Origin: an uncultured Chloroflexia bacterium
Lineage (GTDB): Bacteria; Chloroflexota; Anaerolineae; JAAYZQ01
Length of the DNA: 64,000 nucleotides
Assembly: GCA_963700285.1 (NCBI GenBank)
Contig: CAVOXA010000001.1
Location: forward strand, 96,001 to 160,000
Reading direction: 5' to 3'
Every line of letters starts with the position of its first letter. Position 1 is the stretch's first letter. Below are positions 1 through 64,000 of the stretch, one piece after another. The notes below the pieces were generated by a model. The model did not search any database and was not told the DNA's origin. It saw nothing but the letters and a program-made list of their open reading frames with translations. A program made the position numbers and the translations under genes.

Positions 1-3000
1 GTCCCTGCCTTCGCCGCCACCCCATTCACCCGGAAAGCCAGCCGCTCCCCGTCCCGGAAGCCGGGGATGGGCGGCTCGCCGGGGTCCTGGCCATAGACGT
101 GTATGTAGCCGTACTCGCCCTCATGGCGGACCACGGTGCAGCCGGCGACCTCGCCGCGGGGCGTCAGGACCTCGACCATAGTCCCCAGCGGGGCCGGGTC
201 GTCGCCGGCCGCCAGCTTGCCGTAGACCAGGGTGAAGGTGGGCGTGGGTGACACAGCGCCGCAGGCGGCCAGATCCTCTTCGGGATGGGTGACCTGGGCC
301 AGGGCCGCGCCGGTGGGATAGACCAGGCTGGTCGCCTGCGTGGTGTGGATCATGTAGCCCTGGCCGGGCTCCATGTGGGTCAGGGTACTGTGTACCGGAT
401 CGCCGGGGGAGTAGGTTTGGCTCAGGCTATGGACCAGGTCGTACTGGCCGTCGATGCTGGCCAGGGCGGTCTCGATGGGCAGGGTCGTGTCGGGCAGGTA
501 GCCGATCCAGTTCCAGCCGGCAGCCAGGGGCAGCGGCATGTCGATGGGGATGGCAAAGCCCTGGACTTGAAGCCCCGCTTCAATCCCACCCTCGAGGCGC
601 AGGTAATAGCTCGCCGCGCCGGGCAGTTCGTTGAGGGTCTGGTAGATGGGGTCCAGGTTGCAGTCGTGGACACCTGTCTGGCTCAGGACGCGGCAGTAGA
701 GGCCGTCGATGGAGGCCAGGACAGCGGCCACAGAGGGGTCGGGCGGCTGCACCCGCCAGGAGGCCACGTTCCAACCAGGCGCCAGCGTCCGTGCCGTCTC
801 GCAGAGTGGAGTAGTCTCGCTGGCGACGTTGGAGTAGGCGGAGTACCGGTTATCGCCAGACCAGTAGGCCCGGACGCGGTAATAGTAGGAGAAGCCGCAG
901 TCCAGCCTGCTGTCCTGGTAGGTGGTCGTGTCCGCGGCCACGGTGACGATCTCGGTCCAGCCCGTGCTGCCATCAGGTGAGCGCTCAATGTGGAAGGCGG
1001 TCTCGTCGGGCGAGTTGTCCTGCCAGGTCAGGTCGATCTCAGTTTGTGAAGAGGCTGCAGCCGCCAGGCCGTCGGGAGCCGGGTAGTCGCCAGTCACCCG
1101 CACCTCGTCCAGAGCATAGCCGTCGGTGGTGATGGGATAGTTGTCGTAGAACTGGAACCGGATCAGGAAGTGATCGTTGAGGGCAAGTCCCCCGGCCGCG
1201 GCCGCGGCGTCCAGGTCGATGGTTTCGCTGCGGAAGGCGGCGCCCCCACCATTGAAGGACAGGGCCTGGTGCCAGGTACCGCCATAGTCGCCGCTGAGAA
1301 AGACGCCGTCGCCGGTATCGTTCTCGTCGCCGAACTCGCGCCAACGGAACTCGAGGGTGACGTCCGCTTGCCCGGCGAGGTCGACCATGAGGTCGGCGGC
1401 GGCATAGGAGTAGATGGTGTTTTCGGCATAGTCATCCAGGAGCAGGCTGTAGGAGCCGGCGTCGGGGTAGCCTGTCGAGACCTGTACCCGGCCCTCGTCG
1501 GTAGTATAGGGGAACCAGCCAGCATCTAGTGCGCCAGACTCAAAGCCGTCGTAGAAGGGCAGCGCTTCCCCAGCGGCCAGGACAAGGCTCCAGGTATCGG
1601 ACCAATCGGTGTCGCCGCCGGCCAGGGTGGCCTTTACGCGCCAGTGGTAGGTCCTCAGCGCCAGGGGAGCGGCAGGCGTGTAGGAGGTGGAGGCGGTGGG
1701 CTGGTCGACGAGGGGCGAGGAAAAGGCGGGGTCATCATCGACCTGGAGTTGATAGGCCGTGGCCCCTGACAGGGAGACCCACTCAAAGGTTGGTGTGGTG
1801 TTGTAGGTCCTCGCCCCATCGGCCGGCCGGTAGAGATAAGGGCGAGGGTTGCCCAGGCTGTTGATGGCGGCCTGGAGGTCGATGCGCGGTTTGGTGATGC
1901 CATTCCGGCTGTCGAGGATGGGTACGCCGGTGCTGGTCAGGGCGGCGAGGATCTCGGCCACCGATGCGCCGGGCTGGGTTGATTTGAGGACGGCCCAGGC
2001 CCCGGTCACGTGGGGGGTGGCCATGGAGGTGCCGGCCCAGGCCTCGAACCCGCCGCCGGGCACCGAGGACAGGATGTTGTCGCCGGGGGCCAGCAGATCC
2101 AGAAAGCTGGCGCTATTGGAGAAAGAGGAGACCGTGTCCGCCGGAGCGTGGGAAGTGCTGGACCCAACGCTGATCACCGTGGAAATACAGGCGGGTGCCA
2201 GCATGGAGTCGCTGTAGCCATTGTTGCCCGAGGCGGCGACAGTGGCAATGCCCACCGCGCGCAGGTTGTCGACGGCGGCCTTGCGGCTGGCCTCCGCGGC
2301 GTCACAGGCCGCATAGTAGCGATTTCCACCCAGGCTCAGGTTCACGGCGGCGATGTCGAAATCGTTGCGCAGCGCGTAGACGCGCTCCAGGGCGAGAATG
2401 ATGTCCGAGTTGTAGGCCAGGATGCAGGGGGCGGTCCTGGGACTGCAGATCGTCGCGTCGTCAAAGCGCGAGAAGACCTGGACGGCGATGACGTCCGCAG
2501 CCCGGGCGACGCCGTCAAAGCTGCCGCCGTCGCCGGCGGCGATGCCGGCGACGTGCGTGCCGTGCTCGCAGCCGCCGACAGACACGGAGCAGTTGATCCC
2601 GGCGCCCGGGCCGATCTGCTCGTCCAGGCCGTTGGGGCAGACGGTGATGGCGTCCGCGGTGGTCGAAGAATAGCAGGCTTCGGAAACGACCTTGCCGCTC
2701 AGGAAAGCGTGCGCGCCATCCACACCGCTGTCCAGGATGGCGACGGCCTGGCCCGCACCCTCATAGCCGGCCGTCCAGGCATCGTCGGCGTTGATCAGGG
2801 GGATGCTCAGATCGAGGCTGGGCGGGATCGCGATGTCTTCGACCAGGCTCTGGACCAGGGGGAAGGCGGCCAGGAATTGGAGCGCCCCGGCATCCACCTG
2901 CAGGGCCATGAAGGGGATGAACTGGAACTGTTTGACGGAGGTGACGTCATAGCTGGATAGCTGCTGCAGTAAGAAACTCTGTGTACCACCGATGGTCGCC

Positions 3001-3233
3001 CTTTGCTGGACGACGGCCTGGGGGCCGGATAGCGCGCCCTCGGGCTCAAAGGCCAGGTCCAGCCCGACGATGATGGGTACACTGCCCTGGCTCAGGGCCT
3101 TGGCCGCCAGGGTGGCGTAGACCTCCTGCCCTGCGGGTGCCCCGACAGGCGGCGGCGGCGTCTGGGCGCTGGCGACGGTCACCAGGCAGAGGATGCTCAG
3201 AAAGGTACTCAGGACCACGCTCCGTCGTTGCAT
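1..3233 (-). CDS. Secreted subtilisin-family (S8) serine peptidase with FN3 and further C-terminal beta domains; C-terminus runs off the window
   Basis: Missing from the ORF track because there is no stop in the window. Manual translation from ATG 3233 gives signal peptide MQRRSVVLSTFLSILCLVTVASA and catalytic motifs AILDSG, HGTHVAG and GTSMATPHV, plus FN3-like IDLTWQDNS...YYYRVRAY. Confidence 0.92.
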   Translation of the reverse strand, partial: MQRRSVVLSTFLSILCLVTVASAQTPPPPVGAPAGQEVYATLAAKALSQGSVPIIVGLDLAFEPEGALSGPQAVVQQRATIGGTQSFLLQQLSSYDVTSVKQFQFIPFMALQVDAGALQFLAAFPLVQSLVEDIAIPPSLDLSIPLINADDAWTAGYEGAGQAVAILDSGVDGAHAFLSGKVVSEACYSSTTADAITVCPNGLDEQIGPGAGINCSVSVGGCEHGTHVAGIAAGDGGSFDGVARAADVIAVQVFSRFDDATICSPRTAPCILAYNSDIILALERVYALRNDFDIAAVNLSLGGNRYYAACDAAEASRKAAVDNLRAVGIATVAASGNNGYSDSMLAPACISTVISVGSSTSHAPADTVSSFSNSASFLDLLAPGDNILSSVPGGGFEAWAGTSMATPHVTGAWAVLKSTQPGASVAEILAALTSTGVPILDSRNGITKPRIDLQAAINSLGNPRPYLYRPADGARTYNTTPTFEWVSLSGATAYQLQVDDDPAFSSPLVDQPTASTSYTPAAPLALRTYHWRVKATLAGGDTDWSDTWSLVLAAGEALPFYDGFESGALDAGWFPYTTDEGRVQVSTGYPDAGSYSLLLDDYAENTIYSYAAADLMVDLAGQADVTLEFRWREFGDENDTGDGVFLSGDYGGTWHQALSFNGGGAAFRSETIDLDAAAAAGGLALNDHFLIRFQFYDNYPITTDGYALDEVRVTGDYPAPDGLAAAASSQTEIDLTWQDNSPDETAFHIERSPDGSTGWTEIVTVAADTTTYQDSRLDCGFSYYYRVRAYWSGDNRYSAYSNVASETTPLCETARTLAPGWNVASWRVQPPDPSVAAVLASIDGLYCRVLSQTGVHDCNLDPIYQTLNELPGAASYYLRLEGGIEAGLQVQGFAIPIDMPLPLAAGWNWIGYLPDTTLPIETALASIDGQYDLVHSLSQTYSPGDPVHSTLTHMEPGQGYMIHTTQATSLVYPTGAALAQVTHPEEDLAACGAVSPTPTFTLVYGKLAAGDDPAPLGTMVEVLTPRGEVAGCTVVRHEGEYGYIHVYGQDPGEPPIPGFRDGERLAFRVNGVAAKAG

Positions 3234-3646
3234 AGCTCGGATCCTCCAGACCCTTTTCGTTCCGCAAAGCTCCTGCTGAGAGTATCAGTACACCACAATA
3301 CCCTGCTTCACGCTGGTCCGTGACCAGCGTTTTCTGTTCGAAAACCGGCGAATCCGTGATTCGCTTCAAGCCTGTAAGGACCCATTGCGGTGTACTGAGT
3401 ATAACACACTATGGGGGGTTGGATCAAGCAAGGGCATGGGGCGGGTGGGTGTGGGTTTTGGTGGAGGAAGGGGGTGAGCAAGGTGAGATTTGACCGCGAA
3501 TGGCTTTCGGTGTACAGTTGGTTGTCCTGAAGGTACAGGGTCGGGGCGTGGCTGCCCGGTATGCGAAGAGAGGATGGGTTCCTGAGCCGATGCCAAATCG
3601 GCTGGGATTGACGGCCAAAGCAAAGTGCTGGAACCAGGGGAGCATC

Positions 3647-4861
3647 GTGGCGGAACAGAGCTACAGGCCCAAAATAGACCGCAACCTGCGTACCGTAACG
3701 GGCAAGACCTTTCTCAACGGCTTGGCCTCGAGCATGACGCGCGCGGTCATACAGCCCTTTGTGCTCAGCCTGGGTGCGCCGATGAGCGCCCTGGGTTTTC
3801 TGGAGAGTCTGGGCGGGATGCACGGTCTCCTGCCTTCGGTTCTGCAGTACTACAGCGGCTGGCTGTCAGACCGCCTGGGACGAAAGCCCTTTCTACTCCT
3901 GGCCAACGCCTGTGGGGTGTTGGGCATCGGACTGCTGGTCGTTGCCGCCCTTACGGAAAACTGGCTGTGGCTGGCGCCAGGCTTTGTGCTAGCCTGGGCT
4001 ACGTTGATGGGCGATCCGGTCGACCGGTCGGTGGTCGCCGAGTCGTCGCCGATCAGCGGCCGGGGTGCGGCCTACAGCCTGCTGATGATGGCCCATGCGG
4101 CGCCCGGGATCTTTGCCCCGGCGCTGGGCGGCTGGATGGCTGTCCGTTGGGGGTTCGTTCCTGTCTTTGGCCTGGAGGCTCTGCTCTACGCGGCGGGCCT
4201 GCTGCTGGTCCTGCGCTTTCTGCGCGAGACCTTCCACCGTGCCGGCGAGCGGATCAGTTGGAGCAAGCTCAAGGCCGCTACCCGGCAATTGGTCGTACCC
4301 CCCCGAGGCCTGCGCGGCTACTATTGGACGATGGCCGTCGATAGCTTTTCCTGGGGACTGACCCTGTCGCTCCTGTTCGGCATGTTAACCAAGACCTATG
4401 GCTTTTCTACCTTCCAGTTGGGCATCATGTCGAGCCTGATGGCCCTGACCTGGACCCTCAGCCAATGGCCCGTAGGCAAGCTCATCGACCGCTTTGGGAG
4501 CAAGCCCATGATGCTCGTGTCCCAGTTGGGCGGCATTCCCATTGTTCTGAGCCTTGCCTTTGCTTCTACATTCCCCGCATTTGCCGCGATCTATGCCTGT
4601 GTCGGCGTAATGGCCGCGACTTGGCTGCCGGCTCAGATAGCGATCCTGGCCAACAGTACGTCCGAACGTGGGGTCGGGGAGGCGATGGGCCGGCTGGCGG
4701 CCTTCCAGGGGTTGGTTGGATTCCCTGCTCCGTTTGTCGCCGGCCTGCTGTACGATAGGTTTGGCTTCCGGGCGCCCCTCCTGGCCGGGCTGGCCGGGAT
4801 CGTGCTCACCATCGTAATGCTGGCCGTGCTGGTCAAGGAGCCGCAGCGGGAGAGCGGCTAG
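3647..4861 (+). CDS. MFS transporter
   Basis: About 12 hydrophobic segments; motif A GWLSDRLGRK and repeat GKLIDRFGSK. Start moved to GTG 3647 after a GGGAG RBS. Confidence 0.9.
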   Translation: MAEQSYRPKIDRNLRTVTGKTFLNGLASSMTRAVIQPFVLSLGAPMSALGFLESLGGMHGLLPSVLQYYSGWLSDRLGRKPFLLLANACGVLGIGLLVVAALTENWLWLAPGFVLAWATLMGDPVDRSVVAESSPISGRGAAYSLLMMAHAAPGIFAPALGGWMAVRWGFVPVFGLEALLYAAGLLLVLRFLRETFHRAGERISWSKLKAATRQLVVPPRGLRGYYWTMAVDSFSWGLTLSLLFGMLTKTYGFSTFQLGIMSSLMALTWTLSQWPVGKLIDRFGSKPMMLVSQLGGIPIVLSLAFASTFPAFAAIYACVGVMAATWLPAQIAILANSTSERGVGEAMGRLAAFQGLVGFPAPFVAGLLYDRFGFRAPLLAGLAGIVLTIVMLAVLVKEPQRESG

Positions 4862-5097
4862 GTCGAGCCTCCCCTACTGTTCCTGGCCGGAATGGCCAAC
4901 AAGTGACGGTGCATGCATCATCTGGAGCTACACCACCGGCACATGGTCGCGGTTGCTTGCACGACGCGGAGCCTTGCAGCGCGAGCGCCCAAAACCTGGT
5001 TTCAGTGTCAGGTTCTAGGCGCTGTTGGTGGTGCCGGGCAATTGGTTTTTCGTTTCGCAGGTGTCGCCTTGCCGTTCCTTTGAGGTTCAGGTCAGCA

Positions 5098-5586
5098 TCA
5101 GCAAACCTCACAGGCTTGGTTTGCCACGGCCGCAGCACGGGCCTCGCGCTGCAAGGCAGCATAGTATTCGGAGGGGTCATTCCAGTTGCCTGCGCTGACC
5201 GCACCGGTTCCGGTGTCGCTGGCAGCAAGCTTCAGAGCACCGTAGGATCCGGCGAAACTCGGAAATGCCTCACCGACGGCAACCACTCCGGCGTCGACGG
5301 CAGCAAGCCTCAGAGCACCGTAGGACCCCGCAAAACTCCAGATCGCCTCTTTGGTGGCTGCTGCACTGGCCTCACGCTGTAGGGCGGCATAGTATTCGGA
5401 GGGGTCATCCCAAGGCACGTCATTACTGGCTGCTCCCCTGCTGGCCTCACGCTGCAGGGCAGCATAATACTCTGAGGGGTCATTCCAGTCCGCGTCGCCG
5501 GATCCCTCACCGGCCATGGCCACCGCACCAAGGGAAGCCATGGACATCACTGTGACCACGACGAAAAGGAACTTTTTGGTGTTCAT
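5098..5586 (-). CDS. Small secreted protein with internal repeats (3x W[ND]DPSEYYAALQREA, 2x SFAGSYGAL[RK]LAA) and C-terminal CEVC
   Basis: GGAGG RBS upstream, signal peptide MNTKKFLFVVVTVMSMASLGAVAMA, repeats visible in both DNA and protein. Confidence 0.85.
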   Translation of the reverse strand: MNTKKFLFVVVTVMSMASLGAVAMAGEGSGDADWNDPSEYYAALQREASRGAASNDVPWDDPSEYYAALQREASAAATKEAIWSFAGSYGALRLAAVDAGVVAVGEAFPSFAGSYGALKLAASDTGTGAVSAGNWNDPSEYYAALQREARAAAVANQACEVC

Positions 5587-5700
5587 CAGACTCTACCTCC
5601 GCTGCTTCTGGCTGGTTTTTCTCCATAGGAGGTCCAGAAGCCAAAGCCATTGTCCGCCAAGGGACTTTGGCTCTGCCCTTCTACTATACAGCATGAGGGT

Positions 5701-5739
5701 ATACAGATTGCATACGGGATACATACAGGAAGCTTGCAG
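5701..5739. promoter_or_regulatory. Four direct repeats at 11-bp period upstream of the repeat-peptide gene (candidate winged-helix regulator sites)
   Basis: ATACAG 5701, ATACGG 5712, ATACAG 5723, TTGCAG 5734; minus-strand TATAGT -10 box at 5683-5688. Confidence 0.5.
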
Positions 5740-5835
5740 GGAATTCTAGCGAGCCTGGGGCAGGGAATGTGGATTCACGGAGGATGGTGCGGAAGTGGCC
5801 ACCAAAGGCGGTCTGTGCAGTGCGGCGAAGGCGGA

Positions 5836-6444
5836 TCAGGAGCCAGTGTTGTGCCCAGGCTCGGTGCTTGCAGACTGCTTGGTCGTGCGCTGTGTCCTGG
5901 TGTTCAGGGTGTTGTACCGCGCAGATGCAAGGGGGTCCGCGTCGCGGCGGGCCCAGGTGGTCAGGGTCAGGCGGCCATTGGCGAAGGTGATGCGCCGGGG
6001 TAAGGCATCTGGCGCGAACCAGGCCGCGCCAGCGGCATCGTCACCGATCTGGAGTCGACGGGTCAGTGGGCGAGCCAGGTAGTATACGTTGACGGTCGGC
6101 CCGTCGACATACTCGTCCAACCACAAGCCGAGCAGGCCGGTCAGCTCGATCTCTAGGCCGGTTTCCTCAAAGGTTTCACGGATGGCCGTACCGGCGGGGT
6201 GCTCGTCCACCTCACAGAAGCCGCCCGGTATGTCCCAGTAGCCTTTTAAAGGCTCGATGCTGCGCCGGATGAGCAGAACCTTGCCGTTGCGGATGACCAG
6301 CGCGCCGGCGCAGGGGATGGCATTGTGCCAGTGGATGTGGCCGCAGTTGGGGCAGACGCGACGGGGACGTTCTTCGATCACCTGCTCCACCAAGGGCGCG
6401 CCACAGGTCGTTCAGAAAGCGGCGCCGGGCGGGGAAGGATCCAT
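5836..6444 (-). CDS. Zinc-ribbon NUDIX hydrolase with in-frame TGA at codon 11 (Sec or nonsense mutation)
   Basis: Nudix box GGFCEVDEHPAGTAIRETFEETG and CPNCG. An in-frame upstream ATG at 6444 gives MDPSPPGAAF-TGA-TTCGAPL. Confidence 0.85.
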
Positions 6445-6454
6445 GGGGCGTCTC

Positions 6455-7231
6455 TCAGCTCGAGGGCAGGGGCAGACGATCCATCATCCAGGCGTAGCTT
6501 TGCTGCCAGACCGATTCCCGCTCGCCGTCGACCAGCAGATTGTGGCCCGAATGCTCGAGCCAGGTCAGCGTCTTGTCGGCCGAGGCCACACCCTGGTAGA
6601 CGATCTCTGCGGCCTCGGGGGACAAGGTGGCGTCGTGCCGGCCCTGGAAAATGAGAACGGGCTGCCGGATCCTGGACAGGCTGTCGCGAACCTTGCGCTG
6701 GAGCAGATAGGCCTCGGCAGCGCCCCAGAGGGGCGTTTCATCATAGCACCAGACACGGTCCTGCGCCTCTGGATCAACGAGATCGTCGTCGCCGATCTCA
6801 CCGGTGGGGCTGTACTTGAGAAAGTAACGCAATACCAACGACAGTGGCAGCAACCGGTTCTGGACCTTGATGGCGGGGGCCAAGGCGATCAGGCCCGCAA
6901 TTTCGGGGTGCTGTACACCAAGCCACAGGGCCAGCAGCGAGCCCAGCGACAGCCCGCCGACAAAGACGTGGTCACAACGGTCCTGCAGTTCTCGCAGGGC
7001 CGCTTCCACATCGGCGGTCCAGGCCTGCCAGCGGATGCGGGTCAGGTCTTTGGGGCTGGTGCCGTGACCGGGCAGCAGGGGGCAGCGCACAGACAGGCCC
7101 TGGCCGGCGAGGTATTCGCCCATGGGCCGCGTCTCGGCGGCAGAGCCGGTGTAGCCGTGGATAAGCAGCACGCCCACAGGGCCGCCATCGGCGGCGTAGG
7201 CCAAGGGAGACAGGTACGGAGGCTGGGGCAT
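6455..7231 (-). CDS. Alpha/beta hydrolase (carboxylesterase/monoglyceride lipase-like)
   Basis: HGYTG, nucleophile elbow GLSLG, HD acid residue and SGH catalytic His. Confidence 0.9.
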   Translation of the reverse strand: MPQPPYLSPLAYAADGGPVGVLLIHGYTGSAAETRPMGEYLAGQGLSVRCPLLPGHGTSPKDLTRIRWQAWTADVEAALRELQDRCDHVFVGGLSLGSLLALWLGVQHPEIAGLIALAPAIKVQNRLLPLSLVLRYFLKYSPTGEIGDDDLVDPEAQDRVWCYDETPLWGAAEAYLLQRKVRDSLSRIRQPVLIFQGRHDATLSPEAAEIVYQGVASADKTLTWLEHSGHNLLVDGERESVWQQSYAWMMDRLPLPSS

Positions 7232-7234
7232 GGC

Positions 7235-8404
7235 TCAGGCGGCCTCAAGGGGCAGGGTGAAACTAAGGGTTGTGCCCTCACCCAGTTTGCTGTGGCAATA
7301 AGCCTGGCCGCCGTGCTGTTCGACGATGGCTTTGACAATGGAGAGGCCCAGGCCGGTGCCAGGGATCTGTTGCTGGCGGCTGGCGTCGGTGCGGAAGAAG
7401 CGCTGGAACAAGCGGGCCTGGTCCTCCTCGGAGATGCCAGGGCCGGTGTCGCTGACGTCGACGACGATCTGGCCCGGCTGCGCCTGGACATCGATGCGCA
7501 CCTGACCGCCACTGGGCGTGAACTTGATGGCGTTGCTCACCAAGTTGTGCAGCACCTGCACCAAGCGGCCGCGATCAGCCAGTGGCTGGGGACAGGCACC
7601 GGGCAGCCGCCAGCCCAAGGCCAGTTCCTGCTGCTGAGCGACCGGCTCAAAGCTGCGGCCTACCTCAGCCACCAGCGCAGCGATGTCTACCGGCCGGTGC
7701 TCCAGTATCACGGCACCCGACTCGATCTGTTCGACATCGAGCAGGTTGTTGATCAAATCCCGCATCTGCAGCGTGCGGCGGAGCACCACAGCCAGGGAGT
7801 CCATGGCTTCTTTGTCGGCGGCCGCCTCGGTGTCCTGCATGACCATTTCCACATAGCTGTGGATGACCGTCAGCGGGGCACGCAGGTCATGGGCGGCCAT
7901 CCTCATGAAGGCCGATTTCTCCTGGTCGAGGCGGAGCAACTCTTTGTTGGCCATTTCCAACTGGGCGCGGAGCAGGCGGACGTCGTTGAGCTGCTGCATG
8001 ACCTGCTGGTCGAGGCGACCCTCGGTTGTGACGTCCTGGACCAACCAGACCAGGTGATCCTGGACCTCCGGGTGGGGCAGCGCCGTCAAAGAGATATAGC
8101 GCCGCTCAAGGCCGTCGCGGCCCACGCGGTTGATCATGGGCAGGTCAAACCGCGGGGATGAACGACGGGCCACGGCCTCCAGCACTTCCTCAGAGCCGAC
8201 AAGCTCAGGACAGAGATCGCTGAGGCACTCGCCTACCAGGTCGTCCTGGGTTTCCTGGAGGCAGGAGCTCAAGCCCTGGGCATGGGCAGCGATGCGCAGA
8301 TCGGCAGTGGTGTACACGACCGAGACGCGCAGATCGTCGAGGATGGTCTGGGCCAGCTGTTCGGAAACGAGGGCTGCGGTCACCTCTTGTTCCGTGAGGT
8401 TCAT
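7235..8404 (-). CDS. Cytoplasmic sensor histidine kinase with PAS-like N-terminus
   Basis: H-box AAHDLRAPL, N-box NLVSNAIKF, G1 DTGPGI, G2 GTGLGL. Confidence 0.93.
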   Translation of the reverse strand: MNLTEQEVTAALVSEQLAQTILDDLRVSVVYTTADLRIAAHAQGLSSCLQETQDDLVGECLSDLCPELVGSEEVLEAVARRSSPRFDLPMINRVGRDGLERRYISLTALPHPEVQDHLVWLVQDVTTEGRLDQQVMQQLNDVRLLRAQLEMANKELLRLDQEKSAFMRMAAHDLRAPLTVIHSYVEMVMQDTEAAADKEAMDSLAVVLRRTLQMRDLINNLLDVEQIESGAVILEHRPVDIAALVAEVGRSFEPVAQQQELALGWRLPGACPQPLADRGRLVQVLHNLVSNAIKFTPSGGQVRIDVQAQPGQIVVDVSDTGPGISEEDQARLFQRFFRTDASRQQQIPGTGLGLSIVKAIVEQHGGQAYCHSKLGEGTTLSFTLPLEAA

Positions 8405-8419
8405 GGCATCACCGAGCGT

Positions 8420-8938
8420 CTATTTGGCCAGGAGGCGCGCGCCGAGTTCCTGGAACATGGCCTCCACCTGCTCGCCCGTTTTTGCGCTGGTGAGGAAAAA
8501 GGGAGCATCGAGGTTTGAGGAAACGCAGGCGAGCTCCTCGTCGCTCATCCGGCGGTCATGGACCAGGTCCACTTTGTTGGCGGCCAGTACCAATCGGGTA
8601 TTGGGGTTTGTTTCCCGAAATCCCTTGGCATACTTGACGATACCGGCCAGGGTTTCGGGGCGGGTGAGATCGCAGGCGATCACGGCCCCGGCTGCCCCGC
8701 GATAGTAGCTGGGGACGACGGGGCCTGCGTCGGGGCCGCCGGCGAGGTCCCAGAGCATGAGGTTCAGGGTCACGTCCCCGTCGCCGCTCGTCAGGTTCAT
8801 CACTTTTCGATCGACCTTGACGCCGATGGTGCTGAGGTATCTCTCGTCAAAACTGCCCTCGACGAAGCGGCGGATCAGGCTGGACTTGCCCACTGAATAG
8901 TCACCCAGCAGGCACACCTTTATGCTCAACTTGCGCAC
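8420..8938 (-). CDS. Ras/Rab-like small GTPase (Rup-type)
   Basis: G1 GDYSVGKS, G2 STIG, G3 WDLAG, G4 NKVD, G5 TSAK; 172 aa. Confidence 0.93.
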   Translation of the reverse strand: MRKLSIKVCLLGDYSVGKSSLIRRFVEGSFDERYLSTIGVKVDRKVMNLTSGDGDVTLNLMLWDLAGGPDAGPVVPSYYRGAAGAVIACDLTRPETLAGIVKYAKGFRETNPNTRLVLAANKVDLVHDRRMSDEELACVSSNLDAPFFLTSAKTGEQVEAMFQELGARLLAK

Positions 8939-8950
8939 GATCCTCGTCTC

Positions 8951-10387
8951 CTATGGATTTGGGGTAACGATGCTTGCCGGCGGTGGCGCCAGGACTCCCA
9001 CCCATCGGCCTGGCACCCAGCCGCTGGGTCCGGACGCATCACCCGGGGGCCACCGGATCAAGTACCAGTCTTGATAGACCGCCACGATTTCAACAGGTAG
9101 GGCGGTCAACGCCGACTCCCCGGTCAATGGGCTGTCGGCGCGCGGCTCGGCGCGGAGCCGCACATTGCCGATCATGACGCCGAGAGAAAGGGTTGGGGCG
9201 TCAGTGGGTGTCAAGGTTGGCGTTGGCGTCAGCGTTGGCGTATTTGTCGGGGTGTTGGTCGCCGTATTTGTTGGCGTGCTGGTGGGTGTATGCGTGGGCG
9301 TGGGTGTAAAAGTAGCAGTGGCTGTAGGGGCCGCGGTTGGCGTACCGGTCCAGGTCGCTGTAGCGGTCGGTAATGGGCTGGGAGTGGCGGTTGGCGTGGG
9401 CGTCGCGCGCCCCAATGTGAGGCTCCAGGCGCCCAGGCAGCCCAGGGTCAAGCACAGGAGCAGGATGAGGCCCCCGGCAGCGATGGCGAGCCAAGGGACC
9501 CTCGCGGCGGTATCCGCCTCATCTGGCCCGGCAGCGTCCGAGACCAGAAGCAAGGGCTTCAAGTAACCCTCGATGCCAGGCAGGCTATCGGGATCGCCGT
9601 CGTACTCGCGCAGTGCCTGCGGATAGGCCTGGTGGATGTCGCTCAGGGTTTCGTACACATGGTCGCTGAAACCTTCTGGTGCGATACCCTCGATGACGAC
9701 GGCCAGGTAGGCCCACGGCCCCGGTTCCAGCAGGATCCACAGCGTACCGTACTGGATGGCGTCCAGATCGCCCTCTTCTTCGTCACCAAAAGCGTCCTGG
9801 GCAAAATCCCTGATGGCGGTGAGCATGCCGCTGACCAGGTCGCGGTCTCTGGCTTGTTCAGGGTCCGAGGATAGATGGGACAGGAGCAGCCCTGATTCAC
9901 GGTGGATCAAAAAGACTTCGTCCACGCGAAAGGGGAACGACTCGCGGATCGCCAGATCGACCGTGGAAACGCCCTGCATGCGCGCCCGGATGGGGCGGGT
10001 CAGGCTCTGGACGCTGAGTGTGCGGCGCAGGTTTTGATCCACGCGGCGGGCCAGGTCGCGCATGGACTCGGCCACAGCCTTGCGTATCGTCTTGCCAATG
10101 ATGGGATACAGGGCAGCAACGATGTCATCCTGAGAGTCTTGAATCTGGCGACGGATGGCGGGACCGATGACGGGGGCCAGGGTGTCAGAGACCTCGTCCT
10201 GCGCAGCGTCGATCTTGCGGGCCAGCGCCGGGGTGATCGCCGACTTGACGGTTTCAATCAGGTACTCGTTATCTTCCCGCAGCAGGATATCGCGCAGTTC
10301 TGCCAGGGAGTCACCATCCCTATCCTGGCCGGAATCGGTGGGCGGGACGTCGTGCTGGCTTGAGGACACGTTGGCTCCTTGGTCCAT
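8951..10387 (-). CDS. Membrane protein: helical region, longin/roadblock-like domain, TM, Thr/Pro linker, SH3b-like domain
   Basis: [13 protein letters not shown]...[16 protein letters not shown]; one TM helix; (PT)n linker; NVRLRAEP...GWVPG. Confidence 0.7.
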
Positions 10388-10415
10388 AACAAACTGGCGC
10401 CTAAAGGATGGCGGG

Positions 10416-10877
10416 TCAATCAGAGAGGTCGCTGACGCCAGCTTTGTCCAACGAACCCAGAAGGTCGGCGACGCCGAATTGCTGCTTCAGCCGCGCTCCC
10501 ATCTCCAGGAGGATGTCGCCCATGTCGAGACGACTGGCTTTGCCTTCTTGGAGGGCATCGAGGGCCTGGGTGAACTCGACTCGGAGATCGTCGGCCAACT
10601 GGCGTGACTGGAGGCCAAGGCTGGACTCTAGCTGATCCAGCCGCTCAGAGAAGGTGCGATCCAGCTCGTCGTGACGCCTTTCCTGGTCGGCCTGCTGTCG
10701 ATCCAAGGTGGTTCTGAGTTCGTCTAATTGCTGGCTTAGCAAACCCAGTTCGGCTGCTATGCGACCGAACTGCCCCTGATAGTCCTGCATTTGCGGGCCA
10801 AAGATAATGTCGCGAATGCGATCCAGTTCGGTGATGGGGCGCTCGTCTACATCTGACTTTCCATCTTCTACACTCAT
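10416..10877 (-). CDS. Coiled-coil protein, first gene of the GTPase operon
   Basis: [11 protein letters not shown] motif and heptad pattern; start at ATG 10877 after a GGAG RBS. Confidence 0.7.
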
Positions 10878-11072
10878 GCCTCTGCTCCTTCGGTCTGAGG
10901 TTGTACGGGGTGTAGAACAGTCCTCCCCATCATTATACATCAGAAAGGATTTCTCTGCAAAGGGTGAATTTTGCGGGAAAGCCCTGGGGTTTGGGCTGGA
11001 TGCCGGGAATCAGCAGCGCTCAATAGTTGTCAAACCATAAGGGGTCTTGTATAATGGGGATGGTGAAACCCT

Positions 11073-11771
11073 ATGGACTATGTGACATTGTTGTTGGTAG
11101 ATGACGACACCGATCTGCTTCGTTTGCTGCGGCGGCGCCTGGAACGGGATGGCTACGAGGTGATGGCCGTCGAAGGAGGGCGACAGGCTCTGCTCGCCCT
11201 GGAGCGACGATTTCCAGACCTGGCCATCGTGGATATCCTGATGCCAGATATGGACGGCTTTCAGGTCGCAGCCGAGATCAAGAAACAGGGAGACATCCCC
11301 CTCATCTTTCTAACCAGCGTCGCTGAAACCCAGACCCGGGTCGAGGGCATTCGCCGCTACGCCGAAGATTATGTCGTTAAGCCTTTCGATTACCAGGAAC
11401 TCCTGGCCCGCGTACAGCGGGTCCTGCGCCGCACGGCCGGACCGCGGGCCATTCACGAGCCATTGGTGGTCGTGGACGAGGGCTTGAGCATCGATTTTCA
11501 CCGATCAGAGGCGCACACGGCGGCTGGAACGGTCAAGCTGTCGGTCACCGAGGCCAGATTGCTTTACCACCTGGTCTGCAATGCCGGGCAGACGCTGCCG
11601 GTGAGCACCCTGGTGGCCAGGATCTGGGGCTATGCCGACGAGACCGGTCCAGAGACCTTGCGCGTGGCCATCTATCGCCTGCGCCGCAAACTGGAGCCGA
11701 AACCCTCCAAACCAGCCTATATCCTCACCATTCGTGAGGTGGGCTATCGCTTTGTCGCATTCGACGGCTAG
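11073..11771 (+). CDS. OmpR/PhoB-family response regulator
   Basis: REC domain (VDDD, DILMP, KPF) plus wHTH ending YILTIREVGYRF. Confidence 0.94.
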   Translation: MDYVTLLLVDDDTDLLRLLRRRLERDGYEVMAVEGGRQALLALERRFPDLAIVDILMPDMDGFQVAAEIKKQGDIPLIFLTSVAETQTRVEGIRRYAEDYVVKPFDYQELLARVQRVLRRTAGPRAIHEPLVVVDEGLSIDFHRSEAHTAAGTVKLSVTEARLLYHLVCNAGQTLPVSTLVARIWGYADETGPETLRVAIYRLRRKLEPKPSKPAYILTIREVGYRFVAFDG

Positions 11772-11935
11772 TAGGCCGCAGCTTTTGCCGCTTCTCGACG
11801 GGTACTGCAGGCGGTGCCCGTTTTTGTTTTCCTCACCGGCTTGTGTCTCAAGGTACCCGGTAATATCCCACGCGCCGAGTCTGTAATTTGCGATGTAACG
11901 GGTGTGTGCTACCATGGCCTGTGGAGGACGCCTGG

Positions 11936-12349
11936 ATGCGGGTTGAACAGTTGCCCCACATGGAAGCAGAACAGATCACCCGACTGCGGGCTGCCGGCAT
12001 CAACAGCTGCCGGCAGCTACTGCGCGCCTGGCAGCGGCCGGAGCGATTCCAAAGGGTCGTCATCGCCACGGGGTTGTCGAAGGACACGCTCAAGGGCGTG
12101 GTGCGGAGGGCTGAGGTGAGCCAGATCCGGGGGGTGGGCACGACAACCCTGGCCTACCTGTTCGAAGTGGGGATCGATTCCCTGGACGCGCTGGCGGCCC
12201 GCACACCAGAATCGTTGCGAGCAGACTTGCAGCGGGTGTGTGCCCGGCCGCCCAACCTGGCCGTGATCGAGGATTGGATCCTTCAGGCGGGGCAGATGGC
12301 TGGCTATCTCGAGGCGCCACCCTTGCAGGCTAGCCTGACTCCCAGATAG
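11936..12349 (+). CDS. DUF4332-like helix-hairpin-helix protein
   Basis: RLRAAGINS...QIRGVG...GIDSLDALAARTPESL...WI; ATG 11936 after GGAGG. Confidence 0.7.
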   Translation: MRVEQLPHMEAEQITRLRAAGINSCRQLLRAWQRPERFQRVVIATGLSKDTLKGVVRRAEVSQIRGVGTTTLAYLFEVGIDSLDALAARTPESLRADLQRVCARPPNLAVIEDWILQAGQMAGYLEAPPLQASLTPR

Positions 12350-12388
12350 GGCGAGGGCCAACCGGTGTCTACCGAATCCCTGGTAATG

Positions 12389-12427
12389 CAAGAGCCCGCT
12401 GTTCCTCTCGGGAACAGCGGGCTCTTG
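12389..12427. terminator. 17-bp perfect hairpin
   Basis: CAAGAGCCCGCTGTTCC-tctcg-GGAACAGCGGGCTCTTG; no long U-tract. Confidence 0.6.
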
Positions 12428-12662
12428 GGTAATAGGTAGACGAGGGCTAGTTGCGCTGGCAACCGTGCAGTGGAGGGGCAGACGTGTCCCAAACCGACGG
12501 GACGTCCAGTGCCGTCCACGGTTTTTGCCGCAGAGTGGGTTGCGCCACCACCAGAGCCGTGATATACTTGTTTCACCTGGGCAGGACCCTCGACCAGGAA
12601 TAGGGCTGTACGCTAGACGTGGAGTTGGCCGCTGAGGGCCAGACTGCATGTGAGGAGAAAAG

Positions 12663-13649
12663 ATGAAAAAACAAGCACGTTTTCCCCTGGCACACCTACC
12701 GACGCCGCTGGAACCGATGCAAAGGCTCAGTGAGGCATTGGGCGGGGCCGAGATCTGGATCAAGCGGGACGATCAGACCGGCCTGGCAACGGGCGGCAAC
12801 AAGACCCGCAAGCTGGAGTACCTCATCGCCGATGCACTAGCTCAGGGAGCCGACCTTGTCCTGACCGTTGGTGCAGCGCAGTCGAACCACTGCCGCCAGA
12901 CGGCGGCCGCCGCGGCCAGGGCAGGCCTGGCGTGCGTGGTGGTCCTGGGCGGTGAGCCCTTGCCCCGCGAGCGATGGACGGGCAATCTGCTGCTAGATGA
13001 CCTTCTGGGCGCGCGGGTTGAGTGGGCGCGTGATGAGGAACCTCTGGTGGTCATGGCAGCGGTAGCGGAGGCCGAGCGTGCCGCGGGCCGGAATGCCTAC
13101 ACCATCCCCTACGGTGGCTCCAACGCGATTGGAGCGTCTGCCTATGCCCTGGCTTTCCAGGAAATGGCGGACCAGGTCGCCGCAGAGGGAATGGCGCCTT
13201 TTGACCGTGTCGTGTTTGCCAGCAGCTCTGGTGGAACGCAGGCGGGGTTGGTCATTGGCGCCAAGGCCTGTGGCTACGAAGGGCAGGTACTGGGGATCAG
13301 CGTGCACAGGACCAACGCCCAACTGCGCGAGATCGTGACGACTCTGTTCGCCCCAACGACGGCGTACTTGGGCCTGGAACTGAGCCTGGGACCTGGGGAC
13401 GTGCACGTCGACGACGGCTATGTGGGCCCTGGCTATGGAATCATGACCGAGGTCGTGCGAGGCGCCGTCCGGCAGGTGGCGGAACTGGAGGGCATCCTCC
13501 TGGATCCGGTTTACGCCGGCAAGGCGATGAGCGGGTTGCTAGACTTCGTCCGCCGGGATGAGATTGGCGCTGACGAGAAGGTGTTGTTCTGGCATACGGG
13601 CGGAACGCCCGCGCTATTTGCCTACGCGCCAGATTTACTGGGTGGGTAG
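12663..13649 (+). CDS. D-cysteine desulfhydrase / ACC deaminase family PLP enzyme
   Basis: KRDD...GGNKTRKLEY, QSNH, SSSGGT, LDPVYAGK, FWHTGG. Confidence 0.92.
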   Translation: MKKQARFPLAHLPTPLEPMQRLSEALGGAEIWIKRDDQTGLATGGNKTRKLEYLIADALAQGADLVLTVGAAQSNHCRQTAAAAARAGLACVVVLGGEPLPRERWTGNLLLDDLLGARVEWARDEEPLVVMAAVAEAERAAGRNAYTIPYGGSNAIGASAYALAFQEMADQVAAEGMAPFDRVVFASSSGGTQAGLVIGAKACGYEGQVLGISVHRTNAQLREIVTTLFAPTTAYLGLELSLGPGDVHVDDGYVGPGYGIMTEVVRGAVRQVAELEGILLDPVYAGKAMSGLLDFVRRDEIGADEKVLFWHTGGTPALFAYAPDLLGG

Positions 13650-13739
13650 AGCAACACGGCCTGCTAGCTCAACTGATTGTCTCTTCTGTTCCGGAAGTTG
13701 AATTTCCCGAGGGACCCGGGCGCCCCGCTCGGGTCCCTG

Positions 13740-15869
13740 CTATTCGACCCAAGGCATGGAACGGGTGGTACGATCCAGCAGGATATACTCGCGCCGGCCC
13801 AGGGTCGGGCCTAGGCGCCATTTGTGGAGCCTTTCAACAGGCCGGGCCTGATCGTCGTAGCGATAGCCCCGGGCTTCATAAGGCAGTACCAGCCGGACCT
13901 GGGCCGTGTTGGGGCCGATATGGTAGTGGAACACAGTCTGTCCGGTGACAACCCGGTAACCCGGCTGGGGATTGGTCAGACCCAGCACCTCATTCCAAAA
14001 ACCCGAGAGCACGTCGTGTCGCTTGTCCTCAAAGAGGACGGCGACGCCCTTTTGGGCGATGTAGAGGCTTCCCCTCTTTTCGATCAGACCATCATGTACC
14101 AATTCATGCTCGGTGGGACCGCCCGAGAATGAACCGGCGGGATCACTGAGCAATGCGGCCCCTAGTTGCGGGGAAGTTAAGAGCCTGCCGCCTTGCTGCA
14201 AGTAGGTGTCCAGAGTTGCCATGTCGTTGTCTGACAAATAGTCCGCGGCCGGCGAGAGGACCACAATGGCCCGCACTTGGGCCAACGGCCACCCATCCAG
14301 GGAGCTGACGACGGCCGCGTTCACACCTTCCTTGGCCAGGATAGCCAGCCCCCAGTAGGGCTGGACCTCCAGCCGCACCGCTTCCCGCGCGGCGCCGATC
14401 TCCTGGTGCGAGACTGTTGGTGGGGCCAGGATGAGCACATCAGGCTGGTCTGGAGGCGCTGCCATCAGCCACCGCAGCCGGGGCAACGCGGCCGATACGT
14501 GGGCGAACATGGTCTCCGGGTCGTAGGCGGTGTCGTGCGTGTCATTGTACAGCCCCTGTTCCTTGACGTTATAGTTCCAATAGGCAATGCCCTGCAGGTT
14601 GCCGCCAGCCTGTCGAACCAGCAGTGCCAGGGTCAGGCCGTTGGCCACGGCGTCAGAAATGGTGCCCGGGTCGGCGCTGGCCTGGCTCAGCCCCCAACTG
14701 TTGGCCGCCCCCCAGAGCCAGAGCGGCTTGTCGTAGCGCGCGGAATAGAGGCCCAGCGAGCGGGCCAGCAGGAAGAGCCCTACCAGGTTCTTGTCGCTCA
14801 GGGGGATGTCAGGCAGGCCGTCGCGCGGATATGCGTCAAAGGTGGCGGCAAAGTTGGCCGGGGTGTCACGGAACAGAGCTTCCACGTCCGGCAGGGTGAA
14901 GGTCTTGCGCGCCTGCGCGCCGTCGAAGGACATGGTCACGGGCAGGCCGGGGTGGATCTCCTGCCACAGCCCGGCGCTGTAGATGGCATATTCGACCACG
15001 TAGCGCGACTGGAACTCGCCCAGGAGGCGCTGGCGGGCCGGGTCGGAGCCTACATCGTCAAAGCCAAGGCCGTGCCGGCGGCGGAACTCGGCCTCGGCGT
15101 GGGAGGAATAGTCGCCGCCGATGGGCTCGTCGGCCAGGTTGAGCATGAGCAGCACATCAGCGTAGGGCTGCACGAATTCGGCGTCCAGCCAGCGGTAGTA
15201 GGCTTCGATGTCGCGCCGGTAGGCCGGGGCATAGAAAGAGGCGCTGACCCCGCCGCCATAGATGTCCAGTGGCTGGCCGCCAGCATCCCGGCGCAGGTCG
15301 CCAGGATGGTTCGTGTTCCAGACCTCGCCCATCTGGATCTGGTAGCCCACGGGCAGTACGGCCTTGACGCCCACCGCACGGCAAGCCTCAAGTATCCGGT
15401 GCTGGGCCTGGATCACGGCCACGGCGGCCTCGTGGCGTGGATCGCCGGGGTCCAGGTGGGCTTCGTAGACGGCGTAGGACAGCCCCGGCTCTACCTTGTC
15501 CGGGTCCACCTCGCCAGGATTGTTGTGGCCGATCCATACCAGATTGGATCCGGCATCGACCATCCGCTGTACCATGGCCTCTATTTCGGAGGCTGAAGCC
15601 TCCGGGTAAGCCTCTGCGGCCCAGCCAGCATAGTGGCTGGGCGCGTCCTGGGCATGGGCTTTGGAAGCAGGCCAGGTGAGCAAGACGCACAAGACCAAGG
15701 CGGACAGGACTTTTCGTGCAAATTTATGTCTAGTCACCAACGTTTGTGGATACATCAACGGCAGTTTTGTCTTGTTTCCGTTTCGCATTGCAGTGCCCGT
15801 GAGGACCAAGGCATTTCTGAATGTAGCACCAACGGCAGGATCCCAGTTGCCAGTATCAGTAAGCCGCAA
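13740..15869 (-). CDS. Secreted glycoside-hydrolase-like TIM-barrel protein (GH42-like architecture); start uncertain
   Basis: Signal peptide ending AHA-QD, LNLADEP clan-A-like motif, C-terminal trimerization-like domain. Confidence 0.55.
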   Translation of the reverse strand: MRLTDTGNWDPAVGATFRNALVLTGTAMRNGNKTKLPLMYPQTLVTRHKFARKVLSALVLCVLLTWPASKAHAQDAPSHYAGWAAEAYPEASASEIEAMVQRMVDAGSNLVWIGHNNPGEVDPDKVEPGLSYAVYEAHLDPGDPRHEAAVAVIQAQHRILEACRAVGVKAVLPVGYQIQMGEVWNTNHPGDLRRDAGGQPLDIYGGGVSASFYAPAYRRDIEAYYRWLDAEFVQPYADVLLMLNLADEPIGGDYSSHAEAEFRRRHGLGFDDVGSDPARQRLLGEFQSRYVVEYAIYSAGLWQEIHPGLPVTMSFDGAQARKTFTLPDVEALFRDTPANFAATFDAYPRDGLPDIPLSDKNLVGLFLLARSLGLYSARYDKPLWLWGAANSWGLSQASADPGTISDAVANGLTLALLVRQAGGNLQGIAYWNYNVKEQGLYNDTHDTAYDPETMFAHVSAALPRLRWLMAAPPDQPDVLILAPPTVSHQEIGAAREAVRLEVQPYWGLAILAKEGVNAAVVSSLDGWPLAQVRAIVVLSPAADYLSDNDMATLDTYLQQGGRLLTSPQLGAALLSDPAGSFSGGPTEHELVHDGLIEKRGSLYIAQKGVAVLFEDKRHDVLSGFWNEVLGLTNPQPGYRVVTGQTVFHYHIGPNTAQVRLVLPYEARGYRYDDQARPVERLHKWRLGPTLGRREYILLDRTTRSMPWVE

Positions 15870-16170
15870 CGAACTTCCCGCAAGCTTGACACAGGCCTCA
15901 GTCTTGACTCGCGTTCGTCGATTTCAATGGATTCAATACGTTCGCCCGGGCACAGCTTCCGAGAAGTTGGGCTGCCCATGCGCCGCACTGCAGGCCCTGA
16001 GCATTGTATTTCGGGTTAAGGCCTCTGTCAATTCCTGGTATACTTGTGATTGGCTCCGTTCAGACTTCCGATGGAGCCCTGCTCTTCTTAACGCTGCTGG
16101 CAACGGCACGGTCAGTTCCTTGCCCCGGCAGGGTTCTTGGAGTACAATGCTCCACGGGCACTGATCTCCG

Positions 16171-17928
16171 ATGAAAGTGGACAAGCGGCTTCTGCGGCAG
16201 GCGTGGGCATCGCGCATAGACCTGGCCTTGACAGTGGGCCTGGGTTTATTGGCGGGCATTGTGATCGTCGGCCAGGCACGCCTCCTGAGCCTGGTCGTGA
16301 GCCAGGTTTTCCTGGCGGGGGGGACCCTGGAGGCGGTCCGGCCGCAGTTGGCTGGCTTTCTGGTCCTGAGTCTGACCCTGGCCGCATTGGTATGGGGCCG
16401 TGAGGTCGCGGCCAATCGCGTGGCCGGCCGGGTCAAGTACGACCTGCGGGCGCGGCTGGTGGCCCACCTGCTGGACCTGGGGCCGGCCTATGCCCGGGGC
16501 GAACGCAGCGGCGAGCTGACCAACACCGTGGTGGAGGGCATCGAGGCCCTGGACGTCTACTATCGCCAGTACCTGCCCCAGCTGGCGCTGGCCGCACTGG
16601 TGCCGCTCACCGTGCTCCTCTTTGTCTTTCCACTGGACTGGCCCTCTGGCCTGATCTTGCTGCTGACCGCCCCCCTCATTCCCCTGTTCATGTGGTTGAT
16701 CGGCAACGCCGCCGAGGCGCTAACCCGGCGCCAGTGGACATCCATGAGCCGGATGAATGCCCACTTTTTGGACGTGCTGCAGGGGCTGACAACCCTGAAG
16801 GTGCTGGGCCGCAGCCGGGAGCAGATCCAGACCATCGCCCAGATCAGCGACCGCTACCGGCATGCAACCATGGGCGTGTTGCGGGTGACATTCCTGTCGG
16901 CCCTGGTGCTCGAGATGGTAGCCACCCTCAGCACGGCAGTGGTGGCGGTCCAGATCGGCCTGCGCCTGCTCTACGGCAGCCTGCTCTTTGAAGACGCCCT
17001 ATTCATTCTGCTACTGACGCCCGAGTTCTACCTCCCGCTGCGTTTACTGGGCACGCGCTTTCACGCCGGCATGGCGGGCGTGGCCGCTGCACAGCGGATC
17101 TTTGAGGTTCTGGAGACTGAGGCCAAGGTGGAGCCCAGGATTGGGGATCGGCCCTCTCATCATCTTGGTCTGAACCTCAGCCTTGGCTTTAGCAATGTAC
17201 ACTATGCCTATGACGAGGGGCGGCGTGCTGCGCTCAGGGGCTTGACGCTGGAGGTACTGCCTGGTCAGACGGTGGCCCTGGTCGGCCCTAGCGGCGCGGG
17301 CAAGAGTACGATGGCCTACCTTTTGCTGCGTTTCATAGAACCGGACCAGGGGATGATTCTGGTGGATGGCCGGCCGCTTCGAGACCTCTCCCGGCGGGCC
17401 TGGCGCGAGCAGGTGGCCTGGGTGCCGCAGAACCCCTACCTGTTCCACGGAACGGTGGCCGAGAATATTCGCCTTGCCCGTCCCAAGGCAAGCCTCGATG
17501 AGATGGCATGGGCCGCCCGCCAGGCCCATGCCCAGGCCTTTATTGAATCGTTGCCCCAGGGTTACGACACCGTCATCGGCGAGCGCGGCGCCCGATTGAG
17601 CGGCGGCGAGGCGCAGCGCCTTGCCCTGGCGCGGGCGTTCCTCAAGGATGCCCCGCTGCTGATCCTGGATGAGGCGACGGCCAACCTGGATCCAGAAATC
17701 GAGGACCTGGTGCAGGAGGCGATGGCGCGGCTGTTGATGGGCCGTACGGCCCTCATCATCGCCCACCGGCTCAGTACCGTGTACCGGGCCGACCGGATCC
17801 TGGTCATGTCCGAGGGCCGGATCCAGCAAGAGGGGACCCACGCAGAGCTTTTGCAACAGGCTGGGTTGTACAAGCAGTTGGTACACGCTTTCGACGGGGT
17901 TGCTTCTCCTGTGGGGGAGGCGCCATGA
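16171..17928 (+). CDS. cydD: Thiol reductant ABC exporter subunit CydD
   Basis: YYRQYLPQ, LRVTFLSALVLE, PEFYLPLR..G.RFHA; Walker A GPSGAGKS; LSGGE. Confidence 0.93.
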   Translation: MKVDKRLLRQAWASRIDLALTVGLGLLAGIVIVGQARLLSLVVSQVFLAGGTLEAVRPQLAGFLVLSLTLAALVWGREVAANRVAGRVKYDLRARLVAHLLDLGPAYARGERSGELTNTVVEGIEALDVYYRQYLPQLALAALVPLTVLLFVFPLDWPSGLILLLTAPLIPLFMWLIGNAAEALTRRQWTSMSRMNAHFLDVLQGLTTLKVLGRSREQIQTIAQISDRYRHATMGVLRVTFLSALVLEMVATLSTAVVAVQIGLRLLYGSLLFEDALFILLLTPEFYLPLRLLGTRFHAGMAGVAAAQRIFEVLETEAKVEPRIGDRPSHHLGLNLSLGFSNVHYAYDEGRRAALRGLTLEVLPGQTVALVGPSGAGKSTMAYLLLRFIEPDQGMILVDGRPLRDLSRRAWREQVAWVPQNPYLFHGTVAENIRLARPKASLDEMAWAARQAHAQAFIESLPQGYDTVIGERGARLSGGEAQRLALARAFLKDAPLLILDEATANLDPEIEDLVQEAMARLLMGRTALIIAHRLSTVYRADRILVMSEGRIQQEGTHAELLQQAGLYKQLVHAFDGVASPVGEAP

Positions 17929-19697
17929 GGAGTACCCTTGGGCGACTGCTTCGGATGGCTGCCCCTTTCTGGCAGAGGATGGCACTGGCGGCGCTGTTGG
18001 GCTTTGCCACCATCAGCAGCAGCATTGGATTGCTGACAACGTCCGCCTATTTGATCTCCAAAGCTTCGCTCCAACCCTCTATCGCCGAACTACAGGTGGC
18101 CATCGTCGGCGTACGCTTTTTTGGCATCGCCCGCGGGGTCTTTCGTTACCTGGAGCGCTACGCTTCCCACGATGTGACCCTGCGCCTTCTGTCCAGGCTT
18201 CGCGTCTGGTTCTACACTGCATTGGAGCCATTGGCTCCAGCCCGGCTCATGCAATACCACAGTGGCGACCTGTTGACCCGCCTCGGAGCAGATATCGAGA
18301 CGCTGGAGAATCTCTACCTGCGGGCCATCGCCCCGCCGGTTGTGGCGGTACTGGCGGCCGTGTTGGCGGCAGCGATCATGGCCAGTTTTTCCCCAAGCTT
18401 GGCGCTAGCGCTGCTGTTCTTTTTCCTGCTGGCCGGGGCTGGTGTGCCACTGCTGGCGCGGGTACTGGGCCGCGGCCCAGGGCAGCAACTGATCCGGGTA
18501 CGCGCCGAATTGAACAGCACGTTGGTGGATGGCATCCAGGGCATGGCCGATCTATTGGCCTTTGGCCAGCAGGAGCGCTACCTGGGCAGGGTGGCGGATC
18601 TTGGCCGGCGTCTGGGCGATGCCCAGCGACGTATGGCCCGCGGCGGCGGGCTGCAGAGCGCGTTGATCGGCCTGCTGATGAACCTGGCGGTTCTGGCCGT
18701 GCTGGTCGTCGCCATCCCGCTGATCCGTGCCGCTCAACTCGATGGGGTGTATCTGGCCCTGCTGGTGATGGCCGTGATTGCCTGCTTTGAGGCAGTGCTG
18801 CCGTTGCCCCAGGCGGCCCAATACCTGGACAACAGCCTGGAAGCAGCGCGGCGATTGTTCGAGATCGTGGATGTGGATCCGGCTGTCGTCGATCCTCGAC
18901 TGCCACTGCCTGCTCCTGATGGGTATGGGCTGCGGGGCGCGGATCTCCGCTTCGCCTACAATGAAGGGGAGCCTTTGGCTGTGGACGGCATCGGTTTTGA
19001 CCTGCCGCAGGGCAACTGCCTGGCCATCGTCGGACCCAGTGGCGCGGGCAAGTCGACGCTGGCCCACTTGATACTACGCTTCTGGGACTATAACGAGGGA
19101 ACCATCACCCTGGGCGGCAAGGACCTGCGCCAACTTGGCCAGGAGGATGTACGCCATCTCATCGCCGTGGTGTCGCAACATACCCATCTCTTTGGGGCCA
19201 CTGTGCGGGAAAACCTGCTTCTCTCCAGGCCAGAGGCCACCGAGGCGGAGATGATCGGGGCAGCGCAGCAAGCGCAGGTCCACGAATTCATCCGATCCCT
19301 GCCCCAGGGCTACGATACCTGGATCGGCGAGCAGGGCTGGCAACTGAGCGGCGGCGAGCGCCAGCGACTGGCTATTGCCCGTGCCATCTTGAAGGATGCC
19401 CCTATCTTGATCCTGGACGAGCCGACGGCCAACCTGGACAGCGTGACCGAGCGCGAGGTAATGAAAACCCTCCTGTCCCTCAGCGCCGAGCGCACGACGT
19501 TGCTCATCACCCACCGGTTGGTGGGTCTGGAACAGGCCGACGAGATCCTGGTGCTGCGGGGTGGGCGCGTCATAGAGCGGGGCAGCCATCACGACCTGGT
19601 TCAGATGCAGGGATTCTACCAGCGCATGTGGGACATTCAGAATCAGAGGCTGGCTGCCAGCCAGCCTGCCCGGGCCAAAGCACCCGCAATACTTTGA
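17925..19697 (+). CDS. cydC: Thiol reductant ABC exporter subunit CydC
   Basis: VRFFGIARGVFRYLERYASHD signature plus ABC domain; ATGA overlap with cydD. Confidence 0.93.
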   Translation: MRSTLGRLLRMAAPFWQRMALAALLGFATISSSIGLLTTSAYLISKASLQPSIAELQVAIVGVRFFGIARGVFRYLERYASHDVTLRLLSRLRVWFYTALEPLAPARLMQYHSGDLLTRLGADIETLENLYLRAIAPPVVAVLAAVLAAAIMASFSPSLALALLFFFLLAGAGVPLLARVLGRGPGQQLIRVRAELNSTLVDGIQGMADLLAFGQQERYLGRVADLGRRLGDAQRRMARGGGLQSALIGLLMNLAVLAVLVVAIPLIRAAQLDGVYLALLVMAVIACFEAVLPLPQAAQYLDNSLEAARRLFEIVDVDPAVVDPRLPLPAPDGYGLRGADLRFAYNEGEPLAVDGIGFDLPQGNCLAIVGPSGAGKSTLAHLILRFWDYNEGTITLGGKDLRQLGQEDVRHLIAVVSQHTHLFGATVRENLLLSRPEATEAEMIGAAQQAQVHEFIRSLPQGYDTWIGEQGWQLSGGERQRLAIARAILKDAPILILDEPTANLDSVTEREVMKTLLSLSAERTTLLITHRLVGLEQADEILVLRGGRVIERGSHHDLVQMQGFYQRMWDIQNQRLAASQPARAKAPAIL

Positions 19698-19730
19698 CAC
19701 CCAGCCCATTTCATGTTACAATTTTCACAG
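19694..19730 (+). promoter_or_regulatory. Sigma70 promoter of the Moco operon with an overlapping Rex-like palindrome
   Basis: TTGACA 19694, 17-bp spacer, TACAAT 19717; ATGTTACAATTTTCACAG at 19713-19730. Confidence 0.7.
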
Positions 19731-19765
19731 TTCCTTAAACAAGCAAGTGAAATAGCGGGTTTGTA

Positions 19766-19870
19766 GCATCTCCGAGCCTCGCCGCCTAAGGGTCCGAGTA
19801 GGCCTATGGGGTGAGGCCGGTAGGGTCTAGCTGGAAACGGCTATGCCTCCCACGCTTGGAAAGGAGATGC
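19766..19870 (+). ncRNA. Moco (molybdenum cofactor) riboswitch
   Basis: P1 GCATCTCC/GGAGATGC, CTCCGAG, CCTAAG-P3(GGTC/GGCC)-TATGG, P4 with GAAA tetraloop, ATGCCTCCC...GGAAAGGAG; lies upstream of tup/mos genes. Confidence 0.9.
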
Positions 19871-19889
19871 GCCCAGGGTAGTCAGGGCG

Positions 19890-19915
19890 CGGCGTCTCCA
19901 TGAGACGCCGTTTTT
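19890..19915 (+). terminator. Riboswitch intrinsic terminator 1
   Basis: CGGCGTCTC-cat-GAGACGCCG-TTTTT. Confidence 0.85.
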
Positions 19916-19943
19916 GATCGCCCAGGTTGTTGGATGACCTACA

Positions 19944-19979
19944 GTGGCGTCTCTTTACCTCCGAGACGCCGCTTTTTTT
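19944..19979 (+). terminator. Riboswitch intrinsic terminator 2 (same stem core)
   Basis: GTGGCGTCTC-9 nt-GAGACGCCGC-TTTTTTT. Confidence 0.85.
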
Positions 19980-20019
19980 GTGCCGGTACGAGGAACCTGC
20001 CTGCAAAAGGAAGAACAGG

Positions 20020-21381
20020 ATGGATCAAAGACGATACTATTTTTCTACGCGTGATCTGTTGATGATGGCTGCTCTGGCCGCCTTGGGCGGGGTGACCAGC
20101 ACCTACGTCAACGCCATCGGGGATCTCTTTCAGTCCGTTACTGGATTTGCCGGAACCACCCAGTGGGCCGCCGGCTTGCACGTCCTGTGGTTGACCCTGG
20201 CCGTGGGGCTGACTCGCAAGCAGGGGGCCGGTACCATCACCGGGCTGCTCAAGGGAGGGGTTGAGCTCCTTACCGGCAACACGCACGGCTTGTTGGTTGT
20301 GCTGGTGGATGTCGTGGCCGGCTTGCTGGTGGATCTAGGTTTCCTCCCTTTCAAAAAGAAGGACTCCCTGGCGGCCTACTGCCTGGCCGGAGGACTGGCC
20401 TCGGCCTCCAATGTGTTCGTCTTTCAGCTCTTTGCCTCGGTGCCCGCCGACACGCTGGCCTACTGGGCGCTGCTCTTGGTGGCGGCGGTGGCTTTTCTGT
20501 CTGGGGTGCTGTTCGCCGGGGTCCTGGCCCGAGCGCTGGTCAGTACCTTGCGCCGGGCAGGCGTAGTCAAAGACAGTTCTCCGGTCCCAATGAGCCGCAA
20601 AGCCTATCCCATCTTTCTGGTGGCCGGCACCCTGCTGGCAGTGGCTCTGACCCTATTCTTGCGACAGGCGCTGCGTGGTCCGACGACGGTGTACGTCGGT
20701 GGCGCGGTGGAGGCTGCCTACGACTATCCCCTGGAGAACGACGATATCGCGGAGGTCACCACCGAGGGTACACTGCGGAGTGTCACGACCAACTACACAG
20801 GCATACCGGTCCGTGAGCTCGTCGCCCGGGCCTTGCCGCGGCCCGGCGCTGCGCTGCTTCTGCTCCAGGCCTCCGATGGCTATGCCTTTTTCGTCAGTAT
20901 GTTGGAGGTGGACGAGAACGGCAGCCTGCTGCTGGCTCCGCAGGGCGAGGGCGAAGACGCTTCCTATAACGTGGTTGGAGCGCGAAACAGCAAGGCCTGG
21001 GTGCGGGGTGTCAGCGAGCTGGTTGTGATCGGCACGGCGACCCTGGAAGTGAGCGGCGCATTGGAGCAACCTGTACCCTTTGATCCAGATGATTGGCAGT
21101 TCGAGATGGACAGCATCCTCCTCAAGATAAGCGACAGCCCGCAAAAGTACCAGGGGGTTCCTCTGGGCAAGGTGTTGGGGGCAATGGAGCCACGGCCTGA
21201 GGCAGAGACCGTGGTGCTGGGCACAGAGGATGGGCCGGCCTCGCTTCCTCTGGACAAGGTACTAGGCGACGATAACCTGCGTCTATTCACCGTAATTGAT
21301 GGGGATCTGGTTTCCTTTGCCGTCGCTACTATGGACGGCGAGGTGATTGCCGCGCCGATAGTGTCCATCGAGGTGCGGTAG
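20020..21381 (+). CDS. ECF transporter S component fused to two oxidored_molyb-like extracytoplasmic domains
   Basis: N-terminal FSTRDLLMMAALAALGG with several TMs; C-terminal YTGIPVRELV...ASDGYAFFV...WVRGVSEL and YQGVPLGKVL. Start set at ATG 20020, downstream of the terminators. Confidence 0.8.
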   Translation: MDQRRYYFSTRDLLMMAALAALGGVTSTYVNAIGDLFQSVTGFAGTTQWAAGLHVLWLTLAVGLTRKQGAGTITGLLKGGVELLTGNTHGLLVVLVDVVAGLLVDLGFLPFKKKDSLAAYCLAGGLASASNVFVFQLFASVPADTLAYWALLLVAAVAFLSGVLFAGVLARALVSTLRRAGVVKDSSPVPMSRKAYPIFLVAGTLLAVALTLFLRQALRGPTTVYVGGAVEAAYDYPLENDDIAEVTTEGTLRSVTTNYTGIPVRELVARALPRPGAALLLLQASDGYAFFVSMLEVDENGSLLLAPQGEGEDASYNVVGARNSKAWVRGVSELVVIGTATLEVSGALEQPVPFDPDDWQFEMDSILLKISDSPQKYQGVPLGKVLGAMEPRPEAETVVLGTEDGPASLPLDKVLGDDNLRLFTVIDGDLVSFAVATMDGEVIAAPIVSIEVR

Positions 21382-21397
21382 GCTGTCTGGAACTCTG

Positions 21398-22870
21398 GTG
21401 GCTGTGGCAAAGATGATCGCCATTGAGGGGTTAAGCTACCGTTTTGAGGGCGGTAGGCGCGACGCCCTGTGCGATGTGACACTCTCGATCGTGCCAGGGG
21501 AATTTGTGGTTGTTACCGGGCCGTCGGGATGTGGCAAGTCGACCCTGGCCCTGGCCATTGGCGGCTACCTCTTTCGCCAGTATGATGGCCAGGCCAGCGG
21601 TACGGTGACTGTGGCTGGCATGGATGTGCAGGAACGTCCCATCTACGATGTGGCCGAGATCGTCGGATTGGTACAGCAGAATCCCGAGGCCCAGTTCTGC
21701 ACGCTTACGGTGCGGGACGAGGTAGCCTTTGGCCTGGAGAACCGATGCCTGCCCCGCGCCGAGATCCAGGAGCGCATCGCCTGGGCGCTGAGCATCGTCG
21801 GTGCGGAGCATCTGATCGAACGTTCTCTAGCAACTCTCTCGGGTGGGGAGAAGCAAAAAGTTGCTATCGCGGCCATGATGGCGGCCAAACCTCAGATTCT
21901 GATCTTTGACGAGCCGACCTCTAATCTGGATCCCTCGGCGACGGCCGAGGTGTTCGAGGTTATTGCCCACATCCGGGCCAAGGCTGGCATTACCGTACTG
22001 GTCATCGAGCACAAGGTGGACTATTTGCTATCCTTCGAGCCGCGGCTGCTGGCGATGGACGCCGGGTGCGTCGTCTACGATGGACCTTACGAAGGCTATG
22101 CCCGCCCCCTGGTCGGGCGGCCCAAGCAAGCGCTCCCCGTGCCTGACACTGGAGGGGAGCCGATCGTGCGGTTGCAGGGTGCCTGCCTGGGCTACAAGGG
22201 CCGCTCTGTGCTGAGGGATGTCTCCCTCGGCATCTGGCCGGGAGAGTTTGTGGCCGTGATGGGTGACAATGGTTCGGGCAAGACTACGTTTGTGCAGAGC
22301 TTGATGGGCTTGCTCAAGCCGGTGGAAGGCCGGGTCGAGGTTCTGGGCCAGGATATCCACGAGTCCTCCGTGTCGACGCTGGCCCGGAAGGTGGGCTTTG
22401 TCTTTCAGAACCCGGACCACCAGCTTTTCGCGGACAGCGTCTGGCAGGAAGCGGTGTTTGCCCTGCGCAATTTTGATCTCCTGGATGCTGCGGCCAGGGT
22501 ACGGGTTACAGAACTCCTGTCTCGCAGTGGCCTGGGCGACCGGGGCCAAGACCATCCTTACCGTCTGAGCTACGGACAGAAGCGCCGCTTGAACCTGATC
22601 TCTGTGCTGGGCTACGCGCCGCGCCTGATCTTGCTCGACGAAGTACTCATCGGGCAGGATCCGGACAACGCGGCTTTTCTGCTCGACCTGGTAAGAGAGC
22701 AGGTCGAGCAAGGCAGCGCGGCGGTCATGGTCAATCATGCGCCCAAGACGACCCGGCAGTATGCCAGCCGCGTGCTCTTTTTCGACGGCGGCAACGTTGT
22801 CGTGGATGCGGCTCCAGAGCAAGCTTTCGAGCAACTGAAATCGCTGGGAAAAGAAGCCTATGTCACCTGA
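21398..22870 (+). CDS. ECF transporter duplicated ATPase (A-A')
   Basis: Two Walker A motifs (GPSGCGKS, GDNGSGKT), QNP Q-loops, LSGGE and LSYGQ. Confidence 0.92.
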   Translation: MAVAKMIAIEGLSYRFEGGRRDALCDVTLSIVPGEFVVVTGPSGCGKSTLALAIGGYLFRQYDGQASGTVTVAGMDVQERPIYDVAEIVGLVQQNPEAQFCTLTVRDEVAFGLENRCLPRAEIQERIAWALSIVGAEHLIERSLATLSGGEKQKVAIAAMMAAKPQILIFDEPTSNLDPSATAEVFEVIAHIRAKAGITVLVIEHKVDYLLSFEPRLLAMDAGCVVYDGPYEGYARPLVGRPKQALPVPDTGGEPIVRLQGACLGYKGRSVLRDVSLGIWPGEFVAVMGDNGSGKTTFVQSLMGLLKPVEGRVEVLGQDIHESSVSTLARKVGFVFQNPDHQLFADSVWQEAVFALRNFDLLDAAARVRVTELLSRSGLGDRGQDHPYRLSYGQKRRLNLISVLGYAPRLILLDEVLIGQDPDNAAFLLDLVREQVEQGSAAVMVNHAPKTTRQYASRVLFFDGGNVVVDAAPEQAFEQLKSLGKEAYVT

Positions 22871-23651
22871 CTCCCAGTTTGCCTACTCCCGAATCACCTT
22901 TCAGCCCGGCGACTCTTTTCTCCACCACCTGCACCCACTGGTCAAGGCGGCTTGGTTGCTCTTTGGCACCATCTTTGTCTTTGTCGTACGCAGCCCCTGG
23001 CCGGTGATGGTGATGGTAGCCCTGCTGCTGGTAGCCTTTCCCCTGATCGGTGTGCGCTTGGGGCGGTTGCGCGGGGCGCGGCTGTTCATCACGACCGCGC
23101 TGTTCTTGGGAATCCTTCAGGTCATTTTCCGGCAGGAGGGGGCCATCCTGTTCCAACTTGGTCCGCTGACCGTGACGGCGGGCGGCGTGGAGGCTGGGCT
23201 GTACGTGGCCGGGCGCTTTCTGAGCGTCATCCTGCTCAGCTACCTGTTCGTGCTGACCACTGAGCCCAACGACCTGGCCTTCGCCCTGATGCGCGCCGGG
23301 CTGCCCTACCGCTATGGCTTTACTCTGATTACCGCCCTGCGTCTGGTACCAACCTTCGAGCAGGAGGGTCAGATCGTCTACAACGCCCAACTGGCGCGCG
23401 GCGTCCGGTACGACGTGAGAAGCCCGCGCCGTTTTCTGACGCTGGCCCGCCAGTTCTTTCTACCGCTACTGGTCTCGGCGCTGGGCAAGGTGGACAGCCT
23501 GTCGGTGTCGATGGAGGGCCGCTGCTTTGGAAAGTATCGAACGCGGACCTTTCTGCGGGAAGTTCGGGCAACGTGGCGGGATGTGGTGGCACTTAGCCTG
23601 CTGGTGCTGGCGATTGGGTTGCTGGTGGGCTGGCGGCTGGTGAGTTGGTAG
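22860..23651 (+). CDS. ECF transporter transmembrane component T (EcfT/CbiQ)
   Basis: SFLHHLHPLVK, ALRLVP, AQLARG, SMEGRCF. Confidence 0.9.
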   Translation: MSPDSQFAYSRITFQPGDSFLHHLHPLVKAAWLLFGTIFVFVVRSPWPVMVMVALLLVAFPLIGVRLGRLRGARLFITTALFLGILQVIFRQEGAILFQLGPLTVTAGGVEAGLYVAGRFLSVILLSYLFVLTTEPNDLAFALMRAGLPYRYGFTLITALRLVPTFEQEGQIVYNAQLARGVRYDVRSPRRFLTLARQFFLPLLVSALGKVDSLSVSMEGRCFGKYRTRTFLREVRATWRDVVALSLLVLAIGLLVGWRLVSW

Positions 23652-23690
23652 ATTGAGGACGTGGATACCCGGTACACGGGAGGGGAAGGC

Positions 23691-24614
23691 ATGTCAAAAC
23701 TGTGGTTGGTTCTACTGCTTGTCGGGGCATTGATCCTGGGTGGGATTGCCGTGGCGTTTGCGATGAATGCAAAAGCGATGGCGCCCGCACAGTCAGCGCT
23801 TCACTATCCATGGTCCCTGCTCGCCAAAGAGGCACAGACTATGAATGAGTGTGCCGAGTGCCACGAGACGGAGCATTTCCATACCTGCGCCTCGTGCCAC
23901 GACGACCACGGCTCGGCCGAGATGGCCAATGTGCCCTTTAACGCCCTGGTTCATCTGGCGGGTGATGTGCCTGAAGGCGGCTTTATCCCCGTTAATGAAA
24001 TCGTGCCCTACCGTGAGCAGCCCGGCACCCACGTGGCCCTCCTCGACTTTCTGTCCGCTAAGGGTGTGGACGACTTTGAAAGCGTCACCCTGGCCTCGCG
24101 CGATGGAGGGTTTGTGACGATCGACCGCGCCAATCTGACCGGAGAGGCGTTGTTGATGCCCCATGTGGATGGCATCCGCTTCGCTGCCGAGAACCTGCAC
24201 GTGTCCACGTGGCTCAAGGGCATCTCGCGTATTATCGTCGTGGGCGTGGATCGACCGCTGACGGTCGATGGCTACCACACATCGTTTGGGCGGTTGCTGA
24301 TGGGGCCGACCCGCTCGCTGACCATCGACCAGACCGACGTGATGCTCAAAAGCGAGGTCGATGGCGAGATTCGCAAAGCCAAGACAGCAGGCCGCATCGA
24401 GGGCGTACCTGTGGAAAAGATCGTCGAGGGGCCAGACTTTGGGCAACTGACCGTGTACGCTGCGGGTGGCCAAGAGCACGTCCTCTCGGCCAAAGACGCC
24501 AGAGGTGCGCTCCTGGCCCAACTGCGGGGCCGCCCCGAGGTCGTACTGGTGCTGCCGGAACTGGGCCGGGCAGAGTGGGTAACGGGCGTGGTAGAGATTT
24601 CGTCGGAGGAGTAG
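23691..24614 (+). CDS. Exported protein with two CxxCH motifs and oxidored_molyb-like domains
   Basis: Signal/anchor helix; CAECH and CASCH; VTLASRDGGFV...WLKGISRIIV; IEGVPVEKIV...WVTGVVEI. Confidence 0.7.
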   Translation: MSKLWLVLLLVGALILGGIAVAFAMNAKAMAPAQSALHYPWSLLAKEAQTMNECAECHETEHFHTCASCHDDHGSAEMANVPFNALVHLAGDVPEGGFIPVNEIVPYREQPGTHVALLDFLSAKGVDDFESVTLASRDGGFVTIDRANLTGEALLMPHVDGIRFAAENLHVSTWLKGISRIIVVGVDRPLTVDGYHTSFGRLLMGPTRSLTIDQTDVMLKSEVDGEIRKAKTAGRIEGVPVEKIVEGPDFGQLTVYAAGGQEHVLSAKDARGALLAQLRGRPEVVLVLPELGRAEWVTGVVEISSEE

Positions 24615-24617
24615 TCA

Positions 24618-25808
24618 ATGTCCCGTCATCTCAGTACACGGGCTGGTTCACAGTCCAGTAGTAGCGGCGGCGGACAGTGGTCCGCCGCGAGCATTCGAAT
24701 CGTATCCTTGGTTCTACTCGTTGTGTTATCGGGCTGTGGTTCTACCTGGAAAGCGACAGTGGTGGCGCCGGACGGTAGCGACTATTTTGTGGACAGCAAG
24801 GTCCTCGACGGCCTGGCCGACTTTGCCGAGGAAGACAAGGGCATGCCCCTGGAGCGCGTGCTGTACAGTGCGGGGCATCGCGCCATCGAGCACCTCGTGG
24901 TCGTGGATGCCGATGGAGTGCGCCGTGCGTTCGACTGGGCCGATGCAGCAGAAGAGGCATGGTGGCGACAGGATGGACAGATCGTCCTCAACGGTGAGGT
25001 ACTCCCGGCGGCGCGGATGGAGGTCGAGCCGCCAGCGCTGCTAGACCGGGTCAGTGCGGAAATCACCGACATCGCGCCGACGGCGGCTGCCGCCCTGGGC
25101 ATCCCAGCTCCGGTGCAGGCCAGTGGTCAGGCGCTGGATGAAGCTACGGCTGACCAGGTGCTGCTCCTGTTCCTGGATGGTTTTGGTTACTCGCGCTATC
25201 GCGAGGCCCTGGATGGTGGACTTGTCCCCAACCTGGCCGCCCTTGGCGAGCCGCAGGTGGCCCTGACCGTCTATCCGCCTTGTACCAGCGTCGGCTCGGC
25301 GGCCTTGCTCACTGGGGCACAGCCGGAAGCGAATGGGGTGGACCGGCGGGGCATTCGCAAGACAGAAACGGAGACTCTGTTCGATGTCGCCGAGGCAGCA
25401 GGGCTGGACGTCGTTGCCGTTGAGGGCGATGCGCTGGCCTTCAACCTGCGCAATTCAGACATGCAGCTTTCGGGAGACCGGGACGGGGATGGCAGCACCG
25501 ACGACAACGTGCTGGCCAATGCGCTGACAGTGCTGGACGAGGGAATGCCCGATCTGTTCTACGTACATTTTCACGGCATCGACGATGCCGGGCACACCTA
25601 CGGCCCAGGCACGCCAGCGGAAGAGGCTGTCATCCGCGAGGTAGACGCAGCCGTGGGCCAGCTACTGGGGAGGCTACCCTCGGATACGCTTATCATCGTT
25701 TTTGCTGACCACGGCATGCACCATGTGATAGAAGAAGGGAGGCTGGGAAATCACGGGCACCTGATCGAGCGGGACATGTTCATACCCATCTGGACAGTGG
25801 GGAAGTGA
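24618..25808 (+). CDS. Lipoprotein of the alkaline phosphatase / nucleotide pyrophosphatase superfamily
   Basis: Lipobox LSGC; FLDGFG, PPCTSVG (Thr nucleophile), HGIDDAGH, ADHG, GNHG. Confidence 0.82.
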   Translation: MSRHLSTRAGSQSSSSGGGQWSAASIRIVSLVLLVVLSGCGSTWKATVVAPDGSDYFVDSKVLDGLADFAEEDKGMPLERVLYSAGHRAIEHLVVVDADGVRRAFDWADAAEEAWWRQDGQIVLNGEVLPAARMEVEPPALLDRVSAEITDIAPTAAAALGIPAPVQASGQALDEATADQVLLLFLDGFGYSRYREALDGGLVPNLAALGEPQVALTVYPPCTSVGSAALLTGAQPEANGVDRRGIRKTETETLFDVAEAAGLDVVAVEGDALAFNLRNSDMQLSGDRDGDGSTDDNVLANALTVLDEGMPDLFYVHFHGIDDAGHTYGPGTPAEEAVIREVDAAVGQLLGRLPSDTLIIVFADHGMHHVIEEGRLGNHGHLIERDMFIPIWTVGK

Positions 25809-25894
25809 GGAAAAGGATATACTTGCGACAAGTAAACAGGCGAATATCAAGTGCGCAGCCAAGGAATGAAAGGATCATAAAGGGAGGCAAACAA

Positions 25895-26776
25895 ATGGAG
25901 AAAGTAAGAAGGTACTCTGTGTTGGGTGTGGTTGTGCTGGTAGGGGTTCTGCTGGCCGCGGGCCTGGCGGGCTGTGGGGGTGGCAGTGCGCCTGACGTGG
26001 ACTGGGAACTGGCGGTCAGCGGGGACGTTGCGACGCCTCTGACGCTAACCTACGCCAAGCTGGCCGAGATGCCCCAGACGGACCTGGAAAACATCCTGAT
26101 GGAAAAGTCGGTGGGCGAGGATACGACAGGTTCCTGGAGTGGCGTGGATCTGGCAAAGCTCCTTGAGGATGCGGGGGCAAGCGCCGAGTATGCCAGCATC
26201 ACCGCGATAGCCGCCGATGGCTATGCCGTCGAGATCTCTAACGAGGAAACGCAGGACGGTATCGTGGCCCTGAAGGAGAACGGGGAGTGGATCGCGGAGG
26301 CGGATCCGGACCACGGCCCCATCCGCCTGGTCTTTTCCCATACACCGGCCAACCGCTGGGTGTTCCAGATCCAGGAGATTCAGGTGAATGACATGGCCCA
26401 GGGGGGCGGGGGCATTCCCGAGGACGCAGCGCTCAAGATTACGGGCAGCGTCGAAACCGAGGTGGGATGGGCTGAGGACAAGCTGCGCAGCTTTGATACC
26501 ATCGAGGTTGAATCGACCAACAAGGATGGCGAGACCAAGACCTATACCGGCGTAGCTATCAACGACCTGTTGGGCAAAGCAGGGCCAACGAGCGAGGCGA
26601 CAACCCTAGTTCTGATCGCTGACGATGGCTATTCGGCGGAAGTGGCTCTGGTCGAGGTGCAAGCCTGTGAGGATTGTATCGTCTCCTTCCGCAACCAGGG
26701 CGGCTTTAGCACAGTCCTGCCAGGGTTCCCGGGCAATGCTCAGGTCAAGGGCGTAGTCGAGATCCAGGTCAAGTAG
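25895..26776 (+). CDS. Lipoprotein with two oxidored_molyb-like domains lacking the Mo-ligating Cys
   Basis: Lipobox LAGC; WELAVSGDV..PLTLTY...WSGVDL...AADGY...HGPIRLV...WVFQIQEI; second domain with CEDC. ATG 25895 after GGAGG. Confidence 0.8.
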   Translation: MEKVRRYSVLGVVVLVGVLLAAGLAGCGGGSAPDVDWELAVSGDVATPLTLTYAKLAEMPQTDLENILMEKSVGEDTTGSWSGVDLAKLLEDAGASAEYASITAIAADGYAVEISNEETQDGIVALKENGEWIAEADPDHGPIRLVFSHTPANRWVFQIQEIQVNDMAQGGGGIPEDAALKITGSVETEVGWAEDKLRSFDTIEVESTNKDGETKTYTGVAINDLLGKAGPTSEATTLVLIADDGYSAEVALVEVQACEDCIVSFRNQGGFSTVLPGFPGNAQVKGVVEIQVK

Positions 26777-26786
26777 GAGAGATGTC

Positions 26787-27500
26787 ATCGACGAGATCTT
26801 GAGCGGCCTGCTCGAGGCCATCCGCCTGATTGTCACCCTGGACGAAGCCCTATTCGAGATCATAGGCCTATCGCTGCGCGTGTCGGGCACCGCGCTGCTG
26901 TTCAGCACTGTGATCGGCATCCCACTGGGCGCGGTTATGGGCATGAGCCGCTTTGCCGGGCGCAAAATGGTCATTGCCCTGCTCTACACTGGCATGGGCT
27001 TTCCGCCGGTGGTCGTCGGCCTGTTCGTCTACCTGATGCTGTCGCGCAGCGGCCCGCTGGGGCAACTCAACTCACCACTGATCCCGGCCCTGTTCACGCC
27101 GGCGGCTATGGTCGTGGCCCAGACGATCATCTCTTTTCCGCTGGTGGCCGGGTTCACCATGGCTGCCGTCATGGGCGTGGATCCGGCCTTGCGCCAGCAG
27201 GTCCAATCGCTGGGTGCCACCCGCTGGCAGACGACGGTGGCGATCCTGACCGAGGCGCGGATAGGCGTGATTGTATCGGTCATTGCCGGTTTTGGCAGCA
27301 TCATCTCCGAGGTGGGCGCAGTGATGATGGTCGGCGGCAACATCGAGGACCGCACGCGGGTGCTGACTACGGCCATCGTCCTGGAGACCCGCAAGGGCAA
27401 CTTTGACCTGGCCATCGCCATCGGTGTGGTCCTGCTGGGCATCGCGTTCCTGACCAACGTGGGCATGCTGCGCCTGCAAGGGAGGACGTTCGACGAATGA
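26787..27500 (+). CDS. tupB: Tungstate ABC transporter permease
   Basis: MGFPPVVVGL, GFGSIISEVGAVMMVGGNI..RTRVLTTAI. Start uncertain (ATC 26787 or TTG 26799). Confidence 0.9.
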   Translation: MDEILSGLLEAIRLIVTLDEALFEIIGLSLRVSGTALLFSTVIGIPLGAVMGMSRFAGRKMVIALLYTGMGFPPVVVGLFVYLMLSRSGPLGQLNSPLIPALFTPAAMVVAQTIISFPLVAGFTMAAVMGVDPALRQQVQSLGATRWQTTVAILTEARIGVIVSVIAGFGSIISEVGAVMMVGGNIEDRTRVLTTAIVLETRKGNFDLAIAIGVVLLGIAFLTNVGMLRLQGRTFDE

Positions 27501-28228
27501 GCGACACGGTCTATCGTGTGCAGAACGTCAGCAAAGAGTACAACGGCCGGCGCGTACTGCAGGTACAGGAGCTGGAGATCGAGCGTGGTGAGATCCTTGC
27601 CCTGGTCGGTCCCAGCGGCGCGGGCAAGAGTACGCTGCTGCGGCTGCTCAACTTTCTGGAGCCGCCCACCAGCGGAAGCATTCGCTTCCTGGACGCCGAG
27701 TTCAGCGCCAACCAGCCGATGCCTCTGAAACACCGACGTCGGGTGACAACGGTCTTTCAGCGGCCCCTGCTGCTCAACCGCAGCGTGCAGGCCAACGTTG
27801 GCTACGGTCTGAGCTTGCGTGGTCGCCGCAAATCAAGCGACGAGATCGAGAGAGCACTGGAGCAGGTTGGCCTGCTGCATCTGACGCACCAGCGGGCGCG
27901 GACCCTGTCGGGCGGCGAGGCACAGCGGGTGGCCCTGGCGCGTGCCATCGTCCTCCAACCAGATGTGTTGCTGCTGGACGAGCCGACGGCCAACCTGGAT
28001 CCCTACAACGTGGGCCTGATCGAAGAGATCGTGACCAACCTGAATCGAGAACGAGGTACCACGCTGGTGCTGGTGACCCACAACGTCTTTCAGGCCAAGC
28101 GGCTGGCCCACCGGGTAGCCTTGATGCTGGACAGCCAGATCGTGGAAGTGGCCGGAGCCAGGACCTTTTTCGAATCACCGCAGGACTCGCGCACGGCAGC
28201 ATTTGTGCGCGGCGAGATGGTCTATTGA
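27497..28228 (+). CDS. tupC: Tungstate ABC transporter ATPase
   Basis: GPSGAGKS, LSGGEAQR, DEPTANLD; position between tupB and tupA. Confidence 0.85.
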   Translation: MSDTVYRVQNVSKEYNGRRVLQVQELEIERGEILALVGPSGAGKSTLLRLLNFLEPPTSGSIRFLDAEFSANQPMPLKHRRRVTTVFQRPLLLNRSVQANVGYGLSLRGRRKSSDEIERALEQVGLLHLTHQRARTLSGGEAQRVALARAIVLQPDVLLLDEPTANLDPYNVGLIEEIVTNLNRERGTTLVLVTHNVFQAKRLAHRVALMLDSQIVEVAGARTFFESPQDSRTAAFVRGEMVY

Positions 28229-28267
28229 GGCAAGAAATCCCATATCGCAAGAAACAAGGAGGAAACG

Positions 28268-29582
28268 ATGTCAAAGAAAGCATGGATCCTGTTGAGTGTT
28301 TTCGTGCTGTTGGCGAGCATCCTGGTTGGCTGCGGCAGTACCCCTGAGCCGGCCCAGGCGCCAGAGCCCACTGCTATCCCGCCGACAGAGGCGCCAGAGC
28401 CTACCGTTCCACCGCCGACCGAGGCGGCCGAACCAACGGAGCCAGGGAAGCTGATTCTGGCCACGACCACCAGCACCGAGAACTCGGGTTTGCTGGCCTA
28501 TCTCCTACCTCACTTTGAAGAGGAATTCGGTGTGGAGATAGAAGTCATTGCCGTGGGCACCGGCCAGGCTCTCCAGCTGGGCGAGGATGGCAATGCTGAC
28601 GTGCTGATGGTGCATGCCCGCACCAGGGAGGACGCCTTTATGGATGCGGGTCACGGCGTGCGCCGCGAGGACGTGATGTACAATGACTTTGTCATCGTCG
28701 GCCCGCCCGATGACCCGGCAGGCATCCAGGGAATGGGAAGAGCCACCACGGCCATGGCCATGATCGCTGAAGCCGAGGCTGCCCTTTGTCTCGCGCGGCG
28801 ACGATTCGGGCACCCATACCAAGGAGAAGGCGATCTGGGCAGAGACGGGCGTCGAGCCAGCAGGCGACTGGTACATCTCTGCCGGGCAGGGCATGGGCGC
28901 CGTGCTGACCATGGCCGACGAGCAGCAGGCTTATACCCTCAGCGACCGGGCTACCTATCTGGCCCGCACGCTGGAGGGAACCGACCTGGAGATCCTGGTC
29001 GAAGGCGACCCCATCCTGTTCAATCCGTACGGTGTCATGGCCGTCAACCCGGACAAGAATCCCCAGATCAACAACGAGCTGGCCAACAAGTTCATCGACT
29101 GGTTGGTCTCGATGCCTACCCAGGAAATGATCGGCGAGTTCGGCGTGGCCGAGTTTGGCGCGCCCCTCTTTACACCCGACTCGGTAGCCTGGCGCGAGGC
29201 GCAGGGAGGTGGCGAGGAGCCGGCCGGTGATATGGCCCTCAGGATAACGGGCAACGTCAGCCAGGAAGTTGGTTGGACTGAAGAAGAGGTGCGGGCCATG
29301 GAGACCATGGAGGCAGAGTCTACCAACAAGAGCGGTGAGACCAAGACCTACACCGGCGTGTCTGTGAACAAGTTGCTAGAAGAGGCCGGCGTCGCCGACG
29401 GTGCGACCGCGGTCGTCTTTGTCGCCGACGATGGCTACACCGGTGAGCTGACCTTGGAAGAGGTGCAAAACTGCGCCGACTGTATCGTCTCCTTCCGAGA
29501 GCAGGGGGGCTTTAGCACAGTAATGCCTGGTTTCCCCGGGAACGTCCAGGTGAAGGGCGTGATCGAGATCCAAGTCAAGTAG
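28268..29582 (+). pseudogene. tupA: Tungstate-binding lipoprotein TupA with C-terminal oxidored_molyb-like domain, split by a 1-nt frameshift (may be an assembly error)
   Basis: LATTTSTENSGLL, AVGTGQAL, MYNDFVIVGP in the first frame. FVSRGDDSGTHTKE, GMG..L..ADE..AYTLSDRATY and LFNPYGV continue in the next frame after GCCCTTT (28781-28787). Confidence 0.88.
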
Positions 29583-29589
29583 GGGAATA

Positions 29590-29621
29590 GACCTGGCAGG
29601 TATTCTGATACCTGCCAGGTC
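29590..29621. terminator. 14-bp hairpin after tupA (terminator or REP-like)
   Basis: GACCTGGCAGGTAT-tctg-ATACCTGCCAGGTC. Confidence 0.6.
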
Positions 29622-29628
29622 GAAACGT

Positions 29629-29657
29629 TTGACGGCTTGCCCGATCCTCACTATACT
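29629..29657 (+). promoter_or_regulatory. Sigma70 promoter for the Mo-storage gene
   Basis: TTGACG, 17-bp spacer, TATACT. Confidence 0.65.
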
Positions 29658-29709
29658 GTGCCTGCGCCACTCAGGCGCGCGACATCAGAGCCAGGAAAGT
29701 GAGATTGCT

Positions 29710-30537
29710 ATGAGCTTGAAACGAGACGAGAGCGGCCGGCTTCACATCGACACGCCGCTGATGGCCGAGTCGTTGATGGACAAGAAACTATTGCGAGATA
29801 CCGAGACCGAGACAGTCTTTCGCCCGCTACCGGACCTGAACGTGGTCAAGCTGGGCGGACAGAGCATCATCGACCGGGGGCGGAGCGTGGTACTGCCTTT
29901 GCTGGACGAGATCGTAGCTACTCGGGCTGAGCATCCGCTGTTGATCATGACGGGCGGGGGAACCCGCAGCCGCCATGCCTATGCCATCGCCCTGGATCTG
30001 GACATGCCCACCGGCGTGCTGGCCAAGCTGGGCGCCAGCATTAGCGAGCAGAACGCGTTGATGCTCTCGATCCTTTTGGCGCCGCACGGCGGGATCAAGA
30101 TCGGCCATGACGATGTGGTCAAGCTACCGGCCTATCTGGCCATGGGCATCATTCCCGTGATGCACGCCATGCCACCCTACAGCCTGTGGGAGGAGCCGGC
30201 AGAGCAGGGGCGCATTCCGCCGCACCGCACCGATTCCGGAGCTTTTCTTACCGCCGAGGTGATCGGCGCCCGGCGCTGCATTCTAGTCAAAGATGAGCCG
30301 GGGCTGTTCACCGCTGATCCCAAGAAGGATCCAGATGCCAACTTTATCTCAGAGGTTGAGGTGGGCGAACTGCTGGCCATGGATCTGCCCGATCTGCCTG
30401 TGGAGCGAGCAATGCTGCGCGCCCTGTCGGGCGCGCGCAGCGTGCACGAGGTGCTGCTGGTCAATGGCCGGGAGCCAGGCCAGTTGACCCGTGTACTGGC
30501 CGGGGAGAATCCCGGGACGCGCATTTACCGGGCTTGA
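29710..30537 (+). CDS. Molybdenum storage protein subunit (MosA/MosB-like, amino-acid-kinase fold)
   Basis: VVKLGGQSIIDRG, GGGTRSRHAY, GRIPPHRTDSGA, VKDE.GLFTADP. Confidence 0.88.
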   Translation: MSLKRDESGRLHIDTPLMAESLMDKKLLRDTETETVFRPLPDLNVVKLGGQSIIDRGRSVVLPLLDEIVATRAEHPLLIMTGGGTRSRHAYAIALDLDMPTGVLAKLGASISEQNALMLSILLAPHGGIKIGHDDVVKLPAYLAMGIIPVMHAMPPYSLWEEPAEQGRIPPHRTDSGAFLTAEVIGARRCILVKDEPGLFTADPKKDPDANFISEVEVGELLAMDLPDLPVERAMLRALSGARSVHEVLLVNGREPGQLTRVLAGENPGTRIYRA

Positions 30538-30579
30538 TGCCAGTTGGGCAAGGCCCGGTGTTGGCTGTTGCCGGTCAAG

Positions 30580-30912
30580 CTACTTGCGACCAGCGCGGCG
30601 AGGGCCGCGCGGCCGTGGGGGCTGCACGGTAAAGCTGCCGCCCTCGATCTGCAAGGCACGTCCTTCAACCAGCGCCTGGGCGACCTGGCGGCGGGCCTGG
30701 GCGACGATACGCTGAAAGGTGGAGCGAGAGATGGCCATCTGGGCCGCCGCCTCCGCCTGGGTGAGGCCTTCCAGGTCTGCCAGGCGGAGTGCTTCCAGCT
30801 CTTCGTAGAGCAGGTTGAGGCGCGTCAGCTCGTTCAGCGGTACGCCAGCCGGCTTGTAGATGGCTGGCCGGGGCCGATTCTCCAGGGAACGCTGCTTGCG
30901 GGGACGAGGCAT
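30580..30912 (-). CDS. DUF134 family putative DNA-binding protein
   Basis: MPRPRKQR...YKPAG...EELEALRLADLEGLTQ.EAA..M.ISRSTFQRI...AR..VA.ALVEG. Confidence 0.9.
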   Translation of the reverse strand: MPRPRKQRSLENRPRPAIYKPAGVPLNELTRLNLLYEELEALRLADLEGLTQAEAAAQMAISRSTFQRIVAQARRQVAQALVEGRALQIEGGSFTVQPPRPRGPRRAGRK

Positions 30913-30914
30913 GC

Positions 30915-31163
30915 CTAGCCTTTGTCCTTCTTTCGGCGACGCCGCCCCCGGCCGCCTTCGCCTTCAGGCTCATGGCCCTCTTCGCCGCGGGGCAGGTATA
31001 CGATCTCGGCACCAACTTCGGTGGCGATCTTTTCCAGTTCTGCTCGCCGAATGCGGGTCTTGAATACTTTTAGATCGGCGCCCTGGACTGCGATGATGGC
31101 AAAGCGGGGTCGCCCGGCACCCTGGCCAACGTGGCGACGGGAACGCACAAAGATTTTGCTCAT
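30915..31163 (-). CDS. Small basic hypothetical protein co-transcribed with DUF134
   Basis: GAGGAG RBS, 82 aa, 2-nt gap to the DUF134 gene. Confidence 0.7.
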   Translation of the reverse strand: MSKIFVRSRRHVGQGAGRPRFAIIAVQGADLKVFKTRIRRAELEKIATEVGAEIVYLPRGEEGHEPEGEGGRGRRRRKKDKG

Positions 31164-31212
31164 AGGGTTCTCCTCTCGGTCCGGCGCGCAAGCGCTCGGA
31201 TGATGATAGATA

Positions 31213-31264
31213 GTTATGGGTATTTGCCCAAAACTATTATACCCTGAAGGAAGGGGTTTGTCAA
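31213..31264 (-). promoter_or_regulatory. Consensus sigma70 promoter with an imperfect palindromic operator at the start site
   Basis: Minus-strand TTGACA (31259-31264), 17-bp spacer, TATAAT (31236-31241); palindrome GTTATGGGTATTTGCCCAAAAC at 31213-31234. Confidence 0.75.
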
Positions 31265-31267
31265 GTC

Positions 31268-31954
31268 ATGCTCTTCATTGGTTTGGATGATACAGATACA
31301 CTTGAATCCCGGGGGACTGGACATCTGGCCCGGCAGATTGCTGCTACGCTGGCCGCCGACCATACCTTGTTGGGCGTGACGCGCCACCAGTTGTTGGTGG
31401 ACCCACGCGTGCCCTGTACCAGGAACAATAGCTGCGCGGCCATCGTTCTAGATGGGGACGGTGATGTTGATATGGCTAGTCTGCTGGCTCGCGTGTGGGC
31501 GCTGATGATGGATGACTTTCAGTTGGGCAGCGATCCGGGTCTGTGCATCGCCCACACGGTGCCCGATGCCGTCACCGCATTTGGGCGCAGGGCTCAGCGC
31601 CACCTGATCGCCCAGTCTGAAGCACGAAACCTGGCTGCCGCCCATCAGATTCCTCTGTTGGGGCTGGGCGGTACGGAGGATGGCGTGATTGGCGCCCTGG
31701 CGGCCGTAGGACTGGCGGCCAGTGGTGAAGATGGCCGCTACGTCTTGGTGGGCAGCTCTCGGGAACTGAACGGCTTGCGCCCGGTGTCTGAGCTCTTGCA
31801 GGCAGGCATCGCTGTCGTGCAGACCGCGGCCGGTGAACCGGTGCTGGATGGGCTGGTTCAGACTGACAAGTTGCGACCGGCGCGGCGCGGCACCCGCCCC
31901 ATCGCCGTCGTCGAGTGGGCAGGTGACCATTGGTTGCCACTCAAGCTTGACTAG
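31268..31954 (+). CDS. TiaS N-terminal-like (DUF1743-related) protein
   Basis: IGLDDTD..SRGTG.LAR, RHQL...RVPCTRNNS, SDPGLC, GTEDGVIGALAAVG; no OB or Zn-ribbon domain. Confidence 0.7.
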   Translation: MLFIGLDDTDTLESRGTGHLARQIAATLAADHTLLGVTRHQLLVDPRVPCTRNNSCAAIVLDGDGDVDMASLLARVWALMMDDFQLGSDPGLCIAHTVPDAVTAFGRRAQRHLIAQSEARNLAAAHQIPLLGLGGTEDGVIGALAAVGLAASGEDGRYVLVGSSRELNGLRPVSELLQAGIAVVQTAAGEPVLDGLVQTDKLRPARRGTRPIAVVEWAGDHWLPLKLD

Positions 31955-32060
31955 CGTGCTCACGTCTGGTCTGGAACGGGGGTGGGGCGGTTCGTGCTGA
32001 ACTACCTGCGAACTGCAATCCGTCTTGAGCATCATACGGGGTTGGTTTGTACCTAAGGAT

Positions 32061-33488
32061 ATGACTCAGATTGTACGGGCCGAGCGCGCCGCCTATCGCT
32101 ATCCACAGAACAATCATGGTCTGAGGCTCATCTCCCTGGCCATTGAGCCGGGGGAGCGGGTGCTGGTTGCCGGGCCGTCAGGCTGTGGCAAGAGTACCCT
32201 GGTTCGCTGCCTGACGGGCCTCATCCCCCACCTCTATCATGGTACGCTGGAGGGTGAAGTGTGGCTGGATGGGCTGCGTACAGTCGATGCGCCCATGTGG
32301 CAACTGGCCGAAAGGGCCGGGCTGGTTTTTCAGAATCCTGCCGCCCAGATGCTGGCCCAGTCTGTCGAAGAGGAGATCATCTTTGGTTTGGAGAACCTGG
32401 GCCTGTCGCGAGAGATAATCCGCGAGCGATTGGATGCCACGCTGGACCTTTTTGGTCTGGAGTCGATGCGCAAACGGACGCCCCAGACCCTGTCCGGTGG
32501 AGAGCAGCAGAAACTGGCTCTGGCGGCTACTACAGCCCGGCGTCCACAGGTCCTCGTGCTGGATGAGCCACTCTCGATGCTGGATGGTACAGCGGCAACC
32601 GAGCTGGTTCAGCACCTGACCCACCTGGCGGACGCGGGTACGACGGTCGTCGTGTGCGAGCACCGTGAGGAGTACCTCGGGACGGTGCCCAAGCTGCGTA
32701 CAGTAAGCCTCGAGGGTCCTACTGTCAAAGAGGCCGCGATCCCAAAGCTTGAGCCCTATCTCCATGAGCCTCAAGCTCGGAGGCTAGAAGTGAAGGGACT
32801 GACGGTGGCCTTGGGCGGGCAGCCTGTCCTCCAGGATCTGAGCTTCTCGGCAGAGATGGGCCATGTGGTGGCCGTGGTGGGTCGCAATGGCGTGGGCAAA
32901 ACTACGCTCCTTCGAGCCTTGGTCGGCCTGCAAAAACACGAAGGATCTATCACCATGAACGGTGGCCGTCCTGACCTGGGTATGGTCTTTCAAAACGCCG
33001 ATCTGCAGCTCTTCAATGCCACCGTCCGCGACGAAATCCTCTACCGGGTGCCCGAACCGGACATGGATCTCTATGGCTGGTTGCTGGAGGCGCTGGGACT
33101 TGCTCACTACGAGGGTGTGCCGCCCCTTCTGCTGAGTGAAGGCGAAAAGAAGCGGGTGGCGCTGGCCACGGTCCTCATGCGCCGGCCGCGCCATGGCCTG
33201 CTGCTCGATGAGCCGTCGCTGGGACAGGACGCGGCTCACAAGAAGCAATTGATCCGGGTGGCTCGCACGCTGGCCGAGGCTGGACAACTGGTGGTACTCA
33301 CCACCCACGATCTGACGCTGGCGGCGCAGGCTGACCGCGTGGCGCTGTTGGGGTCGGATGGCTTTGTGGCCCATGGACCGCCGGCTGAGGTCATGGACGA
33401 CGATGCCTCATGGGCACAGCTTGGCCTTTCGGTGCCCGACTGGGTCAAGCCCTCGGGCGTAAGGGCCGTGGAGGGGCTGGAAGTGTGA
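32061..33488 (+). CDS. Second ECF transporter duplicated ATPase
   Basis: GPSGCGKS and GRNGVGKT; FQNP; LSGGE and LSEGE. Confidence 0.9.
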   Translation: MTQIVRAERAAYRYPQNNHGLRLISLAIEPGERVLVAGPSGCGKSTLVRCLTGLIPHLYHGTLEGEVWLDGLRTVDAPMWQLAERAGLVFQNPAAQMLAQSVEEEIIFGLENLGLSREIIRERLDATLDLFGLESMRKRTPQTLSGGEQQKLALAATTARRPQVLVLDEPLSMLDGTAATELVQHLTHLADAGTTVVVCEHREEYLGTVPKLRTVSLEGPTVKEAAIPKLEPYLHEPQARRLEVKGLTVALGGQPVLQDLSFSAEMGHVVAVVGRNGVGKTTLLRALVGLQKHEGSITMNGGRPDLGMVFQNADLQLFNATVRDEILYRVPEPDMDLYGWLLEALGLAHYEGVPPLLLSEGEKKRVALATVLMRRPRHGLLLDEPSLGQDAAHKKQLIRVARTLAEAGQLVVLTTHDLTLAAQADRVALLGSDGFVAHGPPAEVMDDDASWAQLGLSVPDWVKPSGVRAVEGLEV

Positions 33489-34213
33489 TCAGACTGGGTA
33501 CGACCGGCCGAACGCGGAACCTGGTACTGCAGGAGGCTTCGCCCCTGCGCCAGGCCGATCCTCGTACCAAGTTGGCGCTGAGCCTGTGCGCCTCGTTGGC
33601 AGTAATGCTGACCCTGGAGAAGCTGGTGGTCTTTATTGCCTTCTACGCGCTGCTGCTGCTCTGGGCGCGGCTTTTGCCCGATGCAGCGCAGCAGATCTGG
33701 CGGCTCAAGTGGGTGCTCGTCGTGCTCTTTGTGGTGGATTGGCTGTTCGTAGGCCTGGATCTGGCCGTCATTGTGACCCTCAGGCTGATTCTGTTGGCGG
33801 CGGCCTTTTCCCTCTTTTTCGCCACAACCACGCCAGGTGAGCTGCGCCTGGCCCTGGAATGGTTTCGTGTGCCCTATCGATACGCCTTTGGGCTGGCCCT
33901 TGCTTTCCAGAGCGTGGGCCTGCTGGATGACGAGTGGCGGGGCATTATCGAGGCACAGCGTGCTCGGGGAGCATGGCCCTCCAAGCCACATTGGCGGGAG
34001 ATACTGGACTATGTACGAGATCTGGTGGCGCTGTCGGTGCCGGCCGTTGTGATGACCACCAAACGTGCCTGGGCCATGAACGAGGCGGCCTATGCACGGG
34101 GATTCGATTCGCCCCACCGGCGCTCCTACCATCAATTGACAATGGGCTGGCTGGACTGGGTGCTGTTGGTTGGTACGGTCGCTGCCACAGCGGCATTACT
34201 GGCCTGGAAGTAG
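33485..34213 (+). CDS. Second ECF transporter T component
   Basis: SPLRQADPRTK, AQRARG, AYARGF; GTGA overlap with the ATPase gene. Confidence 0.88.
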   Translation: MIRLGTTGRTRNLVLQEASPLRQADPRTKLALSLCASLAVMLTLEKLVVFIAFYALLLLWARLLPDAAQQIWRLKWVLVVLFVVDWLFVGLDLAVIVTLRLILLAAAFSLFFATTTPGELRLALEWFRVPYRYAFGLALAFQSVGLLDDEWRGIIEAQRARGAWPSKPHWREILDYVRDLVALSVPAVVMTTKRAWAMNEAAYARGFDSPHRRSYHQLTMGWLDWVLLVGTVAATAALLAWK

Positions 34214-34306
34214 TGTCCGAGCCGCAGGTGGTTGGGGCAGCACTGTGTGCGAGTTCGCTGTCCAGGCATGTCGTGAAACTGGAGGCTGCGTAAATAGGGA
34301 GGCTGT

Positions 34307-34816
34307 ATGGCTCAACGAACCAGGATTTTGATCGGGGTTGCGATGCTCATCATTTTGGTGGTCGCGGTGCTGGGTATCGATCTGCTGCAGCGAGCCTCAA
34401 GAGAGCCCCAGGACCTTGCCAAAGGCGAGCCCACAGTTGCGGCGGGCAGCATCCCCATCCGCCTGGATGGCCGGCTGATGGGCAGTTTTGGCCCCACTGA
34501 CCTGGATACTCTCGAGATGGTGAGTTTTGTCGAAGCAGAGGAGGGCAAGACCGAGGAGGGCTGGCTGCTGCGAGATGCCCTCCTGCTCCACGTGGACGAT
34601 CAAGAACTCGAGCCGGACATGGTCATCGTCGTCAGCAGCAGCAGCCGGGACAAGGCAGCCGAACTGACCTGGGCGGAGGTGGATGACCCGGCCAACTGGG
34701 TGATGTTTGATCTCTCGGGCCGGGGTACGCTCAAGCTGGTGTCGGTGCTGGAGAGGCTGGACACGAGGGATGAGTGGGTGCAGGATGTGGATGGGATCGA
34801 GATCTCGAGCCCGTGA
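34307..34816 (+). CDS. Membrane-anchored protein with a divergent oxidored_molyb-like domain
   Basis: N-terminal TM; EEGWLLRDAL...TLKLVS...EWVQDVDGIEI resembles the domain repeated in this island. Confidence 0.55.
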   Translation: MAQRTRILIGVAMLIILVVAVLGIDLLQRASREPQDLAKGEPTVAAGSIPIRLDGRLMGSFGPTDLDTLEMVSFVEAEEGKTEEGWLLRDALLLHVDDQELEPDMVIVVSSSSRDKAAELTWAEVDDPANWVMFDLSGRGTLKLVSVLERLDTRDEWVQDVDGIEISSP

Positions 34817-34885
34817 TGACTGACGGCAGACGACAGGCGGGTGTTTGGTCTGGGCCTTGTCCTTTGTCCATCCCTGGGGTGATCT

Positions 34886-35434
34886 ATGAAGGAGCGGTAT
34901 TTTTCGACTTTTGAACTCATCTTGATCGCGCTTTTTGCCGCACTGATTGTGGTGTCCAAGATCGCGCTGCGTCTGCCGCTACAATTGTCCGGCCACTCGG
35001 GGATCTTTTGGATGGCCATCGTCATCGTCGCCACTGGGGTTGTGCCCAAGGTGGGGACGGCCAGTCTGGTGGGTCTCACCTCTGGCTTGGTAGCTGCTTT
35101 CCTGGGCATGGGCGACTTTGGCGCGCTAAACACCTTCTTGTCGTATACGGCCGTGGGTGTCAGTACCGATCTGGCACTCCTGGTGCTGGGCCGCAACCCG
35201 GAAAACCCGGTCGTCGCCATGTTGGCGGGCGCCATTGGTCACTTTGGCAAGTTTCTGGTCAAGTATGGCTTTGCCACCCTGGCAGGAGCGCCGGTAGGGA
35301 TTGTCGTCCTCGGCCTGGCTCGGGGCATTGTGGGCTATATTGTCTTTGGGGCGCTGGGCGGACTGCTCGGCGCGTTCACGCTGCGGGCGCTGCGGCGAGC
35401 TGGCTTTTTTGCCTACCTGGCCGAGAAGAAATAG
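34886..35434 (+). CDS. Second ECF transporter S component
   Basis: YFSTFELILIALFAAL, GHSGIFW, about 6 TMs, 182 aa. Confidence 0.85.
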   Translation: MKERYFSTFELILIALFAALIVVSKIALRLPLQLSGHSGIFWMAIVIVATGVVPKVGTASLVGLTSGLVAAFLGMGDFGALNTFLSYTAVGVSTDLALLVLGRNPENPVVAMLAGAIGHFGKFLVKYGFATLAGAPVGIVVLGLARGIVGYIVFGALGGLLGAFTLRALRRAGFFAYLAEKK

Positions 35435-35435
35435 C

Positions 35436-35479
35436 GCTCAAAAACAGGGCCACCCCATGGGGTGGCCCTGTTTTTGAGC
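35436..35479. terminator. Bidirectional terminator (perfect 44-bp palindrome)
   Basis: GCTCAAAAACAGGGCCACCCCA|TGGGGTGGCCCTGTTTTTGAGC between convergent genes. Confidence 0.85.
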
Positions 35480-35502
35480 AGTGCACAACCTGCCACTCGC
35501 AG

Positions 35503-36610
35503 CTAGTTTTCCTCGATCTTGATGGTCAGAATCGCGTCGCCGGGGAGGCCAGGGTTCTGCTGCGGATCACGCGGGGTTATCGCGTCCAAGATGTCCTGCC
35601 CCTCAATGACGCGCCCAAATACGGTGTGGCGATCATCCAGGTGGGGCGTGGCGTCGTAGGTGATAAAAAATTGGCTGCCGTTGGTGTTGGGACCAGAATT
35701 GGCCATCGAGAGCACGCCCGGTCCATCGTGGCGCAGCTCGGGATGGAATTCATCGGCAAAGCTGTAGCCGGGGCCGCCCGTGCCTGTCCCCGTGGGGTCG
35801 CCGCCCTGGGCCATGAATCCAGGCAACACCCGGTGGAAAGTCGTGTTGTCGTAGAAACCCTCGCCTGCCAGGAAAACAAAGCTATTGACGGTATTTGGCG
35901 CCTTGTCAGCATAGAGTTCGATCACGATCTCGCCATTTTCGGTCACGATGGTAGCTTGGTATGATTTGTCAGAGTCAATGGTCATCGGCGGCGGATCGGC
36001 ATAGATGCCGTTGCGCTGGGCGGGTTCCAGGTCGCCAGCCTTTTGCCCCGGCGCCAGGGTCGGAATTGGCTCTGGTTCCAGCAACCCCTGTTGGATGAAA
36101 AAGTCCTTTACGGCCACCCGCTCCGCCTCTGGTGCGAGCTCGATGGACTTAACCGCGGCTGAGACGGCCTCGTCGATGTCGCCTTTTTCCTGAAAGAGCA
36201 CAGCAAGATTGGCATAGTTGGCAAAATCATCGGGCGCCATCTCGAGCAAAATCTCGGTCTCGGCGATGGACTCGTCCAGCATTCCCTGCTGGAAATAGAC
36301 GTAGGCCAGCGCGGAATGGGCCTGGATATTCTCGGCATCTAGTTCGATGATCTGCTGGAAGGTCCCTTCAGCCCCGGCCAGATCTCCGCTGTTGATCTGT
36401 TGGCTGCCCTGAACCATGAGTTCCTCGACCGACTCTGCACCGGAGCCGGATTCGGGCGCGGCCGATGCTTCAGGCTCGATGGTTGTTTCCGGTATGTCTG
36501 TCGGTGCGGTCGTGGGCGCCGGCTCCACTGGTGGGTGTGGGACCCACCAGTGGGCCACAAGCTGCCAAGGACAATATCACAAAGGCCAAGAACACGGTTT
36601 GGATCTTCAT
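35503..36610 (-). CDS. Lipoprotein TPR plus cyclophilin peptidyl-prolyl isomerase; signal peptide offset by a 1-nt frameshift
   Basis: [35 protein letters not shown] repeats. [18 protein letters not shown] from ATG 36610 is in a different frame from the body. Confidence 0.88.
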
Positions 36611-36839
36611 CTCTTTTCCTCTCTGCGCTTGGGAGTCGCGCGTCGTACTCGCCTGCGCCGCCTCCGGTGGGGGAGCATGCGGTCCCCGGGCTCCCAGGCC
36701 CGGATCAATGCGGGGATTATACCAGGGTTGTTATCCTGGGTCAAGCACTCTGGTGTGGCAGGCGGGGGCAATCGCGCGTGGCTGGAAGCAGTACCGCACC
36801 ACTCTTACTGACGCTCCCAGATTGCTCGAGGTCAGGCTT

Positions 36840-36906
36840 CGCGGGAATGATAGGTTGGGGGAGTTGTGGTTTGCGGGGCATGGATTCCCACCGGCGCGGG
36901 AATGAC
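36840..36906. repeat. Degenerate REP-like palindromic repeats
   Basis: CGCGGGAATGA (36840) and GGATTCCCACCGGCGCGGGAATGAC (36882). Confidence 0.5.
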
Positions 36907-36936
36907 GGGTCCCCCCCGAAGAGAAGCGGGGTGAAG

Positions 36937-38112
36937 CTAGGGATAGACCTGTACCCAATCGCCGGCCGCTACCTGAAAGATATAGATCTTTTGTTCCTGC
37001 AAATCACCTTCGGTGGAAAAGCTCAATGTACCCAGCGGCGTCTCGAGACCAGCCAGACCACGGATGGCTTCGGCAACCTGGGCTGCATCAAAGGTCTTGG
37101 CCTGCCTCACGCCCTCGGCCAGTACCTCCAGGGCGCTGTAGCCGTTGATGCTGTAGGTATCGGGGTTGCGGTACTCGACAGCCTGGTAGGCTTTGATCCA
37201 TGCCTCGTCGACAGCAGCCTGGGGACGGGGCCCAAAAGCAGAGACATACATCCCCTCAGCAGCACTGCCAGCCTCATCGATGGTGGCCGCCAAAAAGGCG
37301 CCATCGCTGGCCAGGAAGGGAGCCGTCAGCCCGGCCTCCACCAGCTCGATACGCAAATAAGGCGCTTCTATCTCATAGCCCGCATAAAAGACCGCGTCGG
37401 GTTGGGCAGCCAAGATCTGCGAGACCTCGTCTGGGAAGGTAGACTGCTCTACGGCGACCTGTAGGGACAGCACCACTTCTGCGCCCAGGGACTGCAGCTC
37501 GCTGGCCATCAGTTGGCCAAGGCCCTGGCCATACGGGTCATCGTTGTAGATGACGGCTATCTTTTTCGCTCCCAGGTTGTTGACCAGGAACTCGGCGTCC
37601 ACACGGGCTTGCGTTGCGTCGTTGGCGTTGACCCGAAAAAAGTTCCGGTAGCCTGCTTGGGTCAGGCTCACCTCGCTGGAGGTGGGGGTGATGACTACCA
37701 CTGGCAGATCCTCATAGACTTCCATGGCTGCCAGCGTCTGACCGCTGTTCAAGTGGCCGATTACGCCCAAAACCTTTTTGCCCTGGTTGATGGCGGATCC
37801 GACCTCGCCAGCAATGTCCACGGCTACGCCGGAATCAGCCTCGTCGTCCAGGCCCACGACTGTTACCTTGTAGTCCAACAATCCGCCAGCGCGGTTGATC
37901 TCCTCGGCAGCCAGGCGCGCCCCACCCAAGACCGTCTGTCCTCCATTGGCCATAAAGCCTGACAATGGCACGGCGACGTAGACGATGGCCTCACCCTTGT
38001 TTGGCTCTTTGGGCGCGCCACAGGCGCTCAACAGCAGGCAGCAAACAGCGAGCAACAAGATTGGTAGTTTGACTCGATCGTACAAGGGCCATAGTCCCTT
38101 CATGGATTTCAC
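36937..38112 (-). CDS. Branched-chain amino acid ABC substrate-binding lipoprotein (LivJ/K-like), no permeases in the window
   Basis: Lipobox LSAC, VPLSG, GARLAAEEIN..GG, GHLNSG, FRVNANDATQ. Confidence 0.88.
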   Translation of the reverse strand: MKSMKGLWPLYDRVKLPILLLAVCCLLLSACGAPKEPNKGEAIVYVAVPLSGFMANGGQTVLGGARLAAEEINRAGGLLDYKVTVVGLDDEADSGVAVDIAGEVGSAINQGKKVLGVIGHLNSGQTLAAMEVYEDLPVVVITPTSSEVSLTQAGYRNFFRVNANDATQARVDAEFLVNNLGAKKIAVIYNDDPYGQGLGQLMASELQSLGAEVVLSLQVAVEQSTFPDEVSQILAAQPDAVFYAGYEIEAPYLRIELVEAGLTAPFLASDGAFLAATIDEAGSAAEGMYVSAFGPRPQAAVDEAWIKAYQAVEYRNPDTYSINGYSALEVLAEGVRQAKTFDAAQVAEAIRGLAGLETPLGTLSFSTEGDLQEQKIYIFQVAAGDWVQVYP

Positions 38113-38120
38113 CTTCTGCC

Positions 38121-38999
38121 TCAGGGTCTGGAGCCCGACGGGCTCAGACCCAGGCCCAATGGATCAGTACCGGCCTGGTAGATCTGGTCCATGGTATGAA
38201 CCACATCTTGCAGGGCCTGGACTTGATCGGCGATGTCCTGTTGCAGGCGCTGAGCGCGGCCTGAGGCCACGTCCCGCGAGTTGAGGATCATCATCTGCGA
38301 GTAGACAGTGCCCATGGCCGTGATTGTGCTCTCCAGTTGAAACTCGGCCTGCTCCATGACGGTCTGTAGTTTGCGGAGGTTGTCCCGCTGGATCTGCCGC
38401 TGGGCAATGGCTTGGCTAATCTGGCGCTTGACGGCATCGTCGTCCTCCAGAGCGAGGCGCTTCTTGAGCCCATCAATGGCAGGTCCCACGGCCTGCATGT
38501 CCCTGTGGATCGTCTCATCGGCCTCATAGTCATCCAGACGCCTGGCCAGCTGAAAGACGTTTTCCATCCAGGCAGTCATGTCTTGGCTAACATCGGCCAT
38601 GTGGCTGCGCAGCACGCCCTCACGGCTGCCATCGATGGCGATGCCGATCCGGTCGCGATACTCAAGCGCCTGCTCGACCTGCCCACGCCGCTTTTTGTTC
38701 TTGATGTCCCGGGCGTCGAACTTGTCGTGGAACATTTCGGCCACAGCTTTGGCCCGGAACGCGGGATCCTTGATGCTGCTCCACACCATTGCCGCTTCGC
38801 CTAACGCACCCAGGGCGAGCCAAAACCACCACTGCCAGAACGGGAACAGCGCCGGTATCACCCCGGCCAAGGTCAGCGCCGCCAGCCCAACAGTCAGGGC
38901 GATGATCACGGCGCTCTCCCAACGATAGATGGCGCGGGTCAGGATTGCGCGGGTCGCCTTCCGCTCAAGTTCTTTCTGGAAGCTGTTGTTTGCCATCAT
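38121..38999 (-). CDS. Two-TM membrane protein with a long coiled coil
   Basis: Two N-terminal hydrophobic helices followed by an extended helical region; last gene before the SBP in the pspA run. Confidence 0.7.
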   Translation of the reverse strand: MMANNSFQKELERKATRAILTRAIYRWESAVIIALTVGLAALTLAGVIPALFPFWQWWFWLALGALGEAAMVWSSIKDPAFRAKAVAEMFHDKFDARDIKNKKRRGQVEQALEYRDRIGIAIDGSREGVLRSHMADVSQDMTAWMENVFQLARRLDDYEADETIHRDMQAVGPAIDGLKKRLALEDDDAVKRQISQAIAQRQIQRDNLRKLQTVMEQAEFQLESTITAMGTVYSQMMILNSRDVASGRAQRLQQDIADQVQALQDVVHTMDQIYQAGTDPLGLGLSPSGSRP

Positions 39000-39001
39000 G
39001 C

Positions 39002-40720
39002 TTAGAAATAGGTGGATAGGATCTTGTACAGATCCTCGATCGTCTCCAGGTCCCCCTGGCGAACCTGGCCGCCCGTTGACTCGGCGATGATGCGCAATAC
39101 CTGCATGTCCGCATCCTGGCCGTAGGCGATGGCAAAGACGACCACAGGAACTCCCGAATCATCCCTGAGTTCTTGAACCAAGTTGCTCAGGCTGATCCAA
39201 GAGTTATTCTCCCTACCATCCGTCATTACGACGACGGCGTTGATCCGTTCCCCGTCGCCCATCTCTTTGAGTTGCTGTTGGGCAACATATGTGGCGTCCA
39301 GCAGGGCAGTATCGCCTTCGGCCTCCAGACTGTCAACTGCCAGTTCCAGCGCGGTACGGTTGCGGCTCAGTTCATCCAGAGACACTATTGTGTTCACCTG
39401 CGACGCAAACTCGATCAACCCCACCCGCTCCTGCTCGCCCTTGATCTGGTCAAGAAAGATGCGCAGCGCCTCCTGGGCCTGGGCCAGCTTCTCGTCCCGC
39501 ATGCTTCCCGAAGTATCTACTACCAGGTAGACGTTGGTGTGGCGCTTGGTGTACCACCAAACGTCGCGCACCACTTCGATGATGCTGGCATTGGGCACTT
39601 GGAGTGACGTCTTGGGCTCGGACGGATCCACGCCATTGGGCGCTGTCAGTGGCGACGCAGGCCCGTCCAAAGGGATGGAGAGATCGGCTGGCCGGTATCC
39701 ATAGCTCAGGATGATCTGCTGCGCTTCAGGTGAGAGCAGGTAATCGCGGAACTGGGCAAAGGTCTGACGCTGGAGTGGGGTCAGGTCGCCGGTTTCTAGC
39801 AGGGCCAACGGGTGATCTTCCCACAGGGCGCCCTCGGCGGGGTGGATCGCGACCAGTTTCTCCTGCCCTCCTCCCCGTCGCGTGTTAAAGTGGATCACCA
39901 TCTGTTCCTGGACGACAAAGGCGTCCAAAAAATCGCGTCCTTCCAACAACGCTCTCTCAATGATGGCTGGTTCGTCGCCCTCACCATAGTAGCGCACGGT
40001 CTTTTCCAGCGCGGCCACATAGTCCAAGGTCTCCTGGGCCGTGACATCTTTGATGGTCAGTCCCCGAGTCTTGCCCGCACCGGCATAGAACTCGGCAAGG
40101 GTGGCCAGCAGGCCACTGGCGGAACTGGTGGATGGGTGGCTCCACCGGAAATCGGGATCAGCCTGTGCCCGGTCGAGCAGATCCTGCCAACTGATGGGCT
40201 GGTCGGGCCAGCCCATCTCACGGGCAACCCCTTCCCACATGGCAATGACCACCGGACTGACGGCGTAGCGCGCCGTTTCACCTACCGCCTCGCTGCCAGC
40301 CTGTTCATACCAGGCACTGTCAAGCTGCCCCAACCATACGGACGAGTCGGGCGTCATCACCTGGAAAGAAGCGCCTCCCTCAAGTACGGTATTGACCATC
40401 GCCTCGGGATCAAGCGGCACGGCATCGACCGTCACGCTCTGCCCCTCTGCCGTTTCCAGTCCTTGTTCATTGAACCGGTCCACCAATTCCCTGAAAACCG
40501 GTTCTTTCTCCGGTGAATAGGAAATGGTCAGGGCCGCTTCTGGAGCGGGGATGGTTGGCTCTTCGTCGCCATCGAATAGCCGGCTGAGTAGCGCGTAGGT
40601 GCCACAGCAGAGGCCGATCATCAAGAACAGGAGGACGAGTAGCACGACCAGTACCGTGCGCACATTCGAGTCCGAACGCTGTCTAGAACTCCTACTCATT
40701 CTTGCCTGCCTTTTCATCAC
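39002..40720 (-). CDS. Membrane-anchored solute-binding domain plus vWA domain protein
   Basis: SPVVIAMW, HPST.SASG; MIDAS VVDTSGSM, T.LLDA, VMTDGREN. Confidence 0.88.
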   Translation of the reverse strand: MMKRQARMSRSSRQRSDSNVRTVLVVLLVLLFLMIGLCCGTYALLSRLFDGDEEPTIPAPEAALTISYSPEKEPVFRELVDRFNEQGLETAEGQSVTVDAVPLDPEAMVNTVLEGGASFQVMTPDSSVWLGQLDSAWYEQAGSEAVGETARYAVSPVVIAMWEGVAREMGWPDQPISWQDLLDRAQADPDFRWSHPSTSSASGLLATLAEFYAGAGKTRGLTIKDVTAQETLDYVAALEKTVRYYGEGDEPAIIERALLEGRDFLDAFVVQEQMVIHFNTRRGGGQEKLVAIHPAEGALWEDHPLALLETGDLTPLQRQTFAQFRDYLLSPEAQQIILSYGYRPADLSIPLDGPASPLTAPNGVDPSEPKTSLQVPNASIIEVVRDVWWYTKRHTNVYLVVDTSGSMRDEKLAQAQEALRIFLDQIKGEQERVGLIEFASQVNTIVSLDELSRNRTALELAVDSLEAEGDTALLDATYVAQQQLKEMGDGERINAVVVMTDGRENNSWISLSNLVQELRDDSGVPVVVFAIAYGQDADMQVLRIIAESTGGQVRQGDLETIEDLYKILSTYF

Positions 40721-40794
40721 ACCCAGACTCCAAGACCTGTGGTTCTCAAGATAGGGATGGTGAAGGCCGGGTGCGGGCTATGGGATGTTGGACG

Positions 40795-41985
40795 TTATCG
40801 TCCAGCCACGTTGAGATCGAACCAGCGCAACAGAGCCTGGAGTACGTCCCTATCGGGCGATCGCATGGCCGTGGTACGGGGGACCACTCCGAGCACACCC
40901 TGGCTTGCCCATTGGTCAAAGAGGCTGTCCTCGCCGGTCACTGGCACCTCGGGGTTCGCCGGTCGCAGGCCATAGGCCAGCGCCTGTTTTTGTACTTTCT
41001 CTGACAACAGGTATCTTTCAAATTCCAATGCGGCGTTCTTTTCAGCGGCCGATGTCTCGGGGCCCATCCACACCGTAAAAGGAAAATCAAACCAGGTCAC
41101 ATATTCTGGGTATACGAGGCGTAACGGATCGGCCCAGCGGGTCTGGATGCCCTGCATGTTGACCAGCAGGTCGCTCTCGAGCAATTGCCCGGCATCTCCG
41201 GTCGTGTAGCCAAAGAGGGCCAGGTCAGACACAGTATAGGTCCCGCCCGACAGGTCGCTCATGGAACTCATGATCTCGCCCAGCCAGGCTTGGAACTCTG
41301 GATCGGTCACGTCCTCGACGCTAATGTTGGTCCGGCCATAGTACTCACCAGCTGCCGCAACCATGGCCGCCAGACCACTGATGTTCTTACGTGGATTGGA
41401 TATGGCCAACTTGAAGTAGCCCCAATCGCTCTCTCCTTCCAGCTCCCCCCAGCCACCAGGGGCGATGGCCGCGTCGTGGATCGTTTGCCAGGAGATCTCG
41501 TCGTATCGTTCTTCCAGCACGTCCGCACGACTGTCATAGATGCCCCAGGCTAGCAGCGAGATGGCCAGTGGCCGCGCACGATACTCCCCATCGGTAAGAA
41601 AGACGTCACGGCCTAGCCGTTCCTTGTAGGCCGCGTTGACCAGTTCCACCAGGTAGCGGCTGTCGGGGATCCAGACGGTAGGCAAGGGGTCCAGTTCATC
41701 CCGTTCGTAACGCCCTTTAGCGGTCAGACCATCCATGGGAGTGACTGTCACCTGGATAGGGCGGCCTTCCAGCGTATGCCCTTCAGCGTTGAACTGGTGG
41801 GCAGCTTCTTGTACCCAGTCCGCCACTGGCAAAGCGGAAGCGATCTGTACTTCCAAGGTCTCGTCACTGGCCTCGGGCGCCAGCGGGTCTGGCTGTTTGT
41901 TCACCTGACTCCAGATCAACCCGCCAGCGACGATCACGATGGCCAGGCCAATGATCACAAAGAAAATGATGCGTGTTCGGTTCAT
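40795..41985 (-). CDS. Membrane-anchored solute-binding protein, paralogous to the SBP part of the vWA protein
   Basis: VWIPDS, WGYFKLAISNP, YLLS..VQ..AL.YGLRPA. Confidence 0.75.
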   Translation of the reverse strand: MNRTRIIFFVIIGLAIVIVAGGLIWSQVNKQPDPLAPEASDETLEVQIASALPVADWVQEAAHQFNAEGHTLEGRPIQVTVTPMDGLTAKGRYERDELDPLPTVWIPDSRYLVELVNAAYKERLGRDVFLTDGEYRARPLAISLLAWGIYDSRADVLEERYDEISWQTIHDAAIAPGGWGELEGESDWGYFKLAISNPRKNISGLAAMVAAAGEYYGRTNISVEDVTDPEFQAWLGEIMSSMSDLSGGTYTVSDLALFGYTTGDAGQLLESDLLVNMQGIQTRWADPLRLVYPEYVTWFDFPFTVWMGPETSAAEKNAALEFERYLLSEKVQKQALAYGLRPANPEVPVTGEDSLFDQWASQGVLGVVPRTTAMRSPDRDVLQALLRWFDLNVAGR

Positions 41986-42037
41986 AACCGTGTCCTTAAT
42001 GCCTCAAGAATCCTGCATTACTCCATCGCACCGAATA

Positions 42038-42715
42038 TTAGTCTAACCTCAGACGCGCCTTGCGCTCGGCCAGTTGGGATTCCAGGGCACGCTGCTCCAA
42101 GACCTCGTCCATCTGGGCATCCAGGCTGCTGGCCTGCATCTCGCTCTGTGCCGTGGCCTTGTCCAGCCTGGCCCGGATCCCTTCGGCTACACGCGCGATG
42201 TCGTCGTCACCCGAACCAGTCAGGTCGTCCAGGGACTTGTAGGTCTTGGCCGTCAGCTCCTTGGAGCGAGCCAGATCCAGAAGGGCTTGCAGTTCCTCCC
42301 GTTCCTGCTTGACCTCGGTCAACTTGGCTTCCAGCTTCAGGCGGACTTCTTGCAGGCTTTGGAATTCGGCCTCTTGGCGTTCCAGTACTTGCTCGTAGTT
42401 CTGGATCAAGCGATTGGTCGAGTTCAGCCTGCTCTGGGCGGCCAAGGCCAGGTCATCTTTGCCCTCTCGCAGGAAAATGTCAATGTTGCGGTCGAGGTCG
42501 CTAGCCTTCTGGTCCAGAACTGTCTTCTTGCGGCGCAGAGTCTTGACTTCGCCGCCGACCGTAGCGACGGCGTCCTCCAAGTTCTCCAGGTTGTCTTCCA
42601 CCTCTCGAACGTACTGGTCAAAGACGGCCAAGGAGTTGGCCTTGAGTGCCACGTCTACCATCGCGTGCAGGTTGGCCGAAATCAGCGTCTGAACCTTTTC
42701 CAACAGGCTTGCCAT
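42038..42715 (-). CDS. pspA: PspA/IM30 (bacterial ESCRT-III) family protein
   Basis: Amphipathic start MASLLEKVQTLISANLH..VD, G.DDLA..A, 225-aa coiled coil ending LAERKARL. Confidence 0.85.
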   Translation of the reverse strand: MASLLEKVQTLISANLHAMVDVALKANSLAVFDQYVREVEDNLENLEDAVATVGGEVKTLRRKKTVLDQKASDLDRNIDIFLREGKDDLALAAQSRLNSTNRLIQNYEQVLERQEAEFQSLQEVRLKLEAKLTEVKQEREELQALLDLARSKELTAKTYKSLDDLTGSGDDDIARVAEGIRARLDKATAQSEMQASSLDAQMDEVLEQRALESQLAERKARLRLD

Positions 42716-42980
42716 GAATTGTCCCTCCTACTCAACCTGATAGAAGATTCGTCTTTTCTGCCAAAGCCCTATGACGCCCCGCAAAAGAACGCCAGAGAAG
42801 AGCTTTTTCGTCGACTCATTCTACCATTGACCGCCATGCCTTGCATGACCGGCTGCTGACAGCCTGCTGACGATGGGGGGGCTCGGTCTGAAGACTGTCA
42901 CCCACTGTTTTCCAAGCATCGGCCCGAAAAAGGCTCTGCGTCCCGCTGATTGGGACTTGGAGCGACTGACAGCATAGGTT

Positions 42981-44357
42981 TTAGGACGTGACCAGCTTGT
43001 AGCCCCTCCCTCGTACGGTGACGATGTAGCGGGGGTTTCGCGGATCCGGTTCAAGCTTGGCCCGCAACCTGCTTAGCAGCTTGTCAATACGGGCATCGTC
43101 TACCTGGTCGATATACTCCTCGCCCCACACCGCTTCGACGATCTGGTACTTGTCACAGATTTTGTTCAGGCGGCCGTAGAGCAAGAGGAGCAGGCGGTAC
43201 TCGAGCTCGGTCAGGGTGGCGGTCTGGCGGCTATCCACCCAAACACTGCCACTTTCGACATCCACACGTACACCCTCGTGGCGCCGTCGTCGGGTCAGGC
43301 GCTGGCGACGGACAAAGCCTTCGAATACAGGGGAGAGGAGGATATCCTCCTCCCTGCGGATCAACCCCTTGTTCCGCAAGGAATCCAGTGTGCGTTCATC
43401 CAGGTCTTCTTCACTGCCAACAATGGTCATCAGTGCATCCTGCTGTACCTCGGTCAGGTCAGTCCATAGCTTGCGGCATTCGGCCTGAATATTGATGTCA
43501 CTGTCGAGTTGTTCTCGTACCTGACGGTGGATCAACCAGTCCTGGCCCTCATCCCGTACCGGCTCGCCGGTGACCTCGCCCAACGCCCGGCAGACAGCTA
43601 GCAACAATCCCTGGTGGCCGTCTGCGTGATGGTACAGAAAAGCCCGGTCTTGGTCGTCAAAAGTGTAGCCCTCCTGGATCGCGACCCAAGTGATGATTTG
43701 ATCCACGTCGGCCCTGTTCAGCGGCCCAAGGAAACGCGTAAATGGCTGAAACAGCTCAACGAATTCATCCACATCCCTCCCGCGGCGGATGTTCGATAGC
43801 CTACGGTTGGTGGCCGTCACATAGTTCAGCCGTTCGCGATACTTGTCCTTGAGCGCCCGGAGATTCAAAAAGGCCCGCCCGTCGATCTGCTCAAAGGGTT
43901 CGTCGAACTCGTCAAAGAGCAGCACCAGGTTCCTGGTCGCCTCCCGGCACACGGCCGTCAGCCCCTCACTGAAACTGAGCGAGATCTGAAAAACGGTGGG
44001 CGGGGAAACCAACGTCTGGTATGCGCTCTGCAACTGGGGCAAGAACTCTGCACTGGGATCCTGGATCGTCAACTCTTCCAGCAGGCAGCGCAGAATGAGT
44101 TCGTAGAACCCTTGCTCGGACGCCTCCAGCATCAAGTTAAAATCCACATAGACAAAGATTCGTTCGTCATCATCAAGGCGAGTGGGTCTGGCGGATTGGT
44201 CGTCCAGCAACCAATCCCTGGTCTCAAGGCGAGCCAGCGAGCGCAACAAATGCGACTTGCCCGTGTTGCTCAGGCCAACCACGGCACAGCAATCGCCTTC
44301 GGTAATCCTCTGCAGGATGTAAGTGCTGTCTTCCTGACGCAGTCTATCTGGTAGCAT
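42981..44357 (-). CDS. P-loop ATPase (STAND/AAA-like) with C-terminal OmpR-type winged helix
   Basis: GLSNTGKS, LLFDEFD, RLRAKLEPDP..PRYIVTVRGRGY. Confidence 0.85.
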   Translation of the reverse strand: MLPDRLRQEDSTYILQRITEGDCCAVVGLSNTGKSHLLRSLARLETRDWLLDDQSARPTRLDDDERIFVYVDFNLMLEASEQGFYELILRCLLEELTIQDPSAEFLPQLQSAYQTLVSPPTVFQISLSFSEGLTAVCREATRNLVLLFDEFDEPFEQIDGRAFLNLRALKDKYRERLNYVTATNRRLSNIRRGRDVDEFVELFQPFTRFLGPLNRADVDQIITWVAIQEGYTFDDQDRAFLYHHADGHQGLLLAVCRALGEVTGEPVRDEGQDWLIHRQVREQLDSDINIQAECRKLWTDLTEVQQDALMTIVGSEEDLDERTLDSLRNKGLIRREEDILLSPVFEGFVRRQRLTRRRRHEGVRVDVESGSVWVDSRQTATLTELEYRLLLLLYGRLNKICDKYQIVEAVWGEEYIDQVDDARIDKLLSRLRAKLEPDPRNPRYIVTVRGRGYKLVTS

Positions 44358-44489
44358 CTCTCTCTCTTTCGGCCCAAGTCAAGATACGACCTGGCCCCAT
44401 CCTTTCCTGTAGCGCAAAGTACCGGCTCGGGACAAGGGGCTATCCCCGCCACGGGGCGGCAGGCCCGAAAATCGCGCCCAGATCAGAGA

Positions 44490-45602
44490 TCAGCGGACAA
44501 GCCCAAGGTTGGCCAGTAGGATGCAGGCCAACTCACCGCCATCCAATTCTACCACAGCGACCGGCAATCTGATACCCGAGTCAACCCTCTGTGGCAAGGC
44601 AGGCAGTTCGAGTACTGTGCCCACCACCCCCTGGTAGGGCGCCCGCAAGCCCCGGACGCGCATCCCCACCTGTACCGGTCGGGGATCGGGCTCCTGCGGT
44701 TCTGCATCCTGGGCTGCGTCGCAGGGTATGAACACATTTGGACGCCTACTTTCCCAGCCTGACGGGCCATCTGCGGTGATCGCCGCATTGCGCCCTTCAT
44801 TGGCCTGAAACAAGGTGAAGGCTTCGTGACGCATGCCAAATGCCCCGAACCCTTCGGTCACCAATACGGGGCAGGGCAACGCTTCTAGCCGTGGACGCAG
44901 CCCAGCGTCCACGCTTCCCACGACCAGTCCCCCAATCTGGGTGTCTACTGCCTTGTCCAGGGCTGCTTCGTCCATGATGGCTCCGCCCACTGCCAAGGTC
45001 TTGTGGCCGTATCTGGGGCTGTCGCCGGGACCATCGCCGGTATCTTCCGCGTCAAACGAATCGGCCGTCAGCAGCTGCTCGGGTTCATCTACCAGTACTC
45101 GAAGTATGCCAGCGGCCTCACCACCACTCCCCCACAAGCCCTGGATCAATGCTCCTACCGCGGAGATGACCGCGCCTCGTCCAGGGACAACGTCCGTGAC
45201 GCGTCCGGTGATTTGAGATCGCAGCTCAAGCGTGGTGGCTTCCGCTTCGACCAGGACCGCGCCGTGGCGTATGGCCACCACCTGTCCATCCACTGGTGCC
45301 TGGCAGCGGCGGCTCCGCCAACTGAACCGGCTCTCTCGTTCCGCCAGTACGTCGTTGGCCCGGACAAGGTCACCGACGTTCTGCCTCACATACTGAACGA
45401 CCTGCTCACGGTTGATACCCAGAGCCAGGCTCACATCAGCTACCCAGACTTTGCCTGGCATCTGGCAACGGGCTATTGTGCCGCCTGGTTCTACCCCGTC
45501 GCCCGGCTGTACCAAGACCTCTCCAGGAACGGGCAGGAGTCGTTCTCGCCGGATGATTGTCAGGGGCAAGCTCTGAGACCCTGCGGAATAGCAGGTGGGC
45601 AT
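44490..45602 (-). CDS. Barrel-sandwich-hybrid-domain protein, partner of the GlmL-like gene
   Basis: RERLLPVPGEVLV..G..V, APVDGQV, IQGLWG.GGE, VTEGFG, KOW-like C-terminus. Confidence 0.65.
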   Translation of the reverse strand: MPTCYSAGSQSLPLTIIRRERLLPVPGEVLVQPGDGVEPGGTIARCQMPGKVWVADVSLALGINREQVVQYVRQNVGDLVRANDVLAERESRFSWRSRRCQAPVDGQVVAIRHGAVLVEAEATTLELRSQITGRVTDVVPGRGAVISAVGALIQGLWGSGGEAAGILRVLVDEPEQLLTADSFDAEDTGDGPGDSPRYGHKTLAVGGAIMDEAALDKAVDTQIGGLVVGSVDAGLRPRLEALPCPVLVTEGFGAFGMRHEAFTLFQANEGRNAAITADGPSGWESRRPNVFIPCDAAQDAEPQEPDPRPVQVGMRVRGLRAPYQGVVGTVLELPALPQRVDSGIRLPVAVVELDGGELACILLANLGLVR

Positions 45603-45706
45603 TTCTTCTCCGAAAGGTTTGCGGTACAGCCAGCTTTCCAGCCGATACAGTCCTGTCCGGTTGCGGTTCTGAAAATACAGGACATCGACCCCGACCTACA
45701 GCCTCG

Positions 45707-48118
45707 CTAGAACGTCTGCGACCCGATGTCTGATAGCCAGCGTTGCATTCTTGCCTGCTGTTCTCCGGGATCCTTGGTCCGGAGCAGGGGCCGTCCCCGT
45801 GCATCGATAATGACCCCCAAAGCGCCACCTTCGACCTCTTTTGTTACAGCCTGTCCTCTGGCCCCCATGCCCAAGGCGAAACGATTGGTAGGCCGGATCT
45901 CCAAGATTGCCCTGTGTCCGGCAGGCAATGGGAGTACTTTGAGCGAGCCAAATGGCACCCTCGCTTCCATGGCTCGACCATCTTTATACTCGATCTTGAC
46001 GGTCAGGGCAACTTTTCCCTCACGCGCTGTTCCCATGGGCGCCACCACGGTCCCCAGCCTCAGCAGGGCATCCCGCTCCAGTACTTGCAGGGCTGCCAAG
46101 GGGCTAACTGCTGCCACTGCACCTACGGCGGCTGCCAAGCCCAAACGATCCAAGGCCAGGCTGCTCATGCCCACCGGCTGCAGCCCATCGAGCAGAATGA
46201 GGGCTGCCAGACCAGGATGAGGGGCGCTGCCCAGTACCCCCCCCGCTCCAATGATCAGGTCGAACTGCGGTGTCGAGCCCGGGTGCGGAGCTGGCCCATT
46301 GGCGCGCTCTTGGGCGCAAGCGGTCATGGTCCAGCCCAAGATCTCACGGGCGATGGCCTGTTCCAGGAACAGATCCTGACGTGTCTGGGGCAGCGTGTGC
46401 GGGTGCAGTTCTTTGTTGTACAGTGCGTTGCGGGCCTCGGTTGCGTCCAGATGAAAGGGCAGCCAGCCCAGCAGCGACTCTAGCGGTACGTGGTCTAGGA
46501 TTCGGGCAGCCTGGTGGCTGGTACCCAGCTCACCGCATATGAACAGGTCAGGCAGCCTGTCCACCATGGTTGCCACTGCCGTTGTCGCGCCGCCCACATC
46601 CACGGCCAGGATATTGGCCAGATCTTTGTCAGGCTGCGCCAAACGCGCTCTGCTGTACTGGGCGAGATACTGGACTGTGAAGGCCAGTGCCCCGGCCGTT
46701 GGCAGCATCTGGGCAGAACTCCATGCTGCCATTGACCTATAGCCCGGCAAGTACTTTGTCGTATGCTGGTCGTGCAGGTCTTTAACAACGGCCCGAAGGG
46801 GGCCGAGATTCTCCATTTCCGCACTGGGCCGTACATCCTCCACGACCTGTAGTCTGGTGGCATCGCCGACAATACGGGATACTTCCTGCTGTAGAGATCG
46901 ATTGCCAGCATAGATGATAGGCGGGCAGCCAGCCGGCGCTCGCAGTGCATTGCAGGCCACGGTCATTGCCTCCACCGACCTCAGTATCGGTTCGCAACCG
47001 GTGCCAGCCTCACCACCTATCACCACAATGGCATCCGGGATTAGCTCTTGGACCAATCGGACCTGGCTTTCAATGTCCTCAGCAAGGACGTTTCCTGTCC
47101 GCCCATCCGCAATGACGAGACCCTCGATCACGGCATAGGAAAGGGACAAGGCGCGTCGGGCGCTTTCCACGGGTGCCTTATGGGTGGGGGCCGCCAGCAA
47201 AAGCCGTAGTGGGCCACTGGCGCTGGTGGTGAGCACCACTGCGTCTACCCCACCTCCTTGCCCTTCGGGACTGATGATTTGCCCCAGATCGTCCAGGATC
47301 CGCACACCAGTCATGCTGACCATCTGGCCCAGTGCCTGCCGGGCCGAGATGGCCATATCACTCCAAGGGGGCTGGAAGCTGCTGGGCGCTTTGGCCCAGG
47401 CGATCAGGCGGAACTCGTCCTCGACCAAGCCAATGAGGAAAGCTCGAGTCAGCGTGCTGCCACAATCAATGGCCAGGATCGACTCGATGGGATCACAAGG
47501 GGTAGTACTTGTTGTCCTATCATTCGCTCGCTCAGGTGATTGCACGAGCTGGGCACCGATTTCCGGCACCGTCCCTGCCGGCAGCGTCACAATCTCGGAA
47601 AAGTGGCGTGCAGCGTCCAAAATTCTTGCATGGCTCGCGCCAGCATCCTGGAAGCTATTCTCCGTGGAGCTAGATTTGGCCATCGCTCGCGAGGGAGACT
47701 GTGCTATCCAGTCCCCTACGGGCAATGGATCCTGAATGCCAGCCAGCAGATTGGATCCCGCAGAGATGAACCTGGGCACTGAAAACTCTATCCCCCCTTC
47801 CGCCATCAATGGACCGGGTGAGAGGGAAGGGTCCTCATCAGGTGGAGGGAGGTCTGCCAACCATGCTGGAGTCCCACTGCTATCCTTGAGAGAGGCAGGC
47901 AGGCTGTCCTCTTGTGCGGTCTGAGGATCTGTGACCTCCACAGAATGCGACGGTGATAATTGTTCCCCGCACTCGTTACAGAGTGCGTCGGCAATAGGGT
48001 TCAGCGCCCCACACCGGGAACACTTGATCTGCATCGAGAGATCGAACTTGACCCCACACTCGTTGCAGTAATTGCTACCGCGGCGGTTAGCGGTCCCGCA
48101 AAGGGGACAGTAGATCAT
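45707..48118 (-). CDS. Glutamate mutase L (GlmL/MutL)-like actin-fold ATPase with N-terminal double zinc ribbon
   Basis: CPLC/CNEC/CSRC/CNEC; AIDCGSTLT, TTSASG, AVDVGGATT, LILLDGLQP.G, IIDARGRP. Confidence 0.8.
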   Translation of the reverse strand: MIYCPLCGTANRRGSNYCNECGVKFDLSMQIKCSRCGALNPIADALCNECGEQLSPSHSVEVTDPQTAQEDSLPASLKDSSGTPAWLADLPPPDEDPSLSPGPLMAEGGIEFSVPRFISAGSNLLAGIQDPLPVGDWIAQSPSRAMAKSSSTENSFQDAGASHARILDAARHFSEIVTLPAGTVPEIGAQLVQSPERANDRTTSTTPCDPIESILAIDCGSTLTRAFLIGLVEDEFRLIAWAKAPSSFQPPWSDMAISARQALGQMVSMTGVRILDDLGQIISPEGQGGGVDAVVLTTSASGPLRLLLAAPTHKAPVESARRALSLSYAVIEGLVIADGRTGNVLAEDIESQVRLVQELIPDAIVVIGGEAGTGCEPILRSVEAMTVACNALRAPAGCPPIIYAGNRSLQQEVSRIVGDATRLQVVEDVRPSAEMENLGPLRAVVKDLHDQHTTKYLPGYRSMAAWSSAQMLPTAGALAFTVQYLAQYSRARLAQPDKDLANILAVDVGGATTAVATMVDRLPDLFICGELGTSHQAARILDHVPLESLLGWLPFHLDATEARNALYNKELHPHTLPQTRQDLFLEQAIAREILGWTMTACAQERANGPAPHPGSTPQFDLIIGAGGVLGSAPHPGLAALILLDGLQPVGMSSLALDRLGLAAAVGAVAAVSPLAALQVLERDALLRLGTVVAPMGTAREGKVALTVKIEYKDGRAMEARVPFGSLKVLPLPAGHRAILEIRPTNRFALGMGARGQAVTKEVEGGALGVIIDARGRPLLRTKDPGEQQARMQRWLSDIGSQTF

Positions 48119-48429
48119 CTTAGCCTCGATCTGGTCCAGGACTCGGGTACCCATGTACCTGTGATGACACATGGGTTGCCGCTGTGAGACTGGCCCCGCC
48201 TGCATGTTCGCCTGGTCTAGAAGCTCTTGGAGTTATCCGCTGGGTTCTTGTTTTGGCTCTCACAATGTCAGCCGGATGACAGCCGTGAGAGCAAAGTATA
48301 CCATGCCTCAGCCTGTTGGGCAAGTTGCTTTTGGAAACGTGGGATATCGCACCCGCAGGCACGTCAGCATCCTCGCTCCTTGAAGGGTTTCTAACCGTAC
48401 CTGGGGGAAACAGAAATGCCGTGAAGGAT

Positions 48430-48458
48430 TTGACACGGAAGGATGAGAGGAGTATAAT
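48430..48458 (+). promoter_or_regulatory. Consensus sigma70 promoter of mgtE
   Basis: TTGACA, 17-bp spacer, TATAAT. Confidence 0.8.
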
Positions 48459-48519
48459 CTTCTCCAGGATGAAAGAGATGGAAGCGGACGACGGGTCCGC
48501 AGCGCATAGCAGGAGACGT

Positions 48520-48617
48520 ATGTCCCGTCACCAGGCTATCAACCACATAGCTTAGCCCCCCGGAAGGCCACCAGATCTTTGTGCTCTGAGCCTCCGGGAG
48601 GGTTTGTTCCCGGAGGC
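48520..48617 (+). promoter_or_regulatory. mgtE leader: short uORF plus RBS-sequestering hairpin
   Basis: AGGAGA then MSRHQAINHIA* (48520-48555); GCCTCCGGGA/TCCCGGAGGC stem (48590-48617) covers GGAGG. Confidence 0.55.
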
Positions 48618-48623
48618 GATCTC

Positions 48624-49988
48624 ATGGATACTTTCGTCATGGATGATGTCTTGGCGCAGGTGCGGATCGCGCTGGAGCGCGACGACCTGGCTGGCGCGGC
48701 TGCTGTGATCGAGGCCCTGCAGCCAGCCGACCAAGCTGACCTGGTAGAGGAACTGACTGATGCTGACCAAGTTGCATTGCTCAGCCAGCTCGATCCTGCC
48801 GATTCGGCCAACGTCCTAGAAGAGATGGAGGACGGGGACGCGGCAGCCCTGGCAGAACGACTCCCCGTGGCCGATCTGGCTGACATCCTGGATGCAATGG
48901 AGGCAGACGAGGCGGCTGACGTCTTGGGAGACCTGTCGCCGGAGCTGGCCGCCGAGGCCATGCGTGAGATGGAGGAGGCCGAAGATGTTCTCTCCCTGCT
49001 GCGCTATCCGGACGACACGGCGGGTGGCCTGATGACGCCGGCCGTCGTCACGCTGCGAAGGGACTGGCGAGCCGAGAATGCCTTGCAGGAGTTGCGCCGT
49101 GCCGAGCCCGCTGCGGATAGCGTCTTTTATCTATTTGTGACAGACACTGAAGGAACCTTGAAGGGAGTCGTGGGCCTGCGCGACCTGGTAGTCGCTGCGC
49201 CAGAGACCACCATTGAAGCGATGATGGATCCCAACGTCGTCTCGGTTCCGGTCACTGCTGACCAGGAGGTCTGTGCCCGTACGCTCTCCCGCTACGGGTT
49301 CCTGGCCCTGCCCGTGGTCGACGAGATAGGCCGGTTGGTGGGTGTGATCACCGCCGACGACTTGATCGAGGTGGCCGAGGACGAGGCTACAGAGGACATG
49401 TATCGGATGGTGGGCATCACCGGCGAAGAGCAGGTCTGGGGACCGCTGCATGCTTCGGTGCTCAAGCGACTGCCCTGGCTGGCGATCAACATGGTGACCC
49501 TATTCGTGGCCATCACCGTGGTAGACTTTTTTGAGCCGGTCATCGCTGGGATGGTGATCTTGGCTGTCTTTCTGCCACTGGTGTCTGGTGAGGGGGGCAA
49601 TGCCGGCAGCCAGACCACGACGGTGATCGTGCGAGGTATGGCTCTAGGAGAGGTAGACGAGAACAATGGACTCCGCACGCTCAGAAAAGAATTTGCAGCG
49701 GCGCTGATCAACGGCACGGTTATTGGGTTGGGGACCGGGCTGGCCATCTATTTTTGGAAAGGAGAGTGGGTGATCTCCCTGGCGGTCACGCTGGCCATGA
49801 TCCTCAATTTTCTGATGGCCGCCCTGGCCGGTGTACTGGTACCTCTGGGATTGAAGGCCGCCAAGGTGGATCCGGCGCTAGCTTCGGCCGCCTTTGTCAC
49901 CGGCATCACCGACACGATGGGCTTTCTCTTTTTCCTGGGGATCGCGACGCTCCTGATGGCCGCCGTGTCAGCCTATACCGGGGGCTGA
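48624..49988 (+). CDS. mgtE: Magnesium transporter MgtE
   Basis: MgtE_N, YPDDTAGGLMT, CBS pair, RLPWL, GGNAGSQ, DPALAS..FVTG.TD. Confidence 0.95.
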   Translation: MDTFVMDDVLAQVRIALERDDLAGAAAVIEALQPADQADLVEELTDADQVALLSQLDPADSANVLEEMEDGDAAALAERLPVADLADILDAMEADEAADVLGDLSPELAAEAMREMEEAEDVLSLLRYPDDTAGGLMTPAVVTLRRDWRAENALQELRRAEPAADSVFYLFVTDTEGTLKGVVGLRDLVVAAPETTIEAMMDPNVVSVPVTADQEVCARTLSRYGFLALPVVDEIGRLVGVITADDLIEVAEDEATEDMYRMVGITGEEQVWGPLHASVLKRLPWLAINMVTLFVAITVVDFFEPVIAGMVILAVFLPLVSGEGGNAGSQTTTVIVRGMALGEVDENNGLRTLRKEFAAALINGTVIGLGTGLAIYFWKGEWVISLAVTLAMILNFLMAALAGVLVPLGLKAAKVDPALASAAFVTGITDTMGFLFFLGIATLLMAAVSAYTGG

Positions 49989-50021
49989 TTCCACCGGGGA
50001 CGCCGGGAAGATGACCGGCTG

Positions 50022-50474
50022 TTAAACATCAAGCCAGCGACCATGGGTCTCGCCACTGCTGCGAAAGTCGATGCCCGAACCATAGATCTGCCAAATGATG
50101 GCGTACCGATCCCGAAAGGTGAGGGATTTGGGCCTGTCCTCCCATAACTCGGCGTCCGAGGGCAGCCGTTTCCGGATGCGGGAGATTTCTCGGGGTGGCA
50201 TGTTGAGGCCGACCATATAGATCTGGCCGGGTTGGGGGTTCCCCGGGAACAGGGCCAGCACCAGAGACCCGCGCCTGAGCGCAAGCATATTTAGCTCAAT
50301 CCCCGCAGCTTCAGCATCCTCCCATGTCTTGTCAGGAGGCAAAGTATACCACAGGTTGTCCTCCAGATGGGCCTCGCGGCCGATGAGGTCCATCCCAAAA
50401 AGGCGCTGGTAGTACTGTTCAGCTTCCCGGAGGTCGGGGACGAATAGGGCGATGTGTCTGACTGTTGCGGCCAT
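50022..50474 (-). CDS. VOC/glyoxalase family protein
   Basis: RHIALFVPDL..AE.YY..LFG; FRDRYAIIWQI. Confidence 0.8.
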   Translation of the reverse strand: MAATVRHIALFVPDLREAEQYYQRLFGMDLIGREAHLEDNLWYTLPPDKTWEDAEAAGIELNMLALRRGSLVLALFPGNPQPGQIYMVGLNMPPREISRIRKRLPSDAELWEDRPKSLTFRDRYAIIWQIYGSGIDFRSSGETHGRWLDV

Positions 50475-50478
50475 CTCG

Positions 50479-51888
50479 CTAGGCTCCTGATAATTGTATC
50501 TCTTCTCCGGGCTGAGGGACGACCGTGTTTTGGGCACCTATGTCACGGAAGCTGCTGGCGGCGGCCAGGCTAGCCGGTTCCTCACCGTGGACTACAAAGA
50601 CACCTTTAAGTCTCTCTGCGCCCAATTGACGGACATAGTCTTGCAGACCATCCCGGTCGGCGTGGGCGCTAAAGCCATTGATCGTCTCCACGTCCGCGTT
50701 CAGGCGGTATTCTTCCCCAAAAATCTTGACTTTCGGCTTGTGCTCGACCAAGCGCCGGCCCAGGGTGTAGGGGGACTGCCAGCCAACAATGAGAACTGTA
50801 TTGCGGGGGTCCTCAATGTTGTTCTTCAGATGGTGCAGAATACGCCCGGCTTCGCACATGCCCGAGGCGCTGATTATGATCGCTGGGTCCTGTAAGAAGT
50901 TCAGTTCCTTGGACTGCTCTACCGAACGGATGTAGGTCAACCGCTGGAAGCCAAAGGGATCACGATAGTGGTTGTCAGCCATAAACTCTTTCAATTCCTC
51001 GTCGTAACATTCCGGGTGCAGGCGAAAGATCTCGGTGACGTTAACTGACAAAGGGCTGTCCACAAAGATGGGCAACTCTGGCAGGTCTCGGGCTTTGATC
51101 AGGCGGTGTAGGGCGTAGACCAATTCCTGGGTACGTCCTACCGAAAAGGCAGGGACGATCACCTTGCCGCCCCGTCGGTAGGTTTTCAGCACGACATCCT
51201 TCAATGCCTCATCTGTTGTCTCAATGGGAGGGTGGCGCCGGTCGCCGTAGGTACTCTCGATGATGAGATAGTCCACGTCATCAACCAACTGGGGATCCCT
51301 GAGGATGGGTTTCCCTGCGCGGCCCAGGTCTCCAGAAAAGACCAGGCGCGTCTGCTCGTCACCTTCTTGGATATCCAGTACCGTGACGGCTGAGCCGAGG
51401 ATATGGCCTGCATCACGGAAAGAGAGGGTCACTCCCGGCGAAACCAGCAGGGGGCGGTCGTAGCCCAAGCTGACAAAGTTGCCCAGGCTGGCCGTGGCGT
51501 CCTCCACAGTGTAGAGAGGTTCCAGCGGTTCTTGGCCCCTCCTGGCACGCTGTTTGTTCACATAGATGGTATCCTGTTCCTGTATGTGCCCGGCATCCCG
51601 CAGCATGGCCGAACAGAGATCGCGGCTGGCCGGCGTGGTAAAGATGTTGCCCCGGAAGCCATTCTTGACCAGCGAGGGGATGTTGCCCGAGTGGTCAATG
51701 TGAGCGTGCGACAAGATCATGGTGTCGATGGTTTTGGGGTCGAAGGGCAGATTGCGGTTGCGCTCAAAGCTCTCTTTGCGGCGTCCCTGAACCAGCCCGC
51801 AATCGAGCAGAATACGCGAGCCGTTGACGGTGAGCAAGTGCATTGAGCCGGTCACGGTGCGCACAGCACCCAGAAACTGTACCTTCAT
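50479..51888 (-). CDS. MBL-fold beta-CASP metallo-hydrolase (RNA-processing family)
   Basis: VTGS, SHAHIDHSG, AGHILGS, FSGDLG, ESTYG, FSAHAD, VHGE. Confidence 0.93.
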   Translation of the reverse strand: MKVQFLGAVRTVTGSMHLLTVNGSRILLDCGLVQGRRKESFERNRNLPFDPKTIDTMILSHAHIDHSGNIPSLVKNGFRGNIFTTPASRDLCSAMLRDAGHIQEQDTIYVNKQRARRGQEPLEPLYTVEDATASLGNFVSLGYDRPLLVSPGVTLSFRDAGHILGSAVTVLDIQEGDEQTRLVFSGDLGRAGKPILRDPQLVDDVDYLIIESTYGDRRHPPIETTDEALKDVVLKTYRRGGKVIVPAFSVGRTQELVYALHRLIKARDLPELPIFVDSPLSVNVTEIFRLHPECYDEELKEFMADNHYRDPFGFQRLTYIRSVEQSKELNFLQDPAIIISASGMCEAGRILHHLKNNIEDPRNTVLIVGWQSPYTLGRRLVEHKPKVKIFGEEYRLNADVETINGFSAHADRDGLQDYVRQLGAERLKGVFVVHGEEPASLAAASSFRDIGAQNTVVPQPGEEIQLSGA

Positions 51889-51927
51889 CTGATTCTCCTC
51901 CTCGTTCGATCCGTTTTGGCGCGCATC

Positions 51928-52842
51928 CTAGATCCAACGCCGCTTTCTGAAATAGAGCAACATGCCCCCTACCATAAGTACCATAAGCAGCAGGATCAAG
52001 ACAAGGGCGAAAGGACTATGCTCGAGCGGCAGATGGACGTTCATACCATAGATCCCCGACAGCAGGGTCAGCGGCAGCATAATGAAAGAGATGATAGTCA
52101 GGATCTTTATGACCTCGTTGATGCGGTAGGAAGTCAGAGTATTGGCCGTATCGCTCAGTCCGTCGATGACGTCGCGGTGGTCTTCGAGCATGTCCCAGAC
52201 TTTGTACAGGTGATCCAGCACGTCACCGAAATAGACATCCAGGCCCTCGCGGATAAAGGGTCGGTCACCCTGCTCCAGGCTGGCCACAATCGCGATCTGC
52301 GGCTTTACAATGCGCCGCAGGGCGATGATGTCCCGGCGTACCCACGAAAGCTCACGTACGATGTCCGGGACCTGTTCCGTAAAGATGTCTTCCTCGATCT
52401 CGCGAATGTTGGTGCCCACTTTGTAGAGAATGGGAAAGCAATAGTCGACCAGGCCGTCGATGAGATCGTGGAGCAGGCGGCTCGAACCCCGGCCCATGTG
52501 CTTCTGACGGATCTGCTCATCGGCCTGACAACTGTCAAAGAGGTGAGTGATGGGCCACAGGTTCCCATCGTGTAGGGTTACCAGGTAGCCAGCACCGATA
52601 AACATATCCACCTCGCCGGGCCTGCTGACGCGATGGTCATGATCAAAAACGGGGAACTGCATGATGATAAAGAGATAATCGTCGTACTCGTCGATCTTGG
52701 GCCGCTCGATACGGCTCAGGCAATCCTCCAGATCCAATGGGTGGAAGGGGTACTGCTGCCGCAGGGTTTCCATGTCCTGCGGCGTAGGCTTTTCGATGTT
52801 GACCCAGGTCACCTGACCGTGGGTGAGCGCTTTGGCGCCCAT
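51928..52842 (-). CDS. corA: CorA family Mg/Co transporter
   Basis: HPLDLEDC...RPK, YGMN signature, two C-terminal TMs. Confidence 0.93.
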   Translation of the reverse strand: MGAKALTHGQVTWVNIEKPTPQDMETLRQQYPFHPLDLEDCLSRIERPKIDEYDDYLFIIMQFPVFDHDHRVSRPGEVDMFIGAGYLVTLHDGNLWPITHLFDSCQADEQIRQKHMGRGSSRLLHDLIDGLVDYCFPILYKVGTNIREIEEDIFTEQVPDIVRELSWVRRDIIALRRIVKPQIAIVASLEQGDRPFIREGLDVYFGDVLDHLYKVWDMLEDHRDVIDGLSDTANTLTSYRINEVIKILTIISFIMLPLTLLSGIYGMNVHLPLEHSPFALVLILLLMVLMVGGMLLYFRKRRWI

Positions 52843-53128
52843 GGCCGCCTCCTGCCTGCTGAGAGGGGGGAAATGGAGCTTCCCCCTGTGGCCCTCCATT
52901 ATCGCCCCACGGGTTGAAAAAGTCAAATTCTCTGTGGGTTGGCCCAGGGGCAGCAGGCGGACCAAAATAAAATGCAGACCAAGAAAACCAAGTATCGACA
53001 GAACGGGTCTCTCTTAGTTGCTGCTTGCTGTATTCTAGAGTATAATGCGGAGAGTTGGACGGACTTATTGTGCATTGTGTCCGGTACTGCCCGGGATTCG
53101 GGCGTGCCACTCGGGACGCGGGGGAGCC

Positions 53129-54811
53129 ATGCCGACAATCCTTCAGACTTTTCGCCACTTGCGACGCTACCAGCAGATTGCGCGCATCCTGACCCGCTAT
53201 GGCTTTGGCTACATCTTGACCCAGCTAGGCATCGGCCGGGCCATTACACCGGGACTGGAGAAGCTGCACTTTAGCTCCTCCGAGATCCTGCGCGCCACGC
53301 CCCCCGAGCGGGTGCGGATGGCTATCGAAGAGCTGGGGCCGACGTTCATCAAGCTCGGCCAGATCCTCAGTACTCGCAACGACATCATACCGCCGGAATA
53401 TACCAGGGAACTGGAAAAACTACAGGATACTGTACCGCCCACCGATTTTGAGCTGATCCAGGCCCAGGTGGAGAAGGAGTTGAAGAAGCCTCTGGACGAG
53501 GTGTTTCCTACTTTTGACCACGTACCGGTGGCCTCGGCGTCGCTGGGGCAGGTCCATTTCGCCACGTTGGTCGACGGCAAGGAGGTAGCGGTCAAGGTTC
53601 TTCGTCCAGGCGTGGATAAGCTGATCGAGACGGACCTGGACATCCTGCTTGAGCTGGCCGCCCTAGCCGAGAAGCGTACCGATTGGGGCGAGTATTACGG
53701 CGCCATGTCTCTGGCCCAGGAGTTTGCGGAGACGCTGCGCAATGAACAAAACTATGAGCAAGAGGGCCACAACATCGAGCGCTACCAGCAGATGTTCGCC
53801 GGTGAGGGCTATGTCCACGTGCCCAGGGTCTATTGGGAGACCACGACCCGGCGCGTCCTGACTATGGAGCGTCTGGCGGGCATCAAGATCACTGATGTAA
53901 AGGCTCTAGATGCGGCTGGCCTGGATCGCAAGATTGTAGCCCGTAACAACATTGCCATCCTGCTCAAAGCGGTCCTGCATGATGGTCTCTTTCACGCCGA
54001 CCCCCACGCGGGAAATTTTATGGTCATGCCCAGAGAAGTGATCGCCATGATCGATTTTGGCATCATGGGCCACCTGGATCCGATACAGCGCCTGGGACTT
54101 GTCCAACTCTTTGTCGGCCTGTTTCGTCAGGAGACCGACCGGGTGATAGACGCTCTCGCCGACCTGGGCATTGCCACCAGGGCGGCCGACAGGCGCAACC
54201 TGGCGCGTGATCTGGACCGCCTGCGCATGCGCTACTATGGCCTGGACCTGGAAAAGATCCGGGCCCGGTCCTTCGTCGAGGACCTGATGGACCTGGCCTT
54301 TGCCAATCGTCTGAAGATGCCCAGCGACCTGGTGCTGGTTTTTAAGGCAATTGCCATGCTGGAGGGCATCAGCCTGCGGCTCGATCCAGAAATTAACGTC
54401 TTTAGCGAGGTGGAGCCCTACGTGCGCGACGCCCTGTTGGAGCTGCAATCGCCGGTGACCCGGCTCAAGACGCTGACGGAGCAGATGCGCGAATCGGCTG
54501 AAGCGATGATGATGTTGCCCAAACAGCTCCAACGGATGCTGGAAGGGATGGAGGCCGGCGAGGGAAACCTGAGCATGACCATGAAAGGGCTGGATGGGCC
54601 CACTCAGCGGATCACGGCGGCCGCCAACCGGATGGTCATGGCTTTGCTGGCCGTCGCTTTCATTCTTGGGCCGGCTATCCTTGTTCCCCGCCTCAACGAG
54701 GTCTTTCCCGAATTTCGGGTGGGCGCTATCATCCTTGTGCTGGTGGGGTTCGGCCTATCCGGGCTGATCACGTTGGTGCTGCTCTGGTCGATATGGCGTT
54801 CGGGGCGGTGA
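53129..54811 (+). CDS. ABC1/UbiB/AarF family atypical kinase
   Basis: LGPTFIKLGQ, ASASLGQVH, VAVKV.RP, FHADPHAGN, DFG. Confidence 0.93.
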   Translation: MPTILQTFRHLRRYQQIARILTRYGFGYILTQLGIGRAITPGLEKLHFSSSEILRATPPERVRMAIEELGPTFIKLGQILSTRNDIIPPEYTRELEKLQDTVPPTDFELIQAQVEKELKKPLDEVFPTFDHVPVASASLGQVHFATLVDGKEVAVKVLRPGVDKLIETDLDILLELAALAEKRTDWGEYYGAMSLAQEFAETLRNEQNYEQEGHNIERYQQMFAGEGYVHVPRVYWETTTRRVLTMERLAGIKITDVKALDAAGLDRKIVARNNIAILLKAVLHDGLFHADPHAGNFMVMPREVIAMIDFGIMGHLDPIQRLGLVQLFVGLFRQETDRVIDALADLGIATRAADRRNLARDLDRLRMRYYGLDLEKIRARSFVEDLMDLAFANRLKMPSDLVLVFKAIAMLEGISLRLDPEINVFSEVEPYVRDALLELQSPVTRLKTLTEQMRESAEAMMMLPKQLQRMLEGMEAGEGNLSMTMKGLDGPTQRITAAANRMVMALLAVAFILGPAILVPRLNEVFPEFRVGAIILVLVGFGLSGLITLVLLWSIWRSGR

Positions 54812-54814
54812 GCT

Positions 54815-55756
54815 GTGGAGCAGATTAAGCAAGGTTTTGAGCGGCTGTACATGCCTGCGGACCGGCTGGTAGGTGGGCGGCTGACCGTCTTGGTCCGGGC
54901 CGCGGTGGCCTTTGATCAGGACGACAGTGCAGTGATGTCCCGTTCGATCGCCTTCTATGCCCTGTTTTCCCTTTTTCCCCTCTTGCTGCTCGTGATGACC
55001 TTTGCCAGTTCGGTGCTGGCTTCCGAAGCTGCCCTGGAGGTTGTCCTCGAAGCGGTGGACAATTTGATGCCCTTTGCCACCGAACTGGTCGCAGAGAATA
55101 TCCAACAGGTCCTCGAGTCGCGGAACACGATCGAGATCCTGGCTGGGATAGGCCTATTGTGGTCGGCCTCAGGCGTGTTCACGGCAATGTACCGGGCGGT
55201 GAACCGGGCCTGGGGGAATCCCAAGTCGGATCTATTTTGGGCTGAGAAACTTTACGGGCTGGTCGTCGTAATGGTGGCCGGGTTGCTTATTGTAACGACG
55301 ACCCTTTACAGCACCATCGTCAGCATAGTCCGAAGCTGGCAGGTGCCGTTTTGGGGCTGGCAGCCCTTTGCCGACCCGGCTAGCGGCCGCTGGGTGGGCT
55401 GGCTTTCGGCGCTGGTGCCAACTCTGATCAGTATCGTCACTTTCATCATCCTGTACCGGACCATGCCGCGCAACAAGATCGGCTGGCGCGACGTGTGGCT
55501 CGGCGGGCTGATTGCGGGCCTTCTTTGGGAAGCGGGCAGACAGCTCTACGCCTGGTACCTGGCCAATTTTGCCCGCTACAGCCTCGTCTACGGCTCGGTA
55601 GGGGTCATCATCGGCTTCCTGTTGTGGGCTTATCTGAGTGCCATGATTGTACTCATGGGAGCGGAATTCACAGCCCAGCATACCCAATGGCGGCGAGCCG
55701 GCCGCCCGATTGAGTCCCGTCCGCCACACCAATGGATTGAGGAGTGGCATAGGTGA
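54815..55756 (+). CDS. YihY/virulence factor BrkB family membrane protein
   Basis: IAFYALFSLFP, LWSAS, YGSVG.IIGFLLW.YLS..IVL.GAE. Confidence 0.92.
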   Translation: MEQIKQGFERLYMPADRLVGGRLTVLVRAAVAFDQDDSAVMSRSIAFYALFSLFPLLLLVMTFASSVLASEAALEVVLEAVDNLMPFATELVAENIQQVLESRNTIEILAGIGLLWSASGVFTAMYRAVNRAWGNPKSDLFWAEKLYGLVVVMVAGLLIVTTTLYSTIVSIVRSWQVPFWGWQPFADPASGRWVGWLSALVPTLISIVTFIILYRTMPRNKIGWRDVWLGGLIAGLLWEAGRQLYAWYLANFARYSLVYGSVGVIIGFLLWAYLSAMIVLMGAEFTAQHTQWRRAGRPIESRPPHQWIEEWHR

Positions 55757-56253
55757 ATGAACCGCTGAATACCATCGTGCTTGCGCTAACCTTGATAGCG
55801 ATGCTCATCGGGTTGATCGGCATCGTACTGCCCGTGATCCCGGGAACCATTATCATCTTTGTGGCCGCGTTCGTCTATGCCCTGGTCGAGGGTTTCCAAA
55901 TCGTCGGCTGGCCCACGCTGGTGGTTCTGGGCTTGCTGACCATCGTGGCCACAACCGCTGACATCTGGGCCAGCAGCGTGGGAGCCAAGGTGGGTGGGGC
56001 CAGCGGCTGGAGCGTATTGGTTGGATTGATTGGTGGCTTGGTGGGGTTTGTGGTATTCAGCTTGCCCGGGGCCATCCTGGGCGCCATTCTGGGAGTGCTA
56101 CTGACAGAGATCATCCGCGTGGGCGACTTGAGACAGGCGTTCAAGGCTGGAGGCGGTTGGGCTCTAGGGTGGGTGCTATCCACTGTTGTGCAATTGGGTA
56201 TTGGGCTGGTGATGGTAGCCATTTTCGTCTGGCAGGTGGTGCAGGGAGCGTAA
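55753..56253 (+). CDS. DUF456 family membrane protein
   Basis: GLIGIVLPVIPG, GAKVGGAS, PGAILGAILG. Confidence 0.85.
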   Translation: MNEPLNTIVLALTLIAMLIGLIGIVLPVIPGTIIIFVAAFVYALVEGFQIVGWPTLVVLGLLTIVATTADIWASSVGAKVGGASGWSVLVGLIGGLVGFVVFSLPGAILGAILGVLLTEIIRVGDLRQAFKAGGGWALGWVLSTVVQLGIGLVMVAIFVWQVVQGA

Positions 56254-56274
56254 GCAACTGGCGCCCGCGCCTTG

Positions 56275-56471
56275 GGGCAGCTGCCCACTATGCCAAAATT
56301 TATGCGGCTCGGTGCGCCGATGTTGTCAAGTACGACCAGCCCCCGGTCAATGCCTACGCTGAGCCCAATTTCGACGCTCGGCTCCTCTTTTCAGCTACGA
56401 TGCAAGTTGACAAAAGCCTGCTGCATCTCGCCGGCAGCACGCGGAGCGTGCTGGGTGGCGTCCACCTGGGG
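56275..56471 (-). pseudogene. Degenerate class III nucleotidyl cyclase fragment
   Basis: Reads QHAPRAAGEMQQAF..LHRS*KEE..VEIGLSVGIDRGLVVLDNIGAPSRINFGIVG, with an internal stop and no start. Confidence 0.6.
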
Positions 56472-56630
56472 AGAGGCAGGCAGGTACGGGTCTATGCTTG
56501 CACTCTGGAAGAAAAGGTGCTACACTATTGATATCCGTTGAAATCAGGTATGCTGCATAGAACTGCTGCAACCTGCGACGGAGAACCGCCTGGGCGCAAC
56601 ACGCGCCTGGCCCACCATTGCACATCCATC

Positions 56631-56659
56631 TTGACAGATAAGAACATTTGTGCTATAAT
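56631..56659 (+). promoter_or_regulatory. Consensus sigma70 promoter with a LexA-like box in the spacer
   Basis: TTGACA, 17-bp spacer, TG-C-TATAAT; GAACATTTGTGC at 56642-56653. Confidence 0.75.
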
Positions 56660-56705
56660 GGGGTGAGAGTACTCACCCTCGCAAGACTGCGCGCAGGAGA
56701 CAACG

Positions 56706-58730
56706 ATGGCCAAAGCGTACGATACGACGGACATCCAGGTCCTCGATTACCCAGAGAACATCCAGCGCCGGCCGGGGATGTACGTCGGCGGCACAGGGCT
56801 GGATGCGCTGCACCACTTGGCCTACGAGCTGATCGACAATGCTGTTGACGAGGCCCTGGCTGGGTCCTGCACCGAGATTGATGTACAGATCCATGCCGAT
56901 GGGTCCATGACCGTGGCCGATGATGGCCGGGGCATCCCGACCGGGATGCACGCCGAAAAAGGTAGACCCACCCTGGAACTGGTCTTTACCGAGCTGCATG
57001 CAGGTGGCAAGTTCAAAGAGGGCAGCTATTCCACCAGTGGCGGCCTGCACGGCGTGGGCATCAAGGCAACCAACGCCCTATCGGAGTGGTTGGAAGTGCG
57101 GGTGCGCCGCAATGGTGTGATCTACTTCCAACGGCACGAGGGTGGCTTACCCGTTGTCCCCGTCCAGATCTTGGACCCGACAAGCGGCGAGGCGATTGTT
57201 GAGGTGGGGCAGAGGGATGAGGTCAAGGCCACAAAAGCCCACGCTGACAAGAGCTTGGGCACCGGCACCGAGATCAGCTTCAAGCCCAGCTCTCGCTTCA
57301 TGGACACTACTGATTTCGATTTTGACGCCATGGCCCGGCGGCTGCAGGTCATCGCCTTCCTACTGCCGGGCGTAACGGTCAAGTTTGTCGACAATCGCAA
57401 AAAAAGAGCACGTGAGAAAATCTTCCGCTACGACGGCGGTCTGGTGGAATATATCCACTGGCTCAATGAGGGTCGCAAGCCGATCCACCGCATTCCCATC
57501 GAAATCACTGGCGCGCAGAACAGGGTCACCGTCGACGTGGTCTTTCAATGGCACACCGGGGTAGACGACAGCGAGATCGTCAGCTTTGTCAATACCATTC
57601 CTACTCCCGATGGTGGTAAGCACGTGGCCGGCTTCAAGAGCGCCATCACCAAGGCCATCAACCAGTTTGCATCGGAAAAGAAGCTGGTCAAGGGCGAAGC
57701 CAATATCCGCGGCAGTGATACCCTGGCCGGTCTGACTGCCGTACTCAAGCTCTCCATGCACGACCCGCACTTTACCAGCCAGACCAAGACCCAGTTGGCC
57801 AGCGACCAGGTGCAGGGCATTGTCCACAGCATCGTCTACGAAGGTCTCCTGGAAAAACTCCGCAAACAGGTATCGCTGGGCCGGACCATCGTCCAGCAGG
57901 CGCAGGCTGCGGCCCAGGCGCGGGTGGCGGCCAGCAAGGCGCGCTCCCTGGTCATCCGGCGCAGCGTGCTCGACGCCGCCGATTCTGGATTGCCGGGCAA
58001 GCTGGCTGACGTGACCAAAGGTTCGCCGACGGAACAGACGGTGATCTATATCGTCGAGGGAGACAGTGCCGGCGGTTCGTGCAAGATGGCACGCGACCGG
58101 CGCTACCATGCCATCCTGCCCTTGCGGGGAAAGCCCCTGAACGTGGAAGGGGTCAAGCTGACCCGGCTGCTGAACAACAACGAGATCAAGGCCATCGTCG
58201 CCGCCGTCGGCGGCGGCATCGGCGCCGACTTTCAAGTGGACGACTTGCGCTACGGCGGTGTGGCCATCTTGGTGGACGCCGATGTGGATGGCGACCACAT
58301 CCGTACTTTGCTCTATACGCTGTTCTGGCGCTACATGCGACCCATGATCGAGGCTGGCCGGCTCTATGTGGCCGTGGCGCCCCTTTACCTCCTGCGTAAG
58401 GGAAAACAGGAGCGCTATGCCTACTCTGACCGGGAGCGGGACGGCATTCTCGAGGCATGGGGCAAGGACTCTGGACGTGGAGCCGTCACCATCCAGCGCT
58501 ACAAGGGTCTGGGCGAGATGAACCCGGGGCAATTGCGAGAGACGGTCTTTCGGGTGGAGGATAATGGCCCATTTAACGACAGCCTGCGCAGGGTGACGGT
58601 GGAGGATGTGCACCACGCCAACCAGCTTTTCGCCACCCTAATGGGCGGCTCTGCCAGCCTGCGCCGCACGTGGCTGTTGGAACGATGGCGCGAGGAAGAT
58701 CACGTCGAAAACGGAGACGAGCATGACTAG
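56706..58730 (+). CDS. Type IIA topoisomerase subunit B (GyrB/ParE family)
   Basis: RRPGMYVG, ELIDNAVDE, DDGRGIP, SGGLHGVG, EGDSA, PLRGK, DADVDG, RYKGLGEM. Confidence 0.95.
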   Translation: MAKAYDTTDIQVLDYPENIQRRPGMYVGGTGLDALHHLAYELIDNAVDEALAGSCTEIDVQIHADGSMTVADDGRGIPTGMHAEKGRPTLELVFTELHAGGKFKEGSYSTSGGLHGVGIKATNALSEWLEVRVRRNGVIYFQRHEGGLPVVPVQILDPTSGEAIVEVGQRDEVKATKAHADKSLGTGTEISFKPSSRFMDTTDFDFDAMARRLQVIAFLLPGVTVKFVDNRKKRAREKIFRYDGGLVEYIHWLNEGRKPIHRIPIEITGAQNRVTVDVVFQWHTGVDDSEIVSFVNTIPTPDGGKHVAGFKSAITKAINQFASEKKLVKGEANIRGSDTLAGLTAVLKLSMHDPHFTSQTKTQLASDQVQGIVHSIVYEGLLEKLRKQVSLGRTIVQQAQAAAQARVAASKARSLVIRRSVLDAADSGLPGKLADVTKGSPTEQTVIYIVEGDSAGGSCKMARDRRYHAILPLRGKPLNVEGVKLTRLLNNNEIKAIVAAVGGGIGADFQVDDLRYGGVAILVDADVDGDHIRTLLYTLFWRYMRPMIEAGRLYVAVAPLYLLRKGKQERYAYSDRERDGILEAWGKDSGRGAVTIQRYKGLGEMNPGQLRETVFRVEDNGPFNDSLRRVTVEDVHHANQLFATLMGGSASLRRTWLLERWREEDHVENGDEHD

Positions 58731-58797
58731 TCCTTGCCCGTCAGAGCCCTCCTGGCCCTGACGGGAGCTGGGTTCAGCATCAATGAGGTGATAGAGA

Positions 58798-61242
<2,445 letters not shown>

Positions 61243-61431
61243 GCAGGCAACGCAGCGACTCAAGCACCAGTGTCCCGGACGCCAGACGATAACGAGGGCA
61301 TTTGGTCAAATTGGCAGGCTTGTGCTATACTGCCAAGCACTGTTGGAATACCTTTCAACAGGGACTGGCTGTTTTCCAGGACTCTCCTATCACACCATGC
61401 TACGAGGAACAGTTTAGCCTGAGAGGGGCTC

Positions 61432-62523
61432 ATGCAGATTTTGGCCGTAGACGTCGGTACCGGCACGCAAGATATCCTGTTGTTCGACACCGACAAGGAA
61501 CCCGAAAACGCACTCAAGCTGGTCATGCCATCCCCGACCATGATGCTGGCGCAGGCCATTGGCGCTGCAACGGCGGCAGGCGAGGACCTGTTACTTACCG
61601 GTGTGACGATGGGTGGCGGTCCATGTGGCTGGGCCGCCGAAGAGCATCTGAAAGCTGGCTACCGCGTTTTTGCAACGCCGGATGCGGCCCGCACCTTCAA
61701 CGATGACCTGGATGAGGTTGCATTCAGGGGCGTGGAGGTGGTTAGTGAAGACGAGGCCGGACGGCTGAGCGGCGTTCACGTCTTACAGATGATCGATTTT
61801 GACTACGTGGCGATAGCTCGTGCTTTTGGCGTCTTTGGCGTGGATCTCGATCAGGTCGAGCTGTTGGCTGTGGCCGTCTTTGACCACGGGGCCGCGCCGC
61901 AGGGCGTCAGCGACCGCCTCTTCCGCTTCGAGTACCTGGCAGAGCGCATCCAAACGGGGTTGGGCTTGGCGGCCTTTGCCTTCCTCCGGGAAGAGATACC
62001 GCCCAGCATGACGCGACTGCAAGCTGCCGCGGCCACAGCCCCTGAGGATCGTCCACTGGTCGCCATGGACACGGCACCAGCTGCTGTCCTGGGGGCATTG
62101 GAAGATGAGCGGGTACGTGCTCAGGACCAGGCTATCATTGCCAACGTAGGGAACTTTCATACCCTGGCCTTCCACCTGCGTCAGGGCGCTATTGCCAGCC
62201 TGTTTGAGCACCATACTGGACGGCTCCGACAGGCTCGGTTGGAAGAGTTGCTGGGCCAACTGGCAGACGGTACGTTGTCACACGACGAACTCTTTGCCGA
62301 GCATGGACACGGCGCCCTAGTACTGGATCCGGTGCCAGGCACCCTGGATTTCGTGGCTGTAACCGGGCCCCGCCGGAGGATGCTGGCTGGCTCAGCGCTG
62401 AGGCCCTACCTGGCGGTGCCCTACGGAGACATGATGATGGCCGGCTGCTGGGGGTTAGTGCGGGCTTGTACCCAGGTCGTGCCGTGGACTGCGGAGGCGA
62501 TTGAGGAGTCACTGGGTACATAA
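61432..62523 (+). CDS. DUF1786 family actin-like ATPase-fold protein
   Basis: ILAVDVGTGTQDILL, TMGGGP, AVFDHG, NVGNFHT, FEHHT, GDMMMAGCWG. Confidence 0.82.
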   Translation: MQILAVDVGTGTQDILLFDTDKEPENALKLVMPSPTMMLAQAIGAATAAGEDLLLTGVTMGGGPCGWAAEEHLKAGYRVFATPDAARTFNDDLDEVAFRGVEVVSEDEAGRLSGVHVLQMIDFDYVAIARAFGVFGVDLDQVELLAVAVFDHGAAPQGVSDRLFRFEYLAERIQTGLGLAAFAFLREEIPPSMTRLQAAAATAPEDRPLVAMDTAPAAVLGALEDERVRAQDQAIIANVGNFHTLAFHLRQGAIASLFEHHTGRLRQARLEELLGQLADGTLSHDELFAEHGHGALVLDPVPGTLDFVAVTGPRRRMLAGSALRPYLAVPYGDMMMAGCWGLVRACTQVVPWTAEAIEESLGT

Positions 62524-62579
62524 AACTAGGATCCCACAGCAGGCGACACGGCGTCGAGACCTGGTGGCTTGGGATGACT

Positions 62580-62707
62580 TGCGAGCATTGTGACCACCAA
62601 TGCAAAATCGGTGGTCAGATGGCCTTTGAGAACGTGGGCTCCAAAGGCGCCCTGAGCCACGGCCACGCCCCCGAGATACTGCCTAGTGCAAAGAAGCGTC
62701 GATCCAT
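62580..62707 (-). pseudogene. DUF423 (YgdD/TMEM256) N-terminal fragment
   Basis: GGGAG RBS, MDRRFFALGSISG, then after a frameshift in GGGGG: VAVAQGAFGAHVLKGHL, then decays. Confidence 0.65.
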
Positions 62708-62861
62708 GTCAATCTCCCGAGGCATTATCGCGTTAGCCCTCGCGGATGGGGCCTGAGAAATCAGTTGAGTTGCAACTGATGCGGCAAATAGATTGCTGTG
62801 TGCAGTGTTTGGGCTTTGCTCTCCCTAACCTGGGCCTTCGCCCCTCGACCTGCTGGATGCC

Positions 62862-63686
62862 TCAGGTTTGGCGCTGCCGGACTGCTTCGTAGATCAGAGC
62901 TGCCGCGGCCGCCGATGCATTGAGCGAGGTGGCCTGACCTGCCATCGGCAGGCGAACGGTGACATCGGCTTCTTCTCGGATGGCCACTGGCAGGCCCTGA
63001 CGCTCGCTTCCGATGAGAAGCACCAGTGGCTTGGCAAAATCCATGTCGAAATAGACCTGCCGCGCACGGGCTGACGAAGCAACGACCTGCAGGGGCAAAC
63101 TACTGGCACGTAGCTCAGCAAACCATGCCGACAATGCCTCCCCATCCGCTAGACGCACGATCGGAAGACCAAAGATGGAGCCCATGGTTGCTCGAACAGT
63201 CTGCGGAGCATAGAGGTCGACCGATGGTTCCACAATGATGACGCCTGTCGCACCGGCTGCATCGGCTGTACGAATGATCGAACCAAGGTTGCCAGGATCC
63301 CGAAGCTGGTAGGCCACCACGACCAGCAAGGGGCCATCCCTGAGGCGGGGATTTGCACAGATGTCAGTGAGGGGGCGATCCTCGATGCGCACCACAGCGG
63401 CAATACCTTGGGGTTGATCCCGGTCCGACAAGCTGCGAAAGACGTCGTCGGAAAGGACGATGCGGCGGTCCGGGTCTACCTTCTCCACTAGTGACTTTGC
63501 ACGCTCGCTCACCAGGAGGTCCGGTGCATAGACCAAAGTCTCCAGCGGGGCGCCGCCGGCCATCGCCTCTCCGACGATGCGAATTCCTTCGATAAGGAAG
63601 CGACCTTCCCGCTGGCGGTACTTGCGCGACCGCAAAGAACGAAGGTACTTGACCTGGCTGTTTCGATGGCTGGTGATGGGCTGCAC
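62862..63686 (-). CDS. TrmH/SpoU family RNA methyltransferase
   Basis: FLIEG, DPGNLGSIIRTADAAG, VRATMGS, IGSERQGL, SLNAS. Confidence 0.93.
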   Translation of the reverse strand: MQPITSHRNSQVKYLRSLRSRKYRQREGRFLIEGIRIVGEAMAGGAPLETLVYAPDLLVSERAKSLVEKVDPDRRIVLSDDVFRSLSDRDQPQGIAAVVRIEDRPLTDICANPRLRDGPLLVVVAYQLRDPGNLGSIIRTADAAGATGVIIVEPSVDLYAPQTVRATMGSIFGLPIVRLADGEALSAWFAELRASSLPLQVVASSARARQVYFDMDFAKPLVLLIGSERQGLPVAIREEADVTVRLPMAGQATSLNASAAAAALIYEAVRQRQT

Positions 63687-63688
63687 GA

Positions 63689-64000
63689 CTATTCTCTTGC
63701 TTTGATGCCGTTAAATTTCTTGTCCCAGCACTCACAGGCAGTACGAACCTGGTCTCCCTGGGTGAGGGTGCCATCGTAAGAGTTGTCGCTGGAGTGGGCC
63801 ACCCAGCCGGAGAGAACAAAGGGCAGCGGTCCGTCAGCAGCGATCCATTCCCCGTTATACTTGCGCGCAATATGGAGGTGGGTCGCTTCCGAGATTCCGC
63901 CCTCGCAGGAGGGGTGGCCGATGGGATCGCCTTGCTTCACACGGGTTCCCACGTCTACGCGACCTTCGGATGCCATGTGGAGATAGAACAATACCCAGCC
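63689..64000 (-). CDS. M23 family peptidase, C-terminal part (start lies outside the window)
   Basis: FYLHM, GD.IGHPSCEGG...ATHLHIARKYNGEWI. Confidence 0.8.
   Translation of the reverse strand, partial: GWVLFYLHMASEGRVDVGTRVKQGDPIGHPSCEGGISEATHLHIARKYNGEWIAADGPLPFVLSGWVAHSSDNSYDGTLTQGDQVRTACECWDKKFNGIKARE

Follow-up and report, generated by a model that had tools for sequence, protein, structure and literature searches.

The question raised by this locus is what a series of exported domains that resemble sulfite oxidase (SUOX) and lack its molybdenum-ligand cysteine would do beside an ECF transporter. Microbes that use the tungsten/molybdenum (W/Mo) pterin cofactor, a compound sensitive to oxygen, are generally assumed to synthesise it themselves. 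We suggest that the cluster probably encodes an ECF importer of the metal-loaded W/Mo-pterin cofactor, with the Cys-lacking SUOX-fold domains as its outside capture modules. Import of a ready-made cofactor is likely because many relatives keep the cluster and tungsten-enzyme genes with no detectable synthesis genes, and the W/Mo cofactor is proposed as the cargo because of the riboswitch ahead of the operon and the pattern of gene loss in relatives.

The DNA analysed (the window, 64,000 nucleotides) comprises positions 96,001-160,000 of the forward strand of contig CAVOXA010000001.1 (assembly GCA_963700285.1) from an uncultured Chloroflexia bacterium (Chloroflexota; Anaerolineae; JAAYZQ01). 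Coordinates follow the numbering of the window, and genes are labelled by their start positions (e.g. 25895). Fifty genomes with the cluster, referred to as carriers, were tested for AOR and cofactor-synthesis genes. The loci were considered in sets of 46 (completeness of the core), 45 (position of the riboswitch) and 77 (counts of neighbours), and comparison was made with an even phylum sample of 250 genomes without the marker gene and with a class sample of 31 carriers and 369 non-carriers.

Features of the cluster and of the regulatory DNA ahead of it (window numbering)
Feature	Position	Strand	Remarks
Sigma-70-type promoter-like site	19694..19722	+	11/12 consensus matches, TG extension
Moco/Tuco riboswitch aptamer without P3 stem (tungsten-associated type)	19758..19882	+	RF01055 73.4 bits, E 8e-16; gaps at P3 columns
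Terminator-like hairpin and T run (19889-19911), then second hairpin and T run	19889..19980	+	
ECF S-component (YkoE-like, PF09819), extra membrane helix, two SUOX-fold domains (20683-21036, 21037-21378)	20020..21381	+	
ECF double ATPase (A-A')	21398..22870	+	TIGR04520 and TIGR04521 above cut-off
ECF T component	22860..23651	+	PF02361 E 1e-30
Membrane-anchored protein, two CxxCH heme-c motifs, two divergent SUOX-like domains (23943-24251, 24252-24611)	23691..24614	+	Profiles
Predicted lipoprotein, possible degenerate SUOX-like domain (24747-25031), alkaline-phosphatase-superfamily (phosphodiesterase/nucleotide pyrophosphatase) domain	24618..25808	+	PF01663 E 3e-22
Predicted lipoprotein, two SUOX/PruR-fold domains (26003-26392: DGY, GPIR, NRWVF; 26426-26773: DGY, CxxC, QVK)	25895..26776	+	
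tupB and tupC, tungstate-type ABC permease and ATPase	26799..28228	+	Best named match TupB, under its cut-off; ABC ATPase
TupA-like binding lipoprotein, C-terminal SUOX-fold domain (29232-29579)	28268..29582	+	Frameshifted near 28786 in this assembly
Amino-acid-kinase-fold protein	29711..30537	+	PF00696; present at 4/77 loci
TiaS-TCKD-like protein, first gene of second ECF module	31268..31954	+	PF22641; present at 11/77 loci
Second ECF ATPase and T component	32025..34213	+	
Membrane-anchored single SUOX/PruR-fold domain (34451-34813), without any Cys	34307..34816	+	
Second ECF S-component (PF09819)	34886..35434	+	Followed by 20-bp hairpin at 35436-35479

The S, A-A' and T genes encoded together have the layout of Group I ECF transporters. 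This ECF operon is conserved in Anaerolineae, with the whole core present in 41 of the 46 loci. The S-component has 396 longer homologues, and PF09819 was assigned in 120/120 among the matches listed; no plasmid match was found for the S-component fusion. The link of the domains to transporters, predicted originally, is supported; copies are fused to the ECF S-component and to TupA. The tup genes share the cluster with the ECF operon in 8 of 77 loci, and in seven of eight related loci the TupA gene is unbroken and carries one or two SUOX-fold domains, the gene of this assembly being split. The presence of such a domain on TupA, a tungstate binder, counts against the importer reading. The amino-acid-kinase-fold protein is presumably a relative of the molybdenum storage protein.

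Both CxxCH motifs of the 23691 protein are kept (61-62/62 per position). The residues D187, T223, D322, H326, D364, H365 and H379 of 24618, which we take to be the two-metal ligands and the Thr/Ser nucleophile of the alkaline-phosphatase superfamily (NPP-like), are conserved in 60-62/62, and 24618 is predicted on this ground to carry an intact alkaline-phosphatase-type site. These heme-c motifs and this site had been overlooked earlier, together with the riboswitch, promoter and terminator (19694-19911). The diheme and phosphoesterase genes were rejected as essential parts, since two minimal versions of the cluster do without them in the 18 kb examined.

The aptamer and a terminator-like hairpin sit between the promoter and the operon. 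The covariance model RF01055 matched above its cut-off with P3 absent, which places the aptamer in the Tuco type, whose tungsten specificity was deduced from correlation with genes (PMC2408646). Among relatives a short junction was found in 20 of 27 riboswitch pattern matches. The riboswitch lies immediately 5' of the S gene in 35 of the 45 loci and precedes a tup-S operon in two more, with no match near or ahead of S in the other eight; the profile used at these loci was made from 27 matches in the same loci, and an Rfam recheck confirmed 4/4. Within the literature searched, which excluded most subscription papers, we found no newer work on the ligand of this riboswitch, no paper on a bacterial importer of the cofactor and no ECF substrate of the W/Mo-cofactor kind.

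Six membrane-anchored proteins carry up to nine Cys-lacking sulfite-oxidase-type domains, located after signal anchors or lipoboxes. The original prediction of a domain recurring on six exported proteins holds for eight of the nine copies and is weak for the N-terminus of 24618. Support for the sulfite-oxidase/PruR fold comes from structure prediction in three of the eight, from Pfam, near-identity or strong profiles in two, and from profiles alone in three. The oxidored_molyb fold of the sulfite-oxidase family (MsrP/SorA) is supported by Pfam, Foldseek and model matches. The two domains of 25895 (d1 and d2) match PF00174 with E 9e-22, and the AlphaFold model of this protein resembles SoxC (Z 17.9), SorA (Z 17.2) and PruR (7rkb, Z 16.1, for d2; 7kp2, Z 14.6, for d1), the next unrelated row being at Z 7.0. 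The TupA tail matches PF00174 (E 8e-8) and 25895 d2 (phmmer, E 4e-54). The S-component tail was aligned to cleaned 25895 profiles (hhalign: d1 98-99.8%, d2 92%), and PF00174 is matched in 33 of 41 of its homologues. The domains of 23691 were likewise recognised by hhalign (d1 84%, d2 96%), with a PF00174 match in 0/53 members; PDB sequence searches with the profiles of this diheme protein and of the S tail returned nothing meaningful. No Pfam match and no profile match to the neighbouring domains (at most 18%) was obtained for 34307, the model of which resembles PruR and SUOX enzymes (best Foldseek match 7kom, E 6e-5; VIA Z 7.9-12.6 for ten SUOX/PruR rows against 4.5 for the next row). The N-terminus of 24618 gave hhalign values of 48-87% against at most 23% for reversed-template controls and is probably a degenerate, shortened SUOX-like copy, judged by sequence. 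Atlas look-ups for 34307 and for this N-terminus scored under 0.9 and are leads only. When the source genome was searched with the nine domain profiles, the only match beyond the cluster was a weak one, to a PF00174 gene of ordinary type on C6.

In the alignment with Thermus sulfite oxidase, Glu70 of 25895 d1 takes the place of the Mo-ligand Cys, the position being E in 12, D in 7 and Q in 1 of 20 sequences, and in the seven domain alignments counted no conserved Cys was found at the ligand position. The loss of this ligand, which had been proposed, extends to all the copies; the description as Cys-less is valid only for the ligand position, because a CxxC lies elsewhere in 25895 d2 and in the TupA tail (20/20). 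A shared pattern containing DGY had also been proposed, and DGY is intact in just four of the nine copies. These four (S d1, 25895 d1, 25895 d2 and the TupA tail) align their Asp-Gly-Tyr with the Asn102/Tyr104 site of PruR, which is absent in the other five; the nine copies are in this respect not equivalent. No alignment reached Trp160 of PruR, for which W155 or F157 are the candidate counterparts in 25895; the Pro-Trp70 motif of PruR, at the position of the Cys, has no PW counterpart in the aligned region of the cluster domains. In chicken sulfite oxidase Arg288 and Lys301 are ligands of the cofactor phosphate (PMC5856855), and the positions matching them by motif spacing are basic and conserved in several copies. 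All three phosphate ligands occur together in no single copy; the position equivalent to His283 varies among H, K, A, D and M in relatives, and a full phosphate site in 25895 d1 was rejected on account of this variability. A link between tungstate use and the CxxC domain type (25895 d2, TupA tail) was discarded, as the type is found in 16 of 19 carriers lacking the synthesis pathway, mostly as a separate gene. From the fold and the lost Mo ligand the domains are predicted to be capture modules instead of enzymes.

AOR-family genes were found in all 50 carriers, against 111 of the 250 genomes of the phylum sample. Among the carriers MoaC was detected in 24, MoaA in 22, MoaE in 13, MoeA in 30 and TupA in 17, and in 19 all five were undetected. 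The single-copy control gene RRF was found in 49 of 50 carriers, including all 19 pathway-less ones, one of which has 2.64 of its 2.7 Mb on a single contig. In five of the 19 that were checked further ModA is missing and the AORs are full-length. The riboswitch is kept in all 18 pathway-less carriers with upstream DNA, and a cell unable to make the ligand that it senses must import it. In the class sample MoaC is missing in 12 of 31 carriers against 31 of 369 non-carriers, and in the phylum sample it is missing in four of the 111 AOR-positive non-carriers. MoaC-negative non-carriers that were tested are AOR-positive in 12 of 25; among five such genomes examined, two have a minimal version (riboswitch-S-A-T and riboswitch-lipoprotein), and no such ECF was found in the other three. 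The loss counts are not independent, since 13 of the 18 pathway-less carriers placed in the tree form one Anaerolineaceae grade (six changes, four of them forced), and gaps in assemblies may account for some of the scattered losses. About half of the carriers can begin the pathway themselves; the source genome, with its moaA, moaC and tup genes, is one of them. Of 12 AORs checked, most keep the iron-sulfur and DxxG-type motifs, which we take to be marks of AOR.

Import of a metal-free precursor (molybdopterin or cPMP), with synthesis completed in the cell, would accord with the seven of 50 carriers that have MoeA without MoaA and MoaC, with the loci that share tup genes and with a short PruR-like pocket, which fits a smaller ligand. 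We regard it as unlikely, because the 19 carriers that also lack MoaE, MoeA and TupA have no known route for converting cPMP or inserting the metal. The domains and the ECF transporter might instead serve in place of TupABC and collect tungstate or molybdate, be it free, chelated or polymeric. The fusion to TupA in 7/8 related loci, the control of oxyanion transporters by the same riboswitch class (PMC2408646) and the rarity of TupA, by which the other carriers may need a different metal route, speak for such uptake. We hold it quite unlikely, as the 19 genomes that lack pterin synthesis and MoeA still keep the operon and riboswitch and would have no use for the oxyanion alone, as pterins are the ligands known for the fold, and as thiamine precursors are the annotated substrates of PF09819 S-components.

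The pathway-less genomes could also have another route to the cofactor, or AOR homologues independent of it, both options having been offered by Peng et al. for about 300 bacteria with orphan molybdoproteins (PMC6147048), and the operon would then move or sense another phosphorylated pterin or vitamin. The AORs of the MoaC-negative non-carriers are in line with this; it is nevertheless very unlikely, given that the operon of the pathway-less genomes still stands behind a Moco-type riboswitch and that most AORs checked keep their motifs. That the domains are signalling receptors which report outside pterins to a membrane regulator, as their PruR fold, exported location and aligned Asn/Asp-x-Tyr site might suggest, seems highly improbable, for neither the cluster nor the recurrent neighbours read include a DcpA-like or sensor-kinase gene, and the domains are fused to transport proteins.

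In the importer of finished cofactor that we favour, transcription would stop at the terminator-like hairpin in cofactor-replete cells. When neighbours release cofactor, the domains would take hold of its pterin end and leave the metal unlocked; 25895 d1 and S-tail d1, types that remain in the minimal versions, are the most probable binders. From its tail the cargo would pass to the S-component itself and then be flipped inward by the A/T module for the AOR enzymes. As speculative accessory steps, the phosphoesterase (24618) may trim MGD and other dinucleotide forms down to the MPT form, and the cofactor may be kept reduced by the diheme protein (23691). Salvage would supplement synthesis in the source genome and would be the sole source in pathway-less relatives.

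Non-catalytic pterin binding by a Cys-less SUOX fold is already known from PruR, whose pocket is reported to be too short for Moco (PMC11194511), which weighs against the importer reading. PruR of Agrobacterium, Vibrio and Klebsiella (7kos, 7kou, 7kom, 7kp2, 7rkb) shares with the cluster domains an exported, shortened fold without the Mo-ligand Cys, the cluster domains lacking the same Cys-bearing hairpin that PruR has lost, and its Asn/Asp-x-Tyr site is the one aligned in four copies. PruR is a single domain that binds simple pterins and is paired with DcpA or a kinase regulator, its operon having dcpA or a DTB regulator, whereas the cluster has transport and enzyme genes instead and its domains are multiplied, fused to their products, devoid of the PW motif and in several cases basic at the cofactor-phosphate positions. 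MsrP/YedY, SorA, SoxC and chicken sulfite oxidase resemble the cluster domains in fold, with Z values reaching 17.9, and in their GPxR and WVK-type motifs. The cluster domains differ in having no Mo-ligand Cys, a shortened hairpin, no dimerisation domain and only about 115-130 residues. YkoE-type Group I ECF vitamin transporters and the riboswitch-controlled cobalamin ECF systems with surface proteins are alike in the S/A-A'/T operon, PF09819, an upstream coenzyme riboswitch and occurrence where synthesis is missing; the cluster differs from them in its Moco/Tuco riboswitch, two-domain outside S tail and diheme, phosphoesterase and lipoprotein partners. Caenorhabditis elegans is reported to take up protein-bound bacterial Moco, which shows passage of intact cofactor between organisms; this is an animal case with no bacterial transporter involved.

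A survey has listed about 300 bacteria with cofactor-dependent enzymes and no pathway and has called for tests (PMC6147048). With this cluster a candidate importer can be named, together with proteins that may bind the cofactor and bacteria that may be auxotrophic for it, which makes the question of cofactor exchange testable. The chances appear evenly balanced that anaerobes trade the finished W/Mo cofactor like a vitamin, by means of an ECF importer, repurposed sulfite-oxidase domains, a trimming phosphoesterase and a protective diheme cytochrome, that whole lineages, Brevefilum and Pelolinea among them, are thereby auxotrophic for it and that part of the orphan molybdoprotein genomes is thereby explained. 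If true, this would add a substrate class to the ECF transporters and a cross-fed nutrient in digesters and sediments, and would offer a possible reason for the resistance of these Anaerolineae to culture as well as proteins that might stabilise the free cofactor. A further observation in favour of the importer reading is that at one related locus the operon is followed by a cobalamin riboswitch, behind which lie another set of ECF type and an AOR gene found in that lineage.

The reading frames named in the original prediction are present in the window, and nine candidate domains excised from them have been compared with each other. Direct matches to PF00174 have been identified for both domains of the two-domain lipoprotein (25895) and for the C-terminal tail of the TupA-like binding lipoprotein. 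High-scoring structural matches of the AlphaFold model for 25895 (mean pLDDT 85.7) are confined to sulfite-oxidase-family enzymes and PruR (SoxC, Z 17.9; PruR 7rkb, Z 16.1, for domain 2; 7kp2, Z 14.6, for domain 1), the first unrelated row appearing at Z 7.0. The single-domain protein 34307 is not linked to the other copies by sequence or profile comparison; the best Foldseek match of its model (pLDDT 84.3) is PruR, and ten rows of sulfite-oxidase (SUOX) fold or PruR lie at Z 7.9-12.6 against a background of 4.5. Both domains of the S-component tail and both of the diheme protein (23691) reach 84-99.8% in profile comparison with the 25895 profiles, which had been cleaned of mixed rows, and reversed-template controls reach at most 23%. 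Eight of the nine recurring copies are supported; the ninth and weakest, the N-terminus of the phosphoesterase lipoprotein 24618 (48-87%), is graded as probable only. In most relatives the 25895 lipoprotein corresponds to two adjacent single-domain genes, the fused form being limited to one clade.

These domains had been described as lacking cysteine, which holds for the Mo-ligand position. The ligand Cys of Thermus sulfite oxidase aligns with Glu70 of 25895, and a conserved Cys at this position is absent from all seven domain alignments counted. It does not hold domain-wide, since the second domain of 25895 and the TupA tail have a CxxC motif (20/20 full-length homologues) that possibly forms a disulfide. 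The tupA gene of the window is frameshifted, likely through an assembly error; of eight related tupA genes, seven are unbroken and encode fusions to one or two of these domains, and the remaining gene has a frameshift too.

PruR, the closest known protein pointed to by the PDB search, is an exported SUOX-fold protein without the ligand Cys that signals to DcpA; its ligands, simple pterins, are bound by N102, Y104 and W160, and its pocket is not long enough for the molybdenum cofactor, Moco (PMC11194511, PMC13259868). N102 and Y104 align with the DGY motif, and the alignments do not extend to W160. The DGY pattern was expected to recur throughout but is intact only in the first S-tail domain, both domains of 25895 and the TupA tail, which alone match this PruR site. 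Two sequence groups with Asp replacing Asn102 have been described in a review (PMC11194511 / PMC13259868), and these may include proteins like the domains of the window. In chicken sulfite oxidase the cofactor phosphate is held by His283, Arg288 and Lys301 (PMC5856855). When positions are assigned by the spacing of motifs relative to nitrate reductase and SorA, the His is variable among relatives, the Arg is kept in the first domains of 25895 and 23691, unlike PruR, which lacks both His and Arg, and the Lys is kept in the first domain of 23691 (62/62) and the second of 25895 (20/20), with Arg instead in the first S-tail domain (38/44). These conserved basic positions hint at a phosphorylated pterin as ligand.

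An Rfam search has identified a Moco/Tuco (tungsten cofactor) aptamer lacking the P3 stem, flanked by a promoter-like site and a terminator-like hairpin. P3-less aptamers are associated with tungsten metabolism by correlation, and repression in E. coli requires both the cofactor pathway and molybdate (PMC2408646). A second Moco-type riboswitch pattern (C1:1378788-1378894 of the window's genome, G000) precedes a frameshift-ridden operon labelled formate-dehydrogenase-like from its translation. The current analysis has also revealed two features absent from the original prediction, both nearly invariant in 62 homologues: two CxxCH motifs in 23691 and a full alkaline-phosphatase-type site in 24618.

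A contig search identified 77 related loci, nearly all labelled Chloroflexota. The S and T components of the ECF transporter, the S tail, the diheme protein and the phosphoesterase precede the lipoprotein in 41 of the 46 loci with sufficient upstream DNA; tup genes occur in 8/77 and the 34307 module in 9/77. The riboswitch lies directly 5' of S in 35/45 loci and 5' of a tup-S operon in two more, by a profile built from 27 hits in those same loci (Rfam recheck passed 4/4). Six loci without a riboswitch match (L021, L040, L043, L045, L060, L075) have a PadR-family regulator gene directly upstream of S. The diheme marker is found in 31/400 genomes of the class and 0/250 of an even phylum sample. 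Downstream of the operon, Brevefilum-type genomes (L046, 11426-11564; L052, L057, L059) have a cobalamin riboswitch, a gene for a prenyltransferase-repeat surface protein, another ECF transporter and an AOR gene, an arrangement that would make the region a two-cofactor salvage island.

Fifty genomes carrying the marker have been searched, G000 and 49 of the first-listed 64 marker loci, picked because they have the S gene or long contigs. AOR-family genes occur in each of the 50; MoaC is present in 24, MoaA in 22, MoaE in 13 and MoeA in 30. In 19 of the 50 none of these four was detected, nor TupA. Completeness values are lacking for these genomes, one of which has 2.64 of 2.7 Mb on a single contig; the control gene RRF is found in 49/50, including all 19. 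The riboswitch is retained in 18/18 pathway-less carriers with upstream DNA. Five of the 19 were tested further and have full-length AORs, no ModA, one PF00384 match and one PF00994 match each, the latter presumably CinA. MoaC was undetected in 4/111 AOR-positive genomes of the phylum sample. In the class sample it is missing in 12/31 carriers, its absence in 8 of the 12 being judged from the list of matches, against 31/369 others; the Fisher p of 2e-5 overstates the difference because related genomes are not independent, the diheme-protein tree requiring 6 changes (4 forced) for the pathway-less state with 13/18 such rows in one Anaerolineaceae grade. The unpublished genomes G038, G162, G181 and G621 contribute to the control tallies alone.

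Of the 31 MoaC-negative non-carriers, 25 were tested (four <90% complete and two of uncertain identity were omitted), and 12 encode AORs, a result against the proposed cofactor import. Five of the 12 were examined for related loci. Two (G462, G538) have a minimal version made up of the riboswitch, S with two domains, A and T, and, at a separate place, riboswitch-led lipoproteins of the first 25895 domain type; no diheme or phosphoesterase gene lies in the 18 kb read. These two partly rescue the import reading. The assemblies of the remaining three consist of 320-520 contigs; G411 showed no more than a fusion of TupA close to an AOR-like gene, and G419 and G470 gave nothing but strong full-length PF00174 matches. 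One of the four exceptions in the phylum sample, G002, encodes another kind of ECF transporter with one lipoprotein that lacks Cys, and has a Moco RNA below threshold; nothing comparable was seen in the other three.

What has been observed is the anatomy, the fold, the regulatory element, the conservation and the pattern of gene losses. A vitamin-type importer behind a riboswitch for a cofactor that the cells cannot make, in cells with enzymes that depend on it, suggests uptake of the cofactor itself. That MoeA and tungstate transport are missing as well suggests that the imported form would be metal-loaded. The surface domains are predicted to hold the pterin end; speculatively, the tungsten cofactor could have both its pterins clamped by tandem copies, and the short pocket would then be less of an objection. 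Roles for the phosphoesterase and the hemes are likewise speculative. Pathway genes found in the window's genome are moaA, moaC and a moeA with a broken frame; it also has 17 matches of AOR type and none for MoaE, so salvage there would be a supplement.

We have found no bacterial importer of this cofactor in the literature; the supplements of PMC6147048, PMC2408646 and PMC11194511 may list such genomes or genes. The coenzyme-uptake classes of PMC3766115 do not include Moco, PMC13328260 and PMC10265488 add nothing on cofactor import, and PMC6147048, reporting 305 bacteria with the enzymes yet no pathway, offers unknown synthesis or metal-free enzymes and does not propose uptake. C. elegans is described as taking up bacterial Moco. 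The feature is regarded as real, with a known transporter class, a known fold variant and a probably new substrate.

The CydD/CydC-like pair has been rejected as a member of the system and is considered a mere neighbour, because it is shared with the nearest relative alone.

Positions of the aptamer, the tupA frameshift and neighbouring features in the window
Feature	Position	Strand	Remarks
CydD/CydC-like ABC exporter pair	16171-19697		Upstream of system; shared only with L001, the nearest relative
Moco/Tuco aptamer	19758-19882
tupA frameshift	near 28786
Single amino-acid-kinase-fold gene	29711-30537		In 4/77 related loci; we take it to resemble molybdenum storage protein
DUF134 regulator gene and 82-residue gene	30580-31264	-	Divergent from second ECF module
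Imperfect TGGG...CCCA palindrome	near 31216-31232
Perfect 12-of-12 promoter consensus	31264-31236	-	Faces DUF134 regulator gene and 82-residue gene of no family
Stand-alone TiaS-TCKD-like protein	31268-31954		In 11/77 loci, mostly ahead of second ECF module
Two solute-binding-like proteins (one with fused von Willebrand A domain), and a coiled-coil protein without family assignment	38121-41985	-	Separate cluster
832-residue protein with glutamate-mutase-associated MutL family domain (PF13941)	45707-48205	-	~240 additional N-terminal residues
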